From assembly GCA_963834475.1 (NCBI GenBank), contig CAWIBZ010000003.1:26701-90700 (forward strand): DNA of 64,000 bases, given 5' to 3'. Positions 1 to 64,000 of this stretch are shown here, in pieces (positions within the stretch are counted from its first letter, which is position 1; every line of letters starts with the position of its first letter). This stretch comes from an uncultured Alphaproteobacteria bacterium. Its GTDB lineage: Bacteria; Pseudomonadota; Alphaproteobacteria; Acetobacterales; Acetobacteraceae. The position numbers and the translations under genes are program-made. The notes under the pieces are model-generated. The model searched no databases. It had not been told where the DNA came from and saw nothing but the letters and a program-made list of their open reading frames with translations.

Positions 1-551
1 GGAAGCTGTCGTGGACGGCAAGCAGCTATGCCGCGTTTTCCATCACCGCCGAGGGATCCAACCAGTCCCTAGATAAGGCGGAGGCGGGGCAGAGCGGCGG
101 GGTGGGCTCTTCCTATATTCCCGAAAGCGGAGATCTATACATAGGAGTATATGCCTCAGGACCATGGCATCTTTGGGCAACGCCGCTTCCCTCAACTCCA
201 TCCGCCAGCGACAATGCAGACCAGGGCGCTCAAAGCACGCCCCCTATCTCCGATGCGACCGACGCGCCGGCCGATATTCAACCGACGGACAACACCGCCA
301 GTCTGCCGAGCTGTAACGCTGACGACACCGACGACACGCTGAAGTCCGCGATCGAAAGCAGCCCCCTCGGGACACAGGAGAGCCTGAAGGTGATCAGCAT
401 CGATAAGATCACCACTGTCAAAACCCAAAGTGGCCGAGACCTCTGCATCGCAGATGCCTTTACCTCCCTGGGCAGTGTCAAATTCGATTACCAGTGGATA
501 TCCCACAACGGTCAAATCTATCTCTTCGAGCGCCCCAACTCCCTCAACTAG
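1..551 (+). CDS. Hypothetical, possibly exported protein (5' end outside window)
   Basis: Frame open from base 3 to stop at 551; Pro/Ser/Thr/Asp linker then Cys-containing domain; followed by a terminator hairpin. Confidence 0.6.
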   Translation, partial: KLSWTASSYAAFSITAEGSNQSLDKAEAGQSGGVGSSYIPESGDLYIGVYASGPWHLWATPLPSTPSASDNADQGAQSTPPISDATDAPADIQPTDNTASLPSCNADDTDDTLKSAIESSPLGTQESLKVISIDKITTVKTQSGRDLCIADAFTSLGSVKFDYQWISHNGQIYLFERPNSLN

Positions 552-611
552 GATCAAGCCAGCATAATTCGGGCTCGCGGCACCGCGGCGCCCTGACCCA
601 TTCGCCCAGCC

Positions 612-644
612 AAACAAAAACCCCGCTGGGGCGGGGTTGGTTTA
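612..644. terminator. Bidirectional intrinsic terminator
   Basis: A-tract, AACCCCGC-TGGG-GCGGGGTT stem-loop, then T-rich tail, between convergent genes. Confidence 0.75.
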
Positions 645-705
645 TTCGGACTGCTCTTGGGCGCCTGCCCGTATGTGCGCGCGATCTTGTCAGACGCGCA
701 TCGAC

Positions 706-912
706 TTATTTGGTCTTCGATCGGTGCACGGACGATCGATGGCGTGAATGCAGACCCTCGCTCGCCGGCTCCCGCGGTGTCACTATCGTCTTTACCGCCT
801 TCACGGCGGCAACAGCCGGCGCGATGTAAGCGGCTACACCGGTCCTGAATTCCGCCGTGACCTCGCCAAGAATGCTCTCCCGGGCAGCGGAATCAAGCGC
901 TTTAGTGGTCAT
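706..912 (-). CDS. Small hypothetical protein
   Basis: 68-aa ORF coupled (ATGA overlap) to the upstream ORF, GGAGG RBS. Confidence 0.55.
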   Translation of the reverse strand: MTTKALDSAARESILGEVTAEFRTGVAAYIAPAVAAVKAVKTIVTPREPASEGLHSRHRSSVHRSKTK

Positions 913-1328
913 AAATGGCCTCCCGAGTTAAAGACTACAGCCAAAATGAAGCTTTTGGTTTCCGCGAACAAGAAGGCAAGGAAGCATAGGGCCTCACATC
1001 CCAGGGCACACCAATCGAGCCCCTCAAACAGCTCGGATATGGCCCCTGGCAGTCCGTGCACGCGGAGCCATCGGATTAGGACATTCGCCAGAAAAGTAAC
1101 AGCTGCCAACACACCAAAAGCTACTAAGCCCCCAGCAAATTGCATGCAAAGGCGGAAAACCAGCGGTAGTCGTTTGGGCGTCTCGTAGAGCGTCGTGCGC
1201 CCGGAGGACAGATCGAGAGCTGCGCGCAGGATGCCATCCTTGGCTGCTGCTTCCGCCGAGCCATTAGCCGCCTCCAAATTGGTTCTCCAGATTGCCGGGA
1301 AAGCTTGACGCCATTTGGTCCCGGCCAC
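909..1328 (-). CDS. Hypothetical membrane protein (2 TM)
   Basis: Two hydrophobic segments in the C-terminal half; start uncertain. Confidence 0.5.
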   Translation of the reverse strand: MAGTKWRQAFPAIWRTNLEAANGSAEAAAKDGILRAALDLSSGRTTLYETPKRLPLVFRLCMQFAGGLVAFGVLAAVTFLANVLIRWLRVHGLPGAISELFEGLDWCALGCEALCFLAFLFAETKSFILAVVFNSGGHL

Positions 1329-1471
1329 TCATTATTTTGTGAACGAACGTTACCCCCGAGCGGAGAGAATGTCCATCAAAGCGTTCAGAGGACCCATTTT
1401 TTGCATTGCGGCATAGGAGCCCATCAGCCTCCTAGGTTGAGACCCATTCCCTCGGCACGCATAAGCGCCCG

Positions 1472-1912
1472 ATGCCTGGTCGTCCACTCGATGCCGAAGC
1501 CGCGTTCAACTCCCTGAGCCCTGCCGTCCACCGGGACCTGATACTGATCCGGCGCTATATTGCCGCTCGCGATCGCGCGCTGGGTCCGCTCCTCGGCGAG
1601 ACGGTTCAGCAGAATCCACTCCGGGAAGAAATCGCGCGAGCGGTCCTGATCCAGTTTGGCTACGGCCGGGTGTCCGCAGTCGGGCACTACGTGCACCACT
1701 GCGAGCGCTTGGCGAGCTCATTTGCCGTCCGAAGCGAGATCCGCGCCCTCGTCGACCTGCACCTGCTCGTCACCAGGAAGCTCGAGACGGACGGCAGGGT
1801 GACGCTGGTCGCGCCCACGACGCGGCTCGTCCGGGGCGTCTCGCGGGCGGTCCCACGCATCTCACGCAGCCTGGAGCACTTCTTCATATCGAAGGCCGAG
1901 ATGAGGGAATGA
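1472..1912 (+). CDS. Hypothetical winged-helix-like protein
   Basis: AVRSEIRALVDLHLLVTRKLETDGRVTLVAPT resembles a MarR-type wHTH wing. Confidence 0.5.
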   Translation: MPGRPLDAEAAFNSLSPAVHRDLILIRRYIAARDRALGPLLGETVQQNPLREEIARAVLIQFGYGRVSAVGHYVHHCERLASSFAVRSEIRALVDLHLLVTRKLETDGRVTLVAPTTRLVRGVSRAVPRISRSLEHFFISKAEMRE

Positions 1913-2198
1913 CCCCTGCGAGGTTCCCAAAAATAAAAAAGAGATTTTTTATCCCTATTAACCCAAGCGTAGCGAAGCTCGCTAAAGTGTGAGGGCAACG
2001 AAACTAAAGCTGAGGCGTCTATGCGTAACAACCTCTCCGGGCAACATGCTCCGAGGCAGCCACCAATGCGTAGCGATGGCCGACAACCCTCACTGACCAG
2101 TCGAGCCTGACGGTATCGCAGAAGGGCCGACCGGCCCGCATTCACGCACCCTACCCAAACTAAATAGGTAGACTGTGGCTACTCAGCGTCCCGTTCGC

Positions 2199-2540
2199 CT
2201 ACCCCTTCTGCGCCTTGTCGGGAAGGACGAGGTTGCCCATGATGTGCTTAGCCAAAACCTTTCTCTCGGAACTGGGAATTCCCTCGAGGAAATCGAGCCA
2301 AGCGAGGAGGTCAGGATCCTCCACGAGCTTACCGCGATATGGCGAGCCGGGGGCCGGCTGCGGCCCAACCTCTATCCCCAAGACCCTCTTGAGGACACCC
2401 ATATTCTCCTCGGTCGGCCGGGTAGCATTCAGTTCCCATTGCGCGACAGCGCTCTTGTTGACCTTAATGAGTTCCGCAAGCTGCGCCTGGGAAAATCCTA
2501 GCGCTTTCCGCTTTTGCCGAATGAGATCGCCAATATCCAT
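2199..2540 (-). CDS. Phage repressor CI-like, XRE HTH, no S24 peptidase domain
   Basis: IRQKRKALGFSQAQLAELIKVNKSAVAQWE HTH_3 pattern; divergent from cro-like gene. Confidence 0.88.
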   Translation of the reverse strand: MDIGDLIRQKRKALGFSQAQLAELIKVNKSAVAQWELNATRPTEENMGVLKRVLGIEVGPQPAPGSPYRGKLVEDPDLLAWLDFLEGIPSSERKVLAKHIMGNLVLPDKAQKG

Positions 2541-2620
2541 TAGGACAAACTGACCTAATGGCACCTTAGGCGCACTGAGCAATATCGCTTGTGTTTTTTG
2601 CTTAGCGCCGCTAAGCGTTG
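2538..2620. promoter_or_regulatory. cI/cro divergent promoter-operator region
   Basis: Perfect 17-bp inverted repeat GCTTAGCG-C-CGCTAAGC (2600-2616), related CCTTAGGCGCACTGAGC (2564-2580), and CATTAGG-N9-CCTAATG (2538-2560). Confidence 0.75.
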
Positions 2621-2625
2621 TGGCT

Positions 2626-2844
2626 ATGGACGCCATCGAGATCATTCGGTCTACTAAGGGCCTCAGCGCAAAGATTACGAGGGAGCTCGGGTTCAAGAGC
2701 CGCGGGACGGTTTCCCAGTGGAAGCGCGTTCCAGCTGAACACGCGCTCGATGTTGAGCGGATTACGGGGATCAGTCGGCACGTTTTGCGACCGGATCTTT
2801 ACCCCGAGCCGCCGTACCCGGCGTCCGAGAGGAGCGCGGCATGA
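2626..2844 (+). CDS. Cro/YdaS-like transcriptional regulator
   Basis: TVSQWKRVPAEHALDVERITGISRHVLRPDLY, typical Cro/YdaS C-terminal LRPDLY. Confidence 0.88.
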   Translation: MDAIEIIRSTKGLSAKITRELGFKSRGTVSQWKRVPAEHALDVERITGISRHVLRPDLYPEPPYPASERSAA

Positions 2845-3020
2845 CGCCTCCCTCCACCATCGAAATCCCCCTGAAATCCGGCATCCGGGTTTCGAAGCGC
2901 CCGAATGGCGGCCTCGCGTTGGCTGTCGTCGAGACGATGGGGCCGAAGGCGTCACGCAGGTTCGTCGAGCAGATCGCCGAGATGTTGGGGCTGCAGGTGG
3001 TCGAGAAGGACGCACCATGA
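2841..3020 (+). CDS. Small hypothetical phage protein (59 aa)
   Basis: ATGA-coupled to cro with GAGGAG RBS, and ATGA-coupled to the next ORF; below the ORF-track cutoff. Confidence 0.5.
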   Translation: MTPPSTIEIPLKSGIRVSKRPNGGLALAVVETMGPKASRRFVEQIAEMLGLQVVEKDAP

Positions 3021-3757
3021 ACCTCACTCCATTCACAGAGTCCTCGGTCGACCCGAAGGGCGCTCCTGGGACCGAAACCCTTCGGAGAAATTGCATGTCC
3101 AAATCCAATAGTGAGATCTCCACTCCTGCGTCGGAATCCCTTCTCCCTGCGGCGGAGCGCCGCCACCACTTCAGAAAGCTGAGTTCTGAGCTGAGGCAGT
3201 ACACGAAGTCCGACGAAGAGTATCTTCTGACGGAACCACATAGGTTCCATCTTGCTTCGCTTTTCGAGCAATACGTCTTCTTCGGTGCGGACAGCCAGGA
3301 AGCTCCTTCGCGCCCGTCGATGGAAAATGCGGCGCTTCGCATGGCCGCGCTTTCGCTTGCCCTGGATCGCTATCGCACGGACTTCCCTGGCTGGCCGACC
3401 TTCGCCCGGAGGATCGCCGCAGAAGAGGCATTCCTCCGGACTGGCTCGGCTGAGGTCGCGTCAGCGCTTCTTCAGTTCGGCCTCGACCGATTCGAAGACG
3501 CCCATTGCATACGCGATATGCTCGCGGCTGTCCTCGGGGATCGTCCCTCGCAAGGCGAGGATCTGAGCGGTGATGGTCGCGGCAGCTTGGATGCGGCCGG
3601 CGGCAAGTGTGGCGTCGGCAAGGAGCTTGGTGGCGCGGTAAGCGTTCAAGTCGGCGTCCATAACGGATCTCCTGTTGATGAGGGTGGTAGCTCATCGACG
3701 CTAGGAGAGGCCGGTCGGACTGGCAACGATCCGACCGGCACGGATGGTGCCGCGTGA
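3017..3757 (+). CDS. Hypothetical phage protein
   Basis: Coupled start and stop overlaps in the early operon; 3' half overlaps an antisense ORF. Confidence 0.45.
   Translation: MNLTPFTESSVDPKGAPGTETLRRNCMSKSNSEISTPASESLLPAAERRHHFRKLSSELRQYTKSDEEYLLTEPHRFHLASLFEQYVFFGADSQEAPSRPSMENAALRMAALSLALDRYRTDFPGWPTFARRIAAEEAFLRTGSAEVASALLQFGLDRFEDAHCIRDMLAAVLGDRPSQGEDLSGDGRGSLDAAGGKCGVGKELGGAVSVQVGVHNGSPVDEGGSSSTLGEAGRTGNDPTGTDGAA
3461..3661 (-). CDS. Small antisense hypothetical protein (66 aa)
   Basis: AGGAG RBS upstream of ATG; helical amphipathic sequence. Confidence 0.5.
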   Translation of the reverse strand: MDADLNAYRATKLLADATLAAGRIQAAATITAQILALRGTIPEDSREHIAYAMGVFESVEAELKKR

Positions 3758-3939
3758 GCGAAGTGCCGAGCAGCGCCCGCGACACCGTGCCCCAAGAAAA
3801 GCGGCAGGCCCAAGCGCGGATCGTCCTGTCCGCCGTGCGCGTTGGCACCAAGCCAAAGCAAATCGCGGCGGTCATGGGTGTCACTGAGCGGCATATCATC
3901 AACATCCAAGACGCTCTCCGTCTGGTTGGTGAGCTGTGA
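3754..3939 (+). CDS. Small HTH protein
   Basis: TKPKQIAAVMGVTERHIINI HTH pattern. Confidence 0.6.
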   Translation: MSEVPSSARDTVPQEKRQAQARIVLSAVRVGTKPKQIAAVMGVTERHIINIQDALRLVGEL

Positions 3940-4121
3940 GCGATTCAACGCCCGTCCCCAGCTTCCCCTGCCCGACCTGCGGCTTTCTGCATCCGGGTCC
4001 GTGCCATTTCCGGACGCCGGTCGCTCCCGCGCCGCTGGGGTGCATCTGCCCGCCAGGCGCGAACTTGACTTGCGAGGCGCCCATGTGTCCGCGCAAGCCT
4101 TGGCCGATAGGTGCAGCATGA
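3936..4121 (+). CDS. Cys/Pro-rich small phage protein
   Basis: CPTCG..H.GPC and GCICPPGANLTCEAPMCPR; GTGA coupling. Confidence 0.55.
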   Translation: MSDSTPVPSFPCPTCGFLHPGPCHFRTPVAPAPLGCICPPGANLTCEAPMCPRKPWPIGAA

Positions 4122-4303
4122 CGGTGTCGGCCATCGCGCTCTCACCCCCGCGCCAGCGCGTGCGGATCGTCTGCAGCCATTGCGGGGCGCCGCGGCAGAC
4201 ACACGGCATCCATTTCTGTCCGGTCGTGCGGTGCGACCCCGTCAACGATGACCGCCGCGAATATGTCCCGCCGTCGCCCGAGCAGATCCTGGGGACAGAA
4301 TGA
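4118..4303 (+). CDS. Small Zn-finger-like phage protein
   Basis: CSHCG...H..HFC; ATGA coupling at both ends. Confidence 0.5.
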   Translation: MTVSAIALSPPRQRVRIVCSHCGAPRQTHGIHFCPVVRCDPVNDDRREYVPPSPEQILGTE

Positions 4304-4764
4304 TCATGATCGACTGCATCCTCACCCGGGCCTTCAAACGGGCGCTCAAGCTTGATCGCAAGCCGGATTTCATCATCGGAAACCCGGATGACCCCTATCT
4401 GCGCCGTTGGTGGGTGATCCCGCGCAACCGGTGGTTCAACATCTACCTGCATCATTTCCGGCACAGCGATGATGATCGGGCGATGCACGACCATCCCTGG
4501 TGGAACGTCTCGATCCTGCTGAAAGGCCGGTACCTCGAGCATACCCCTGAGGGCAGCTTTGACCGCGGCCGGGGCAGCGTCGTGTTTCGTCGTCCCGCTG
4601 CGCTTCACCGGATCGAGCTGAAGGCCGGCGAGACGTGCTGGACGCTCTTCATCACCGGCCCGCGCGTGCGCGAGTGGGGCTTCGCCTGTCCTCAGGGCTG
4701 GCGTCACTGGAAAGAATTCACCTCGCCACGAAACAAGGGCGAGATCGGCCGGGGATGCGACTGA
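4300..4764 (+). CDS. Phage cupin-fold protein
   Basis: HDHPW...Y.E...HRIEL...WTLFITGPRVREWGF cupin metal-binding motifs. Confidence 0.8.
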   Translation: MIMIDCILTRAFKRALKLDRKPDFIIGNPDDPYLRRWWVIPRNRWFNIYLHHFRHSDDDRAMHDHPWWNVSILLKGRYLEHTPEGSFDRGRGSVVFRRPAALHRIELKAGETCWTLFITGPRVREWGFACPQGWRHWKEFTSPRNKGEIGRGCD

Positions 4765-5198
4765 TGGGCATCCGGCAGGTCAATGACGCTGGGCTTGTGG
4801 TCGGCCCCATTACCTTTGATGAGCGCTATCACGCGCTCATCCTCAAGGAGGCTGGATGCTCTCACGAAGAGATCGGCGCGCAACTTAACCGCTCGGTTAA
4901 GTCCGTTGCGCTGATCTTTGCCCATGCAGAGCGCCAGGAGCTTCATGAGCAGAAGATAAAGACCCTCCAGCAAGAGGATGGGGCAGAGATCGCTGAGAAG
5001 GATCGGGATGATTACGATGTTGTCGCGCCCGCCTACTTGGTAGGGCTGGCAGCCATTTCGATCCTCGACAAGTTGAACCGTGCGCGAAAGGCCGCCGGGC
5101 GCCCTCAGGCCGAGATGGCGCGCGTGCACGAGCTCGCGTTGACCTATAAGCTCAAGCGGCCCGAGCTGCGGCGCCCTCGGATGCTGCCGCCGCGATGA
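4764..5198 (+). CDS. Hypothetical HTH protein
   Basis: GCSHEEIGAQLNRSVKSV HTH pattern. Confidence 0.55.
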   Translation: MGIRQVNDAGLVVGPITFDERYHALILKEAGCSHEEIGAQLNRSVKSVALIFAHAERQELHEQKIKTLQQEDGAEIAEKDRDDYDVVAPAYLVGLAAISILDKLNRARKAAGRPQAEMARVHELALTYKLKRPELRRPRMLPPR

Positions 5199-5500
5199 CC
5201 CACGATCGTATCCGTCTGCGCCAGCGCTTCGATCTCGGAGGGTCGTTCCCGTGACCTCCTCCGCATTGGGTTGCTCGGCCGATATCCGGATCTGCGCCGC
5301 GCGACGCCCCCCAGCATCGCGCGACACCTCATCTCGCCGCCGCTCGCCAGCTCGCGGCTTGATGATTCCCAAGGTCGTTACCCATAGCCTCGTCAGTATC
5401 GATATCCGCCATTCAGGCGCCAGGTTCGGCAGCTGCTCTTTCTCCTTTCGTGTCATGCGCCGCTCCTGGCCCCTTGCATGGGCAAACCATGCACGGAGCC

Positions 5501-5563
5501 GGTGTACAAATGCGGAAAATTTCGTCACAGATTCGGAAAGAGTCGTCACAGATTTGGAAAGAG
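5501..5563 (+). repeat. Tandem 21-bp repeats (2 near-perfect + 1 degenerate)
   Basis: TCGTCACAGATTCGGAAAGAG (5522-5542), TCGTCACAGATTTGGAAAGAG (5543-5563), degenerate copy 5501-5521. Confidence 0.85.
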
Positions 5564-5863
5564 GCCATGTCCTGCACAACCTCTGAAGCGGAAGAGGTCG
5601 GCACTTTCTTTGCAGCCGCCGTAGAGGCGCGGCTTGGCGAGGGACGCGCTCGTGTCATCGCTGACATCGCCCGTCGCGTCGACATGAAGCCCAGCCGCGT
5701 CGCCAAGCTCATGCGTCGAGAAATCCCGCGCCTCTGGGCCGACGAATATACCCGCGTTTGCGACTGGTACGATCGCTGGAGCGCTCAACGCGCTGGGGAT
5801 CTCCGCGCCCGGGCAGACGAGTTGGAAGCCCGCACTCAGGCTCGGAGAGCTCAGCCTCTATGA
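5510..5863 (+). CDS. CII-like phage regulator (start 5510 or 5567)
   Basis: IADIARRVDMKPSRVAKLMRRE HTH plus C-terminal coiled coil; position in the early operon. Confidence 0.55.
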   Translation: MRKISSQIRKESSQIWKEAMSCTTSEAEEVGTFFAAAVEARLGEGRARVIADIARRVDMKPSRVAKLMRREIPRLWADEYTRVCDWYDRWSAQRAGDLRARADELEARTQARRAQPL

Positions 5864-6069
5864 AACGGCTCGTCGCCTCGCTCCGCTGGGCTCAGCTTGG
5901 CCAGCTCGTCCGCCAGCATGACAGGCTGGAAAACAAGATCGACCATGTGACAGCGAAGATCCGCGCGCTCAAAGCCAAGCTCGGGATCTCGCCCGCGGTG
6001 ATCGAGCAGGAGGTGCGCGAGCGCCTCGGCCGCATCTTGTCGCAAGACGATTTCGGGCCACACCCATGA
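5860..6069 (+). CDS. Small coiled-coil hypothetical protein
   Basis: ATGA coupling on both sides. Confidence 0.55.
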   Translation: MKRLVASLRWAQLGQLVRQHDRLENKIDHVTAKIRALKAKLGISPAVIEQEVRERLGRILSQDDFGPHP

Positions 6070-6842
6070 GCGAGATCCGTCGGATAGGCCCGGCCACGCT
6101 GATCCTCGGCGATTGCCTGCGCGAGATGAAGCAGCTGAGCGGCATCGACCATGTCATCATGGATCCCGCCTACGAGGACCATATGCACCGGGCGAAAGCC
6201 AAGGCGCGGCGCATCCGCACCGATGGCCACGCCTCGCCCAAGCCGCTTGACTTCGCGCCCGTCCGGCGCATCCGCAACCGTGCAGCGAAGCTGGCCGTAG
6301 GGCTGTCCCAGGGCTGGCTGATCGCCTTCTGCACGCCTGAGGGTGTCGCCCCTTGGAGGGATGCACTTGAGGGCGCTGGGGCGCGCTACAAGCGGGCCTG
6401 CGTGTGGGTGAAGCCGGATGGCGCGCCGCAGTTCAACGGCCAGTGCCCGGCCATGGGCGCCGAGATGTTCGTCACGGCATGGTGCGGCCGCGGGCACAGC
6501 AGGTGGAACGGCGGCGGCCGACGGAACGTGTTCACACACCTCTGCCAACCGCCGAGCCGCCACGGCGGTCACCCGACCGAAAAGCCGGTGTCGCTCATGA
6601 GCGAGATCGTCCAGCTTTTCACTGAGCCGGACGATTGCGTCCTCGATCCCTTCATGGGCAGCGGCAGCACTGGCGTCGCCTGCGTGCGCCTCGGCCGGCG
6701 CTTCATCGGCGTCGAGAGCGATCCGAAGTATTTCGCCATGGCCTGCCGACGCATCGAAGACGCGGTGCGTCAGGCGGACTTCTTCGTGGCTGTGCCGCCG
6801 CGGGCCAAAACCCCGGACATGTTCGCCGGAGCGACTGCATGA
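6066..6842 (+). CDS. Orphan DNA methyltransferase (N4-C/N6-A, beta class)
   Basis: GDC, motif IV DPAY, HPTEKP, motif I VLDPFMGSGSTG. Confidence 0.92.
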   Translation: MSEIRRIGPATLILGDCLREMKQLSGIDHVIMDPAYEDHMHRAKAKARRIRTDGHASPKPLDFAPVRRIRNRAAKLAVGLSQGWLIAFCTPEGVAPWRDALEGAGARYKRACVWVKPDGAPQFNGQCPAMGAEMFVTAWCGRGHSRWNGGGRRNVFTHLCQPPSRHGGHPTEKPVSLMSEIVQLFTEPDDCVLDPFMGSGSTGVACVRLGRRFIGVESDPKYFAMACRRIEDAVRQADFFVAVPPRAKTPDMFAGATA

Positions 6843-7084
6843 CCGTCATGACCGCCACGTCACCAGACGACTGCACGGCTGTCTTCGGCCAGATGATAGA
6901 GGCCGGCCGCCGCATCGTCCGCAAGCACTGCGGGGTCAACCGTGCCGCGGCCCGCGAATACGGTCACGAAGCCGGCCTCATCGGCGCCGCGGGTGGGCTT
7001 ACCGAAGATCAAACGCTCGACTATGCCGAACGCATCTTCATCGCTGTGGCAGACGAGTATCAGGCATCCGGAGGGCTGCACTGA
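6839..7084 (+). CDS. Hypothetical phage protein
   Basis: ATGA-coupled ORF within the operon. Confidence 0.5.
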   Translation: MTVMTATSPDDCTAVFGQMIEAGRRIVRKHCGVNRAAAREYGHEAGLIGAAGGLTEDQTLDYAERIFIAVADEYQASGGLH

Positions 7085-7341
7085 TGCCCCCTGCGCACCG
7101 GTCCTTCCAGCAGTTTCTCGCTGCTCGTGGCCTCCTTTCCTCTTCCTGGCACCAGGTCAATGTCGTCCCCTTGCTGCGGGACGCCTGGCAGTCAGCAACC
7201 GAGATCGCCCTGACCGGCGATGCCGCGCGGCCCGGCTTTCGGCCGCTCTTGGACGTTTCCTCCCGAAACTTGGCCGGCGGCGGCGAGCAATCTCCGTCGC
7301 CGGCTCTTTTCGATGACGATGCGACGAGGGCTTTAAGATGA
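7084..7341 (+). CDS. Hypothetical phage protein
   Basis: TGATG/ATGA coupling, GGAGG RBS. Confidence 0.45.
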   Translation: MPPAHRSFQQFLAARGLLSSSWHQVNVVPLLRDAWQSATEIALTGDAARPGFRPLLDVSSRNLAGGGEQSPSPALFDDDATRALR

Positions 7342-7619
7342 GCACAGTCGGACACAACAGCGGCGAGACATCCGATGCTGCCGCCCAGGGCAATATCGCC
7401 GCCGACCGCTTGCGCAGCATCATCGAACGGATCGAGCGGCTGGAGGAGGAGCGCAAGGCGCTCTCCAGCGACATCAGGGATATCTTCGCCGAGGCCAAAT
7501 CCGCAGGATTCGATGTGAAGGTGCTGCGCCAACTCATCCGCATCCGGAAGCAAGAGCCCGCGGATGTTGAGGAGCAAGAGACGCTGCTCGATGTCTACAG
7601 ACGCGCGCTGGGGATGTAG
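7338..7619 (+). CDS. gapR: GapR (DUF2312) nucleoid-associated protein homolog, phage-borne
   Basis: GHNS...AADRLRSIIERIERLEEERKALSSDIRDIFAEAKSAGFDVKVLRQLIRIRK...LLDVYRRALGM, a near-canonical GapR. Confidence 0.95.
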   Translation: MSTVGHNSGETSDAAAQGNIAADRLRSIIERIERLEEERKALSSDIRDIFAEAKSAGFDVKVLRQLIRIRKQEPADVEEQETLLDVYRRALGM

Positions 7620-7620
7620 C

Positions 7621-7833
7621 ATGGCCGAGGGATTGGACCTTGCTGCCGTCTACGGCCGCATATCGCAGGCATGCCGCACGGCGGGCGGACAGCGGGCTTT
7701 CGCTGAGCGGGCGGGCTGCTCCGAGCAAATGGTGAGTGCGGTCCTCAATGCCCGCAAGCGGCCCAGCAATTCGATCCTGCAGGCCGCCGGGCTCAGGCGC
7801 ATGGAAGTCATCGTCGAGGACGCTGGGCGATGA
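7621..7833 (+). CDS. XRE-family HTH protein
   Basis: GGQRAFAERAGCSEQMVSAVLNARKRP. Confidence 0.7.
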   Translation: MAEGLDLAAVYGRISQACRTAGGQRAFAERAGCSEQMVSAVLNARKRPSNSILQAAGLRRMEVIVEDAGR

Positions 7834-8216
7834 GTGGGGAAATCTCCTTCGCGCTGGGGGCAGCGACCAAGACCCTCAACGAGATCCGCCACATGCATCA
7901 CCAGGCTTACGCGCGGCACCGCGCTGCTCTGGCGCTGGAGGTCGCAGCCCTTACGATCGGCCGCCGGCCGGCCCACCCGTTCGCCAAGGCCCGCGTGGTG
8001 ATCGAGCGCCACTCGGCGGGCAGTCCTGACCGGGATGGGCTCATCGGCGGTCTCAAGCCGTTGCTAGACGTTCTGCAGCCGTTCTCGGCCCGCTCACCGA
8101 ATGGTCTCGGGATCATCGCCAATGATTCTCAGGATTGTCTGCGCCTCGAAGCCTCGTCCGTCCGCTGCGCGCGCGGCGCGGCGAAGACCGTCGTGCGCAT
8201 CGTCGAACTCGACTGA
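7830..8216 (+). CDS. RusA-like Holliday junction resolvase
   Basis: PDRDGLIGGLKPLLDVL...GIIANDS pattern of RusA acidic residues. Confidence 0.65.
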   Translation: MSGEISFALGAATKTLNEIRHMHHQAYARHRAALALEVAALTIGRRPAHPFAKARVVIERHSAGSPDRDGLIGGLKPLLDVLQPFSARSPNGLGIIANDSQDCLRLEASSVRCARGAAKTVVRIVELD

Positions 8217-8303
8217 ACAAGCCCGAGCGACTGTCTGTCAGTCGTTGCTTTGAATTCGCGCCCGGACGCCGGCCGGTGCGCCACAAATACGGGAGGGCCG
8301 GCT

Positions 8304-9404
8304 ATGGCTCGAATCAGGAGCGTCCATCCGGGGCTATGGACCGATGAGGCATTCGTCGCTCTGTCGCCGTTTGCCCGCCTCCTCGCGATCGGGATCTGGA
8401 CCGAATGCGACGACCAGGGACTTTTCGCGTGGAAGCCGTTGCAGCTCAAGATGCGCCTGATGCCGGCGGACAGCGTCGATATCGCGGCCCTCCTCGCCGA
8501 GCTGCTCGACGGCGGCCTGATCGGTCGGTTCACAGTCGGCAAAGCCGATCTCGGCGCTGTGCGGAACTTTCGGAAATTCCAGCGACCGGAGCGGCCCAAC
8601 GCCGTTCATCCAATCACCGCTGACATCGCGGCGTTTATCGGCCTGGAATCGACGACACACACCGGCAGCGCGAAGAAGGCTCCCCGATATGGCGGCGATC
8701 CGCAGCGCGAAGGCGATGATGCAACACCGACAGTCCGGGAAGGATCGCCTACATCTCAGGGAGCGGTAGGTGAACAATCGCCACAGAGCGATGATCACTC
8801 GGCGACCGATCACCAACACGGCGGAGATCCTTCAGCGGAGGCTCCCCGAGGCGACACCGACCAATCGGAGGTCGAACATAGAGCCATCACCGATCAATCG
8901 GAGGGTGAACACGAAGCTATCACCGATCAATCGGAGCGCGATCAGCGACCGCTCACCGATGATTCACCGACAGATCACCGAAAGTCGGGGCAGATGGAGG
9001 ATGGAGAGGAGAGGAAGGGAGAGAAAAGAGATTCCCCCTCCCTTCGGTCGGGGGACGCGCGCGCGAGGGCGCCGACGGCCCGAGGAACCCGATTGCCGGC
9101 AGACTGGGAGCCATCCGAGATCGAAGCTGACTTCGCACTGCAGCTCGGGCTCGACGCAGAGCGCGTGGCGGCGCGGTTCCGGGATTACTGGCACTCGAAG
9201 CCCGGTCAGGCCGGCGTGAAATGCGACTGGACCGCGACCTGGCGCAACTGGTGCCGCGAGGAGGCCGATCGCGGCCGAGGTGGGCTCCGAGGGATGCCGC
9301 CTGGGGGACCGATGCCGCCGGAGGGCCCGATGACGCGCCTCGCCAGGGAGGCGCGCGCCAGACGCGGTGACGGGGTGGGACCAATCATCGAGGGCCTGCA
9401 ATGA
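8304..9404 (+). CDS. Phage replication initiator (O-like, N-terminal wHTH, DnaT-like C-terminus)
   Basis: MARIRSVHPGLWTDE N-terminus; RGTRLPADWEPS...FRDYW...DWTATWRNW C-terminus; internal iterons. Confidence 0.85.
   Translation: MARIRSVHPGLWTDEAFVALSPFARLLAIGIWTECDDQGLFAWKPLQLKMRLMPADSVDIAALLAELLDGGLIGRFTVGKADLGAVRNFRKFQRPERPNAVHPITADIAAFIGLESTTHTGSAKKAPRYGGDPQREGDDATPTVREGSPTSQGAVGEQSPQSDDHSATDHQHGGDPSAEAPRGDTDQSEVEHRAITDQSEGEHEAITDQSERDQRPLTDDSPTDHRKSGQMEDGEERKGEKRDSPSLRSGDARARAPTARGTRLPADWEPSEIEADFALQLGLDAERVAARFRDYWHSKPGQAGVKCDWTATWRNWCREEADRGRGGLRGMPPGGPMPPEGPMTRLAREARARRGDGVGPIIEGLQ
8801..8985 (+). repeat. Iteron array / probable phage origin inside the initiator gene
   Basis: CACCGAYCAATCGGAG at 8855, 8888, 8921 (33-bp period) plus flanking partial TCACCGA copies. 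Confidence 0.75.
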
Positions 9405-9949
9405 GCTGCCAGTCGAGGTTTGAATGGTTTTCGATGCTCGCCAAGCTGGCCTACCCGGCCAATCCCGGCCGGGCGGAAGAGGCGCTGATGCCAATGCTCG
9501 CCCGGTTTTCCGATCTGCCAGAGCATGCCTTCACGGACGAAAGCCTCGAGCACGTCATCACCTCCCCGCGGCGCATGGCAATTCCGAGCTACGACGAGAT
9601 CCGGAAGCCTCTCGCTGCCTGGTGGTGGGAGAGGAAGCGCACCGCGGACCAGCGGCTCGGCCGGGACGAATGGCCCGCGCTACCGGCGCCAGCTGCCATC
9701 GTTGACGCTGCGCCCGCCGACGCCCGCGAACGCGTAGCCGCGGCAATGGCGATCTTTCGGAGGAACATTGCGGAGGTCAAGGCGACCCGGCCACCGGAGC
9801 GCCCCATCAAGCTCGATCCGGGCCACCTATCCGACGCTGATCTTCTCGTCACTTGCGAGGCCATGGCGGCGCAGGGAAATGGGCCGGCCGCGATCCGGGC
9901 GGCAGGTCTGCGAGCCAAAATGGGGAAGGAACATGCGGATGAACGCTGA
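9401..9949 (+). CDS. Replication-associated protein (helicase-loader position)
   Basis: Coupled directly after the initiator; no motif recognised. Confidence 0.6.
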   Translation: MSCQSRFEWFSMLAKLAYPANPGRAEEALMPMLARFSDLPEHAFTDESLEHVITSPRRMAIPSYDEIRKPLAAWWWERKRTADQRLGRDEWPALPAPAAIVDAAPADARERVAAAMAIFRRNIAEVKATRPPERPIKLDPGHLSDADLLVTCEAMAAQGNGPAAIRAAGLRAKMGKEHADER

Positions 9950-10301
9950 GCAGTTCAGGGCACCATCCGCGCTTGAGCTATCCTTGCAGCAACAGCGGGA
10001 CATGTTCGCCGCCGCTGCGTCTGATCCGGCGCGTTCCTATTCGGCGCGCTCCTCAGCTGAGACAACGGTGCGTGATCTTGATCAGAGGCTTGCCCGCGCC
10101 CGCATGTGCAGAGCTGCGCAGCTGGAGGTGGCGGAACAGGTAGAGCGAGAGGTCAGCGCGCTGCGCACCGCGCTCCGGGACATCGTCAAGGCAGCATCAG
10201 GCAAGTCGAAGGGCGCGTTGTTCCGTGCGATCGAGCGCGGCCGTGATTGCCTTCGCGACCACGCTGCCGGGCTGCCCGCCGACCCAGGAGCCCGCCGGTG
10301 A
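9939..10301 (+). CDS. Hypothetical coiled-coil protein
   Basis: Overlapping start with AGGA RBS. Confidence 0.5.
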   Translation: MNAEQFRAPSALELSLQQQRDMFAAAASDPARSYSARSSAETTVRDLDQRLARARMCRAAQLEVAEQVEREVSALRTALRDIVKAASGKSKGALFRAIERGRDCLRDHAAGLPADPGARR

Positions 10302-10404
10302 CCGCTCCCACCCCCATGGGGGTCAAAAACCGCGGTCGCAGGCCGTTTGTGGACCGGGCCCTCACCATTTTTTCGCGCGTGCATAATGGAGGAAAAAGGA
10401 TCGC

Positions 10405-10674
10405 ATGACCGAACGCATCGCCTGCGCCGCCCTGCGCCTGCCGGCTGGCTCTATCGTTAGCGTCGAGCCGCCGCTTCGCCATTACCACGCACGTCAGGAG
10501 GCCCGGAGGCTGGGGCATTTCTTTGCGGAGATTCACGGCGCCGAGGAAGGCTATCTCACCAACGGTGGCCGCTTCGTCGGCCCGCGCGAGGGCGCTCGCA
10601 TCGCCGACGAAATCGGACAGCGGAAGGCGCGCCTCGGATCCGGTGAGATGCTGATGGCCGAGGAACTCTGGTGA
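10405..10674 (+). CDS. Conserved-type hypothetical phage protein
   Basis: P.RH...EGYLTNGGRFV.PRE...L.AEELW pattern, resembling a recurrent phage family; strong RBS. Confidence 0.7.
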   Translation: MTERIACAALRLPAGSIVSVEPPLRHYHARQEARRLGHFFAEIHGAEEGYLTNGGRFVGPREGARIADEIGQRKARLGSGEMLMAEELW

Positions 10675-10886
10675 TGAGCCAGCGCAGTCTCCTTGAAGTC
10701 AACCACGATCATGCGCCCGGACCGTCCGATGCCGAGTTGCTGACCTGGGCCCGCCAACTGACCGGCTACATCCGCAGTGGCGACGAGCGCTATCTGCCGC
10801 GCGGCATCCAACTCAAGCATCGCCGGCATCACACCGAGCCGGATCGGTCCTGGCTTCCTCCCCGTCCCCGCGTCTCTCCCCGCTGA
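10671..10886 (+). CDS. Small hypothetical protein
   Basis: Coupled ORF. Confidence 0.4.
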   Translation: MMSQRSLLEVNHDHAPGPSDAELLTWARQLTGYIRSGDERYLPRGIQLKHRRHHTEPDRSWLPPRPRVSPR

Positions 10887-10896
10887 AGGTGTCCCC

Positions 10897-11730
10897 ATGC
10901 TCGCCAAAGTCCCAGGCCTTTCTGATGATGTCACCATGTCTTTCGCTCGCATCGACGCAGCCGCTGATGCGGAACGGGAGCGTGTAGCCACTGTTCTGCG
11001 CAGCGGTGCTCCGGCGCCGCTGGATTTGCCGCCGCTGCCAGAGCCGCCGCCAGGTCCGCTCACCCGCAAGCAGAAGCGCGCTTATCAGGAGCGTCTGCGC
11101 CGCGCCCAGAACAAGCGCGACAAACTGGAGCGAGAGAATCTGCGGGCCCAGAAGGAGGAAGCTGAGGCTGAGCGGGTTGCGCCCGGGGTGCGTCGGCATG
11201 CGATTGTCGATGGAGATGGTGTCGTGTTGCGGCCAGCAGTCATCGAGCGGGATGGTGCGACCTACCGGCGCGCGAATGCGATCGCCCATCTGCAGAAGAA
11301 AATGCCGAAGTTCATCAAGGATCGACATGTCCACGCGTGCCAGCGCTTCCTGGCTGCGTGCGAGGAGGTTGGCGGCGGCGTCGGGCTCGGCGCGAGCGAT
11401 TACCTGAGCAAGACGTCTGGCGAAGCGTCCGGTAATGGCGTTTCGGAGGCAAAGCAATCAGCCATCCTTTCGCAATGCACGATGCGAACCGAGCTTGAGG
11501 GTGCGCTCGCGTGGATGGGCGGGGCCAGCGGAATTGTCGCGGCAATCCTCTGCCGAGCCGAAACCGTCGCGTCGTGGTCGCGATCGCAGTCGCCGGAAAT
11601 GGATCCGCGTGTGGGACTGGGGATGCTTATTTCCGGCCTGGATCGCCTGGCGGATTTCTACAATCCGCCGGATCCCCGTGCGCAGCGGATTCGCGTTGCC
11701 TTCTTTGAGGGGATATTTTCTAGAGATTAA
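10897..11730 (+). CDS. Putative late-gene regulator (DUF6456-like, Q position)
   Basis: Last early gene; C-terminal ...ETVASWS...GLGMLISGLDRLADFY HTH-like region. Confidence 0.6.
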   Translation: MLAKVPGLSDDVTMSFARIDAAADAERERVATVLRSGAPAPLDLPPLPEPPPGPLTRKQKRAYQERLRRAQNKRDKLERENLRAQKEEAEAERVAPGVRRHAIVDGDGVVLRPAVIERDGATYRRANAIAHLQKKMPKFIKDRHVHACQRFLAACEEVGGGVGLGASDYLSKTSGEASGNGVSEAKQSAILSQCTMRTELEGALAWMGGASGIVAAILCRAETVASWSRSQSPEMDPRVGLGMLISGLDRLADFYNPPDPRAQRIRVAFFEGIFSRD

Positions 11731-11968
11731 CGGATCGACAAACGCGCGAATGGGACGATAGGAGCCGAAACCGCGCGAAGTCCCCTGCGATCGGCCAAAG
11801 ACGACGAGTCGATCGAAAATTGTCCCATTCAAACCGTTTTTATATTGCAATATAGAGAGAGCCATGTTCATTCGAATGGCGAGGCATTTGAAAGCTGATA
11901 AAACTCAGTCGCACGCGCTTCTTTGGGCTCTCGGGCGGGCTGGAGAAACGCTCGAAGGGGAAGATTGG

Positions 11969-13037
11969 GTGTCAAATTCGACGGCATATTATCCGGGCGG
12001 ATCCCGAGCTCGGGTTACCAGAGCCGGCCAAGCAGTCAGAGAGGGGAAGAGCTCCCTAGACGATCTAGTCGCCATTGATGTTTGGCGGGCTGCGCACCAG
12101 CCGGTACCTAATACCTTCCAGGCGATGCTTCGTGCGCGTGCCAAAGGGCAGGATGTCGTCGTAGCGCAACGACACAAGCGTAAACTGACTATCTTTGACA
12201 AGCTTCGTCGTTTTCCAAAGATGGAGCTGGCGCGGATGGACGACATAGCTGGCTGCAGATTGATTTTCCCTGACATCAAATCTCTCCATGATTTTCGCAG
12301 TCAATTTCACAATGCAAAATTTAAGCATCGGCGTCGCAACGGCGTTGAAAAATATGACTATATCGAAAGGCCAAAAGCGACAGGCTATCGGGGCATCCAT
12401 GATGTCTACGAATACGATGCCAATAGTGAAAAGGGTCGCCCCTACAAAGGACTGTTTATCGAGCTGCAGGTACAGAACCTATGTGCAGCATGCTTGGGCG
12501 ACGGCCGTAGAAGTCATCGGTCTGATTACGGCGCATCAGCCCAAATTTCAGCAGGGCGACAAAAGATTTGAGCTTGCAATGGCACTTGCAAGCGAAATTC
12601 TGTCCCGCGCTTTCGAAAATAAGACGTCGTGCTTTCCTCTTCTATCAGACGAAACAACTGTTAAATCATTTTTGGATTTGGACCGAGAAATTGGAATTAT
12701 GAAATTGCTACGCGGACTCAACGCCGCTGACGAAGAAGTAAACGCGAAGAAGAACGTTATATTGATGTTTACCGGTAAAGACGAGCTTGAAGTTCGCTCC
12801 TTTCGAGATGCCTCCGAAGCACTCAGAGTTCTATTCGATTTGGAGAAAGCTAATCCCGGGAATGATATCGTCCTCGTCAGAGCGGCCTCCGGAACTGATG
12901 TCCGTATTGCCTTCAGGAACTACTTTTCCGACGCCCGTGATTTCATTCGTTTGGTCGAAGAGGGCTGCCAAAGCCTCGCGGGGCGAGTTGTTCCGGGAGA
13001 CATTGCGCCCTTTCTCCAACTGGAGAGTAAATTGTAA
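11969..13037 (+). pseudogene. CapRel-like fused toxSAS (RelA/SpoT synthetase) + antitoxin; one frameshift at ~12470
   Basis: QRHKRKLTIFDKL.R, RMDDIAGCR, YDYIERPKATGYRGIH, IELQ/YRT..QHAWATAVE; C-terminal DIVLV...AFRNYFSD; lower GC; extra G in CAGGTAC. Confidence 0.8.
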
Positions 13038-13271
13038 TCTGCTTTTCCGTCGGCTTGGTATCTCCGGTTCCCGACATGACCTCGGTGTGTCGCACTGTTA
13101 AGCAGAGGCATTTAGCGAAGCTGCGGTGCGGCTAGCTTCTCCCGTCGCCGAGTCCCAGTGTCCGTCCTATGCAAGCCAAAGTCCCCGACCCAACGGGCGA
13201 TTTCGCGACGCATTCCGTTAAACCGATACACGCCTGCAACTAAGCACACATCGATGGCCACGCGGATATTG

Positions 13272-13300
13272 TTGACGCATGTGCAGGATTGTGTATGACT
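13272..13300 (+). promoter_or_regulatory. Possible sigma70 late promoter
   Basis: TTGACG-N16-TATGAC upstream of the late operon; imperfect -10. Confidence 0.35.
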
Positions 13301-13377
13301 TTCATCAGGCTCTCGAATTGTGCCCGGCGGCCCTGCGAGGGACACTTCCTAAAATCAACCGAGCGGTTTAGTTCTGC

Positions 13378-14052
13378 GTGGCCGCAATCAATGTCACCGT
13401 CAGCACCAAAGCAGCGACGAATCTGCTGGCGTCGGTTGCTAAGCAACTGCCGTTTGCGGTTGCGAGCGCCGCGAATGACTTGGCGCGCCAGGTTCGCGAA
13501 GCTGAGCGCGCCGCGGTCCCGCAAGTCTTTAAGCATCCGCGGCCCTTTACAACGAACTCGGTCTTCACCCGGCCCGCCACGAAGAGGAATCCGCAGGCTG
13601 CCGTCTTCATTCGGCCCGAGGTGGCGAAATACCTGCTGCCCTATGAAGAGGGCGGTCTGCATGTTCTGCCCGGGAAGGGCAGCACTCTACTTAAGCCGGT
13701 GGATGCGCAAACCAACTCATATGGTCAGCTTCCTCGCCGCCTAACGGCGCAGCTCAATGCGCGCAAAGACGTTTTCGTCGGGCCGGTCACCACCAAAGAC
13801 GGCAAAACGATCAACGGTTTCTGGCAGCGTCTGGACGTGACTCGCCAAGGCAACGCCCGCCGCCGGAGACGCGAGCAAGGGACGATCTTCAGCCAGGAGC
13901 ATGGCGCGCTCAAGCTTCTGATCCGGTTCGGTGATGCGCTGCCGGTGAAACAGCGCCTCGATTTCAGATCCCGCGCCGGCGCGCTGGTCGCGGCGAACGT
14001 TGGGCCAGCATTCGCCCGGGCGCTGGCCAAGGCGCTCGCCACGGCGAGATGA
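13378..14052 (+). CDS. Phage morphogenesis protein (GpZ/tail-completion-like)
   Basis: KQLPFAVASAANDLA...FKHPRPFTTNS type, typically found before terminase. Confidence 0.6.
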   Translation: MAAINVTVSTKAATNLLASVAKQLPFAVASAANDLARQVREAERAAVPQVFKHPRPFTTNSVFTRPATKRNPQAAVFIRPEVAKYLLPYEEGGLHVLPGKGSTLLKPVDAQTNSYGQLPRRLTAQLNARKDVFVGPVTTKDGKTINGFWQRLDVTRQGNARRRRREQGTIFSQEHGALKLLIRFGDALPVKQRLDFRSRAGALVAANVGPAFARALAKALATAR

Positions 14053-14232
14053 GTCACCGCCACAGGAGGTGGCTGGGCCGTTGCAGACCGGGACGTGGCC
14101 CCGGCAAGCGTCACCAGCGGCTCAACCACCATCGCAGAACCAGGTCAGAACCGACGACAGCGGCAAATATCAGCTGCCATCGGGATCGAACGAAGCTGGT
14201 CAGTCTCATCCCTGGGTGCCGCAGTGATGAAG

Positions 14233-14397
14233 TCACTTGGGCATTGCTCCCGCTGGTCGACTTGGCCGGTTGACGTGCTCGAACGCCTCGTCGGCGGTGT
14301 CCAAGACGTCGGTCAGCTTGTTGTCTTTCGCCACGGTGTCGACCGGCTCTCCGGTATCGTCGAAATGCGCCAGCGACGAAGCTTGAAACTCACTCAT
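14233..14397 (-). CDS. Small acidic protein (54 aa)
   Basis: AAGGAG RBS; MSEFQASSLAHFDDTGEPVDTVAKDNKLTDVLDTADEAFEHVNRPSRPAGAMPK. Confidence 0.5.
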   Translation of the reverse strand: MSEFQASSLAHFDDTGEPVDTVAKDNKLTDVLDTADEAFEHVNRPSRPAGAMPK

Positions 14398-14599
14398 GTC
14401 GGGCTCCTTGGTTTAGTTAGAGGCCGAGTTAACAGCCTTTCGTGTCCGCATGATTGCGGGCGCGGTCACCGTCCCGTGAGAGTGGTCACGTTCGCGGTGG
14501 GTAATGGCCCCTCCGACGGAAGGCGCGCATGTCCTCGAACCCTGACGCGTCAGGACTGACCCATGCAAAGGGCGCGGGCGCCCACAATCAGTCATGCGA

Positions 14600-14650
14600 T
14601 TTTGGGTCCTCCCGGGAGGTCCCCCGTAACGCGGGCATTGCGCACCGCGA
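14600..14650 (+). promoter_or_regulatory. Putative cos packaging site
   Basis: GGGTCCT (identical to lambda cosQ) at 14604-14610 followed by CGCGGG, directly upstream of terS. Confidence 0.5.
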
Positions 14651-14678
14651 TGTATCCCTAGACATAGGGCCGTAAAAG

Positions 14679-15263
14679 TTGTCCGCACTTGGCATCTCCA
14701 TTCGCGAGTTCGCGCGTCGCGATGGCTGCAATGACAAGCTTGTTCGCCGAGCGCTGGAAACCGGAAAACTCAAGACTCTGTCTGACGGAACGCTTGATCC
14801 GGCGCTTGTCGGCACGAGCTGGCGGAAGTCCAATCGGCGGCCCGCAGCGGGTGCGGACAGTGTGGCGGATGTCCGCACCCAGGTGTCCGCACCACCGAAG
14901 TTGTCCGCACTATCCCAATCTGAGTCCGAGAGCGCCGCGCAGGCAGCCGAACGCATCATCGCGCAGAACGGAGTGCCCTACAGCCTGCCGGAGGCCGAGC
15001 GCGTCAAGGAGAACTACCTCGCGCTCCTACGTCAGCTCGAATACGATCAAAAGTCCGGTCAGGTCGTTTCCGTTGCCGAGGTCTCTCGCGCGGTCGGCCA
15101 GGAATACGCCAAGGTACGAACGCGCCTTCTAGCGATCCCGGCCGAGCAGGCCCCTCGCATTCATCGCCTCAAGACGGCCGCGGAGATACAGGACGCATTG
15201 CAGACCATCATCGTCGAGGCGCTAGAGGAATTGACCCGTGACGGAGCCAGCGCCGCCGGCTGA
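14679..15263 (+). CDS. Terminase small subunit (Nu1-like)
   Basis: N-terminal wHTH ISIREFARRDG; EAERVKENY.A.LRQLEYD...RTRLLAIP; precedes TerL. Confidence 0.88.
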   Translation: MSALGISIREFARRDGCNDKLVRRALETGKLKTLSDGTLDPALVGTSWRKSNRRPAAGADSVADVRTQVSAPPKLSALSQSESESAAQAAERIIAQNGVPYSLPEAERVKENYLALLRQLEYDQKSGQVVSVAEVSRAVGQEYAKVRTRLLAIPAEQAPRIHRLKTAAEIQDALQTIIVEALEELTRDGASAAG

Positions 15264-17286
15264 GACGCGGCGCTACGAGCGGGGTTACCAAGCGCTCCTA
15301 GCTGGTCTGAACGATGCGCGGCATCAGAACCTGAAGCCGCCGCCGAAACTGACCTTGAGCCAGTGGGCGGATCGCTATGCGGTCCTTTCGCCAGAGACGA
15401 GCGCCCAGACTGGCCGATTTCGAGCCTACGCCTATCAGGTGGGCATGATGGATGCGATCACCGATCCGGCCGTAACATCGGTCACGGTGATGAAGGGAGC
15501 GCGTGTCGGCTACACGAAGGTGCTTGATCACACGATCGGGTACTTCCTTCATCAGGATCCATCGCCGATTCTGGTCGTTCAACCCCGCGTCGAGGACGCC
15601 GAGGACTACAGCAAGACCGAGATCGCACCGATGTTGCGCGATGTGCCGGTACTGGCGCAGATCGCGGGCGACCCGAAGGCCAAGGATGGCAGTCAAACCA
15701 TCCTTAAGAAGACGCTGCTGAATGGGTCCAGCCTGACCCTGGTCGGTGCCAATAGCCCGGGCGGCTTCCGGCGCATCACCGTCCGCGTTGCTCTCTTCGA
15801 TGAGGTGGACGGCTATCCGTCCGGCGGTGCTGGGTCGGAGGGCGACCAGATCGCCCTTGGCATCAAGCGCACTGAGACTTTTTGGAACCGCAAGATTGTG
15901 CTCGGCAGCACCCCCACGGTGAAGGGCTTGAGCCGGATCGAGAAGAGCTGGGAACAGAGCGACCAGCGCCGATATTTTGTGCCCTGCCCCCATTGCGGCG
16001 AAATGCAGTATCTGGAATGGGGCGGCAGGGATTCACCTCACGGCATCAAATGGCGCAAGGATGAACAGGGGCGCCATCTTCCCGAGACCGCGGTCTATGT
16101 TTGTCGTGCCAACGGCTGCATCATCGAGGAGGCCGATAAGCCCGAGATGATCGCGGCCGGCGAGTGGCGCGCATCGAAGCCATTCAACGGCCATGCCGGC
16201 TTCCACATCTGGGCTGGCTACAGCCTCCATGTAAATGCGTCGTGGGCGAACCTGGCGGCCGAGTGGCTCGAGGTAAAAGACGATCCGCTGCGGCGTCAGA
16301 CGTTCATCAACCTGGTGCTCGGCGAGCCTTACGAAGACCGCGGCGATAAGGCGCTGAGCGAGCGCATCTTAGCCGCGCGCACTGAGGTATGGGCTGGAGA
16401 GGTGCCTACCGGCGTCGCGGTGCTGACGGCGGCGGGCGACGTGCAGGACGATCGCGTCGAGATTGAGATCGCGGGCTGGGGCGCGAACGAGGAACGGTGG
16501 AGCATCGCTCACGAGGTCATCGAAGGTGATCCCGACAGCCCGGAGCTCTGGCAGCAAGTTGACGCCTACCTGAAACGCAAATGGCGTCGCGCTGACGGTA
16601 GAGAGTTTGAAATCGCATCGGCCTGCATTGATTCCGGCGGCCATCACACGCAGAAGGTCTATGAGTTCTGCAAGGCGCGGCTCGGCCGCCGCATATGGGC
16701 AGTGAAGGGCGAATCTGCGCAAGGCGGCGCCCGATCTCCCGTGTGGCCGACCAAGAAACCGAGCGCGCGAAACAAACAGGCATTCCGTCCGGTCATCATC
16801 GGCGTGAATGCAGCTAAAGACCTCATCCGGTCTCGGCTTGCCCAAAAGCAACCGGAGCTGGGGGAACCAAGCCCCGGCTACATGCATTATCCGACCGATC
16901 GGGATATCAATTTTTTTGCCCAGCTCATATCCGAACGGCTGGTGGTGAAAACGATCAACGGCCAGCGTTACCGCGTGTGGGAACTGACACCGGGAAGAGC
17001 GAACGAGGCGCTGGATCTCGCCGTTTATTCGTACGCTGCCCTCTGTGGACTCCTGCATTTCGGCTTGAGACTGAACCAGCGAGCCGAGGCAGTCACCAAG
17101 CCATACGTCGCCGCCCGCGCCGAACCACCGCCGCAAGCGCCCGCGGCCATGATCCAGGGCCCGGTCTACACGCCGGCCCCGCCCGCCGGGGTGCCCCAGA
17201 CGCCTGCCCCTCGGGGTCCAACGGTTCAGATGGCGCCCCCGACCAGACAACGCCGCAGTTTCTCCGGCCGCTTAGCCGGGGCCTGA
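15238..17286 (+). CDS. Terminase large subunit, lambda GpA family
   Basis: KGARVGYT Walker A, LFDEVD Walker B, STPT, CPHCG, DVQDDR, IDSGG, NEALD. Confidence 0.97.
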   Translation: MTEPAPPAETRRYERGYQALLAGLNDARHQNLKPPPKLTLSQWADRYAVLSPETSAQTGRFRAYAYQVGMMDAITDPAVTSVTVMKGARVGYTKVLDHTIGYFLHQDPSPILVVQPRVEDAEDYSKTEIAPMLRDVPVLAQIAGDPKAKDGSQTILKKTLLNGSSLTLVGANSPGGFRRITVRVALFDEVDGYPSGGAGSEGDQIALGIKRTETFWNRKIVLGSTPTVKGLSRIEKSWEQSDQRRYFVPCPHCGEMQYLEWGGRDSPHGIKWRKDEQGRHLPETAVYVCRANGCIIEEADKPEMIAAGEWRASKPFNGHAGFHIWAGYSLHVNASWANLAAEWLEVKDDPLRRQTFINLVLGEPYEDRGDKALSERILAARTEVWAGEVPTGVAVLTAAGDVQDDRVEIEIAGWGANEERWSIAHEVIEGDPDSPELWQQVDAYLKRKWRRADGREFEIASACIDSGGHHTQKVYEFCKARLGRRIWAVKGESAQGGARSPVWPTKKPSARNKQAFRPVIIGVNAAKDLIRSRLAQKQPELGEPSPGYMHYPTDRDINFFAQLISERLVVKTINGQRYRVWELTPGRANEALDLAVYSYAALCGLLHFGLRLNQRAEAVTKPYVAARAEPPPQAPAAMIQGPVYTPAPPAGVPQTPAPRGPTVQMAPPTRQRRSFSGRLAGA

Positions 17287-17291
17287 GCGCG

Positions 17292-17335
17292 TTCAGCGCC
17301 GTGAGGCGCCACGTCCCTCTGATGGAGACTTCCCT
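17292..17335 (+). promoter_or_regulatory. Late-leader GUGA hairpin/RBS motif, copy 1
   Basis: GCGCC-GTGA-GGCGC...CGTCCCTCTGATGGAG; repeated at 21730 and 25823. Confidence 0.65.
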
Positions 17336-17602
17336 ATGCGCTTCAACCCGCGAACGTCGATCTTCGCGGGCATGCCTCGGCCGCAATTGGAAGCGGCGTT
17401 GCGCAGCGCGCAGCAGGCATACGTTGAACTATCCAGCGGGGCGAAGGTTGTTACCGCATCCTATAGTCAGGGTGATGGGGCCAAATCGGTCACCTACACG
17501 GCCGCGACGCTCCCGAACCTCGTCGCCATGATCAAGGAACTGCAAGCCCAACTTGGCATCGTCCGCCATGCGCGGCGCCCGCAGCGGTTCTGGTTTCGCT
17601 GA
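17336..17602 (+). CDS. Head-to-tail joining protein gpW
   Basis: AQQAYVELSSGAKVV..SY.QGDG.KSVTY...L...I.ELQAQLG; between TerL and portal. Confidence 0.88.
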   Translation: MRFNPRTSIFAGMPRPQLEAALRSAQQAYVELSSGAKVVTASYSQGDGAKSVTYTAATLPNLVAMIKELQAQLGIVRHARRPQRFWFR

Positions 17603-19271
17603 TGGTCAAAATCCTCGGGCCTGACGGCCAGCCACTACAGCCAGTGCGGCAACGTGGCATCGCTGGCGGGCCGCCTCGCGCTCGAGCATTGCACGGTCGC
17701 GGGCACGCGCCATATGACGCGGCGGACCTTTACAATCCGCAGATGGCTGCATGGACGCCATATCTGTGGTCGCCAGATGGCGAGACTAGTCAGTTTTTTC
17801 GTGACCGCATCGTCTCGCGCGCCCGCGACGTCGAGCGCAACGATGGCTGGGCACGCGGCGGCATCACGCGGATCCTGGATAACGTCATCGGTGCGGAGTT
17901 CCGGCCGATCAGCAAGCCTGACTATCGGGCGCTGTCATACCACACCGGAAACAAGGCCTTTGACGCCGTTTGGGCCGATGAATTCGGCCATGCGATTGAC
18001 GCCTGCTGGCGCACCTGGTCGGACGATATCGGCCACCACGCCGATGCCATGCAGTGCCTGACCGTTCCGCAGCTCATGTGGGTCGCGATGCGGCACAAGC
18101 TGATTGACGGCGATGCGCTGGCGGTCATGCTTTACCGGCCGGAGATCCTTGGTCCAGGTCGGGCGCGCTATGCCACCTGCGTCCAGGTGATTGATCCGGA
18201 CCGGCTCAGCAACCCGCAGTTGAAGTTCGATGACAACGCGAACCGCGGTGGCGTCCTGGTCGACGATTTCGGCGTGCCGCAGGGCTATTGGATCCGGCGA
18301 GCGCACCAGGGCGACTGGTTCAGCGCGGCGAAAAGCGTCCAATGGGATTTCCTCCCGCGCGCCACGGACTGGGGCCGGCCGATCGTGGTCCACGACTACG
18401 ATCACGACCGCGCGGCGCAGCACCATGGCGGCATCGGCGTTCTACGCCGATTCTGCAGCGCCTGAAGATGCTCAGCCGCTACGACAGCACCGAGCTCGAC
18501 GCGGCGGTCATCAACGCGATCTTCTCGGCCTATGTCCGCAGCCCCTACGATCAAGGAGATGGTCGATGAGGCAATGGCAGCCGGCGACGGCGCCGAAGAC
18601 GTGCCGCTCGGCGAGTATCAGGACATGCGCCGGGATTGGTGGCGGGATCGCCGCTCGCTGATCGGCGACGTGCAGATGACGCATCTGTTCCCGGGCGAAG
18701 AGATCGGCACGGTCAATGCCGCCAGGCCGACGACGAATTTCGAGCCGTTTGAGGTCGCCATCCTCCGCCACGTCGCGGGCGGCATCGGCGTGACCTATGA
18801 ACAGCTGAGCGGCGACTTCTCGCGGACCAACTATTCAAGCTTTCGCGGCGCCACGAACGAGAGTTTTGAAAACTTTCAACCGGCGGGCCAAGGGGTTCGA
18901 AGTTGGCTTCGCCAACCCGATCCGTGCGGCATTCCTGGAAGAGGTGATGGACGTCGAAGATGTGCCGCTTCCGGCGGGCGCGCCGGCCTTCATGGATTTC
19001 CGCGTCGGCCTATTCGAAGTGCCGCTGGCTGAAGCCAGGCCGCGGTTGGACCAATCCCCTCGACGAAATCCGCGCATCAACGCTCGCCATGCAGGGTGGA
19101 TTGTCCACGCTGGAGAACGAGGCGGCTGAGCAGGGCGCTGACTGGGAAGAAATCGTAGACCAGAGAGCCGTCGAGATCGCGCGCTTCAAGGAGCGCGGGC
19201 TCGAATTGCCAGAAATCTATCAGGGCGTCGTATCCCAGCCGGACGGCGGGAAGATTGGATCGGGAGGGTAA
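17602..19271 (+). pseudogene. Lambda-family portal protein, about 4 frameshifts
   Basis: SRARDVERNDGWA, IDPDRLSNP, YEQLSGDFSRTNYSS, PGRGW..P..E spread over successive frames. Confidence 0.9.
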
Positions 19272-19272
19272 A

Positions 19273-20165
19273 ATGATGAACCGCCTCCCTCACCTCGCTC
19301 AGCGCATGTTCAACGTCCCGGTCGCGATCGCGCCGGCGAAAGCCGAGGTCATCATCGCCGCCTTGGCTGACCGGCTGGGCATCGCTCACATGTTCCGGGC
19401 CAATGGTGAGCCGTCGCGCTCACGCCAGTGGCATTCGACGATGACGGCGAAGTGCTTTCAGCACCGCGATCCGACCGCGGCGATAAGGGATATGATATCG
19501 TCGAAGGCGTGGCGGTAATCCAGGTCTGCGGAACGTTAGTGCAGAAGAACGGCTATCTGCGGCCCTTCAGCGGGATGACGGGTTACGATGGCATCCGGCA
19601 GAATTTCTGACTGCGCTTTACGATCCGGCCGTCAAGGCGATCGTGCTGGACATCGACAGTCCGGGCGGCGAGGTGCGCCGGGCTGTTTCGATCTTGTGGA
19701 CGAGATCTACCATGCCCGTGGCGAAAAGCCGATCTGGGCAATCCTCAACGAGATTGCCTACTCGGCGGCCTATGCCATCGCCAGCGCAGCGACCACATCA
19801 CCGTCCCGCGCACCGGCGGCACAGGATCGATCGGCGTCGTGCGCTGCGCACGTCGACTGTCGCAAGGCGCTGGACGGGGGCGGGCGTAGCCGTAACATTC
19901 ATCCAATACGGCGCACGCAAGACTGATGGCGCGGCCGAAAAGCCGCTCAGCGACGAAGCGCTGGCGCGGTTCCAGGCCGACATCGACAGCATGGGCGAGA
20001 TTGTTCGTTGAGACCGTCGCCCGCAATCGCGACATCGCCGCGAGCAAGATCCGCGCGATGGAGGCTGGAACATTTCTAGGTGCTGCGGGGGTGCGATCGG
20101 GCCTCGCTGATGCCGTTATGGCTCCCGACGCCGCCTTCCGCGAGCTGCTCAACAGCCTCGCCTGA
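19273..20165 (+). pseudogene. S49 head maturation protease (gpC-like), several frameshifts
   Basis: SGMTGYDGI, LDIDSPGG, AYSAAYAIASA, GARKTDG, GLADAV in shifting frames. Confidence 0.88.
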
Positions 20166-20185
20166 CCCTCAAGGAGTAATATCAC

Positions 20186-20884
20186 ATGCGACAGACCCTG
20201 ATGGCGGGCGCATCCTCGTTCGCCCACCTGCTCGGCCGCGCGCCGAAAGCCGCCAAAGCCGCCGACAAGGACAAAGATCCCACCTGCGCCGACGACGATC
20301 TGGACGACGAGAAGGGCGACGGCGACGATGAGGGCGATGGCCCGAAGGACGGCAAGAAGTCCAAGCGCGCCGAAAGCCCGGAGAAGGATGAAGAGACCGA
20401 CGAGCGCGAGGAACGCGACGAGGAGGAGAGCGGCGACGCCAAGAAGTCGAAGAAGGCCAAGGGCAAGCGCGCCGAGGCCGATGACGACGAAGGCGACGAC
20501 GGCGAGTCCGGCGATGACGACGAGGAAGGCGACGACGGCTCCGATGGCGCCGACATGCGCAAGAAAAGCGCCCGCGCGGCTCGTCTGCGCGAACGCGCCC
20601 GCTGCTCCGCGATCTTCAAGGACGCCGCCGCCGGCAAGAACCCGGCGCTGGCCGCGCAGCTCGCCTTCGGCACCTCCCTGCCGCGCAGCGAGGCGATCAG
20701 CGTCCTCCGCGCGGGCGGCCTGGCTGTCGCGTCTTCGCCACGCCGCCCGACGCTCGACGAGCGCATGGCGGCCGTGAAGGTGCCCTCGGTCGGTGCTGGC
20801 GATGCCGGTCGTCCGGCCTCCGGCGCACAGAGCGTTGCGCAGCAAATCATCGCGGCGGGCAAGCGCGCCCGCGGCGAAGCCTGA
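20186..20884 (+). CDS. Scaffold-like acidic head protein
   Basis: D/E/K low-complexity tract; ERARCSAIF...LAF.T.L motif; between protease and decoration protein. Confidence 0.75.
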   Translation: MRQTLMAGASSFAHLLGRAPKAAKAADKDKDPTCADDDLDDEKGDGDDEGDGPKDGKKSKRAESPEKDEETDEREERDEEESGDAKKSKKAKGKRAEADDDEGDDGESGDDDEEGDDGSDGADMRKKSARAARLRERARCSAIFKDAAAGKNPALAAQLAFGTSLPRSEAISVLRAGGLAVASSPRRPTLDERMAAVKVPSVGAGDAGRPASGAQSVAQQIIAAGKRARGEA

Positions 20885-20908
20885 TCCACACCACAGGAGC
20901 ACCATTCG

Positions 20909-21692
20909 ATGGTTCTTATCGTCAACACTGTCGGCGACAACCCTCAGCAGCCGATGATCACGGCTGAGACCTACATTCCGGATCAACTGATTGCCGGGGC
21001 AAAGAATCTCGTCACCCAGCCGATCGTGCTCGCGGCCGGTTCCCAGCTGCCGCGCGGCACCGTGCTCGGCCAGCAGACCAGCTACAGCGTGACCGCGACT
21101 GCCGGCACCAATACCGGCACCGGCACCATCGGCTCGATCAGCGCCGGGTCCACGGCGCAACTCGATATCACCATCGGCGCCACGACCTACGGTTATCTGC
21201 TGACCGCGACCAGCGCGACCACCTTCACGGTCCAGTCGCCGGAAGAGCAGACCCCGGGCGGACAGACGACCGGCGGCTCGACCGCGCTGCCCAACGCGAC
21301 GGTCGGCACGGCCTACAACTCCGGTGGCATCGCCTTCACCATCACCGCCGGCGGGACCGCCTTCGTCGCGGGCGATAGCTTCACCCTGAACGTGGTCGAT
21401 TCGATCGGCAACTTCATCGTGTCGGTCAAAACGGCGAGCGACGGCAGCCAGAACCCCGTGCGCGATCCTCGCGGACTTTGCCGATGCTACCAATGGACCG
21501 GTCACCACCGGCGCCTATGTCGCGGGCGAGTTCAACGTGAACGCGATCAACTATGACGCGTCCTGGACCCCGGAACTGCTGACGACCGCGCTGCGGCAAT
21601 ACGCGATCTTCCTCAAGGGCTCGGTGGTCGCCGCGGATCCGCCGAACGACAGCGCGCTGTCGACGCAGCCGACCGTTCAGAATTTCGCCTGA
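20909..21692 (+). pseudogene. Head decoration protein (gpD-like, Thr/Gly-rich insertion), frameshift at ~21460
   Basis: YIPDQLIAG...LPRGTVLG...ASDGSQNP then ILAD...Y.AGEFN in the next frame. Confidence 0.85.
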
Positions 21693-21729
21693 CGGGCGAG
21701 CCTCATCCGCCCCTTAGGCAAGGGCGTCC

Positions 21730-21775
21730 TGCACTGCCGTGACGGCAGCGCGTCCCTGAGATGGAGCCTCCTCAC
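21730..21775 (+). promoter_or_regulatory. Late-leader GUGA hairpin/RBS motif, copy 2
   Basis: CTGCC-GTGAC-GGCAG...CGTCCCTGAGATGGAG. Confidence 0.65.
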
Positions 21776-22851
21776 ATGGCCGGTGATCCGTTCGTCTATG
21801 ACACCAACACGCTCATTCAGGTGGTCCCCAACCTGAAGCGGGCGCAGTCCTTCCTGCTCGACAAGTTCTTCCCGAACATCGTCCTGAGCGATTCCGAGTT
21901 CGTCTCGATCGACGTCGACGTCGGCAAGCGCCGGATGGCGCCGTTCGTCTCGCCGCTGGTCGAGGGCAAGCTGGTCGAGCAGCGCCGCATCCAGACCAAC
22001 ATCTTCAAGCCCGCCTACATCAAGGACAAGCGCGCGCCGGATCTGCGCAAGCCGGTCCGCCGCATGATCGGCGAGCGCATCGGCGGCGAGCTGACCGGCG
22101 CCGAGCGCGAGATGGCGAACCTCGAATTCGAGATGACGGATCAGATCGACATGCTGACCCGCCGCCTCGAATGGATGGCCGCCAGGCGCTGCACGACCGG
22201 CACCGTGACGGTCGTCGGCGAAGGCTTCCCGACCGCGCTGATCGATTTCGGCCGCGACTCCAGCCTGACGGTTGCGCTCACCGGCAATGACCAGTGGGGC
22301 GTCTCGGCCAACTTCAACGCCGACGGCCGTGATCCGGTCCCCGTCGCAGACGATCGAGAATGGCAGCACGCAGATCCTGAAGGAGTCCGGCGCGCAGGTC
22401 ACGGACATCATCTTCACCACGACCCCCTGGCAGAAGTTCCTCGACCGCCGAGGGCGTGCAGGGCGCGGTCTACTATCCGAAGCTGGGCGACTTCCCGAAC
22501 TCCATCAACCCGGGCGCGCAGATCCAGCAGGGCGCCGTCTACAAGGGCCGCTGGGGTCAGTACGACCTCTGGCTCTACAACGACTGGTACGTCGACGAGA
22601 ACAACATCGAACAGCCGATGATTCCGGATGGAACCATCGTGCTGTCCGGCCAGGAAATGATGGGCACCCGCGCCTTCGGCCAGATCCTGGACCCCGCCTT
22701 CAATTACGAGGCGCTGGCCTTCGCGCCGAAGACCTGGGTCGAGAACGATCCGGCGCAGCGCTTCATCCTGATGCAGTCGAGCCCGATCGTGATCCCGTCG
22801 CGCGTCAACGCGGCGATGGCGATTACGGTGTGCGCCGGGAGCCAGAACTGA
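21776..22851 (+). pseudogene. Major capsid protein, lambda gpE family, frameshifted
   Basis: FLLDKFFP, RRMAPFVSP, FKPAYIKDK, RRLEWMA, W.ENDPAQRFILMQSSP across three frames. Confidence 0.92.
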
Positions 22852-23105
22852 TGAGCGATCAGAAACCCGCCGCCCGGCCCGGTGAGGCGAAGCAGGAGCT
22901 GGTAACGGCGTCGATCGCCGCGCGCCGCTCTCTGGTGATCAACGGCCAGACGCACGGGCCGGGAACGCAGGTGCGGCTCCCGGTGGAGGAACATGCCCGC
23001 CTCCTCGCCGCCGGCTTCCTGCACGACACCCGTGTCGTGCAGCTCGAGCCCGGCTCGGGCCCGCAGTTCCGCGGGCCGGTCGACGGCGTCGTGCGCCCGA
23101 CCTGA
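22851..23105 (+). CDS. Small virion/head-completion protein
   Basis: HGPGTQVRLPVEEHARLLAAGFL; coupled to the capsid stop. Confidence 0.65.
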   Translation: MSDQKPAARPGEAKQELVTASIAARRSLVINGQTHGPGTQVRLPVEEHARLLAAGFLHDTRVVQLEPGSGPQFRGPVDGVVRPT

Positions 23106-23108
23106 GCC

Positions 23109-23474
23109 ATGGCGATCGACTGGGACCAGGTGGTGATCAGGCCGACGGTCGCGATCTTCGGCGAGCGCGTGCGCTATGAGCCGAGCCTCGGCCGCCCCTT
23201 CCCGGTCACCGGCGTCTTCGACCAGCAGTATCTCGAGCTCACCCCGCTCGGCCGAGGTGGGCCCGATAGCGAAAGCTGGTCGATGGCTTCGCCAGGCGCG
23301 ATCAGTGCCGAGATGCCGGTGCTCGGAATCCGGCTCGCGCAATTCCGCACGCCGCCCGAGCAAGGCGACCTGCTGACGATCGAGAGCGGCCGCTTCCGCG
23401 GCGAGCGCTTCATCGTCAAGGAAGTCCGCGAGGACGGCCACGGCGGCGCAAAGCTCCTGCTCAACGCGGTGTGA
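23109..23474 (+). CDS. Head-tail joining (stopper, gpFII-like)
   Basis: GVFD...P.QGD.LTI....FIVKEVREDGHGGAKLLL. Confidence 0.8.
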   Translation: MAIDWDQVVIRPTVAIFGERVRYEPSLGRPFPVTGVFDQQYLELTPLGRGGPDSESWSMASPGAISAEMPVLGIRLAQFRTPPEQGDLLTIESGRFRGERFIVKEVREDGHGGAKLLLNAV

Positions 23475-23478
23475 TGAC

Positions 23479-24021
23479 ATGCCCCTGATCGACGGGATTT
23501 CCCGCAAAGCGCTCGAGGCCCGGGCGATCAAGGCCCTGATCGACGCCCGGACCATGGCCTTCGATCGGGTCTATTCACCACGATCCTGGCCGACCAAGGC
23601 CGACCTCTTCCCGGCGATCATCGTGCAGACACCGGTCGAGCGAAAAGTCGCGATCGGCCGCGGCATCGACCAGTTCAATGCCTACATCAGGCTCGTCGCT
23701 GTCGGCCGCGTCTGGCGCGCGTCAGAAGAAGAGGCGCAAGCCGATATCGATCTGCTCTCCGGTCAGATCGAGGAAGCGCTGCTCTGCAACAATGATTTCT
23801 CCAACGCCGTGCAGCAGTTCACGACGATTGAAACCACCTCCGCCATCAACACGGACAGCCGCAATATCATCGGCGACGTCGGCCTCGCCTTCGAATGCGA
23901 GGTCTACCAGGTCTATGGACCGGTCGGCGTGCCGCTCGTGGGCGTCGACATGACCATCACCAACGGACCCGGCGGCGCCCCATTGGCGCAGGCGAAGGTC
24001 TCCTTCCCGCAGACGTCCTAG
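23479..24021 (+). CDS. Tail terminator-like protein
   Basis: RVYSPRSWPT..D.FPAIIV...; position before the sheath. Confidence 0.7.
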   Translation: MPLIDGISRKALEARAIKALIDARTMAFDRVYSPRSWPTKADLFPAIIVQTPVERKVAIGRGIDQFNAYIRLVAVGRVWRASEEEAQADIDLLSGQIEEALLCNNDFSNAVQQFTTIETTSAINTDSRNIIGDVGLAFECEVYQVYGPVGVPLVGVDMTITNGPGGAPLAQAKVSFPQTS

Positions 24022-24036
24022 TTCAGGAGCACAGAT

Positions 24037-24237
24037 ATGTTCGTCAAGCCAGGGACGAGCCGGCGCACCGGCTTGACCGTGAAGGTGCGCGTGCCGCGCA
24101 CCAAGGCGCTGCTGCCGGCCGACGGCGCCGAGGTTCCCAATACGGGCTTCTGGCTGCGCCGCCTGCGCGACGGTGACGTCGTCCTCGCCGATGCCCCAGC
24201 CCCGACGCCGGCCGTGGTGCAGAAGGAGGAGCGCTGA
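24037..24237 (+). CDS. DUF2635 Mu-like small tail protein
   Basis: MFVKP...VR.P....LPADGAEVP...FWLRRLRDGDV. Confidence 0.85.
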   Translation: MFVKPGTSRRTGLTVKVRVPRTKALLPADGAEVPNTGFWLRRLRDGDVVLADAPAPTPAVVQKEER

Positions 24238-24238
24238 T

Positions 24239-25762
24239 ATGTCCGGCACTTCCATCAATATCCCCGGCTATAACGCCCAGAATCGCGTCCCCGGCGTCTT
24301 CGCCGTGGTCGACGCCAGCCAGGCGAATACCGGCCAGTATAATCAGCTGACGTTGCTCATCGGTCAGATGACCTCCGCGGGCACGGCGGTGCCGGGCCAG
24401 GCGGTGATCTCGGCCGGAATCGGCGAGGCGCAGACGAGCTACGGCGCCGGCTCGCAGCTTGCGATCGCGGTCGAGCGCTATCGCAACCTCGACCCCTTCG
24501 GCACGGTCTATTGCCTGCCGCTCGCAGACGCCTCCGGCGCGATCGCGGCGACCGCGACCATCGCGCTCTCCGGCACGGCGACGGCCGCAGGAACGATCCC
24601 GCTCTATATCGACGGCAATTTCATCCAGGTTCCCGTCAATCTCAGCGAGACCGCAGCGGCGGTCGCCACCGCTATGGCAGCGGCGATCAACGCCTTTACG
24701 ACGCCGGACGGCAATCCGCTGTCGATGACCGCGACCGTGACTTCGGGTACCGTCACCCTCACCCAGCTCAACAAAGGCACCATCGGCAACGAGTCCGTCG
24801 TCCTGCTCTCCTTCCTCGGCGTCGGTGCCGGCCAGGGCCAACCCGGCACGACCAACGTCCCCGGTATCACTGCGACGATCACCGCTTTCGCCGGTGGAGA
24901 GACCGATCCGACGGTCGCCACCGCGCTCGCGAACCTGCCGGCGACCTCCTACGATTTCATCTGGTGCCCCTACCACGATGCGACCTCGCTCGGCGCGATC
25001 AGCTCCTTCCTCGGCGAATCGGCGGGCCGCTGGAACTGGTCGAGCGAGCTCTTCGGCGTCGCCTTCACCGCCTATAACGGCACCTTCGCCACCCGCACGA
25101 CCTGGGGCAGGACGCAGAACGACCAGTTCCTCACCGCGATCGGCGCCTACGGCAGCCCGAACCCGGACTGGCACTGGTCGGTCGACTACTGCGCGGCGGC
25201 GGCCGTCAGCCTCCGCGCCAATCCGGCCGTGCCGGTCGGTGGCCTCGCCGGCGGTGTCGCGCTCAATGTCATGGCCCCGGCGGTCGCGAACCTCGACAGT
25301 TTCGAGGAGCAGGACACACTCCTGTTCGACGGTCTGTCGACCTATGTGGCGACACAATCCGGCCAGGTGCTGGTCAGCCGCGCGATCACGACCTTCCAGC
25401 AGAGCAGCGCCGGCGTGCCGAACGATGCCTTCCTCAGCCTGAACGTTCCCTACCAGTTGATGGCCTATATCCGCGCCGTGCGGTCGATGATCCAGTCGCA
25501 GTTCAACCAATGCATCCTGGTCGCGGACGGCACCAAGATCCCGGCCGGCTCCGCGATGGTGACCAGCCAGACGATCCTCTACTCGATCATCGCCCTCTAT
25601 CAGCAGCAGTGCACGACCGGCCTGGTGCAGAACGCCACCGCTTTCGCGGCGCAGGCGGTCGCCCAGAATGCCGGTAATGGGCTGGTGGCGGCGATGCTGC
25701 CGATCATGCTCGGCAACCAGCTGATCAACGTGGCGATGGATATCCGCTTCACCCAGCCCTGA
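24239..25762 (+). CDS. Tail sheath protein (Mu gpL-like)
   Basis: RVPG.FA.VDASQAN, YGAGSQL, GRW, LLFDGLST, RAITT.Q. Confidence 0.93.
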   Translation: MSGTSINIPGYNAQNRVPGVFAVVDASQANTGQYNQLTLLIGQMTSAGTAVPGQAVISAGIGEAQTSYGAGSQLAIAVERYRNLDPFGTVYCLPLADASGAIAATATIALSGTATAAGTIPLYIDGNFIQVPVNLSETAAAVATAMAAAINAFTTPDGNPLSMTATVTSGTVTLTQLNKGTIGNESVVLLSFLGVGAGQGQPGTTNVPGITATITAFAGGETDPTVATALANLPATSYDFIWCPYHDATSLGAISSFLGESAGRWNWSSELFGVAFTAYNGTFATRTTWGRTQNDQFLTAIGAYGSPNPDWHWSVDYCAAAAVSLRANPAVPVGGLAGGVALNVMAPAVANLDSFEEQDTLLFDGLSTYVATQSGQVLVSRAITTFQQSSAGVPNDAFLSLNVPYQLMAYIRAVRSMIQSQFNQCILVADGTKIPAGSAMVTSQTILYSIIALYQQQCTTGLVQNATAFAAQAVAQNAGNGLVAAMLPIMLGNQLINVAMDIRFTQP

Positions 25763-25822
25763 CCGAGGCGGGCCCCGGCCCGCTTCGCTTCGCCCTGACC
25801 GCCGCCTGGGCGCGGCGGCCTC

Positions 25823-25865
25823 TGCAGCGCCGTGATGGCGCCGCCTCCCCCAGATGGAGATTCTC
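25823..25865 (+). promoter_or_regulatory. Late-leader GUGA hairpin/RBS motif, copy 3
   Basis: GCGCC-GTGAT-GGCGC...CCTCCCCCAGATGGAG. Confidence 0.65.
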
Positions 25866-26240
25866 ATGAGCGGCTCGAATATGAGGCTCGCCGGCGTCGT
25901 CGCCCTCACGATCAATGGCGCCACCTGGAACGTGGTCGGGGATCTTGAGTATTCCCCGACGACCGTGCTGCGCGAGACGCAGAAAGGCCAGAGCGCCGTC
26001 GAGGGTTATTCGGAAATGCCGCAGCAGGGCTCGGTTTCCGCGAACCTGCGCGACCAGGGCGGCACGACCATCGCCAGCCTGAATAGCCTCACCAGCGCCA
26101 CCATCATCGCCCAGCTCGCCAACGGCAAGACCGTCTATGCGACGCCGATGTGGCAGGTCGGCGAAATTGCCGTGAACACCCAGGAGGCCTCCTTCAAGAT
26201 CACCTTTGAAGGGCCCTCCGTCATTGAGGATATCGCCTGA
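25866..26240 (+). CDS. Tail tube protein (Mu gpM-like)
   Basis: RLAG...RET.KGQ..V.GYSEMP...LANGK. Confidence 0.9.
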   Translation: MSGSNMRLAGVVALTINGATWNVVGDLEYSPTTVLRETQKGQSAVEGYSEMPQQGSVSANLRDQGGTTIASLNSLTSATIIAQLANGKTVYATPMWQVGEIAVNTQEASFKITFEGPSVIEDIA

Positions 26241-26557
26241 TGTCGGATACGACCGAGACGAAGGACTTGCCGGATCAGATCACGATCGCACTGAACCCGC
26301 CGGTCGTTTTCGATCAGCGGGAATATCCGCAGCTCGTGTTGCGCGAGCCGCGCGCCGGCGACGTGCTGCTCGCTGAGCAGCAGGTCAAGAACAGCGTCAA
26401 TCCCTGGACGATCCGCAATCGCCAGATCCATCTCATCGCCAAATGCGCCGATGTGCCGCTGCCGGTGATCGAGAAGCTGCCGATGCGGAAGTACAATCAG
26501 GCCTGGGCCTTCATCAGCCCTTTTTTCGACGCTGGCCTCGAAACTACCGCGAACTGA
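26240..26557 (+). CDS. Tail assembly chaperone (G)
   Basis: LVLREPRAGD motif; between tube and tape measure. Confidence 0.85.
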   Translation: MSDTTETKDLPDQITIALNPPVVFDQREYPQLVLREPRAGDVLLAEQQVKNSVNPWTIRNRQIHLIAKCADVPLPVIEKLPMRKYNQAWAFISPFFDAGLETTAN

Positions 26558-26691
26558 TCGCGCAGCTCACCCGCTTCTATCACTGGCATCCGGCGGCCAC
26601 GGACGACATGACCGCGTCCCAGCTCGCCTGGTGGGTGGTGCAGGCGAACGAGATGGTGGCGAGGGAACGACAGAATGTCCGGCGCCGCTAA
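26518..26691 (+). other. -1 programmed frameshift site and G-T extension
   Basis: In-frame C CCT TTT TTC slippery heptamers; the -1 frame encodes FYHWHP...MTASQLAWW (P2 E'-like). Confidence 0.75.
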
Positions 26692-28753
26692 CTCCAATAT
26701 CTCCGTCAAAATCGGCTTCGACGACCAGGCGCTCGACCGCATCCCGGCGGCCAATAAGCGCATCCAGTCTCTTGAGACGAGCTCGGGCCGCGCCGCCCGC
26801 GGCATCCAGACCATGGTGCAAGGCGGCGGCACCGAGAAGCTCGCCAAGGGCATGCGCGGCCTCGCCCGCGAGAGCCTCCAGGCCTTCGAGAATATCGGCC
26901 GCATCATGGGCCCGCTCGAGGTCATCACCGGCGCGGCCAGTGTTGCCGGTCTCGCCCGGCTGACCGCCGGATGGGGCGATCTCACGACACAACTGGGCTA
27001 TTCCGCACAGCGTGCCGGCGTCGGCGTTGGTCAGCTCAGCGCACTCCAGGGCGCGGCAAGGCTCGTCGGTATCTCGACCCAGTCGGTCACCGCCGGCATG
27101 ACGGCGCTGAACGACAACCTGACCGCTGCCGCGACCGGCCACGCGCCCGAGGCGATCGCCGCCTTCAATTACCTGCACATCGCGCTGCGTGACGCGAACG
27201 GGCAGCTTCGCTCATCGACATCGGTGCTACCCGAAATCGCCGACAAGCTGGCGGGGATCAAAAACCCGGCGATCCAGGCGCAGCTCGCGACCATCCTGCT
27301 CGGCGGCGCGGCCGCCGACCTGCTGCCATTCCTCCGGCAGGGCTCGGCAGGGATCGCGCAACTGACCCAGGAGGCCAAGAGCTACGGCACGACCAGCGCC
27401 GCCGACGTGAAGATCTCCAACCGGTTCACCCATCAGCAGGGTGAGCTGATGGACGCGATCGGCGGCCTCTCCAATGTCATGGGCGAGAAATACCTGCCCG
27501 CCCTCGGCAATGCCGAGCAGGGCCTCGCCAACTTCATCAAGACGAATAAGGAAACGATCGCGGACGCGATCCCGGCCATGATCCTGGCCTTCGGTGGCCT
27601 CGGGCTCTATTTGAAAGGTCCCTTCCTCAAAGTCATCCGAAAGGCCCTGCTCGGGGACTTGGCTCAGACGATTGAGCAAGCAGCGACGCAGGCGAAGACG
27701 GAGGTAGCGGCTGCGGCAGAGGATGCGGCCTCGGCAGCCAATGCGCCCTCGTCCGGAATCCCCCGCCGGAGCTCGAGTGGCCTCAACAAGGGCCTCTTTG
27801 TCGGCTCGCTGCCGATGTATTTTGATTTGCTGGGCCAATGGCTGGATCCAAATTCGCGACCGACCTTCCGCGATACGCAGAGCCTGCACGATCAGTTCCC
27901 CGGCCTGAACTGGGCGCCTGGAACGAACCCAAACCCGCCATCCGGCACGGCGGCGGGCCTTCCTAAAAACCCGATCGTTACCCCGCCCGGGCCAGCCAGC
28001 GCGCCCCGTGGCATCCGCAACGACAATCCATTGAATCTCACCTACGTGCCTGGCCAGCCTGGCGTTGAGGGTTCGGATGGAACGTTTGGCGTTTACAAGT
28101 CTATGGCAGCCGGCATCGGCGCCGACCTGCATCAGCTCATCCTCAATCAACGGAAGGGCGACACAACTCTCGCGCAGCAGATCACGGCCTGGGCGCCCCC
28201 TGGGACGAACGACACCTCCGGATATATCGCACGGGTCGCTAAAATGACTGGCATCGATCCAGGGGCGCCTCTGGACGTGACCAACCCAAAGACTGCGGCG
28301 GCCGTGGTCGGAGCAATGGCCGTCGTTGAAAATGGGCAGGGCTTGTCAGCCAAAGACATCAGTGCCGGAGTGCAGCTTGCACTCGGACAGTCTGCCGCAT
28401 CCCAAGCATCGCCTTCGGCTGGCATCCCCGCTGTACCCGCGTCGCCTCCTGGCCCGCACGGGCACGGTGCATCCACCGCGGTCGGTATCCCCGAAGCGCC
28501 AGACCAGGGGCCATCCTTGTCGCTTCCCGCTTCGCACGCGCCCTCCGGCCCCGCGCAAACCGTCGCCGGGGGCGCCGGCACGGGTGCTGCCGCCAGCGAG
28601 ACCACGGTCAAAGGCTCGGCGACGGTCAGCGTCAATATCAAGGGAGCGCCGCCCGGTACCCAAACGAGCGCCACCAGCGACGGCGATCTGTTTGCCAATG
28701 CCGGTCCGGTCAAGATCCAGAGCAGCGCGGTCGGCCAGGGGATGCAGGCATGA
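26675..28753 (+). CDS. Tape measure protein with C-terminal lysozyme-like domain
   Basis: Ala-rich helical N-terminus; PRGIRNDNPLNL...WAPPGTNDTSGYIARV. Confidence 0.85.
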   Translation: MSGAANSNISVKIGFDDQALDRIPAANKRIQSLETSSGRAARGIQTMVQGGGTEKLAKGMRGLARESLQAFENIGRIMGPLEVITGAASVAGLARLTAGWGDLTTQLGYSAQRAGVGVGQLSALQGAARLVGISTQSVTAGMTALNDNLTAAATGHAPEAIAAFNYLHIALRDANGQLRSSTSVLPEIADKLAGIKNPAIQAQLATILLGGAAADLLPFLRQGSAGIAQLTQEAKSYGTTSAADVKISNRFTHQQGELMDAIGGLSNVMGEKYLPALGNAEQGLANFIKTNKETIADAIPAMILAFGGLGLYLKGPFLKVIRKALLGDLAQTIEQAATQAKTEVAAAAEDAASAANAPSSGIPRRSSSGLNKGLFVGSLPMYFDLLGQWLDPNSRPTFRDTQSLHDQFPGLNWAPGTNPNPPSGTAAGLPKNPIVTPPGPASAPRGIRNDNPLNLTYVPGQPGVEGSDGTFGVYKSMAAGIGADLHQLILNQRKGDTTLAQQITAWAPPGTNDTSGYIARVAKMTGIDPGAPLDVTNPKTAAAVVGAMAVVENGQGLSAKDISAGVQLALGQSAASQASPSAGIPAVPASPPGPHGHGASTAVGIPEAPDQGPSLSLPASHAPSGPAQTVAGGAGTGAAASETTVKGSATVSVNIKGAPPGTQTSATSDGDLFANAGPVKIQSSAVGQGMQA

Positions 28754-30324
28754 GTGGAGCGATTGCCCGCGTCGCGGGGAGTGTGGGCGCCGTCCAGGGC
28801 GCGATCGGCCAAGTCGGCTCCCTGGTCGGGCAAGCGGCCTCGATCGGCCGCAGCATCGGCCAGATCGGCAATGAGGTGTCGAACCTCTTCGGTGGCGGCG
28901 GCGGTTACCTCATCCCGGCCTCCGGCCTCGGCCCCTGGGCCGCGACACTGCAGACCGCATCCTGGCGTGGCCTCCCCTTTGCCGTGCGCTCCAGCCTCAT
29001 CCGCCGCGGCCGCCGCGTCGCGGTGCATGAATACCCGTTTCGTGACGAGGTCTGGGTCGAAGATCTCGGCCGCGGCACAAGGATGGTGTCGTTTTCGGCC
29101 TTCCTGATCGGCGACGACGTCTTCCAGCAGCGCGACGCCATGGCGGCCGCGGCGGAGACCGCCGGCACTGGGTTGCTGGTCCATCCCTCGCTCGGCAGCA
29201 TGTCGGCCAGCCTGATCGAGTTCAGCGCCGGCGAGCGCGCCGATCTCGGCCGCGTCGTCGAGATCGAGTTTTCCTTCATCCAGAGCGGGCAGGATCAGCC
29301 GCTCTATCCGACCACGGTCATCTCGACCCAGTCCCTGGTGCTGAGCGCCGCCTCAACGTCGCTTCTGGCGACTGCCGCGGACTGGGTCTCGAACGTCACC
29401 GCGGCGGTCGCGCTCGGCTACGCCGCGGTGCAGGGCGCGATCGGCCCGGTGATCGGCATCGTCAGCCAGGTGCTCGGCACCGCCCAGGCGATTGTCGCCC
29501 TCGGCAGCGAGGCCATTGCCCTGCCCGCCGAGATCATCGGCAGCGTCTTCGGCAGCCTCGGCCAGAGTCTCGGCCTGGTCAACGATGCCGGCATTGCCTT
29601 CGGCGCCGTCGCCGGCCTGGTCGGCAATTACGGCCGCTATGCCAATGCCGGGGTGACGACGCCCCTGCCCGCCTCGGCGACGGTCGAGTCTCAGCTCGAT
29701 CTCCTCACCGCCAACCGGGCGGCCGTGGTGAGCGCGATGACCGCCGTCTTGGCAGGGGCCATCGCCGCCCCGCTGGACCTGCCGGCGACCATGCAAACGG
29801 CCATCGCGGCCTTCCAGGACTGCATTCAGAGTCCAGCCGATCAGCTCCGGCTGCTCTCCGTGCTCGCCGGTTATGCGCCGGCCGTCACCAGCAACACGGC
29901 GCCGATCGGCGCCGCGATCACGACCATCGAGACAAGGTTCGCCGCGCTGGTGCGACGCACCGCCTGCGCGGCGCTGGCGACCGCGGTGGCCGGCTATCAG
30001 CCGACCAGCTACGACGACGCGATGACGCAGCTGCAGGGTGTGACCGCGCTCCTGGATGCTGAGTCCATCTCGGCGGCCGATGCCGGCGACACGGACAGCT
30101 ATCTCGCCCTGCGCGCGCTGCGCGCCGCGGTCTCCGACGATCTGCTGACGCGCGGCGCCCAGCTGCCCACGCTGATGACCGTTACCACCCCGGTGCCGAT
30201 GCCCTCGCTGACGCTGGCCTATGAGCTCTACGGCGATGCGACGCGCAGCGATGACCTCATCGCCCGCGCCGACCCGATCGCGCCGCTCTTCATGCCGACG
30301 AGCTTCCAGGCGCTGAGCAGCTGA
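28750..30324 (+). CDS. DNA circularization protein (Mu gpN-like)
   Basis: LQTASWRGLPF...GRRVAVHEYPFRD..WVEDLGR; C-terminal PSLTLAYELYGDATR. Confidence 0.92.
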   Translation: MSGAIARVAGSVGAVQGAIGQVGSLVGQAASIGRSIGQIGNEVSNLFGGGGGYLIPASGLGPWAATLQTASWRGLPFAVRSSLIRRGRRVAVHEYPFRDEVWVEDLGRGTRMVSFSAFLIGDDVFQQRDAMAAAAETAGTGLLVHPSLGSMSASLIEFSAGERADLGRVVEIEFSFIQSGQDQPLYPTTVISTQSLVLSAASTSLLATAADWVSNVTAAVALGYAAVQGAIGPVIGIVSQVLGTAQAIVALGSEAIALPAEIIGSVFGSLGQSLGLVNDAGIAFGAVAGLVGNYGRYANAGVTTPLPASATVESQLDLLTANRAAVVSAMTAVLAGAIAAPLDLPATMQTAIAAFQDCIQSPADQLRLLSVLAGYAPAVTSNTAPIGAAITTIETRFAALVRRTACAALATAVAGYQPTSYDDAMTQLQGVTALLDAESISAADAGDTDSYLALRALRAAVSDDLLTRGAQLPTLMTVTTPVPMPSLTLAYELYGDATRSDDLIARADPIAPLFMPTSFQALSS

Positions 30325-30371
30325 GGGGCTGATCCGACGGAGCGCGCTGTCCGCGGCCTTCTGGGAAAAGC

Positions 30372-31553
30372 ATGACCAACCAACCGTCCATGATCACCGG
30401 CGGCCAGAATGCGAAGCCGCCCAGCAACAAGCTGACGCTGATCGCCGCCGGCCAGGCCCTGACCGGCTGGGAGGCGGTGCGCGTCACCCGCAGCCTCGAT
30501 CGCGTTCCGGCCGATTTCGATATCACGCTGACGGAGCGCTATCCGGGCCAAGCGGCGGCCGTTGTGGTCAATCCCGGTGATCCCTGCACCGTGCTGATCG
30601 GCTCGGACACGGTGCTGACCGGCTATATCGACCGCTACAATCCGTCCTTCTCCTCGCGCAGCCATCGGGTCCGCATCATGGGCCGCAGCAAATGCGAAGA
30701 TTTGGTCGACTGCTCGATCTCTCCCGCGGCGCTCAACGGCATGTCGATGACGACGACCTCGCTGCAGCTGCTCGCGCAGGAGCTTGCAAGCCCCTACGGC
30801 ATCACCGTCTCCTCGCTCACCGGCACCAATGTCCCGGTCGCGGCGATAGGCGGCGGCCCGCTCACCTTTTCGGCGATCCTCACGGAAACGCCCTATGAGA
30901 TCATCGAGCGCGTCGCGCGCTATGCCGGCGTGCTCGCCTATGACGGCACGGACGGCAATTTGATCCTCGCCAATGTCGGAACGTCAACGATGGCGAACGG
31001 CTTTCAGCAGGGCCTGAACGTCGAGGCGGCCGATGTCAGCTACTCGATGGACCAGCGCTTCCAGGAGTACCTGCCGGCGCTGATGTCGAGCAATATGTTC
31101 GGCCAGCAGGGCATTGGCGGTGTCACCTATGCCCCTGCCTATGACAAAGGCGTGCCACGCTTCCGCGAGCTGATCGTGGTCAGTGAGCAATTTGCCATCA
31201 GCCAGCAGTTCGCTCAGCTGCGCATCCAATGGGAGATGGCCCGCCGGCTCGGCCGGTCCCAGGCAGTGCGCCTGGTCTGCGACTCCTGGCGCGACAGTGC
31301 GGGCACGCTCTGGGCACCGAACGCCTATGCCTCGATCAACCTGCCGGCGCTCAAACTGACGCCGCCAAAGCCCTGGATCATCGGCGAGGTCAGCTACGTC
31401 CGCGATGACCAGGGCACCCATGCCGAGCTCCTGCTCATGCCGAAAGAAGCGTTCCTGCCGGAGCCGACGATCCTGACGCCGTTTTTCTGGGACCCGACCA
31501 ACGGGCCGCCACCCGTGGGCGGCGGCGCCGCTGCACTCCCGACCGGAGGCTGA
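30372..31553 (+). CDS. Baseplate hub (Mu gpP/gp44-like)
   Basis: GWEAVRVTRS, GRSKCEDLVDCS, WEMARR.GRS, WRDSAG.LW.PN. Confidence 0.92.
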   Translation: MTNQPSMITGGQNAKPPSNKLTLIAAGQALTGWEAVRVTRSLDRVPADFDITLTERYPGQAAAVVVNPGDPCTVLIGSDTVLTGYIDRYNPSFSSRSHRVRIMGRSKCEDLVDCSISPAALNGMSMTTTSLQLLAQELASPYGITVSSLTGTNVPVAAIGGGPLTFSAILTETPYEIIERVARYAGVLAYDGTDGNLILANVGTSTMANGFQQGLNVEAADVSYSMDQRFQEYLPALMSSNMFGQQGIGGVTYAPAYDKGVPRFRELIVVSEQFAISQQFAQLRIQWEMARRLGRSQAVRLVCDSWRDSAGTLWAPNAYASINLPALKLTPPKPWIIGEVSYVRDDQGTHAELLLMPKEAFLPEPTILTPFFWDPTNGPPPVGGGAAALPTGG

Positions 31554-31555
31554 CC

Positions 31556-32134
31556 ATGCCGAGCGTGATGACGCGCCTCTGGAACGCGCTCGCCGGGGGT
31601 GCTGTGCAGGCTGTCAACGATGCTGGCACAGCGCTGATGGCCCAGATCAAAATCGGCTATCTCGAGACCATGACGCTGCCGGTCCTGCAGCAATTCGGCT
31701 TCTCCAGCGTACCGCCGATCGGCTCCGACGTGGTCGCGCATTTTTTCGCGGGCGATCGCTCAAACGGTGTCATCACCGGCACCAACCATCAGCCCTCGCG
31801 TCCGACCGGTAAGAAGCCCGGCGAGACCATGGTCTATGACGACTTCGGCAAGCAGATCTACCTGACCGAAGACGGCGGGATCATCGTCAACGCCAATAAT
31901 TCCGCCGTCACGGTTAACGGCGCCACGACCCTGATCGTGAATGCCTCGCAATACGTCTATTGCGATACGCCGGAACTGCGCTGCAGCGGCGACATCATCG
32001 ACAATTACGGCACCAATACACACACGATGGCCGGGATGCGCACGATCTACAACGAGCATACCCACACCCAGCCGGACGATAGTGCTGGGGACACCGAACA
32101 GCCGACGGCCGCTCCCTCGCAACTGATGGACTGA
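31556..32134 (+). CDS. Baseplate spike (Mu gp45-like)
   Basis: QQFGFSSVPP.GS...GDRS; C-terminal HTH metal-binding tip (EHTHT). Confidence 0.9.
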   Translation: MPSVMTRLWNALAGGAVQAVNDAGTALMAQIKIGYLETMTLPVLQQFGFSSVPPIGSDVVAHFFAGDRSNGVITGTNHQPSRPTGKKPGETMVYDDFGKQIYLTEDGGIIVNANNSAVTVNGATTLIVNASQYVYCDTPELRCSGDIIDNYGTNTHTMAGMRTIYNEHTHTQPDDSAGDTEQPTAAPSQLMD

Positions 32135-32140
32135 CCAGAG

Positions 32141-32593
32141 ATGGATATCGGCATCACCTGGGACCCCGCGCGCTATCGCGGGGATTGGACCTGCACGGCT
32201 GGCGACCTGGCGGCCGATCCCGGCGGATTGCGCACGGCCGTCTTGCTCAGCCTCTTCACTGACCGCGTCGCCCAGCCGGATTACGTGGCGCCGGCGGGAT
32301 CGCCGCAGGGCCGCCGCGGCTGGTGGGGCGACACCTATGAGGACAGCCCGATCGGCAGCCGCCTCTGGCAGCTCAACCGCTCGGTCACCAGCGGCTCGAC
32401 GGCACTGCTCAATGAGGCGACCGATATCTGCCTCGAGGCTCTGCAATGGCTGGTCACAGCCGGCGCCGTCGCCTCCGTCTCGGTGATCTGCTCCTGGGCC
32501 AGCGCAGCCGCGATCGGCATCCAGGTCACCGTCACGGCGCCGCAATCGCCGCCGCAAACCTTCAATTTCGACTGGGCCTGGCAAGGAGCCTGA
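32141..32593 (+). CDS. Mu gp46-like baseplate protein
   Basis: LRTAVLLSLFTDR...RGWWGD....IGSRLWQL.R. Confidence 0.92.
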   Translation: MDIGITWDPARYRGDWTCTAGDLAADPGGLRTAVLLSLFTDRVAQPDYVAPAGSPQGRRGWWGDTYEDSPIGSRLWQLNRSVTSGSTALLNEATDICLEALQWLVTAGAVASVSVICSWASAAAIGIQVTVTAPQSPPQTFNFDWAWQGA

Positions 32594-32596
32594 CCG

Positions 32597-33760
32597 TTGC
32601 CTTATCCACGTCCGACGCTCACCACCCTGCGCGCCCAGGTGCTTCAGGACATCAATGCTGCGCAAATCACCGACCAGAACGGTGTCGTGCTGATCGCGCT
32701 GCTGCAGAAGGCGGTGCTGCGCGTTCTCGCCAATGCGACCGCAGGGATGAGCTACGAGCATTACGGCTATCTCGACTGGATCGCGCAGCAGGCGGTGCCC
32801 TGGACCGCGACCGAGGAATTCCTCGACGGCTGGGCCAATCTCAAGGGCGTCTATCGCCAGGCCGCGACGCCGACACAAGGCACGGTGACCTTCCCGGGCA
32901 CCAATGGCACCCCCATCCCGGCCGGCACCGCGCTGACCCGCAGCGACGGCACCGGCCTTACCACGACGGCTGGCGCCAGTGTCTCCGGCACATCAGTCAC
33001 CGTGACGGTCGTCGCGACGGTCGCCGGCAGCGCCGGCAATTTTGACGCCGGGACGCAATTCAGCCTCTCGAACCCGATCGGCGGCATCATCGGCGCCTCG
33101 ACCGCCTCGACCCAGACGGTCCCCGGCACGGACGTGCAGACCGACGACAGCCTGCGCACCGAGATGCTGGCGGCCTATGCCGCGCCGCCGCAGGGCGGCG
33201 ACCGCCAGGACTATGTCGAATGGGCGCTCGCCGTGCCGGGGGTGACCCGGGCCTGGGTGAACCCGAACGGCATGGGCGCCGGCACCGTCGTCGTCTATGT
33301 CATGCTCGATACGGCCGAGGCGGCGGCTGGCGGCTTCCCGCAGGGCACGAATGGCGTCGCGGCCAATGAGCCACGCGCCGCGGCCGCGACCGGTGACCAG
33401 CTCACAGTCGCGAATGCGATCCTCTCCGAGCAGCCGGTCACCGCGCTCGTCTATGTCTGCGCGCCGGAGGCCGCCGCCCAGAATTTCTCGATCACCGGCC
33501 TGGGTGCGGCCAATACCGCGGCCAACCAGGCGCTGATGACGACCGCGCTGCAGGAGATGTTCGTCCAGCTCGGCAATGTCGGCGGCACGGTCAATCCGGA
33601 GAGTGGCGCGGCCTGGCCGTCGATCCAGCCGAACGACTGGTACGGCGCCTTGCAGGCGATCACCGGTCTGAGCAATTTCGACGTGGTCACGCCCGCGGCG
33701 CCGATCACCGTGGCGGCCGGGCAGCTGCCGGTGCTCGGCACCATCAGTTTCGCGAGCTGA
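32597..33760 (+). CDS. Baseplate J / Mu gp47
   Basis: HYGYLDWIA.Q..P.TA, PPQGG...DY..WAL.VPGVTRAW. Confidence 0.93.
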   Translation: MPYPRPTLTTLRAQVLQDINAAQITDQNGVVLIALLQKAVLRVLANATAGMSYEHYGYLDWIAQQAVPWTATEEFLDGWANLKGVYRQAATPTQGTVTFPGTNGTPIPAGTALTRSDGTGLTTTAGASVSGTSVTVTVVATVAGSAGNFDAGTQFSLSNPIGGIIGASTASTQTVPGTDVQTDDSLRTEMLAAYAAPPQGGDRQDYVEWALAVPGVTRAWVNPNGMGAGTVVVYVMLDTAEAAAGGFPQGTNGVAANEPRAAAATGDQLTVANAILSEQPVTALVYVCAPEAAAQNFSITGLGAANTAANQALMTTALQEMFVQLGNVGGTVNPESGAAWPSIQPNDWYGALQAITGLSNFDVVTPAAPITVAAGQLPVLGTISFAS

Positions 33761-33763
33761 GCC

Positions 33764-34368
33764 GTGAGCGGCACCGCCCCCGTCTTTTCGCAGGCGGACC
33801 TGCTGGCCGGCTTCCAGCGGCTGATGCCGACCGGACCGGTCTGGCCGCGCAACGCCGACGCGGTACAGACCCAGGTCTTCGCGGCGCTGGTGCAGCTCTA
33901 TGTCGGCAACGCCGCGAGTGCCGCCGGGCTGCTCGTCGACGCCTTCCCGGCGACGACCGATTATCTCCTACCCGCGTGGCAAGCGACGCTCGGCCTGCCC
34001 GATCCCTGCGCTGGCGAGTCCCCCTGCTCGCCCAGGAGCAGGCGCAGGTCGTCGCACGCCTCATCGCCGGCGGCGGCCAGTCGGTCGACTACTTCGTCAA
34101 TTTTGCCGCGACGCTGGGCTACACCGTCACCATCACCCAGTTCGCGCCCTTCCGCGCCGGCATCAGCGCGGTCGGTCAGCCGCTTTGCAACAATGCCTGG
34201 GCCTTCGCCTGGCAGGTCAACGCCCCGGAATTCAGCGTTGATGATTTTGCGGTGGGCACCGGCTCCGTCGGCGAGCCGCTCGCAACCTGGGGCAGCACGG
34301 TTCTGCAGTGCGAGCTGCAGCGTCTCGCCCCGGCGCACACGACAGTCCTCTTCAATTACGCAGATTAG
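33764..34368 (+). pseudogene. YmfQ/Mu gp48-like baseplate protein, frameshift at ~34022
   Basis: LMPTGPVWP...WQATLGLPDPC then GGQSVDYF...LGY...LQCEL..LAPAHT in the next frame. Confidence 0.85.
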
Positions 34369-34376
34369 GCGCGCGC

Positions 34377-35429
34377 ATGTATCAGGTTGATAATTCGACG
34401 GCGGCAACCACGATGCCGACGCCGGCGGCGGTCGGACCCAATCCAGGCGGGTTTTTCACCAGCGGCAATCCGGCCGGCGGCATCGCCGCGACGGTCGTCG
34501 ATCAGGACATCATGAACGCGGTCATGATGGAAATCTGCAACGTCGTCACTGGGGCCGATATCACGCTCAGCAAGACCTCGCAGACGCAGCTCTATCAGGC
34601 AATCCAGGCGCTCGCGGGCATTATCGTTCCGGGAGGACAGCTCACGCTCTATATTGCGACGACGGGCAGTGACAGTAATCCCGGCACCAGCGCGGAACCA
34701 TTTTTGACCATCGCCGGGGCCGTGGCTGCTCTCGCTAAATACAACCTGCTCGGGCTCACCGTGACCCTGAGCATCGGAGCGGGTTCATTTGCCGGGTACA
34801 CCTTCAATGGCATCAAGACGCCATGCGTGATCAATTTGACGGGGGCCGGCCATGCCGTAACGACGCTCGTTGGCGCGGGCGGGGTGTTCGGCGCGACGAA
34901 TTCCAATGCTGTCGGTGCCCAGTACGGCGCACAAATAACTGTTAGCGGAATGACACTGACGGCCACCGGGACTGGCGGCGATTACAAGCCCAGCGGCCAA
35001 TGTCTGTCGGCGGCGGTCGGAGGGCGAATCACAATCGGGTCCGATATTGTCTTTGGCAGCAGTCAGGGTTCACACATATATACACAGGCGTCGGGAAGCA
35101 TAGCGACGCAAGGGCTCGCGAGCACCACCGGGCAAGGATATACCATCACAGGGGGCGCCCAAACCCATATCAGTTGCCAGGACGGGGGATATGTCACCGT
35201 CGTTGATGCGCCAATCATACTATCGGGGACGCCGGCTTTTTCGGTGGCGTTCGCGTTTTGTAGCACCGGCGCTCAGATCGGCATTTGGGGCAATACGTTT
35301 ACGGGTAGCGCAACCGGCACGAAGTATATTTTAAGCGCAAATGCCGTTATCAACACCGAAGGCGCGGCATCCAGCTACCTGCCCGGCAGTGTTGCAGGCA
35401 CCACCGCAAGCGGCGGTCAATACGTCTAA
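34377..35429 (+). CDS. Tail fibre protein (beta-helix-like C-terminus)
   Basis: Mu-type fibre N-terminus (FFT.GNP...ATVV...MN.V..E); LYIATTGSDSNPGT...PF.TI. Confidence 0.85.
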   Translation: MYQVDNSTAATTMPTPAAVGPNPGGFFTSGNPAGGIAATVVDQDIMNAVMMEICNVVTGADITLSKTSQTQLYQAIQALAGIIVPGGQLTLYIATTGSDSNPGTSAEPFLTIAGAVAALAKYNLLGLTVTLSIGAGSFAGYTFNGIKTPCVINLTGAGHAVTTLVGAGGVFGATNSNAVGAQYGAQITVSGMTLTATGTGGDYKPSGQCLSAAVGGRITIGSDIVFGSSQGSHIYTQASGSIATQGLASTTGQGYTITGGAQTHISCQDGGYVTVVDAPIILSGTPAFSVAFAFCSTGAQIGIWGNTFTGSATGTKYILSANAVINTEGAASSYLPGSVAGTTASGGQYV

Positions 35430-35439
35430 GGGGTCACCT

Positions 35440-35679
35440 GTGAATCTTTATATCGCGAGTAACTGGTACTGGGCTGTCGGCACCGGCCCGGCAGGCGAGG
35501 TTTATTCATCGGCCAGCGGGGCATTCGTGCCGACCACCAACGCGGCTTATGTGGCGTGGCAGGCACAGTCTCTGGGCAATAAGCCAACGGTCATCCCCAC
35601 CCAGGCCGATCTGATCTGGGTGCTGAACAACGCCGGGCTCCCTGCCTCCGCCGCGGCCGGACTCTCAGCCTCCGATTAG
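35440..35679 (+). CDS. Small tail-fibre-associated protein
   Basis: NWYWAV...VYSSA...YVAW....N.PT.I, directly after the fibre. Confidence 0.6.
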   Translation: MNLYIASNWYWAVGTGPAGEVYSSASGAFVPTTNAAYVAWQAQSLGNKPTVIPTQADLIWVLNNAGLPASAAAGLSASD

Positions 35680-35735
35680 GGGCGGCCCCGCCTGACCGCG
35701 GCCGGCATCGCCAGGCCATCCGGCCCCCTGCACCC

Positions 35736-35756
35736 AGCCACCTTCGGGCGGCTTTT
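35736..35756 (+). terminator. Intrinsic terminator
   Basis: AGCCACC-TTCG-GGCGGCT-TTT. Confidence 0.55.
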
Positions 35757-35792
35757 GATCCCCGCGCCGCGACTGCACTCGGCGGCGGATAC

Positions 35793-36230
35793 CTACTGCT
35801 TGTAATGGTGGCCGAGATCACCTTCAGGCCGCGATGAACCGACCATGCTCGGACTTTCCCTTGGCGTGGCCGCCTGAAGCGTCTCCAGCATTGTTTGTGG
35901 CATCGGGCTGGGTAGCCGGAACGTCAGGATCGCGCCGTCGCCAAAAGTCAGAGACAAGGCAAGCGCCCCAGGCTCCTCCGGGATGCGCAATAGTTCGAAC
36001 CAAGAGGCGTTGAAAGCAACCATCGCGTGATTGCGGACCCGCTCGCTGTGATCTGCAGCGAAGCCGAGCCCTGCCGCGTGAGCCAGTGCTGGTGCTTGGC
36101 TTGTCGGCAGCGTGAGCCAGAACTGTTGACCCGACGCCGCCTCGACCAGCAGTAGCATCGACTTGGTTAGATCAGACACCTTCGCTTCGATAACCTTGAC
36201 CAACGGTAGTGCTGGAGCCGGCGTGCTCAC
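35793..36230 (-). CDS. Hypothetical moron protein
   Basis: Antisense 145-aa ORF (GTG, AGGA RBS) between two similar terminator hairpins. Confidence 0.55.
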   Translation of the reverse strand: MSTPAPALPLVKVIEAKVSDLTKSMLLLVEAASGQQFWLTLPTSQAPALAHAAGLGFAADHSERVRNHAMVAFNASWFELLRIPEEPGALALSLTFGDGAILTFRLPSPMPQTMLETLQAATPRESPSMVGSSRPEGDLGHHYKQ

Positions 36231-36328
36231 GGATTTCCTGCCATTGTTTCTGACACCAAAACATTCCGACTGCCGTGAGTTGATTGCCTCTTTTGGATGA
36301 CCCACTTTTAGGACGTCATCTAACCCTT

Positions 36329-36349
36329 GCCGCCTTTGGGCGGCTTTTT
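36329..36349 (+). terminator. Intrinsic terminator
   Basis: GCCGCC-TTTG-GGCGGC-TTTTT. Confidence 0.65.
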
Positions 36350-36372
36350 GATTCCTGCGTCTCGGAGCTCCC

Positions 36373-36846
36373 ATGACCCAACCTTTGCCCTCTCAGGTCC
36401 GCGTCGTGCGGATCTATGCCGGCACCAATCTGTCGGCGCCGCGGGGGTTGAGATCCGCGGTCTGTCTACGCTGGCCGCCGAAGCACCCCCTCGACAGCGA
36501 TTGGTATTGGATCGACGCGACCGGCCTCTGCGAAGACTTGCGCGGCACTATCGTGCAAGTCGGCTGCTCTATCGTGGGCGGCGACGGGGCGCTGACCGTG
36601 CCCGCTACCACCATCGCCTGTAACGGCACTCAGGCCGGTTTCAGGCTCTGCCGCGGCACGCCGGGCGTTCCCTACTCGGTTCGGGCCCATCTGACCTTCA
36701 GCCAGGGCACGCGCGTCGCTCAGGACATCAGCGTGCAAGTCGCGGCACTTGCTGCCGTGCCGACACCCAATCCGACCTACGTCACAAACAACCAAGACAT
36801 CGTGCTGCTCGGCGGCATCCCCTTCCCGACTGGAGCTTCGTCATGA
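36373..36846 (+). CDS. Phage fibre-adaptor-like protein
   Basis: WPPKHPLDSDWYWID...GTPG..YSV beta-sandwich pattern. Confidence 0.65.
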   Translation: MTQPLPSQVRVVRIYAGTNLSAPRGLRSAVCLRWPPKHPLDSDWYWIDATGLCEDLRGTIVQVGCSIVGGDGALTVPATTIACNGTQAGFRLCRGTPGVPYSVRAHLTFSQGTRVAQDISVQVAALAAVPTPNPTYVTNNQDIVLLGGIPFPTGASS

Positions 36847-37388
36847 GCGGCGCGCAGACCTATTCGGAAATGATCAATCAGCCGGCCGCAACCGACGCTG
36901 AGGTGCAGACTGCCAGTTATCCCGTGCTGATCCCGGGCAATAGCGGCGGCGCGGCGACGACCAAACTGGCAACCCTGGCACAGCTCACGGCAGCCATCAC
37001 GACGGGCGTGATGGAGGGGGAGGAGACCACCTACAACGCCACTCCGATCGCGATTCCCAATATGCCCGCGATCCCGAGCGCGGGCGGGAAGGTCTCGCTT
37101 CAGGGACAGATCGGCGCCTATGACACGGTCACCGGCGACACCGCGACCTGGAATGTTGCCTTGGTCGTGAAGCGCGTGCCGAACGGCACAGTCTGCGTGA
37201 CAGTCGGCGATACCATGCCCAGCCTGTTCGACGCCGAGGGAACGCTCGAAGCGGTCGCAGAGAACACGCCGCCCACGCTCGGCGCCAACTCGGCCGGGCC
37301 GGTGATCACGCTCACGAGCCTGGGCGGCGACCCCGTCATCTTCGACTACAACTTTTTCTACAGGCTGACGGCGCTGTCGAGTTCGTAG
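36843..37388 (+). CDS. Virion-associated beta-rich protein
   Basis: Thr/Ala/Gly-rich, ATGA-coupled. Confidence 0.6.
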   Translation: MSGAQTYSEMINQPAATDAEVQTASYPVLIPGNSGGAATTKLATLAQLTAAITTGVMEGEETTYNATPIAIPNMPAIPSAGGKVSLQGQIGAYDTVTGDTATWNVALVVKRVPNGTVCVTVGDTMPSLFDAEGTLEAVAENTPPTLGANSAGPVITLTSLGGDPVIFDYNFFYRLTALSSS

Positions 37389-37475
37389 CGCTCAGACGCC
37401 GTCACTCTTCCAAACGACCCTGTCCCTCTTGAGGGGTGCGATGGCCTTCGCCCTCGTGCCGATGGTGCTGCGCGC

Positions 37476-39281
37476 ATGACGACGGTCAAACTCAATCCGA
37501 ATGTGCTGTATCAGACTGTCTATGGGGGGGCGCCCGATCCGGATGCAATCCCTGGCCAGACGCAGGTAACCGCAATCGCAACCATCCTGGATGCCGTGAG
37601 CGCAGCCGCTCTCCAGGTCGGCTCCTATGCCGGCACCGTTACCGTCTCCGGCCCGTTTTCGGGAAAGCCGATCATCCAGAAGACGACCCGGCAGGGGGGC
37701 GCCTTCGGCCTCGGCGCGGGGCCGGTCCCCGTTCAGATCACGCTCTCGGCCGCCGTCGCCTATCTCGAATACCAGGTCGTCGACGCGACCACTGGTGCGG
37801 TGATCGAGGCCTGGCAGCCCTATGCCGGCAGCGTGCGGCCCGGAACGCAGACCATCAATCCGATTGTCTCCTGCCGTCTCGGCTGGAACTTCCTGCAGTT
37901 CCGGGCCAATGGCTACGCGCAGAGCGTCGTCACGTCCACCGTTCCCTTCGGCGTTGGCGACAATGTTCTCAGTTGGGGTCAGTCCTTGGCGGTGACCAAG
38001 GTCAATAACAATTTTATCACCAGCGACACCACAACGATGGCGGCGCTTGGGATCACGCCCAGCCCATACGGCTCGGTGTTCTGCGCTTACGCTCAGGATG
38101 GGGCGACGGACGTCAACAACCCGCCGACCTGGGCGCCCCCCGCCGACGGCAGCGTCTACAGCTCCGCGTTTCTCGGCGAATTCCTAAACCTCATGATCGC
38201 GGCGGCTGGTTACAATATCGGCTTCGTGGGGTATTCGGTCGGATCTAGCTCGGTCCTCGAGTGGCTGCCAAATTCCACCGTGCAGGCGAACGAACGCCAC
38301 CTTGCGGTGCTGCTTAACATCATCAAGCTGGGCATCACCGGTTGGGCTATTGAGATGCGTGAGCAAGGGCACGCCGACGCCAAGACCCTTATGCCGTCAG
38401 TGCTATACAGAAACAATGATAGTGTCGTCAGAAATGCGATCGAGCTTTACAATAGCGTAACTGCGCGCACCGTCTTGCAGACGATTCCAGCACTTGGAGT
38501 TTACGCCCCCGCAACCCCGGCAAGCGTCATGGCCATTCGCGCGGCGTTGAAACAGGTTGCCGACCAGAACGCGTCAATGGAATACGTTGATGACCTCAAC
38601 GCGACCCAGTCTGGTGACTTTGTCCACCCAAGTCAGGCGGGTGAGGTCATTAGCGCGCAGAACTGTTATCGAGCCTGCGCCAAGCTTTTGGGACTGCTGC
38701 CGGTCGGATCATATGGACCTTACATCAGCGGAACGCTGACGCGGCCGTCCACGGCGCCCACCACGATTGTCATTCCTGTCCAGCAGAGACAGGGAACGGC
38801 GATCGTTCTCGTCGGCACCCCGACAGACCAGTTCAAGGTTTTCTTGGCGACGGATACAGCCTTCGCGCGCCCTCTAACCGTGTCGGCAATTTCTGCAACG
38901 GAGACTGAGATCACGCTCACCCTGGCCAACGACCCCGGCGTTGGCGTGGCATTGAATGTGATCTACCGCCCCGGCACCTATGACACGGCGCATACGATCA
39001 CGTCCGATGGCATATATGACAATTACGTAAATGCGGACGGCATCACCACAGGAAGGCAGCTGGTGGACCCGGCTGCTGTCATGCCTGTTGCCGGAACGGT
39101 CCCGGCTATGACGGTAGCGACACCGGCCGCGACGACGGCAGGCACGGCCATAACGATAACAGGCTCTTACTTCGGCGGGCAGCCGCCAACGCCCACCATA
39201 ACCGTCAATGCGATATCCGCTACGACCAGCGGAACGGCCATAAACGTTAGTGGCTCATATGTAGGGGAGCTAAACTCATGA
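37476..39281 (+). CDS. SGNH-type carbohydrate esterase, tailspike-like
   Basis: GQS (block I), VGSSS (II), EQGHADA (III), DFVHP (V); Ig-like flanks. Confidence 0.75.
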   Translation: MTTVKLNPNVLYQTVYGGAPDPDAIPGQTQVTAIATILDAVSAAALQVGSYAGTVTVSGPFSGKPIIQKTTRQGGAFGLGAGPVPVQITLSAAVAYLEYQVVDATTGAVIEAWQPYAGSVRPGTQTINPIVSCRLGWNFLQFRANGYAQSVVTSTVPFGVGDNVLSWGQSLAVTKVNNNFITSDTTTMAALGITPSPYGSVFCAYAQDGATDVNNPPTWAPPADGSVYSSAFLGEFLNLMIAAAGYNIGFVGYSVGSSSVLEWLPNSTVQANERHLAVLLNIIKLGITGWAIEMREQGHADAKTLMPSVLYRNNDSVVRNAIELYNSVTARTVLQTIPALGVYAPATPASVMAIRAALKQVADQNASMEYVDDLNATQSGDFVHPSQAGEVISAQNCYRACAKLLGLLPVGSYGPYISGTLTRPSTAPTTIVIPVQQRQGTAIVLVGTPTDQFKVFLATDTAFARPLTVSAISATETEITLTLANDPGVGVALNVIYRPGTYDTAHTITSDGIYDNYVNADGITTGRQLVDPAAVMPVAGTVPAMTVATPAATTAGTAITITGSYFGGQPPTPTITVNAISATTSGTAINVSGSYVGELNS

Positions 39282-40306
39282 GCGGCATTCTTGATTACGC
39301 AACCGATGGTGAGACCTGGGTTGGGCTGAGCGATGCCGTAATCACGCCCGGCACCACGGCAGGCGCCGGCACTTATTCGGCCGTGATATCAGGTGGGCTG
39401 CCGGCGGGAGTTTGGAACATTTACGTGCGTAACCACACCGATACCGCGCAGGTCGGGGAGACGTCTGCGCCATTTGCTGTGACGGCGGCCAGCCCGGTAG
39501 CGCTGCCGACCATTGCCAATCACATCCTATCTCTGGAGCCGGACAACGGGTTTGGCTATCTGTTTACGGACACCGCGCTCTCCATTCAGGCGACTATCGG
39601 GCAGGGCATCGAAAGCGTCGGCGACAATAGCGGCAGCGGCAATAGCTGGATCTATAACGGCCTCCTTACACCCGTTGCCGCGGCCCCCGTCTTTGTCTCG
39701 GACATAAAGAACGCCTTGCCTGCATTGCAGTTTTCAGCCACCAACCCGACTTACCTGCGATTGGGCACCAACATGCCAATCGGGCCAGCGCTCCAGGCGG
39801 CTGCTACGGCGACGAGCGGCGCCGGCTTTACAATCGCTGCCTTCTTTACCCTGACCACCCTCCCCGCAGCCGGCTCCTATTTTGAAATCTTTCAAATCCT
39901 GTCCAACGTCGCCGGGGTCACGCAGCCTTACAGGGTGCGGCTCTACGTTGCTGGTGGCGGGGTCATTACGGCGCGGCTTGGTGACGACAGCAACGGCGCC
40001 TCTGCGCAGGTTTCTGCGCCGGCCGCGGTTGCCGTCAATACCACGGTGTCTGTCGTTCTGGGATATGACGGCACCAACTTTGACATGACAGTGGGCGCCC
40101 AGGAGGAGCAATCCGCTGCCCCTTCAACGAAGGTTTGGGTGCAGACCTGGGACGACGGCTGGATGGGCGCGGACCGTGTGGGCAACACTGCAAGCAACAT
40201 CTTTTTTGGAGGCAACCTCCTCGGGTTGGAAATGTGGACCACGCCTTACACGCAAGCGAATGCCACAGCACTGGTTGCCTACGGCACGAGCAAGTGGGGG
40301 GCCTAA
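39278..40306 (+). CDS. LamG/ConA-like lectin domain protein
   Basis: NALPALQF...FFGGNLLGLEMW....L.AY...KWG LamG-like pattern. Confidence 0.7.
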   Translation: MSGILDYATDGETWVGLSDAVITPGTTAGAGTYSAVISGGLPAGVWNIYVRNHTDTAQVGETSAPFAVTAASPVALPTIANHILSLEPDNGFGYLFTDTALSIQATIGQGIESVGDNSGSGNSWIYNGLLTPVAAAPVFVSDIKNALPALQFSATNPTYLRLGTNMPIGPALQAAATATSGAGFTIAAFFTLTTLPAAGSYFEIFQILSNVAGVTQPYRVRLYVAGGGVITARLGDDSNGASAQVSAPAAVAVNTTVSVVLGYDGTNFDMTVGAQEEQSAAPSTKVWVQTWDDGWMGADRVGNTASNIFFGGNLLGLEMWTTPYTQANATALVAYGTSKWGA

Positions 40307-40338
40307 AACTAAAATTCACCGCAGAAGGAAATCACCAC

Positions 40339-40521
40339 ATGGAGCAATCCGAAGCCCGATCCTGTATGTTCCCTGCTGAAATCAAAATGACCGAGGATAT
40401 GATTAGCGCCGGAGTGGCAGAGCTGCGGGAGCGTTGCTTTGGAGAAAGCCTAGATCAAATAGTCGAAGGCATTTTCCGAGCCATGTATGAAAGTCTTTCT
40501 TCTAAGCTGCCAAATCAATAG
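40339..40521 (+). CDS. Small hypothetical protein
   Basis: EIKMTEDMISAGVAEL...IVEGIFRAM; AAGGA RBS. Confidence 0.55.
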   Translation: MEQSEARSCMFPAEIKMTEDMISAGVAELRERCFGESLDQIVEGIFRAMYESLSSKLPNQ

Positions 40522-41098
40522 CTTCCTTTAGCATGACGTGCTGATAATCGAGGCACATCCGAGCGATGACGCTGGGTCGGCCATCGGTGATTGGTTGACC
40601 GAGATGAATGATAGGAGGATCAAACTTGGTGCCAAATCTCTTATCCTCGACTTGAACTAACTTTGCGCGCACGACCGGTATGTTCACCGGCTCCGAGTTT
40701 CCTTCTGGCCACGCCTGATCCAACATGACGCGTCCTTCAGAAACGAAGATTGCCCTGTGAAGGATCACTTTTCCATCCGGATTAAAGGCCATGTTGCCTA
40801 TGACAGTTTCCACAAAAACATCTGATATGCCATGCTCCTCTGAGTTGCGAGCTTGATGCAGATACTGAAGTAGCTCATCCCTCCGACGCTCGCCCTTCTT
40901 CCGAGAAAACCAACTCTCGCTAGCGCGGTTTCCCCGGGCGCCGATTTCAAGATAATTGAATATTGAGTGGGAGGAGATCAGGAAGTCTGACCAAGCTTCT
41001 GCAAAATCTTTCGCAGAAGTGGGAGTCCGGATCCTGGCGAGTGCCTTCTCTGCTCGTTCAAATCGGGCGATGGCTTTGTTCACTGCGTCGCGGTTCAC
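40502..41098 (-). CDS. HEPN-like protein (Rx4H), moron
   Basis: Helical N-terminus with WSDFL..., DELLQYLHQARNSEEH; lower GC; antisense to the late operon. Confidence 0.55.
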   Translation of the reverse strand: MNRDAVNKAIARFERAEKALARIRTPTSAKDFAEAWSDFLISSHSIFNYLEIGARGNRASESWFSRKKGERRRDELLQYLHQARNSEEHGISDVFVETVIGNMAFNPDGKVILHRAIFVSEGRVMLDQAWPEGNSEPVNIPVVRAKLVQVEDKRFGTKFDPPIIHLGQPITDGRPSVIARMCLDYQHVMLKEAIDLAA

Positions 41099-41551
41099 CT
41101 GAAGTCCCTTCACGTTTCGGCCGGGACCACTAATCGGAGCCACCAGATCGTCGGCGCGGGACAGTGAAGCCGCAGATAGATCAGAGTCAATTCCTGAGAC
41201 TGGCTCTTGGCAGGGGAACTTCGTGGTTTTTTCGTTTTCCCTGGTCCACGCCTTTGCGGAACCCTTCAAAAATGCCCAAACGGATTTTGTGGATGAACTC
41301 GCGCTCGGGTCTGCTTCTCGGCGTGATGTGACTGGCCGCTGACGGGAGTCCTGATTGATGCCCTATGTCGTTCACTCATCCTGAGAGCGCATCAGGTTCC
41401 TCGCCTCATCTCGCAGAATTCCCTCAATGCAGACCGAATCACCCGACTGAGAACGCTTCGTCATTCTCATGCACGCCTCACCATCCCCTGACGTCCGTGC
41501 GACCGCTCGGCTCTGGTCGCCTCCCTTCACCTATCTTGCACCGGAGGCCCC

Positions 41552-41920
41552 ATGCCTGACGGGATCGATACGCCCGAGCTGCGCGCAATCATGCACGAGG
41601 TTGTCCAGGAGCAATTTGAGCGCATCGGCATATATGCACTGGACTCCCAAGGCCTGATCGTCACCCGGCGCAATTTCGTTGTGCTGAACGAGCTCGCTGA
41701 GCGTACAGACGATATCCGGGATCTCCTAGACGCCAGGGATGCTGAGCGCAAAGCGCTCGAGGAATCCGCCAGGGCGGAGGACGAGGATCGCCGCGCGCGC
41801 AAGATCAAGCGCCACGAGGTCTTCCTCGCGATGCTCGCCAGCATTGCGCAATACGGGATCGCCGGCCTGCTGGGCTACGGCGTCGGTTGGGTCATCACTT
41901 ATCTCAAAGGTCACCATTGA
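41552..41920 (+). CDS. Holin/antiholin-like membrane protein
   Basis: Coiled coil plus C-terminal TM; first gene of the lysis cassette. Confidence 0.55.
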   Translation: MPDGIDTPELRAIMHEVVQEQFERIGIYALDSQGLIVTRRNFVVLNELAERTDDIRDLLDARDAERKALEESARAEDEDRRARKIKRHEVFLAMLASIAQYGIAGLLGYGVGWVITYLKGHH

Positions 41921-42105
41921 TGAGCATCATCGCCGGCATGCGTGTCCGCGCATGGAAGCTTGCGCTCGCCGTGCTGGCGGGGGCGGGCCTGTCGCAACTT
42001 GGTCCCTACCCGGGGTCAGGATCGACGCCTCAGATATCAGTCGCGCCCGCATCAGTGGCGCCGCATAGCATGCGACTTGCCGATGGGATGGGGGGCGCAC
42101 GCTGA
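41920..42105 (+). CDS. Small membrane/secreted protein
   Basis: N-terminal hydrophobic helix; TGATG-coupled on both sides. Confidence 0.45.
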   Translation: MSIIAGMRVRAWKLALAVLAGAGLSQLGPYPGSGSTPQISVAPASVAPHSMRLADGMGGAR

Positions 42106-42941
42106 TGGTCGCCTCAAGTTATCCGACGACGACCGCCTTCACGAAGGCTGAAGAAGGCGGCTACACGGGCGACCCCGTTGACAGCGGAAACTGGTCGAGT
42201 GGCATCACCGGCCAGGGCACGCTCATCGGCAGCAACATGGGCTGCGGCGCGCCCGCCACCATCGCCTACATGGCTGCGACCGACCCCGACTTCACGGTCA
42301 CCGCAGCCTGGATGCAGGCCCTGCCGCAGACCGTCTACGACGGCATGGCGCAGACCGGCTATTGGAACCCGCTGCAGTGTCCGGATCCCCGGATGCTTGC
42401 TGGGCTTGATCTGTCGTGCTTCGATTTCGGATGGAACACCGGTATCGGGAGCGCGGCGAAGCGCCTGCAGTGGCTCGTCGGCGTTGAGCAGGACGGCGAT
42501 ATCGGCGACGAGACCTTGGCGGCAACTGGTGCCTGTCCGCTGGCGCCGATCGCTCAAGCGCTCTCCCCTGAGGATGCGGAGACGCTGCAGATCCATCTCG
42601 GGGTCACGGCCGATGGCAGCGTCGGGCCGATAACGCTGGGCGCGATTGCCGCGCAGCCATCGATCCGGCCGATCGTGCTCATCCTCGGCCTCGGGGAAGC
42701 CCAGACCGCCTACTATCGGACCCTCTACAATTTCTCGACTTTCGGTGCCGGCTGGCTGGCTCGCACCGGCCGACGCGTAGCCGCCGGCATCGCACTTGCC
42801 GCCGGGGCACGGCCGGCCACCCAGGCCATCCGTCTCGCTCATCGCGCCCCCCGGGCGATTGAGCCTGCCGACGCCGCGCCCTGGCGTCCCTTCGAGCCGG
42901 GCATCTCTATCGCTGCCCAGGCCGCGCGCCTGGCTGGCTGA
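42105..42941 (+). CDS. Endolysin, glycoside hydrolase family 108 with PG-binding repeats
   Basis: EEGGYTGDPVDSGNW, FDFGWNTG, DGDIG..T and DGSVGPITL, FGAGWLAR. Confidence 0.9.
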   Translation: MVASSYPTTTAFTKAEEGGYTGDPVDSGNWSSGITGQGTLIGSNMGCGAPATIAYMAATDPDFTVTAAWMQALPQTVYDGMAQTGYWNPLQCPDPRMLAGLDLSCFDFGWNTGIGSAAKRLQWLVGVEQDGDIGDETLAATGACPLAPIAQALSPEDAETLQIHLGVTADGSVGPITLGAIAAQPSIRPIVLILGLGEAQTAYYRTLYNFSTFGAGWLARTGRRVAAGIALAAGARPATQAIRLAHRAPRAIEPADAAPWRPFEPGISIAAQAARLAG

Positions 42942-42965
42942 TCCCTCCCAAAACAGGAAACCATC

Positions 42966-43478
42966 ATGAAACGCTTTTTCGCCACGCTGGCGTTCGCCGG
43001 CGCGCTGTCCCTTGGCGCGTGCGCTATCCCGACCGCTTCCATCGCTACCGATGCACAAGCGCTGTTGACTGCAGCAGAGGGCAATGGCTCGATTTCCACG
43101 AGCACCGGCCTCATCGTGACCGATGTCATCAACGGCTACGAGGCCGTTTCCTCGGAGCAAAACGCCTCGATCTCGGCTGGTGACAGCACGACGCTGGCGG
43201 GCCTCAAGTCGCTCAACACCGCCATTGGTCAGCTTGCTGCCGACAGCACCAATGCAACGGTGGTCTCCGACGCCAAGGAAGCTCAGACGCTCCTCGGCGA
43301 TATCATCAACTCGAGCTCCGGAACGGTGACGCAGGCTCAGGTCGAGACGGCCGTGGCCACCTTCCTGATCGACTACCTGGCCGCCAATTCTCCCGCCTCC
43401 GCCGCTCCTGGCGCCGCGCCGTCGCGGACCCAGTCCCTCATCAACGACGCGCGGGCCCGCATCGCCGCCATCCACTAA
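42966..43478 (+). CDS. Lipoprotein (possible spanin-like)
   Basis: Signal peptide with lipobox LGAC; amphipathic helices. Confidence 0.7.
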   Translation: MKRFFATLAFAGALSLGACAIPTASIATDAQALLTAAEGNGSISTSTGLIVTDVINGYEAVSSEQNASISAGDSTTLAGLKSLNTAIGQLAADSTNATVVSDAKEAQTLLGDIINSSSGTVTQAQVETAVATFLIDYLAANSPASAAPGAAPSRTQSLINDARARIAAIH

Positions 43479-43555
43479 CCAGCCCGCACCGCGGCCCTGC
43501 ATCCGGCTGGGCCGCATCCGCCTTCTCCCTCCCCAAAATCCGAGAGGAACCCCCT

Positions 43556-44149
43556 GTGAATCTCCAGCAGTGGATCGCGCTTGCGATCCTCGTTCTTCCG
43601 AACGTCGGCTTCGGGCTGACGCTCCTTTCCCACACCGGCTTCATGGCCAAGCATGCCGCCTGGCAGGCGATCGTCGGCGGCGCGATCAACGTGGTCGCCC
43701 AGATCGAGGCCGAGCTGAAGGCCAATCCGAACATGAACGCCGCCCAGCTGGTAGCCGCCGGCATTGCCGAGCTGCGCACCGTCTACGCCCAGGCTTTCGC
43801 CAAGCTGGGCGGCACGGCTGTTCCCGACGCCGTCCTGCAGCTCCTGTTCCAGCGCGTGGCCGCGCGCCTGCCGGCGAACGTGGATGCTGCGATCGTGCAG
43901 TTCCTCGGTGGCGGCAGCAGCCCGGGCGGCGCCACGACGGTTTCCGGGGCGGTCTCCTCCGTTCCGCTCCGCCGCGGGGTGCGCTTCATCCGCTCGGTTG
44001 GCCCGGTCGTCCTTGCCCGCGAGACCAGCCCCGTGCGTCGCCTTCTTCTCTGGCTCGCGTGGCCGTTCGTCTCCCTCGCGCGCTTGGTCGCGCGGCTGCT
44101 GCGCCCGCGGCCGTTCGTCTTCACCTTCGACGGTGAGGTGCTCGGATGA
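43556..44149 (+). CDS. Holin-like membrane protein
   Basis: N- and C-terminal hydrophobic segments; GAGG RBS. Confidence 0.5.
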   Translation: MNLQQWIALAILVLPNVGFGLTLLSHTGFMAKHAAWQAIVGGAINVVAQIEAELKANPNMNAAQLVAAGIAELRTVYAQAFAKLGGTAVPDAVLQLLFQRVAARLPANVDAAIVQFLGGGSSPGGATTVSGAVSSVPLRRGVRFIRSVGPVVLARETSPVRRLLLWLAWPFVSLARLVARLLRPRPFVFTFDGEVLG

Positions 44150-44964
44150 CGGTCGCGCAACCGCTGCGGAAGCGCGGCAAGCAGGCGCCGGGTTTCGACC
44201 CGGCCGTCCTGCATTGGTCCCAGCTGCACAGTGCCCGCGGCCGCGTCCGCGGGGTGCAGATCCCGCAGTCGATCGATTGGTTCAAGGGCATCGACCGTGC
44301 CAAGCTCGGCACCCTCGGGAATGCCTATGACCCATCAAACCCGACCGCGCCGGTGGTCGGGGACTGCGGGGTCGCTGGCATGTATCGCCTCGAGCAGGCC
44401 TGGGACTACCAGGTCAAAAGCAGCTTCGTCCCCGGTGACCAGCTACTGCCCTGTGCGCTGCAGGCCTACAGCGAGATCAGCGGCTGGAACCCCAATGACC
44501 CGTCTACCGATCAGGGTATCGTCCTGCTCAACGGCCTGAAATACTGGCTGACCAAGGGCATCCCCTGGCCGGACGGCACGCGCCGCAAGATCGTCGGCTT
44601 CTTCCAGGTCGACCATCGCGTCAACGCTGACATCCGGCAAGTCGTTGCTGAGTGCGGAGGCGCCTATGTCGGGCAAACCATCCCCGACGCCTATGACACA
44701 AGCAACGAGGGCGATATCTGGGATCTGGAAGGCCCCGGGAACGGTGGCCATTGCACGGACATCATGGCCTACGATCCGAACGACTTCGACATGGAGTCCT
44801 GGGCCATGCGCTTCGCGGAAACGCTTCGCGCCAAGGATGCCTACATGGACGAGGCCTGGGCCGTCGTCAGCCCGACCTGGGCCAAGGCGACCGGAAAGAC
44901 CCCGTTCAACATGACCCTGGATGAGGTCGAGGCGTCGATGCAGCCGCTGAGGATGGCGGCTTAG
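44146..44964 (+). CDS. Papain-like (C1-type) cysteine peptidase
   Basis: GDCGVAG (Cys), GGHCT (His), downstream SW motif. Confidence 0.7.
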   Translation: MTVAQPLRKRGKQAPGFDPAVLHWSQLHSARGRVRGVQIPQSIDWFKGIDRAKLGTLGNAYDPSNPTAPVVGDCGVAGMYRLEQAWDYQVKSSFVPGDQLLPCALQAYSEISGWNPNDPSTDQGIVLLNGLKYWLTKGIPWPDGTRRKIVGFFQVDHRVNADIRQVVAECGGAYVGQTIPDAYDTSNEGDIWDLEGPGNGGHCTDIMAYDPNDFDMESWAMRFAETLRAKDAYMDEAWAVVSPTWAKATGKTPFNMTLDEVEASMQPLRMAA

Positions 44965-45242
44965 ACCCTCGGCCCCGTGACCTGGGCTAAGGCGAGAGGC
45001 GGGAGCCCAGGTCCGTCGATCACTTTGCTGCATCGACCTCACCCGGCGGGATTGGCCGAGCCCTTGAAGCATAAGGGCCTCACCGGATGAGCACGCAATC
45101 TCTGCTTCTTTACCCAGCCGTTGGCAAGGCCTTCCCCGGCAGGGGTAGAATTCGACGATGACAGCCGACCCATTCGGGGCCGGGCTTTTAATTTGCGATA
45201 TGGTGGTTTCCAAACCAACTCGGATCGGATATGCACTGACCT

Positions 45243-45370
45243 ATGGCAAGCATCCTGAGCGCCCCTTGCATTCAGAACGAGGCCGCTGCCTATGCGAAGC
45301 TTGAGAGCATCGCGGGGACGGACGGACCGGTGTGCTTCTATTATGGCAACACCGAGCGCATAGAGCGGAT
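45243..45370 (+). pseudogene. IS1595-family transposase N-terminal relic
   Basis: SILSAPCIQNEAAAYAKLES....GPVCFYYG resembles IS1595 S.LSAPHF.NE.AA...GPVCPHCG. Confidence 0.65.
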
Positions 45371-45430
45371 GGGTGGCATCGGGTTCGAGTCGATCCATAT
45401 CGCCCCGCCCATCACCTATCAGGACTCGTC

Positions 45431-46174
45431 ATGCGTGCCCTAGTTGGTCAACCAAGAAATCCGCTCGCAGCAGGCTTCTACACGGTTCGCGATGCGGCAC
45501 GCTTGATTGAGGTGGGAAGCGCCCCCCGGATTACCGGATGGCTACGAGGATACCCTAGCCGCCAAATTGGACCTTTACTGCACAGGGACTTTCCCCCCAT
45601 CGGCGGGAAGGAGGAGCTGAGTTTTCTCGACCTGATGGAAGTCAGGTTCGTAGAATTCTTCCGTCAGGAAGGCGTCAAAGTCCGAACGCTCCGAGCAGCG
45701 CTCGACACCGCTCGCGCCATATTTCGCGAGGCAAAACCTCTTGCTTCTAGCAAGGTAGTGTTCAGAACAACGGAAAACAGAAAAAACGTATTCGTTGAAG
45801 AGATATTGCGGGAAGCGGGCGAAGCAGAAGACGATCGCCGCCTGCTGAATCTCTATAACAGACAGTATGAGATATATGATTTCATACAGACACGGTTAGC
45901 TAAGGGGGTCGTTTTTGATCCGTCTACAGCGCTAGCAAGCTGCTGGTATCCGCGCCAGGAACAGTTTCCGACCATATTCATTCAGCCTACCATAGCGTAC
46001 GGCCATCCCGTGACACCGTCCCATGTTCCGACTGGTGTCATATACGACGCGTGGAAAGCTGGAGATGATCCGAACGAAATCGGCGACTGGTTTTCTACAC
46101 CGATCGAGCAGGTGTTGGCGGCGATTGAATTTGAGCAGAGTTTGGCCTCTGAAGCCAAGCTGACCGTCCATTGA
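45431..46174 (+). CDS. Antitoxin, HTH + DUF433 (VapB45-like)
   Basis: GFYTVRDAARLI, LSFLDLMEVRFV, P.IAYGHPV...VPT..I...W. Confidence 0.85.
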   Translation: MRALVGQPRNPLAAGFYTVRDAARLIEVGSAPRITGWLRGYPSRQIGPLLHRDFPPIGGKEELSFLDLMEVRFVEFFRQEGVKVRTLRAALDTARAIFREAKPLASSKVVFRTTENRKNVFVEEILREAGEAEDDRRLLNLYNRQYEIYDFIQTRLAKGVVFDPSTALASCWYPRQEQFPTIFIQPTIAYGHPVTPSHVPTGVIYDAWKAGDDPNEIGDWFSTPIEQVLAAIEFEQSLASEAKLTVH

Positions 46175-46654
46175 GCCGCATAAAAGTCGCTTTAGATCAT
46201 TGTTTATCGCCGAGATTGGTCCCGGTTCTAACAGCTTTGTACGGGCATCATGGCTACGATTTCATGCATCTGGAAAGCATCGTCTCAGGCCCAACCAAAG
46301 ACATAACATGGGCGGACACTTATAGAAGATATGGAGGTAAGTTCGTATTATCAGGAGACTGCAAGATAGCCTACAAGCCTCACGAAGCCGTAAGCATTTA
46401 TTGACAATGGACTCACAACAGTATTCCCCTCTGAAAACTGGGTAGCTCTGAAATTGCATACTCAAGCTACTGTGCTTCCACACTACTGGCCGACGATTGC
46501 CAACACGTTCTCCACGGCCAAAGCCGGCACATGTTGGCGACTGCCCTTGGTGGTAAAGGACCGCACACTGACATTGAGTGAAGTAAGCTTGGAGCCTTTG
46601 CAGATTCCAACGAATGTCCTCGCAGAAGCGCGAGCCAAAGCTGCCACGGCTTGA
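46171..46654 (+). pseudogene. PIN-domain toxin (VapC45/PIN_10-like), frameshifted at ~46395
   Basis: KVALDHCLSPRL...TKDITW...LSGD.KI..KPHE, continuing in other frames. Confidence 0.75.
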
Positions 46655-46720
46655 TCGCTTCAAAGAAGCCGCCCGCGAATTCGGCTATGACCAAAGCGAG
46701 GGCCACTGCGGATAGAGAAG

Positions 46721-46893
46721 ATGTGCGATCGCTTCACCCAGCATTACACGTGGGCCGAGGTCCATGTCTTCCTGAGCGTCTTCGGGGCACCTCAGAACCT
46801 GCGGCCACGCTACAATATTGCGCCGACGACCTGGGTGGACGCGGTCCGGTTGGACGAGGACGGCGAGCGCGAGCTCGTCCTCATGCGCTGGGG
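46721..46893 (+). pseudogene. SRAP (SOS response-associated peptidase) N-terminal fragment
   Basis: MCDRF...PRYNIAPT...MRWG, then homology stops. Confidence 0.85.
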
Positions 46894-47109
46894 GTGCGCT
46901 GCAGCCAATGCGACAAGGTCACCATTGGCCCGGCGCGCTCATTCGGCCGACCAGAGACCCGCGTGCTCTATCTGGTGAATCGTCTCCGATGCGACCGCTG
47001 CCGGGTGCCGGCGGCGCCCGCGTATCTCTGTGCCTCGCCTCACAGGTCCTTCCAGGGAGGACCGCGGCCGGATTGGGCGATCGAGCTGGTGGCGCCGACA
47101 CGGGCCTAG
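46888..47109 (+). pseudogene. Zn-ribbon phage protein fragment
   Basis: VRCSQC...RLRCDRC; no own start. Confidence 0.45.
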
Positions 47110-47708
47110 CCCGAGACCTGGGCGCTGGTCTGCACAGAGCCCAGGTCCTGAAGAACGCCATAGGGAAAGACCCGTCACGCGATGCGCTACTCGACGGAGG
47201 TGGCCGAGCCCTCCGTCCAAAAGAGGGCCTCGCCGAGGGCGCTCTGATAATCTGCGCGCGCAGAAGGCGCGGGCGCCACGCACATTCGCGGGAAGCACTA
47301 ACCTGTGAGGGCGCCACACGATGCGGCGGTTTATATGTCCCCCACCCGTGCGGCCACCTTGCCCTAGAGGTCCGCGATTTCCTGGGCGATCCGCACCAAG
47401 GCTGCCATCCCTTCGACCTTCCGGGCGCCGGGCGGTTGGACCCATTTACCGACGTGGCATGGCACGGTGTAGCCGCTTCGGCAATGGCGATATGCTGATG
47501 GCGCTCAGCCTCGAGCCGCACCAAGCGATCTGTTTCCTCGTCACGCTCGGCCGTCGATCGCGCCACATCCCGGTGCCAGATCTGCCGGGAATGGCATTGG
47601 GAACGTGATCGCGATGATCCCGCACCTGTTCACGGCGGTCGACGGCAGATCACCGCCGGATTTTTCCTTCCTCCTGACGCACCTCTGTAACTCTTATGGT
47701 CCGCAGAA

Positions 47709-48471
47709 TTACCTGGGCGGCAGCCGTTCCACTTTCACCGCAGCTACGTCGAAGTAGTGGGCACGGCTGTCGTTTTGGTGGAGCGCGGGCGTGAAAGTGG
47801 GATCACCGACGGGCGGACCATCTGGGTCGCCGGGAGAAGGCCCCCAGTTTGTGGGCACGCCCCACAAGTTCAAGTGGAGCTGCATCGGCTTGGTCGGAAC
47901 GTGGTCATTTTCGGTTCGAATAAGCTGGCCCTGAACGAACCAACTGACGTGGTCCGGAAACCATTCCATCCGGTAGGTATGAAAATCTGAGAAGGTGTTC
48001 GGCTCTACAGCGAAAGGACATGGGGTGCGCTGTCTTTTGCAAAGTTTCATGCGCAAAGACATTAGTCGATATCTTTTTCAGGTTTGTCGTGAGGATTTCA
48101 AAATCGATCTCGTCATGAATATCCCGATCCGCGCCCGGAGGAAATGCTTGGTATGCAAAGAACCCTGCAATCATGCCACCCTGGGTCCCTTCAAATTTGA
48201 ACTTGCATTCGAAGGCAATACCTCCGCCACCGCCCGGTAGAGAGAACGCCTCACGAGTAATCGCCTCTGATCCAAGGAAGGACTTTCCATCATTCCAAGT
48301 ATCCAACCGGATGCGAGCCATCGCATTCTCTGCACGTGGAAGGCTTTGGCGCATCTGCGTCAAGCCGAGGTACGATGGATTGTTTTTGGCTTCCCAGTGG
48401 TTGAAATCCCATCGAGTGTCGAGTGGACCAGTCGATGGGAAATCGTCTTGGAAAAGGATAACTCCGGCCAT
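47709..48471 (-). pseudogene. Glycoside hydrolase family 16, frameshifted at ~48020
   Basis: LFQDDF, HDEIDFE catalytic motif, DFHTYRMEW.PD.VSWFV.G, PMQLHLNLW. Confidence 0.85.
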
Positions 48472-48849
48472 CGTATCCCCCGATGATTATACGATCACTC
48501 TTTTACAATTAAAAAACATTACTATTTAGCATCAGTCAATCTGATTTTTGTAACATTTCACGACATCCATGTTTTCCAACCCTTTATGCGGAATCACGGC
48601 AAAGCCTCGATGCGATGAGAAATCGATCCTCTGAGTAATGGAACAAGGCCGCGATTAGGCTGACCGAGGACGCCACCGAGATGGAATCGAATGGGGCTCA
48701 TCGAATGATGGAACAAATACTGTACTCTGCCGCGATGCAGCATCAAGCCTTTTCGATCGCCTCGGGGCGCTGGTCCTGATCGTCCCTCCGCCGGCCGGCC
48801 ATTATTTGACCGCCGTGGCCAGGCCGAACTATGCGGTGCCATCATGCGC

Positions 48850-48972
48850 CTCCGGGGCCGACGAGCTGCAACCGGCGGCCGAGAGCGGGCTACCGGAACG
48901 GCCGGTGACCCCGCGGCTCAACCGGACCGGCGTGGGCGATGAGGATCCGACGATTATCACGCCGGTGCATGC
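48850..48972 (+). pseudogene. SRAP extreme C-terminal fragment
   Basis: LQPAAESGL.ERPVT.RLNRTGVGDEDPTII.PV resembles the SRAP tail. Confidence 0.55.
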
Positions 48973-49106
48973 CGCCTCCGCGAGTTCTCCAAGCCGCGCG
49001 GGATCGCCAATCGACTGAAAGCTCGCGGACGGCACGTCGGCGCTTGTGATTGCAAGCCTTTCGCCTGGGGCAAACACCTGACAAAATGAGCCGCTAGGGC
49101 TTCAAC

Positions 49107-49994
49107 GTGGCTGAATGGGCAGAATGGCGCATGGTTGACTTTGTAAACAACATCGAGACCGCTAAAATTGGCGAAATAGTCGAGAGGCATTTCATTAGAA
49201 GGTCGTGGAAAGTCGAACATAAGCGGCGAGTTGAGCAACCTGTGGTCGAAGTATCAAAGCGGGATATTCTGTTTTCTATAAGGGCCATAGATACAGACAT
49301 GCTTAAATTTATAAGCATCTCGGACTTGCTAGACAGAATGGAGAACTTCTCTCGTGAATACCGAGCCACAACCGGCGAAGTTATCATTTTTGTAGCGCGG
49401 AGGCCCCTTATTGGTCTGAAGCCGGACGCGTTGTCAGAGCGCAGCATCGCGTTTTGCCTGATGGACAACCTCGATAGCCTCACCGACATAGAAGCCTATT
49501 ATGATAAACCGTTCTCCACCGTCGACGGGCACGATAAGACTATCATCCGGGGATGCAGAACTTTCTGCATCGCAATGTCTGACAAGGCAATAGCACGAAA
49601 GGACTTCGGAGAAGCGCAGCGGTGGCTAGAGCTGAGTATAGATGGTGTTTTTAAAGTCATGGAGGCACGTTACAAGCTGTTTGACCTTTTCCTTCTGACA
49701 AAGAATGTTGAGGCCGCACGCGATGTTGCCCGCGGAGGCTTGGCAGTGTCTGGACATGACCTTCGCTTCTTGAAGCGGCTTCGCGCGCTAGAGCAAAATG
49801 CAGGAAACGCGGAAGAGGTCGCGGCTCTCGAGACACGGATCGCTACCGCATCCGAAGTTGCACCGAGCCTTGAAAGCATTTTGGCTAAACAGAGAGAAAA
49901 TCAGCCACAGCCGACGAGTTCTCCTGTGGCTTCATCTGCAGGCGACAAAGGCTTCTTCCGGGATCTTCTCAATCGTCTGCAGCGGCAGGGCTGA
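49107..49994 (+). CDS. Hypothetical protein: alpha/beta N-terminal domain + TPR-like repeats
   Basis: Long lower-GC ORF; helical repeats A..KDFGEAQRWLE, NVEAARDVARGGL. Confidence 0.7.
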   Translation: MAEWAEWRMVDFVNNIETAKIGEIVERHFIRRSWKVEHKRRVEQPVVEVSKRDILFSIRAIDTDMLKFISISDLLDRMENFSREYRATTGEVIIFVARRPLIGLKPDALSERSIAFCLMDNLDSLTDIEAYYDKPFSTVDGHDKTIIRGCRTFCIAMSDKAIARKDFGEAQRWLELSIDGVFKVMEARYKLFDLFLLTKNVEAARDVARGGLAVSGHDLRFLKRLRALEQNAGNAEEVAALETRIATASEVAPSLESILAKQRENQPQPTSSPVASSAGDKGFFRDLLNRLQRQG

Positions 49995-50002
49995 GCAATC
50001 AC

Positions 50003-50085
50003 AACCGACGTGGAAGCGAATCATGACCGGATGCCTATGCGCCTGATGCTCGATCAATTCGACCGCTGGCTGTCGGGCGTGACGG
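50003..50085 (+). pseudogene. SRAP HDRMP fragment
   Basis: EANHDRMPMRLMLDQFDRWL. Confidence 0.6.
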
Positions 50086-50096
50086 ACCCGATGCCC

Positions 50097-51389
50097 TTAC
50101 CCGTCAACGTCAGCCTGCTCAGGCGCCCCCGATTTTTTCCTGAGGTCGAGAAGCTCGGCTGGTGGGCTGAAGCCTTCCAGGAGCAGATCAGCCCAGATCT
50201 GGGCGAGTTCGCGCCGCCGGTCGAGATAGAGCTCGCGGTTGTACGCTCCCTCCGTCTCGTTCGGAGGCGTATGCGCGAGCATGAGGTCGATGATGCCGCG
50301 GTCATCTCGGTGATGGCGGTTCATGACCGTTGAAAAGGCAGAGCGCCAGCCATGGGGCACATGGCGGCCGTGATAGCCGGCACGGTTGAGCATGTAGCCC
50401 AAGGCGTTTTCCGACATGGGCTTTTGGCCGCTGCGGCTATTCGGGAACGCATAGCGACATTCGCCAGTGATCTGCCGAAGCACTGAGATGACCTCTCGTG
50501 CTTGACGCGATAGAGGCACTAGGTGATCCTGGTGCATCTTCATGCGCTCGGCCGGGATGACCCAGACATCCCCCTCGAGGAGTTCCTCAAGCTCGGACCA
50601 TGGGGTCGTGCGGAGCGTCCCCCGCGAACCGCTGTGAGCGCCATCAGGCGCATCGCCAGGCGCGTCACGACGTGACCGGGCCTGGCCTCGACGTCCCGCA
50701 GAACCTGCCTCACCTGCTCCAGATTGGTGACCGCGGGCTGCCGTCCCTTCACCAGGGGGGCAAGCGCCGAGCGGATGACGATCGATGGGTCGTTCTTGGC
50801 GCGCTGGGTGCTGATGGCATGGACGAAGACCGCCCCCATCCGCTGTCGCACCCGGCGAGCCTTTTCGATTGCCGGAATAGCCTCAATCGCCCGGCACACC
50901 GCCAGTACATCCGATGCGTCGATCTCGTCCGGCAGGCGGGCACCGAGCGGCTCCGGGTCGGGGGATGTCGGCGGCACGAAGTCGAAGACATGCGCCTCCA
51001 GCGACTTGATCACCTCATCGCCATGGATCTTCGTCCAGCGCTTCACGTTGGCGGCGTGCCACTCACGGGCGATCGCCTCGAAGCTGCGGTGCCCACGCGT
51101 CGCGCGCTCCGCCTGGGCCGCCTGCTGCCGCTGTTCGGCCGCCACCATCGGATCGCGGCCGGCCGCCAGGTCCGCCCTCGCCACGTCCCGCCTGGCGCGC
51201 GCATCTGCGAGAGACATCTCCGGATAGGCACCGAAGCTCATCAGCTTCTCGACCTTGTCGAACCGGTATTTCAGGCGCCACAGGCGCGATCCGTTGGGGC
51301 GGATGAGGAGATAGAGCCCGCCCAGAGTCTGATACCTTGCGGTCCTTCTCCCCGGGCTTCTCGCGGCGGATCGCGGCGTCCGTCAGCAT
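50097..51389 (-). pseudogene. P4-type tyrosine integrase, two frameshifts (~51320, ~50620)
   Basis: Arm domain MLTDAAIR..KP...DSGGLYL, SFGAYPE.SL; catalytic R (TAVR), K.H.VPLS, HGWR, LAH, Y (AYNR). Confidence 0.92.
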
Positions 51390-51400
51390 GCGTTTCCCTC

Positions 51401-51554
51401 GATACCCCCAACCGCCAGACCGATACCCCCAATAATACCCCCAGGATGATGCGGTCTGGTCGAGTCAGGTGCTATTTGTTGCGGCGCGTCATCCGCTCAA
51501 TAGTCAATATTTTCAAGGGTTTTGCAAGCGTTGCGGCGGTGCTCTGGGGGTATC
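51401..51554. repeat. Integrase arm-type sites
   Basis: GATACCCCCA at 51401 and 51422, ATACCCCCA at 51435, inverted TGGGGGTATC at 51545 abutting the tRNA CCA. Confidence 0.75.
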
Positions 51555-51644
51555 TGGCGGACAGGGTGGGATTCGAACCCACGGTACGCTTGCACGCACG
51601 GCGGTTTTCAAGACCGCTGCCTTAAACCGCTCGGCCACCTGTCC
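51555..51644 (-). tRNA. tRNA-Ser(TGA)
   Basis: GGACAGG...GCGGT-CTTGAAA-ACCGC, long variable arm, GTTCGAATC, CCA end. Confidence 0.97.
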
Positions 51645-51722
51645 ATTAAGGCCCGCGGCAAACTAGAGCGCATTGCGTGCTGACGCCAGAGCATGGGAAC
51701 GCAATGCACCCCTTTCTGCGAG

Positions 51723-52463
51723 TCAGGCTGCCGATACGGATTGCGAGAGCCCGGTCTGCGCCATGGGCCGGACCACCTGCTGCGTCATGGCCGTGGCATC
51801 GCGCACGATATAGCCGCGGCCCCAAACGGTGGTGATGACATCCCCTCCCCCTGCCTGAGCCAGCTTGCGCCGAAGTTTGCAGACAAAGACATCGATGATC
51901 TTGATGTCCGGCTCGTCATTCCCGCCGTAGAGATGATTGAGGAAGGACTCCTTGGCCACGATGCTGCCGCTGCGCAGGAACAGAAGTTCCAGGATGCGGT
52001 ATTCCTTCTCTGTCAGATGCACCGTCTCGCCGTTCACGGTGACGACATTGGATTCCATGTCGAGTTCGATGGGGCCGAGCGTAATCCTGGAGTGGCTGAG
52101 CCCTTTCGAGCGCCGCACCAGCGCCTGAATCCGCGCGCCGAGTTCCGATTCGTCGAAGGGCCGCGCCAGGAAGTCATCCGCGCCGAGCGAAAAGGCTTTC
52201 ACCTTGGCCTGGGGCCGGGTGAGGCTGGAGAGCACCAGGATCGGGATCGCGATCGAACTCCAGCGCAGCCGGCGGATCACCTCATAGCCATCGGTGTCGG
52301 GCAGCATCAGGTCCATGATCAGCGCGTCATAATCGTAACGCTTGGCGAGTTGATAAGCCTCTTCGCCGGTTTCGACATATTCCAATACAGCGCCGCTCGA
52401 CTTCAAAGCACGCTGAATGGTTGCAGCAGCCTGAACGTCATTATCGACAAGGAGCACACGCAT
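51723..52463 (-). CDS. ctrA: CtrA-family response regulator (divergent)
   Basis: FLNHLYGG.DEP..KIIDVFVCKLR.KL and TVWGRGY, diagnostic of the CtrA DNA-binding domain. Confidence 0.85.
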   Translation of the reverse strand: MRVLLVDNDVQAAATIQRALKSSGAVLEYVETGEEAYQLAKRYDYDALIMDLMLPDTDGYEVIRRLRWSSIAIPILVLSSLTRPQAKVKAFSLGADDFLARPFDESELGARIQALVRRSKGLSHSRITLGPIELDMESNVVTVNGETVHLTEKEYRILELLFLRSGSIVAKESFLNHLYGGNDEPDIKIIDVFVCKLRRKLAQAGGGDVITTVWGRGYIVRDATAMTQQVVRPMAQTGLSQSVSAA

Positions 52464-52692
52464 CGGTCTACATCCCCTAGTTGTAAGCCGATAGTGCTAC
52501 CTGGGCGTGTATCAGTCAATAAAAATTGCAACCACCGGTTGCCATTTTTAGATTATGACAAGGGAAGTCGCGAGGACGCTACTAATTTCGATATCGTATC
52601 AGTTAGGGCGCTGAAAAACCATAGGCGGCAACCCTCATTCAAAAGGATCAGCCACGCTTGGCAGGCTTTGGGGGAGATTGGGATCAGAACCG

Positions 52693-52767
52693 TGGTGGGC
52701 GCAACAGGGATTGAACCTGTGACCCCCACCGTGTCAAGGTGGTGCTCTCCCGCTGAGCTATGCGCCC
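52693..52767 (-). tRNA. tRNA-Val(GAC)
   Basis: GGGCGCA...CCACC-TTGACAC-GGTGG, GTTCAATCC, CCA end. Confidence 0.97.
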
Positions 52768-53082
52768 ACGGTTCCGATGACGCTTTCCTAACCGCTGCCG
52801 GCCTGGGCCGCAAGGGGGACTGTCATAATTGAGCCCCTCTGTGCCTGGGCATCGGCTCTGCACGGAGCGGTTTGCAGCGATCCCGCCCCGCCTGCCTCAG
52901 GATTTTGCGACTCCGCGAACCGACCCGGTTCGCGGAGCCCCGTGCCAGCCTCGATTTTGTAAGCAATTTCATGCGTTTGGATTGGGTCCACCGAGCCAAT
53001 CCAAACGCATCTCGCTCTCGTCCAATGGATGATGAGAGATCGAGTTAGACTTTGGGCCGGACCGACCCAAAGTCATCGGGCT

Positions 53083-54735
53083 CTAGCCCGCGATTCGCAG
53101 AAGATGCACATCGACGAGCGGCCGCTTCTGCACCCTTTTGCCCACGGCCCGGCGGAGGGAGGCGCGTGCCGATTCCGCCAAGGCGAAGTCATCGCGCCGC
53201 AGCGGCGCCGGCAGGTCAGACAAGGCGGCCGTGAACTCCGCTTCCATGCGCGCACGCTCGGGGTCGTCATTGTCGAACAATCCGGGCGCGCTCACCTGCG
53301 CGTTGCCGCGAATACGCCCCTGCTCGTCGACGACGACACTGCCGATCACCACGCCGTTGAACAGCATGCGCCGGCGCGCCGCGAGCACGCCGCCGGTCAT
53401 CGGCACCAGGCGGTTACCGTCCACCGCCAGACGGCCGACGGGCGCGCTGTCCACGATCTGCGGCACACCCGGCGCCAGCTGCAGGATGTCGCCGTCCTCC
53501 AGCATCAAGGGCTTGGACCCGGCCTCGCGGGCGAGGCTGGCATGGGCGGTGAGGTGCCGCCATTCGCCATGCACCGGCACCGCATATTGGGGCCGGACCA
53601 GCGCATAGATGCGCCGCAGCTCATCGCGCGCCGGATGGCCGGAGACATGGACCATATGATCCTCATCGGTCATCAGGTGTACGCCGCGGCGGGCGAGATT
53701 GTCCTGCACCAGGGTGATAGCGCGCTCATTGCCGGGAATGACGCGGCTGGAGAAGATGACGGTATCCCCCTCGCCGAGGGCGATCCGCGGATGGGTGTCT
53801 GAGGCGACGCGGGACATCGCACTCCGCGCCTCACCCTGCGACCCCGAGAGGATGAGCAGCAGGTTTTCATCCGGCACATCCGCCGCCTGATCCTCGCTGA
53901 GGAAAGGCGGCACAGAGGAGAGGTAGCCGCATTCGCGGGCCGCCGCCTCGATATTGCGCAAGGACCGTCCCGCGACGGCCACCTGCCGCCCGACCGCCTG
54001 GGCGGCGAGCGCGATGCTTTCCAGCCGGGCGACGTTGCTCGCGAAGCAGGTAATGGCCACACGGCCGCTCAAATGCCGGATCAGCCCCGGCAATGCGCGC
54101 CGCACCTCGGCCTCCGATCCGGAATGCCCCTCGACGGTCGCATTGGTGGAATCGCCGATCATGGCAAGCACGCCCTGGTCGCCCAGGCGCTTCAGCGTCG
54201 CCTCATCCGTCAGCGCGCCCACCACCGGGTCAGGGTCGAGCTTCCAGTCACCGCTATGCAGGATGAGCCCATAGGGGGTGTGGATGGCCAGCGCCTGGGC
54301 TTCCGGCACGGAATGCGCCATGGCGACAAACTCGATTGCGAAGGGGCCGAGCGTCAGCTTTGCGCCCGACTGCACGACATGCAGCGGCACTTCCCCTAAG
54401 AGTCCCGCCTCCGTCAGCTTCCGCCGCAGCACGGCGGCGGCGAAGGGCGTTGCGTAGACCGGGCACTTCAGCTGGCGCCACAGCCAGGCCACGGCGCCGA
54501 GATGATCCTCATGAGCGTGGGTAATCACGAGCGCGAGCAGCTTGTCCCGCCGCTCGGCAATAAAGCTCGGATCGGGCACCATCACATCCACCTCCGGATG
54601 CTCAGGCCCGCCAAAACCGAGGCCGCAATCAACGGCCAGCCACTGCCCGCGGCAGCGGTAGAGGTTTAAATTCATGCCGATCTCGCCCGATCCCCCGAGA
54701 GGGAGGAAGGCGAGATCGTCTTCAAAACTGGTCAT
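53083..54735 (-). CDS. rnj: Ribonuclease J
   Basis: LPLGGSGEIGMN, THAHEDH, DSTNA, FASNVAR, GSQGE, HVSGH, PVHGE. Confidence 0.97.
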   Translation of the reverse strand: MTSFEDDLAFLPLGGSGEIGMNLNLYRCRGQWLAVDCGLGFGGPEHPEVDVMVPDPSFIAERRDKLLALVITHAHEDHLGAVAWLWRQLKCPVYATPFAAAVLRRKLTEAGLLGEVPLHVVQSGAKLTLGPFAIEFVAMAHSVPEAQALAIHTPYGLILHSGDWKLDPDPVVGALTDEATLKRLGDQGVLAMIGDSTNATVEGHSGSEAEVRRALPGLIRHLSGRVAITCFASNVARLESIALAAQAVGRQVAVAGRSLRNIEAAARECGYLSSVPPFLSEDQAADVPDENLLLILSGSQGEARSAMSRVASDTHPRIALGEGDTVIFSSRVIPGNERAITLVQDNLARRGVHLMTDEDHMVHVSGHPARDELRRIYALVRPQYAVPVHGEWRHLTAHASLAREAGSKPLMLEDGDILQLAPGVPQIVDSAPVGRLAVDGNRLVPMTGGVLAARRRMLFNGVVIGSVVVDEQGRIRGNAQVSAPGLFDNDDPERARMEAEFTAALSDLPAPLRRDDFALAESARASLRRAVGKRVQKRPLVDVHLLRIAG

Positions 54736-54752
54736 ATGACCCTTATCCTTGG

Positions 54753-55562
54753 TCAATCTCCTGTGGCATGGCGCTTCCAATCCTTCGAGAGGCTGGGGGC
54801 GGGATTGCGCAGCGCCAACAGGCGCATCCCTTCCAGCGTGAGATCCGGGTCGATCGATTCAAATATCGTGGTGCCTTCGGCGAAGAGGGGCGCGAGACCG
54901 CCTGTCGCGATCACCTTGATCGGCACGCCAAATTCGCCGCGAATGCGCGTCACAAGCCCTTCGACCATGCCGACATATCCCCAGAATATGCCTGACCGCA
55001 TGGCGGGGACGGTCGAGCGGCCAATCACGGCCTGAGGCCGGCCGATGGCGATGCGCGGAAGCCGCGCCGCGGCCTTGTGCAAAGCCTCGATCGAGAGATT
55101 GACCCCCGGCGATATGATGCCGCCGACAAAATTTCCATGCTCATCCACCACATCAAAATTGGTGGCGGTTCCGAAATCCACAACGACCAGCGGGCCGCCG
55201 TAGATCTGGTGTGCAGCGAGCGTATTGAGCAGACGGTCCGCGCCCACTTCCGTGGGGGAGTCGACGGAGATCTCGAAACCCCAATCGAGTTCCGCGGAGG
55301 CGATCAGCGGCTCGACCTCGAACCATTCGCGGCAGAGGCGCCGCAGATGGTAGAGGGCGGCGGGGACCACGATGCCGATGACGGCCCGGCTGACCGCACG
55401 GGGGTCGATGCCGCTGTGACCCAGCAAGGTCATGAGCCAGACCGCATATTCGTCCGAGGTGCGCTGCGCATCGGTGGAGATGCGCCAAGTGCCGCGCCAG
55501 GACGTGCCGTCATGCACCGCCATGACGATATTCGTATTGCCAGCATCGATGACGAGAAGCAT
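54753..55562 (-). CDS. coaX: Type III pantothenate kinase
   Basis: IDAGNTN, VGADR, VDFGTAT, IATGGLA. Confidence 0.97.
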
Positions 55563-55570
55563 GGCGCTTC

Positions 55571-56353
55571 CTATTCCTCCTGCCCGAGAAGCACGTCGCC
55601 CGTAGAAATGGCGTGAACGGTTTCACCCATTGCTAGAAGCAATTCGCCCGTAGCGGAAATGCCGGCGAAGCGCCCTTCACGCGTGCCGCGCACATCCATG
55701 ATCCTGACAGCCGTGCCGAGCGGATGCGCCCGCGCCAGCCAGCTCGTCCTGACGGCCAGGAATCCCTCGTCCTCCAAGACATGCCGCCAATGCCGGAGGC
55801 GGTCGAGGAAAACCATTGTGACCTCCAGCGGCGAAGGTGGCCGGCCGGCCGGCGGCACGAGCCTGGCCGTCCGGCGCCCGGGAACCTCGGGTGCGACGGC
55901 CAGATTGGCGCCGAGCCCGATGACCAGCCAGTCGAGGCCGGAGCCGCCCGCGCTCATCGCGGCATCCACCAGAATGCCGGCGAGTTTGGCGCCATCCCGC
56001 AGCACGTCATTCGGCCATTTCAGGCTGAGCCGCTCCGGCTCGCCATCGAAGGCTGCCAGCGCCTCGATGAAAGCAACGCCCGCGAGCAAGGCCCACTGCC
56101 CCGCCCCGCCCGCCTCTGTCCTGTTCTTCGGGCGAAGCAGAACCGAGAGAAACAGATTGCCGCGCGGCGCGCTCCAGCTGCGCCCGCGGCTGCCGCGCGC
56201 CGCTGTCTGTTCGTCCGCAAGGATGGCCAGCCCGTCCGGCGCGCCATCGCGCGCGCGGGAGAGGCAAGCATCGGAGGTGGAGGAAATCAGCCGGACCTGT
56301 TCGAGCCGATATCCTCCAGGCAGGTGAAGCGGCGTGCCCTCGCCGATCGTCAA
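55571..56353 (-). CDS. birA: Biotin--[acetyl-CoA-carboxylase] ligase
   Basis: [24 protein letters not shown]. Confidence 0.95.
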
Positions 56354-57774
56354 CCCAACAGAGCCAGGGCGGCGGCCTGAGCCGCACCGGTCACCGGACC
56401 CGCCACCAGGATGAAGAGCAGCGTCACCACGCCGGTCACCGCGACGACGAAGGAGAGCGACGGCGCCGGACGGTCAAAGCTCGCCTCCGGGGCATCGAAA
56501 TACATGATCTTGATGATGCGCAGATAATAGTAGGCGCCGATGACGCTGGTGATGACGCCGATGACGGCAAGCGTCCAGAGACCGCTCTGGATCGCGGCCA
56601 GGAAGACGTAGAGCTTGCCGAAGAAGCCCGAGAGCGGCGGCACGCCGGCCATGCTCAGCATGAAAATGCTCATGGCAAGCGCGAGGCCCGGATGGTTGCG
56701 GCCGAGACCGGCGACATCGGTCACCTTCTCCACCATGCGGCCCTGGCGGCGCATGGCGATGATGACGCCGAAGGCGCCGAGGGTCATGAAGATATAGGTC
56801 GCGAGATAGACCAGCGTGGCGCTGGTGCCGGAGCGGCTGCCAGCGGCCAGGCCCATCAGCGCATAGCCGATATGGCCGATCGCGGAATAGGCCATCAGGC
56901 GCTTGATATTGCTCTGCACGAGCGGGGCCAGAGCGCCAAGGATGAGCGAGGCAATGGCGACGATCTCGATGAGGAGCTGCCACTGGCTGATGAGATGGCC
57001 GAAGGGGCCGATCATGACCCGGAGCAGGAGCGCGAGCGCGGCCACTTTCGGCGCCGAGCCCAGGAGCGCCGTCACCGATGTCGGTGCGCCCTCATAGACG
57101 TCGGGCGACCACATATGGAAGGGCACGGCCGCCATCTTGAAGACGAGGCCCGAGAGCACGAAGACCATGCCGATGACGAGCCCGGCCGAGGGCGTGCCGC
57201 CGACCAGGGCCTGGGCGATATGGCCGAAATCGGTGCTGCCGGAGAAGCCGTAGGTCAGCGTGATGCCGTAGAGCAGGATGCCGGAGGCAAGCGAGCCCAG
57301 GACGAAATACTTGAGGCCCGCTTCCGAGGAGCGCAGCGAATCCCGCGCGAAGGCCGCGATGACATAGAGCGCGAGCGACTGCAGTTCGAGGCCGAGATAA
57401 AGGGTGATGAGGTTGGTGGCACCCACCATCACCATCATGCCCACCGCCGCGAAGAGCACGAGGATGGGGAACTCGAAGCGGCCAAGCCCCTCTTCCCGCT
57501 CGTTGAAATCAAGCGAGAGAATGATGGCGAGGCCGGCTGCTGCCAGGATGAGCAGCTGGCTGAAGCGGCTGAAGGCATCCGCCGCGAAAAGGCCGTTATA
57601 GCCGATACCGGTGGGCGCGATCAGCACCAGGGCACCCGTGCCCAGCAGCGCGCCGAGCGATAGCATGCTGCTGAGCTGGAAGGCGTGGCGGGCGGGCGCA
57701 AAGGCACCCGCGAGCAGAATGGCAAGCCCGCAGAGCGAAAGCGCGAGTTCGGGAAGAGCGATCAGCCAGTTCAT
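56350..57774 (-). CDS. nuoN: NADH-quinone oxidoreductase subunit N
   Basis: SSEAGLKYFVLG, FKMAAVPFHMWSPDVYEGAPT. Confidence 0.97.
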   Translation of the reverse strand: MNWLIALPELALSLCGLAILLAGAFAPARHAFQLSSMLSLGALLGTGALVLIAPTGIGYNGLFAADAFSRFSQLLILAAAGLAIILSLDFNEREEGLGRFEFPILVLFAAVGMMVMVGATNLITLYLGLELQSLALYVIAAFARDSLRSSEAGLKYFVLGSLASGILLYGITLTYGFSGSTDFGHIAQALVGGTPSAGLVIGMVFVLSGLVFKMAAVPFHMWSPDVYEGAPTSVTALLGSAPKVAALALLLRVMIGPFGHLISQWQLLIEIVAIASLILGALAPLVQSNIKRLMAYSAIGHIGYALMGLAAGSRSGTSATLVYLATYIFMTLGAFGVIIAMRRQGRMVEKVTDVAGLGRNHPGLALAMSIFMLSMAGVPPLSGFFGKLYVFLAAIQSGLWTLAVIGVITSVIGAYYYLRIIKIMYFDAPEASFDRPAPSLSFVVAVTGVVTLLFILVAGPVTGAAQAAALALLG

Positions 57775-59333
57775 CAGTTGGCCCCTCCGGCCAGAACAGC
57801 GCCGCCTGCGGAGGCGAGATGCGTATGGACGCCGCCCGCCAGAGCCAGGCTGTGCGCCTGCGCCATGGCCGTCGCCGTCGCATCGAAGAAGGTGGAGAAG
57901 CTGGAGGGGTAGATGCCCATCCAGAGGGTGAGGATGACGAGCGGCACGAGCATGACGATTTCACGCGGCCCGATATCCTGCAGGATCTTCAGCTGCGGCC
58001 GCACCAGATCGCCGAAGACGACCTTGCGATACATGACCAGGGTGTAGATCGCGCTCAGCACCAGCGTCGTGCCGGTCAGCACCGAGAGCCAGAAATTGAC
58101 CTTCAGCGCCGCCACGATGACGAGGATTTCACCGATGAACCCGGCCGTGCCCGGCAGGCCCACCGTGCCCATGACGAAGATCATGAAGAGCAGCGCGTAG
58201 AAGGGCATGTTGCGGGCAAGCCCGCCGAAGCCGTCCATGCTCTGGCTCCTGGTGCGATCCATCAGCACGCCGACGCAGATGAACAGGGCGGCGGTGATGA
58301 AGCCGTGGGAGAGCATGCGGAAGAGCGAGCCCTCGATCCCCTGCACCGAGAAGGTGAAGATGCCGACAACCGCGATCGCCATGTGGCCGATCGAGGAATA
58401 GGCGCAGAACTTGAGGAGGTCGCGCTGCACGAGTGCCGCGATCGAGGTGTAGATGATGGCCACGACCGCGATCGTGAACATGAACGGCGCGAATTCCTGG
58501 GAGGCTTGCGGCAGCAGCGCCACCGAGAAGCGGAGGAAGCCGTAGCCGCCCATATTGGCGAGCACGCCGGCGAGCAGCACGGAGCCTGCGATCGGTGCCT
58601 CGTTATGCGCATCGATCAGCCAGGTATGAAGCGGCCAGATCGGAATCTTCACCGCGAAAGCCGCGAAGAAGGCAAGGAAGAGCCAGAACTGCAGGTGCGG
58701 CGGCAGCGGCATGCGCAGCATGTCCGGAATGCTCGTCGTGCCGTCATGGAACCAGAGCGCGATCAGCCCCAGCAGCATGAGCATGGAGCCCGCGAACATG
58801 AAGAGGAAGAACTTGATCGCGGCGTAGCGGCGCTTCTCCCCGCCCCAGACGCCGATGATGACGAACATCGGGATGAGGACGGCTTCGAAGAAGACGAAGA
58901 AGAGGAGGAAGTCGAGGGCAGAGAAAAGCCCGATCATCGTCGTCTCGAGCGCCAGGAAGGCGATCATGTATTCCCGCGCGCGTCCGCCGCCCTGGTTCCA
59001 GGCCGAGAGGATGGCAATCGGGGTCAGCGCTGTCGAGATCAGCACGAACATGATGCTGATACCGTCCACGCCCATGCGGTATTCGACCCCGTATTGCGGC
59101 AGCCAGGGCAGGATTTCCTGGAACTGGAAGCCCGCGACGCTCTTGTCGAAATCGAACCAGAGCAGAAGGCTGAGGGCAAAGACGACAAGGCTGGTCCAAA
59201 GCGCCGTCCAGCGCGCGGCACGGGCAGTGGCCTCGTCATCCCCGCGCAAGGCAAGGATGACGACCACACCCGCAAGCGGCAGGAAGGTGAGCAGTGAGAG
59301 CAGCGGGAAACCGGCTTGGTTCATCGGGCTCAC
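57774..59333 (-). CDS. nuoM: NADH-quinone oxidoreductase subunit M
   Basis: GVDGIS, FFEAVLIPM, AVKIP.WPLHTWL, GLPGT.GFIGE. Confidence 0.97.
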   Translation of the reverse strand: MSPMNQAGFPLLSLLTFLPLAGVVVILALRGDDEATARAARWTALWTSLVVFALSLLLWFDFDKSVAGFQFQEILPWLPQYGVEYRMGVDGISIMFVLISTALTPIAILSAWNQGGGRAREYMIAFLALETTMIGLFSALDFLLFFVFFEAVLIPMFVIIGVWGGEKRRYAAIKFFLFMFAGSMLMLLGLIALWFHDGTTSIPDMLRMPLPPHLQFWLFLAFFAAFAVKIPIWPLHTWLIDAHNEAPIAGSVLLAGVLANMGGYGFLRFSVALLPQASQEFAPFMFTIAVVAIIYTSIAALVQRDLLKFCAYSSIGHMAIAVVGIFTFSVQGIEGSLFRMLSHGFITAALFICVGVLMDRTRSQSMDGFGGLARNMPFYALLFMIFVMGTVGLPGTAGFIGEILVIVAALKVNFWLSVLTGTTLVLSAIYTLVMYRKVVFGDLVRPQLKILQDIGPREIVMLVPLVILTLWMGIYPSSFSTFFDATATAMAQAHSLALAGGVHTHLASAGGAVLAGGAN

Positions 59334-61252
59334 CGGAAGATCAGGAAGACGGAGATCAGGACGACAAGCCCGATCAGCATGACGAAGGCGTATTGGGCGA
59401 GCGAGCCGCTCTGCAGGCGGGAGACGCCGCCCGCCGAGCCGCGCGCGATCAAGGCGCCGCCACGCGGAATACCGTCGATGATCCCCTCGTCACCCACATG
59501 CCAGATCAGGCGGGCAAGCGCGCGGTAGGGCCGCACGAAAATGACGTCATAGATCTCATCGAAATAGTATTTGTTGAGCAGCAGCCGGTAGATCGGCGCG
59601 AAGCGCGTTGCCAGCATCTCCGGCAGTTCGGGCCGCAGGATATACATCACATAGGCCGTGAGGATGCCGAGGAGACCGAGGACGGTCGGCAGGATCTCGA
59701 CGCCGAAGGGCACGTGGTCGAGGTTGAGCAGCACGCGCGGATGGTTGATGACGTCGATCGCGCCCTGCCAGAAGGCCTGCTGGCCGCTGCCGATGAAGTT
59801 GTGCGCGAAGACGCCACCGACGAAGATGGCGCCGAGGGCGAGCAGGAACAGCGGCCCCGTCATCACGAGCGGGCTTTCATGGACATGCTCCAGCACATGC
59901 GCGTCCGCGCGGGACTTGCCGTGGAAGGTCAGGAAGATCATGCGCCAGGAATAGAAGGCGGTGAGGAAGGCGGCCGCTTCGACGCAGAACCAGGCCCAGC
60001 CGCTGCCGTGCCCGCCCCAGGCCGCGTTCACGATGGCGTCCTTCGAAAAGAAGCCGGAGAGCGGCGGGACACCGGCGAGCGCCAGGCTGCCGATCCACAT
60101 CATGGCATAGGTATAGGGAATACGGCGGGCGAGCCCGCCCATTTTGCGGATATCCTGCTCGCCCGACATGGCGTGGATCACCGAACCCGCTGTCAGGAAG
60201 AGCAGCGCCTTGAAGCAGGCATGGGTGATGAGGTGGAACATCGACGCCTGATAGGCCCCGACTGAAACGCCCACGAACATGTAGCCGAGCTGCGAGCAGG
60301 TGGAATAGGCGATGACGCGCTTGATGTCGGTCTGGGTGCAGCCGATCGTCGCGGCAAACAGCGCCGTGGTGCCGCCGATGATGCCGACGACCGCGAGCGC
60401 CACGGGCGCGTATTCCAGGAGCGGCGACATGCGCACCATGAGGAAGACGCCCGCGGTCACCATGGTCGCGGCATGGATGAGGGCGGAGACCGGCGTCGGG
60501 CCTTCCATCGCGTCCGCCAGCCAGGGATGGAGGCCGAGCTGGGCCGACTTACCCATGGCGCCGATGAAGAGCAGGATGCCGATCACATCGAGCGCGTTCA
60601 GGTTGGTGCCGAAGAGATGATAGACGGCGTGGCTGTGCGCCGCGGCGGCGCCGAAGATGTCAGCGAAGCGCACCGAGCCGAAGAGGAAGAAGATCAGGGC
60701 AACGCCGATGGCGAAGCCGAGATCGCCCACGCGGTTCATGATGAAGGCCTTGACGGCCGCGTCATTCGCCGAGGGCTTCTCATACCAGAAGCCGATGAGC
60801 AGATAGGAGACGAGGCCGACGCCTTCCCAGCCGAAGAAGAGCTGGAGGAGGTCGTTCGACGTCACCAGCATCAGCATCGCGAAGGTGAAGAGCGAGAGGT
60901 AGGAGAAGAAGCGCGGCACGGAGCGGTCCCCGTGCATGTAGCCCACCGAATAGATGTGGATGAGGGTGGAGACTACCGTCACCATCACCACCATGACGGC
61001 TGCGAGGCTGTCGTAGCGCAGCGTCCAGTCCACCTGGAAGGCGCCCACATGCAGCCAGGGGGCAACGGACACGATCGTCGGCGCATCCGCGCCGGAGAGC
61101 AATCCCACGCCCGAGATGACGCCGCAGACCGCGGCGATGAGCATGCAGAGGATGCTCACGAAATGCGCACCCTGGTCTTTCAGCCAGGGACCGAAGAGAC
61201 CCGCAACCAGCGAGCCTACAAGCGGCGCAAAGACGGCAATTGCGAAGATCAC
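59330..61252 (-). CDS. nuoL: NADH-quinone oxidoreductase subunit L
   Basis: GWEGVGL.SYLLIGFW, GKSAQ, AMEGPTPVSALIHAATMV. Confidence 0.97.
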   Translation of the reverse strand: MIFAIAVFAPLVGSLVAGLFGPWLKDQGAHFVSILCMLIAAVCGVISGVGLLSGADAPTIVSVAPWLHVGAFQVDWTLRYDSLAAVMVVMVTVVSTLIHIYSVGYMHGDRSVPRFFSYLSLFTFAMLMLVTSNDLLQLFFGWEGVGLVSYLLIGFWYEKPSANDAAVKAFIMNRVGDLGFAIGVALIFFLFGSVRFADIFGAAAAHSHAVYHLFGTNLNALDVIGILLFIGAMGKSAQLGLHPWLADAMEGPTPVSALIHAATMVTAGVFLMVRMSPLLEYAPVALAVVGIIGGTTALFAATIGCTQTDIKRVIAYSTCSQLGYMFVGVSVGAYQASMFHLITHACFKALLFLTAGSVIHAMSGEQDIRKMGGLARRIPYTYAMMWIGSLALAGVPPLSGFFSKDAIVNAAWGGHGSGWAWFCVEAAAFLTAFYSWRMIFLTFHGKSRADAHVLEHVHESPLVMTGPLFLLALGAIFVGGVFAHNFIGSGQQAFWQGAIDVINHPRVLLNLDHVPFGVEILPTVLGLLGILTAYVMYILRPELPEMLATRFAPIYRLLLNKYYFDEIYDVIFVRPYRALARLIWHVGDEGIIDGIPRGGALIARGSAGGVSRLQSGSLAQYAFVMLIGLVVLISVFLIFR

Positions 61253-61255
61253 GTC

Positions 61256-61564
61256 TCAGCCCTTCATCAGATTGACGTCTTCAACCGCGATGGAGCCGCG
61301 GTTGCGGAAGTAGGTGACGACGATGGCCAGGCCGATGGCCGCCTCGGCGGCGGCAACGGTCAGCACGAACATCGTGAAAACCTGCCCGGTGAGGTCATGA
61401 AGCTGGCCCGAAAAAGCCACGAAATTCAGGTTCACCGAGAGGAGGATGAGTTCGATCGACATCAGGATGGTGATGACGTTCTTGCGGTTCATGAAGATCC
61501 CGAAGATGCCCACCACGAGCAGGATGACGGAGACCACCAGATAGGGGCCGATACCCACGGGCAT
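61256..61564 (-). CDS. nuoK: NADH-quinone oxidoreductase subunit K
   Basis: [21 protein letters not shown]. Confidence 0.96.
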
Positions 61565-61565
61565 A

Positions 61566-62282
61566 TCAATGTGCTCCCGGCTTATGCGTGACGGCGACGG
61601 CATCGGTGTCGGCCAGGGTAACGCGCTCTTCGGGCGGCGCCAGGGCCGGGTCCGGCCGCAGGATGCCAAGCGCCTTCACCCCAACCCCCACCGGGATGTC
61701 CATCAGCGCGAGCGTATCGGCCGGCTGCCGCGCGTTCTGGCGCGCGATGCTCTGCGTCTTCGAGCGCTGGCGTTCGCGATGCGTCAGCACGATGGCGCCG
61801 ATCATGGCGACCATGAGGACCAGGGACGCCGTCTCGAAGAGGAAGGCATAGTGGGTATAGAGGATGCGGCCGAGGGCATCCGTATTGGTCAGCCCGGCCG
61901 GCATGGGCGAGAGCCTGAGGCCCGAGGCCGCGGGCGCGAACCTCCAGCCGCCGAGGATGAGCACGAGTTCCAGGAACAGGATGGCGCCGACCACCGCGCC
62001 CATCGGCGCATAGCGCTGCACGCCCGCGCGCAGTTCCGAGAAATTGATGTCGAGCATCATGACGACGAAGAGGAAGAGAACCGCGACCGCGCCCACATAG
62101 ACGATGAGCAGGATGAAGGCGAGGAACTCCGCCCCCGCGATCAGGAAGAGCCCCGCCGCGTTGAAGAAGCAAAGGATGAGATACAACACCGAATGAACCG
62201 GGTTGCGGGCGGTCACCACCATCACCGCGGAGGCGATGAGGACGATGGCGAAAACATAGAAGAAAATCTGTGCGAAGATCAT
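61566..62282 (-). CDS. nuoJ: NADH-quinone oxidoreductase subunit J
   Basis: [24 protein letters not shown]. Confidence 0.96.
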
Positions 62283-62291
62283 GGCGCTGGC

Positions 62292-62780
62292 TTACCGATA
62301 CGGGGCATCGAGTTCGAGGCGCCGCGCGATCTCGGGCTCCCAACGGTCGCCGTTCGAAAGCAGCTTCTCCTTGTTGTAGAGCAGCTCCTCGCGCGTTTCG
62401 GTCGCGTATTCGAAATTCGGACCCTCGACAATGGCATCGACCGGGCAGGCTTCCTCGCAGAGGCCGCAATAGATGCACTTCACCATGTCGATGTCGTAGC
62501 GCGTGGTACGGCGGGAGCCGTCGTCACGCGGTTCGGCCTCGATGGTGATGGCCTGGGCCGGGCAGATCGCCTCGCAGAGCTTGCAGGCGATGCAGCGCTC
62601 TTCCCCGTTCGGATAGCGGCGCAACGCGTGCTCGCCGCGGAAGCGCGGGGAGAGCGGAGACTTCTCGAAGGGATAGTTGATCGTCACCTTGGGCTTGAAC
62701 ATGTAGCGGAGCGTGATCGCCATGCCGCTGACGAGTTCCGTCAGCAGCAGGCTGCGCGCCGCGCGGTCAAGGACACCCAT
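62292..62780 (-). CDS. nuoI: NADH-quinone oxidoreductase subunit I
   Basis: Two 4Fe-4S motifs, [12 protein letters not shown] and [12 protein letters not shown]. Confidence 0.98.
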
Positions 62781-62867
62781 TATTCATTTTCCCCTGAAAT
62801 TCGGCTCAGGCCCGGCCTGTCGAAGTCAAATCCGTCACGATCATGCACTGACGTGCGTGCGCTCATC

Positions 62868-63872
62868 TCAGCCATGGGGCAGCCACCCGAAGATTTCGAG
62901 GGCGGCCGCCGTCAGCACCATCCAGCCAAGCGAGAGCGGCAGAAACACTTTCCAGCCGAGCCGCATGAGCTGGTCATAGCGGAAGCGGGGGAAGGTCGCG
63001 CGCACCCAGATGAAGACGAACATGACCAGGCAGATCTTGAGGATCAGCCAGATCGGCCCGGGAATGAAGGCAAGGAACGGCAGCGGGGACATCCAGCCGC
63101 CGAGGAAGAGGATGGCGGTCATGGCGCTCATCAGCGTCATGTTCGCGTATTCGCCAAGGAAGAACATGGCGTAGCTCATGGAGGAGTATTCCACCATGAA
63201 GCCCGCGACGATTTCGCTTTCGCCTTCCGGCAAGTCGAAGGGCACGCGGTTACATTCGGCCAGCCCGGAGATGAAGAAGACGATGAACATCGGGAAGAGC
63301 GGAATGCAGAACCAGAGACCGTTCTGCGCCTTCACGATGTCATTCAGGTTCAGGCTGCCGACGCAGAGCAGGACGGAGACCATGATGAAGCCGATGGAGA
63401 CTTCATAGGAGACCATCTGCGCCGCCGAGCGCAGCGCGCCGAGGAAGGCGTATTTCGAGTTGGACGACCAGCCGGCGATGATGATGCCGTAGACGCCGAG
63501 CGAGCTGATGGCGAAGAGATAGAGGATGCCGACATTGATATTGGCGACCGCGAGGCCATTCCCCGTCGGCACCACGGCCCAGGCCACCATGGCGAGGCCG
63601 AAGGTGATCAGGGGTGCGATGAGGAAGAGAACCCGGTTCGCGCCCGTCGGCACGATGGTTTCCTTCATCACCATCTTGAGGGCGTCGGCGAAAGGCTGCC
63701 AGAGGCCGAAGGGGCCGACGACGTTCGGCCCCTTGCGCAGCTGCATCGCCGCCATGACCCGGCGTTCGCCATAGGTCGCATAGGCGACGATCATGAGCAG
63801 CGGCACCAGCACCGCGAGGGTCTCAAGGGCCGCGAGGATGATCTGGCCCAGAATTGTTGAAAAGAAGCCCAT
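62868..63872 (-). CDS. nuoH: NADH-quinone oxidoreductase subunit H
   Basis: [38 protein letters not shown]. Confidence 0.98.
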
Positions 63873-63881
63873 GACCCCCTC

Positions 63882-64000
63882 TTACTCCGCCGCCTGGAGC
63901 TGGGGCGCGAAGGTTTCGGTACACGCGTGCATGGTCGGGCTCGCGCGGCTGATCGGATCCGTCTGATAATAGTCGGCGATGGCGCGGGCGAAGGGCGCGG
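63882..64000 (-). CDS. nuoG: NADH-quinone oxidoreductase subunit G, 3' end (partial)
   Basis: DYYQTDPISRASPTM...AAE* directly upstream of nuoH. Confidence 0.85.
   Translation of the reverse strand, partial: APFARAIADYYQTDPISRASPTMHACTETFAPQLQAAE

Follow-up and report, generated by a model that had tools for sequence, protein, structure and literature searches.

A covarying RNA element beside the start codons of phage virion genes, possibly a translational gate

Three leaders of one prophage carry the same element

What does a small hairpin do when it recurs in three leaders of one prophage, each time next to the Shine-Dalgarno sequence of a virion gene? The prophage lies in the window, i.e., the whole stretch of 64,000 nt that was analyzed, which comes from a 3.47-Mb genome (73% complete). 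The original prediction had aligned the three leaders, and their sequence was confirmed as quoted, exact and unique in the genome. A single pattern matched the window at exactly three positions (17298, 21736, and 25829) and had no match in 100 shuffles. Applied to the whole genome, the same pattern returned only those three prophage places, which agrees with the earlier claim that early and host leaders contain no copies; no full copy was found in the host genome outside the prophage. A covariance model exceeded 14 bits in the window only at the three copies, which scored 50–55 bits. When folded alone, none of the leaders stood out in stability (z −0.3 to −1.5).

The element comprises a hairpin (P1), a putative second helix (P2), and in some leaders an upstream pseudoknot (module B). 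All features described here are on the + strand. Copy 1 (17293..17327; sequence, pattern, fold, and covariance model at 50 bits) has a P1 at 17293–17312 with the loop GUGA at 17301–17304; only the inner five pairs are present, the two outer ones being absent. Its predicted P2 (17314–17326) pairs the Shine-Dalgarno GGA. The first gene after this copy encodes the head-tail adaptor gpW (17336..17602, ATG at 17336; PF02831, phrog_75), and the portal gene is next. Copy 2 (21731..21769; sequence, pattern, and covariance model at 55 bits) has a P1 at 21731–21751 with the loop GUGAC and a predicted P2 at 21753–21765, with the Shine-Dalgarno GGAG at 21763–21766. It precedes the gene for major capsid protein E (5′ part 21776..22621, ATG at 21776; PF03864, phrog_29), whose frame departs from the family match near residue 180, so that the gene appears frameshifted. 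Copy 3 (25824..25859; sequence, pattern, fold, and covariance model at 51 bits) has a P1 at 25824–25844 with the loop GUGAU and a predicted P2 at 25845/25846–25858/25859, and is followed by a Mu-like tail tube gene (25866..26240, ATG at 25866; PF10618, phrog_185).

A GC-rich hairpin had been predicted upstream of each copy. Such a hairpin is indeed present, but the three differ in type. Copy 2 has the full module B (21700..21726), a predicted H-type pseudoknot assigned from sequence and cross-phage covariation. It consists of strand a (GCCU, 21700–21703) and a stem (21708–21712/21722–21726) with a 9-nt loop, in which AGGC (21716–21719) is complementary to strand a. Strand d (GCCU, 21766–21769) is a possible second partner of this loop. 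Copy 3 has a module-B-like variant (25792..25818; sequence and fold), where GCCC (25792–25795) is complementary to the loop GGGC of the hairpin 25799–25818; this pairing is proposed by analogy with the cross-phage module B. The hairpin before copy 1 (17262..17281; sequence and fold) lies in the last codons of terL and is unrelated to the pseudoknot type.

The element recurs before virion genes of unrelated phages

The pattern was found at 100 loci in IMG/VR, and the reversed-pattern control gave none. A start codon was located 3–13 nt 3′ of the element in 90 of these loci. All 61 named downstream genes encode head, connector, tail, or packaging proteins, and 52 of them high-copy ones; 26 of the 87 downstream ORFs in the tally were unnamed. 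One record, G281, matched within coding sequence by chance and does not enter the later counts. The enrichment before structural genes expected by the original prediction was thus found. The element was seen 5′ of capsid, tail tube, sheath, and scaffold genes and of a few genes that are first in their block, in unrelated types of proteobacterial phages; it occurs in virion modules of the HK97, P22, lambda, and Mu types. Low-copy first genes (gpW, terS, baseplate wedge, and HTH_17) are also preceded by it. In two satellite-like elements, the first gene that follows the motif encodes a small HTH_17 protein; there, timing rather than yield would be what counts.

Two or three separate leaders with the element occurred in 8 of the 21 carrier phages examined, and one phage (L223) has identical cores 5′ of two different genes. 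Among 151 class-level genomes, only weak partial matches were obtained apart from the source genome. Module-B matches in 301 genomes lacked a properly placed start in nine of ten cases, and the tenth was before a likely tail gene. Similar GYGA hairpins occur 5′ of host rpsE and rplQ. Six cultured phages (16-3, vB_LagS-V1, two RHph phages, phiAP1, and phiKM1) encode related capsid or tube proteins but lack the canonical motif in the regions examined, which indicates that the element is dispensable. CcrBL9 and RcXuper gave partial P1 matches only, and short BLASTN searches against cultured phages only chance matches. Coupling to the upstream stop codon was ruled out, as the stop distance varies from −9 to 101 nt.

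P1 is a conserved RNA hairpin

P1 is composed of 5 bp, a 1×1 A/C·C loop, 2 bp, and a GYGA(N) loop. The original prediction relied on a compensatory stem change among the three copies. This swap is present, but it is one event and therefore proves little alone; the proof came from other phages. In 90 aligned leaders, six of the seven P1 pairs covary, varying on both sides (134 covariation cells vs 38 in shuffled alignments; score 0.385 vs ≤0.098 when slid). When the second P1 stem base was forced to be non-C, 85 distinct matches were obtained, with 64 U-A, 5 U·G, and 3 A-U pairs. P1 is a real helix of the sense-strand RNA.

In a scan that left the loop free, GNGA(N) was present in 62 of 76 matches, and GAAA, GCAA, and GUAA in none. 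The mismatch was A·C or C·C in 148 of 176 cases. This constancy of loop and mismatch shows that sequence is conserved beyond what stability requires. Sense-strand G·U pairs, a loop of 4 or 5 nt, a linker of 0–3 nt, hairpin insertions, and pseudoknot covariation indicate an RNA rather than a DNA element. Tandem units also occur, and P1-like hairpins are sometimes inserted in the P2 loop.

P2 and module B may involve the Shine-Dalgarno region

P2 has the layout UCC-X...X′-AN-GGA, in which GGA belongs to the Shine-Dalgarno sequence. It is formed by CC:GG, a 2-nt bulge, and one further pair, closed in most copies by a 3-nt loop. In scans blind to P2, pair 3 was formed in 62 of 63 cases (58.2 when shuffled) and pair 4 in 55 of 63 (50.6 when shuffled). 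Covariation support for P2 amounts to two to four swap events, with CC:GG to CU:AG as the observed swap; a looser P2 test contained mis-anchored rows, and the model-fitted alignment A3 was discarded because variant P2 tails were gapped out. The median pairing probability of P2 was 0.055. We infer that P2 holds the Shine-Dalgarno GGA as a weak second helix. The GA-N-GGAG run can also be read as an extended Shine-Dalgarno sequence.

The optional module B was present as an upstream, covarying pseudoknot in 47 of 125 leaders. The base in its loop was complementary to that of the upstream strand in 55 of 83 cases, compared to 33.7 when shuffled. GCC follows GGA in 38 of the 47 leaders with module B vs 15 of the 78 without it, a contrast inflated by kinship. 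Covariation at a fourth pair was not seen for strand d as loop partner. A second partner of the module-B loop right after the Shine-Dalgarno sequence suggests a two-state switch. Further hairpins, some with U runs, are often located 5′ of the element.

Mu Com/mom is the closest working analogue

In Mu Com/mom, translation of a late gene is gated, and a small GA-loop hairpin lies beside a start-hiding structure, as described in the available text of PMC6483171; this arrangement resembles that of the element. The Com motif CC(N)2-3GAG given there resembles the P1 loop; its exact form occurs in 51 of 125 P1s and in one of the three window copies, and the relaxed form YC-N2-3-GA in 124 of 125. The mom site also has the 3′ half of the element, AUCCC...GGAG, and the best model match in 1.7 kb of Mu was the Com-controlled mom start region (6.7 bits, E 0.1). 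However, the element is not a member of the Com/mom family. Copies of the element score 20–61 bits. They differ from the mom site in the greater length of P1 and in the pseudoknot that some of them carry, and within a single phage they may precede several virion genes, in lineages that are unrelated. Neither com nor mom was found in 48 carriers or in the prophage. No mom-type DNA modification gene was found as a target, since all 61 named downstream genes were virion or packaging genes.

Search for a partner factor

No phage protein common to all carriers was found by BLASTP and phmmer on our own gene calls in 23 genomes, where the largest cluster covered 10 of 23. BLASTP of 58 flanks also gave no general partner protein, with crude gene calling that may miss very small genes. 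The Com zinc-finger gene (PF10122) was found in none of 48 carrier records, including eight near-complete ones, and not in the prophage; the Com model had no match among 39 small proteins.

CsrA-type binding had been proposed because ANGGA, the target consensus of CsrA/RsmA, overlaps the Shine-Dalgarno sequence. All 125 leaders of the set show this overlap, the core having been a criterion for their selection. The proposal was not upheld: CsrA was found in 0 of 48 carrier records and not in the 73%-complete source genome, the GA-N-GGAG run may simply be Shine-Dalgarno sequence, and, in contrast to CsrA/RsmA targets, covariation places the element's GGA in the putative, thermodynamically weak helix P2 rather than in a loop. 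The ORF at 10897..11730 (+), a DUF6456-like putative late transcription regulator, had been suggested as another partner. It was rejected as a general one, as its DUF6456 match is weak (E 0.015) and its relatives occur in only 6 of 23 genomes; DUF6456 itself was detected in 4 of 49 carriers. A trans-acting factor may exist, although none was found in these searches.

A translational gate and its alternatives

The claim of a structured cis-element controlling high-copy virion genes stood as far as a structured RNA tied to virion translation starts, with high-copy enrichment, is concerned, but not in its partner readings. Our preferred reading, to which we give slightly less than an even chance, is a portable translation-initiation gate on virion genes, whose default state would be closed and which an RNA-binding factor would likely open late in the lytic cycle. 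The conserved, covarying leader fold directly abuts the Shine-Dalgarno sequence, and P2 would sequester its GGA. Because P2 is too weak alone, it would be held by P1 stacking, by pairing of the module-B loop with GCC, or by a ligand. A factor that binds the P1 loop and mismatch, both invariant, might then free the site, in a manner comparable to Com action on Mu mom; alternatively, the module-B loop could swap to its upstream partner. Such a gate would silence the strongest late-operon starts in transcripts made early or by leakage and then switch them on together. Against it stand the failure to find a common phage protein in 23 genomes, the counts for Com, CsrA, and DUF6456, the few swaps behind P2, and strand d without fourth-pair covariation; the bias toward high-copy genes suits an enhancer just as well. 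In an extended form that we regard as doubtful, one RNA switch (P1, P2, and the two-partner pseudoknot) at the starts of capsid, tube, sheath, and scaffold genes would define a late translational regulon across unrelated phage lineages, served by a single host factor or a very divergent phage factor and borrowed by satellites, which would use it on their first gene to sense the helper's late phase.

Subunit ratios from a long late message (hundreds of capsid and tube subunits, few of other parts) and the silence of strong prophage genes are mostly credited to plain ribosome-binding-site strength. The main alternative, a realistic one that we consider less probable than the gate, is free of any factor. 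In this high-expression leader, P1 and module B would insulate the start from GC-rich neighbors and would also shield a processed 5′ end. P2 would be a token helix melted by the ribosome, and the cassette would have spread by recombination, both from phage to phage and from leader to leader. The 52 high-copy genes, the weakness of P2, the lack of a common protein in our searches, the GYGA hairpins before rpsE and rplQ, the identical cores in L223, and the repeated leaders in 8 of 21 carriers all fit this explanation. It leaves unexplained why the third loop position is G, why the mismatch is fixed, and why there should be a bulged A, two partners of the B loop, and low-copy first genes among the targets.

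It is unlikely that the element is a processing or stability signal, at or beside which a host or phage nuclease cuts to free stable sub-messages for abundant proteins. The intercistronic location and the frequent 5′ hairpins are consistent with this, but a cut site needs neither a fixed distance to the Shine-Dalgarno sequence nor pairing with it, and the stems are short for RNase III.

RNA–RNA docking appears less likely still. Here, the GYGA loop would bind CC:GG or CU:AG in the P2 of another unit (in tandem, in another leader, or in another molecule), giving a protein-free closed state. Both pair steps are GYRA helix receptors, and the observed P2 swap is between them; the tandem units and the P1-like hairpins within P2 loops also fit this reading. 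Class-R2 receptors, with their CCC...GGG core, tolerate G at loop position 3 according to the available text of PMC2275092. However, loop type was independent of P2 pair type, P1 cannot reach the adjacent P2 within its own unit, and GYRA/helix contacts are weak (micromolar; PMC7913685, text as available). A GNRA loop/class-R2 receptor pair was not found, as P2 has no asymmetric loop of the R2 kind.

A DNA signal, on which the 10897..11730 protein would act at a late promoter within the operon, an activator site, or a pause site, and for which P1 as a DNA inverted repeat and DUF6456-type regulators in several carriers could speak, is very improbable, given the RNA features of the element, the few genomes with relatives of the regulator, and the lack of sigma-70 promoter hexamers or an intrinsic terminator at the three copies. 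GafZ, which we take to be a DUF6456 protein, offers the precedent. It antiterminates the Caulobacter GTA cluster, as stated in the accessible part of bioRxiv 2023.11.12.565669.

Gate or not, the result is a defined RNA of 40–70 nt with covarying helices, which provides exact bases for mutation and a bait for a factor. It would either join Mu Com as a second system of translational activation in phages or offer GC-rich proteobacteria a naturally occurring leader for high expression. The covariance model also flags capsid and tube genes missed by profile searches.

Relation to described RNA families

The view that the element is not a named family was borne out. No Rfam 15 family reached its gathering threshold at the element in the window or at eight further loci, and an E-value search, run on 20 diverse loci and on the late region, gave no match at the element either. 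Full-text literature searching found no published description, with PMC5737381, PMC11109978, and PMC8632094 covered by term searches of their main text.

The SAS/ESAS repeats of cluster K mycobacteriophages also span the ribosome-binding site before start codons, occasionally with an upstream inverted repeat, and are of unknown function (PMC3203893). In the available text of that source, SAS is a 13-bp primary consensus from one phage cluster, with no RNA covariation described, whereas the element covaries, spans unrelated phages, and has a different sequence. Comparison by eye of the SAS consensus and the 17-bp inverted repeats with the element gave the GGAG core alone in common.

DNAVirus_1925, a 68-nt csRNA candidate obtained from IMG/VR by Fremin et al. 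2023, was found in marine phages upstream of 174 genes for HK97 capsids and 17 for tail tubes, and has two covarying bases (PMC10690425, available text). It shares the gene set of the element, a comparison made by description only. The element may already be one of the 8,495 viral RNA candidates from automated prediction, without a name of its own. The Rfam motifs GP20-a/b, int-alpA (RF02996), and Mu-gpT-DE are likewise candidate structured RNAs beside phage structural or alpA genes, with no match to the element at gathering or E-value thresholds. The int-alpA match in one locus (L263) was located 1.7 kb from the motif.

Structured leaders in the prophage

The leader motif is a real, widespread and uncatalogued structured element. 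The three leader sequences of the original prediction were confirmed as read in the window. A single pattern gave three matches in the window and none in 100 shuffles, and a pattern search of the 3.47-Mb genome gave no further match. The window contains a prophage whose head is lambda-like and whose contractile tail is Mu-like, and the genes 3' of the copies encode gpW, major capsid E and the tail tube. Copy 1 consists of a hairpin (P1) and a second helix (P2) only, copy 2 has all parts, including an upstream module (B), and copy 3 carries a B-like variant. The leaders of another genome of the family, G139, were near-identical to those on contigs labelled Acetobacteraceae, which suggests that the host is probably an acetobacteraceal alphaproteobacterium.

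The portal, protease, decoration and capsid genes (window 17602-22621) were broken across several frames, whereas terL and most tail genes (24173-33760) had intact reading frames. Either decay has struck the head genes specifically and spared the tail, or the breaks are assembly errors. A two-frame gene of low GC resembling RelA/SpoT (small alarmone synthetase-like; 11864-13037), a possible defence moron, separates the late regulator from the terminase genes. The early operon encodes a GapR-like DNA-binding protein (PF10073; 7338-7619).

Architecture and covariation

P1 comprises 5 bp, a 1x1 loop (A·C or C·C in 148 of 176), 2 bp, and a GNGA loop with an optional extra base. This loop was present in 62 of the 76 matches listed in a loop-free scan, and GAAA, GCAA or GUAA in none of them. 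The compensatory stem changes originally noted were borne out in 90 leaders prefiltered for pairing (inner three paired and at least 5/8 positions paired; two likely chance rows removed), where both sides changed in 6/7 pairs (134 cells compared with 38 shuffled; score 0.385 compared with at most 0.098 when slid). Because this set was filtered, a scan with the second stem base forced away from C is the cleaner test; its 85 distinct matches listed included U-A (64), U·G (5) and A-U (3). P1-like GYGA hairpins without P2 also precede host ribosomal protein genes, presumably rpsE and rplQ as named from their N-termini (G000:C5 near 1106846 and L730:1501-1529, both on the minus strand). Another P1-like hairpin lies ahead of a 141-aa gene of Rhodobacter phage RcXuper (L713:1501-1560), whose host is a possible cultured test system.

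P2 runs UCC-X, then a loop (mostly 3 nt), then X'-AN-GGA, and would pair the first three Shine-Dalgarno bases. Scans that took no account of P2 gave 62/63 for pair 3 (C-G to U-A), compared with 58.2 shuffled, and 55/63 for pair 4 (C-G to U-A or G-C), compared with 50.6, an excess that depends on just 2-4 swaps; a looser test contained mis-anchored rows. The predicted pairing probability of P2 was low (median 0.055, 125 leaders), and entire hairpins were at times inserted into its loop. Tandem P1+P2 units occurred within one leader at L217, L264, L324, L453:15377-15464 and L415:18473-18561; the upstream unit of two tandem leaders terminates in GGAU, which is a P2 extension and not a Shine-Dalgarno.

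Module B, found in 47/125 leaders, is a stem with the loop CUU-NGGC-AA. Covariation links the NGGC to a GCCN that lies a few bases upstream (55/83 compared with 33.7; 0/10,000 shuffles), and together they form a predicted H-type pseudoknot. GCC immediately 3' of GGA occurred in 38/47 leaders with B and 15/78 without it, a contrast inflated by relatedness of the leaders; fourth-pair covariation with this downstream partner was not seen. The B loop has two possible partners, which would give it two states. Without P1 and P2, module B also precedes capsid and tube genes. Rhizobium phages 16-3, RHph_Y3_1 and RHph_TM3_3_14B have in common a capsid leader of another type, which is conserved and appears to be structured (L743:4030-4108, L745:5790-5880, L748:4790-4880).

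Distribution and downstream genes

The exact pattern matched 100 IMG/VR stretches and the reversed pattern none; four looser scans gave further matches, whose counts are lower bounds, so the family extends beyond these. In 90 of the 100, a start codon 3-13 nt downstream opened at least 60 codons. The enrichment before structural genes expected in other phages was found: PHROG names were obtained for 61 of 87 non-redundant downstream ORFs (11 belonged to unnamed families and 15 had no match), and all 61 were virion or packaging genes (27 major capsid, 15 tail tube, 7 scaffold, 2 sheath, 1 decoration and 9 others; tallied by hand, keeping the longer ORF where one core preceded two genes). Eight of 21 fetched carrier phages bore the element more than once, at two or three distinct leaders that were usually those of capsid and tube. 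In GTDB genomes, 24/44 matches were judged by eye to be leaders, mostly in Alphaproteobacteria, with some in Xanthomonadales and Betaproteobacteria and a few on MAG contigs labelled otherwise; the remaining 20 look like chance coding matches.

The distribution was patchy (3/251 genomes of the family), and the element was not found in six cultured phages with related proteins. The capsid leader of Acetobacter phage phiAP1 (L746:6990-7042) contains a 9-bp hairpin, rich in AU and capped by a GUGU loop, and then UUUCC...GGAAA; it is possibly a degenerate P1+P2 below the model threshold. In two satellite-like elements, the motif precedes an HTH_17 first gene of 64-72 aa. One (L224:4182-9993, minus strand) carries HTH_17, AAA_25, capsid, protease, portal and HNH genes; the other (L263:7269-16541, plus strand) encodes HTH_17, AAA_25 and a 1217-aa protein, with int-alpA RNA upstream.

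Possible mode of action

The element is a sense-strand RNA fold at a fixed distance from the start codons of virion genes. The conserved, weak P2 lies beside a hairpin with a conserved loop and mismatch and was therefore read as a held ribosome-binding-site state with a ligand site. We tentatively favor, at slightly below even chances, a translation gate in which the ribosome-binding site would be closed by default and opened late by a putative trans-acting factor. Against the gate, no common phage protein was found across 23 genomes. The binders originally proposed fared poorly: no CsrA gene was found in 48 carrier records or in this 73%-complete genome, and the weakly DUF6456-like 10897-11730 ORF had relatives in 6/23 genomes, five of which were seeds of the profile. 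No Com gene was found in the 48 carrier records. A close rival, a high-expression leader that needs no factor, is possible at lower odds than the gate. A role in processing is improbable, GNRA-receptor docking between units a little more so, and a DNA or transcription signal very improbable.

Relation to known elements

In its working, the proposed gate would most resemble that of Mu Com/mom (PMC6483171). The Com motif is like the P1 loop (exact form in 51/125 leaders, relaxed form in 124/125). The best match of the covariance model in 1.7 kb of Mu was the mom start region (6.7 bits, E 0.1). The element is not a member of the Com/mom system, as neither com nor mom was found in 48 carriers or in this prophage. 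SAS/ESAS of mycobacteriophages (PMC3203893) are positional analogues that differ in sequence. Rfam gave no match, and a literature search, mostly of papers outside subscription, found no description of the element. DNAVirus_1925 of Fremin et al. (PMC10690425) precedes the same gene types and, judged by gene context, could be the same element or its module B.
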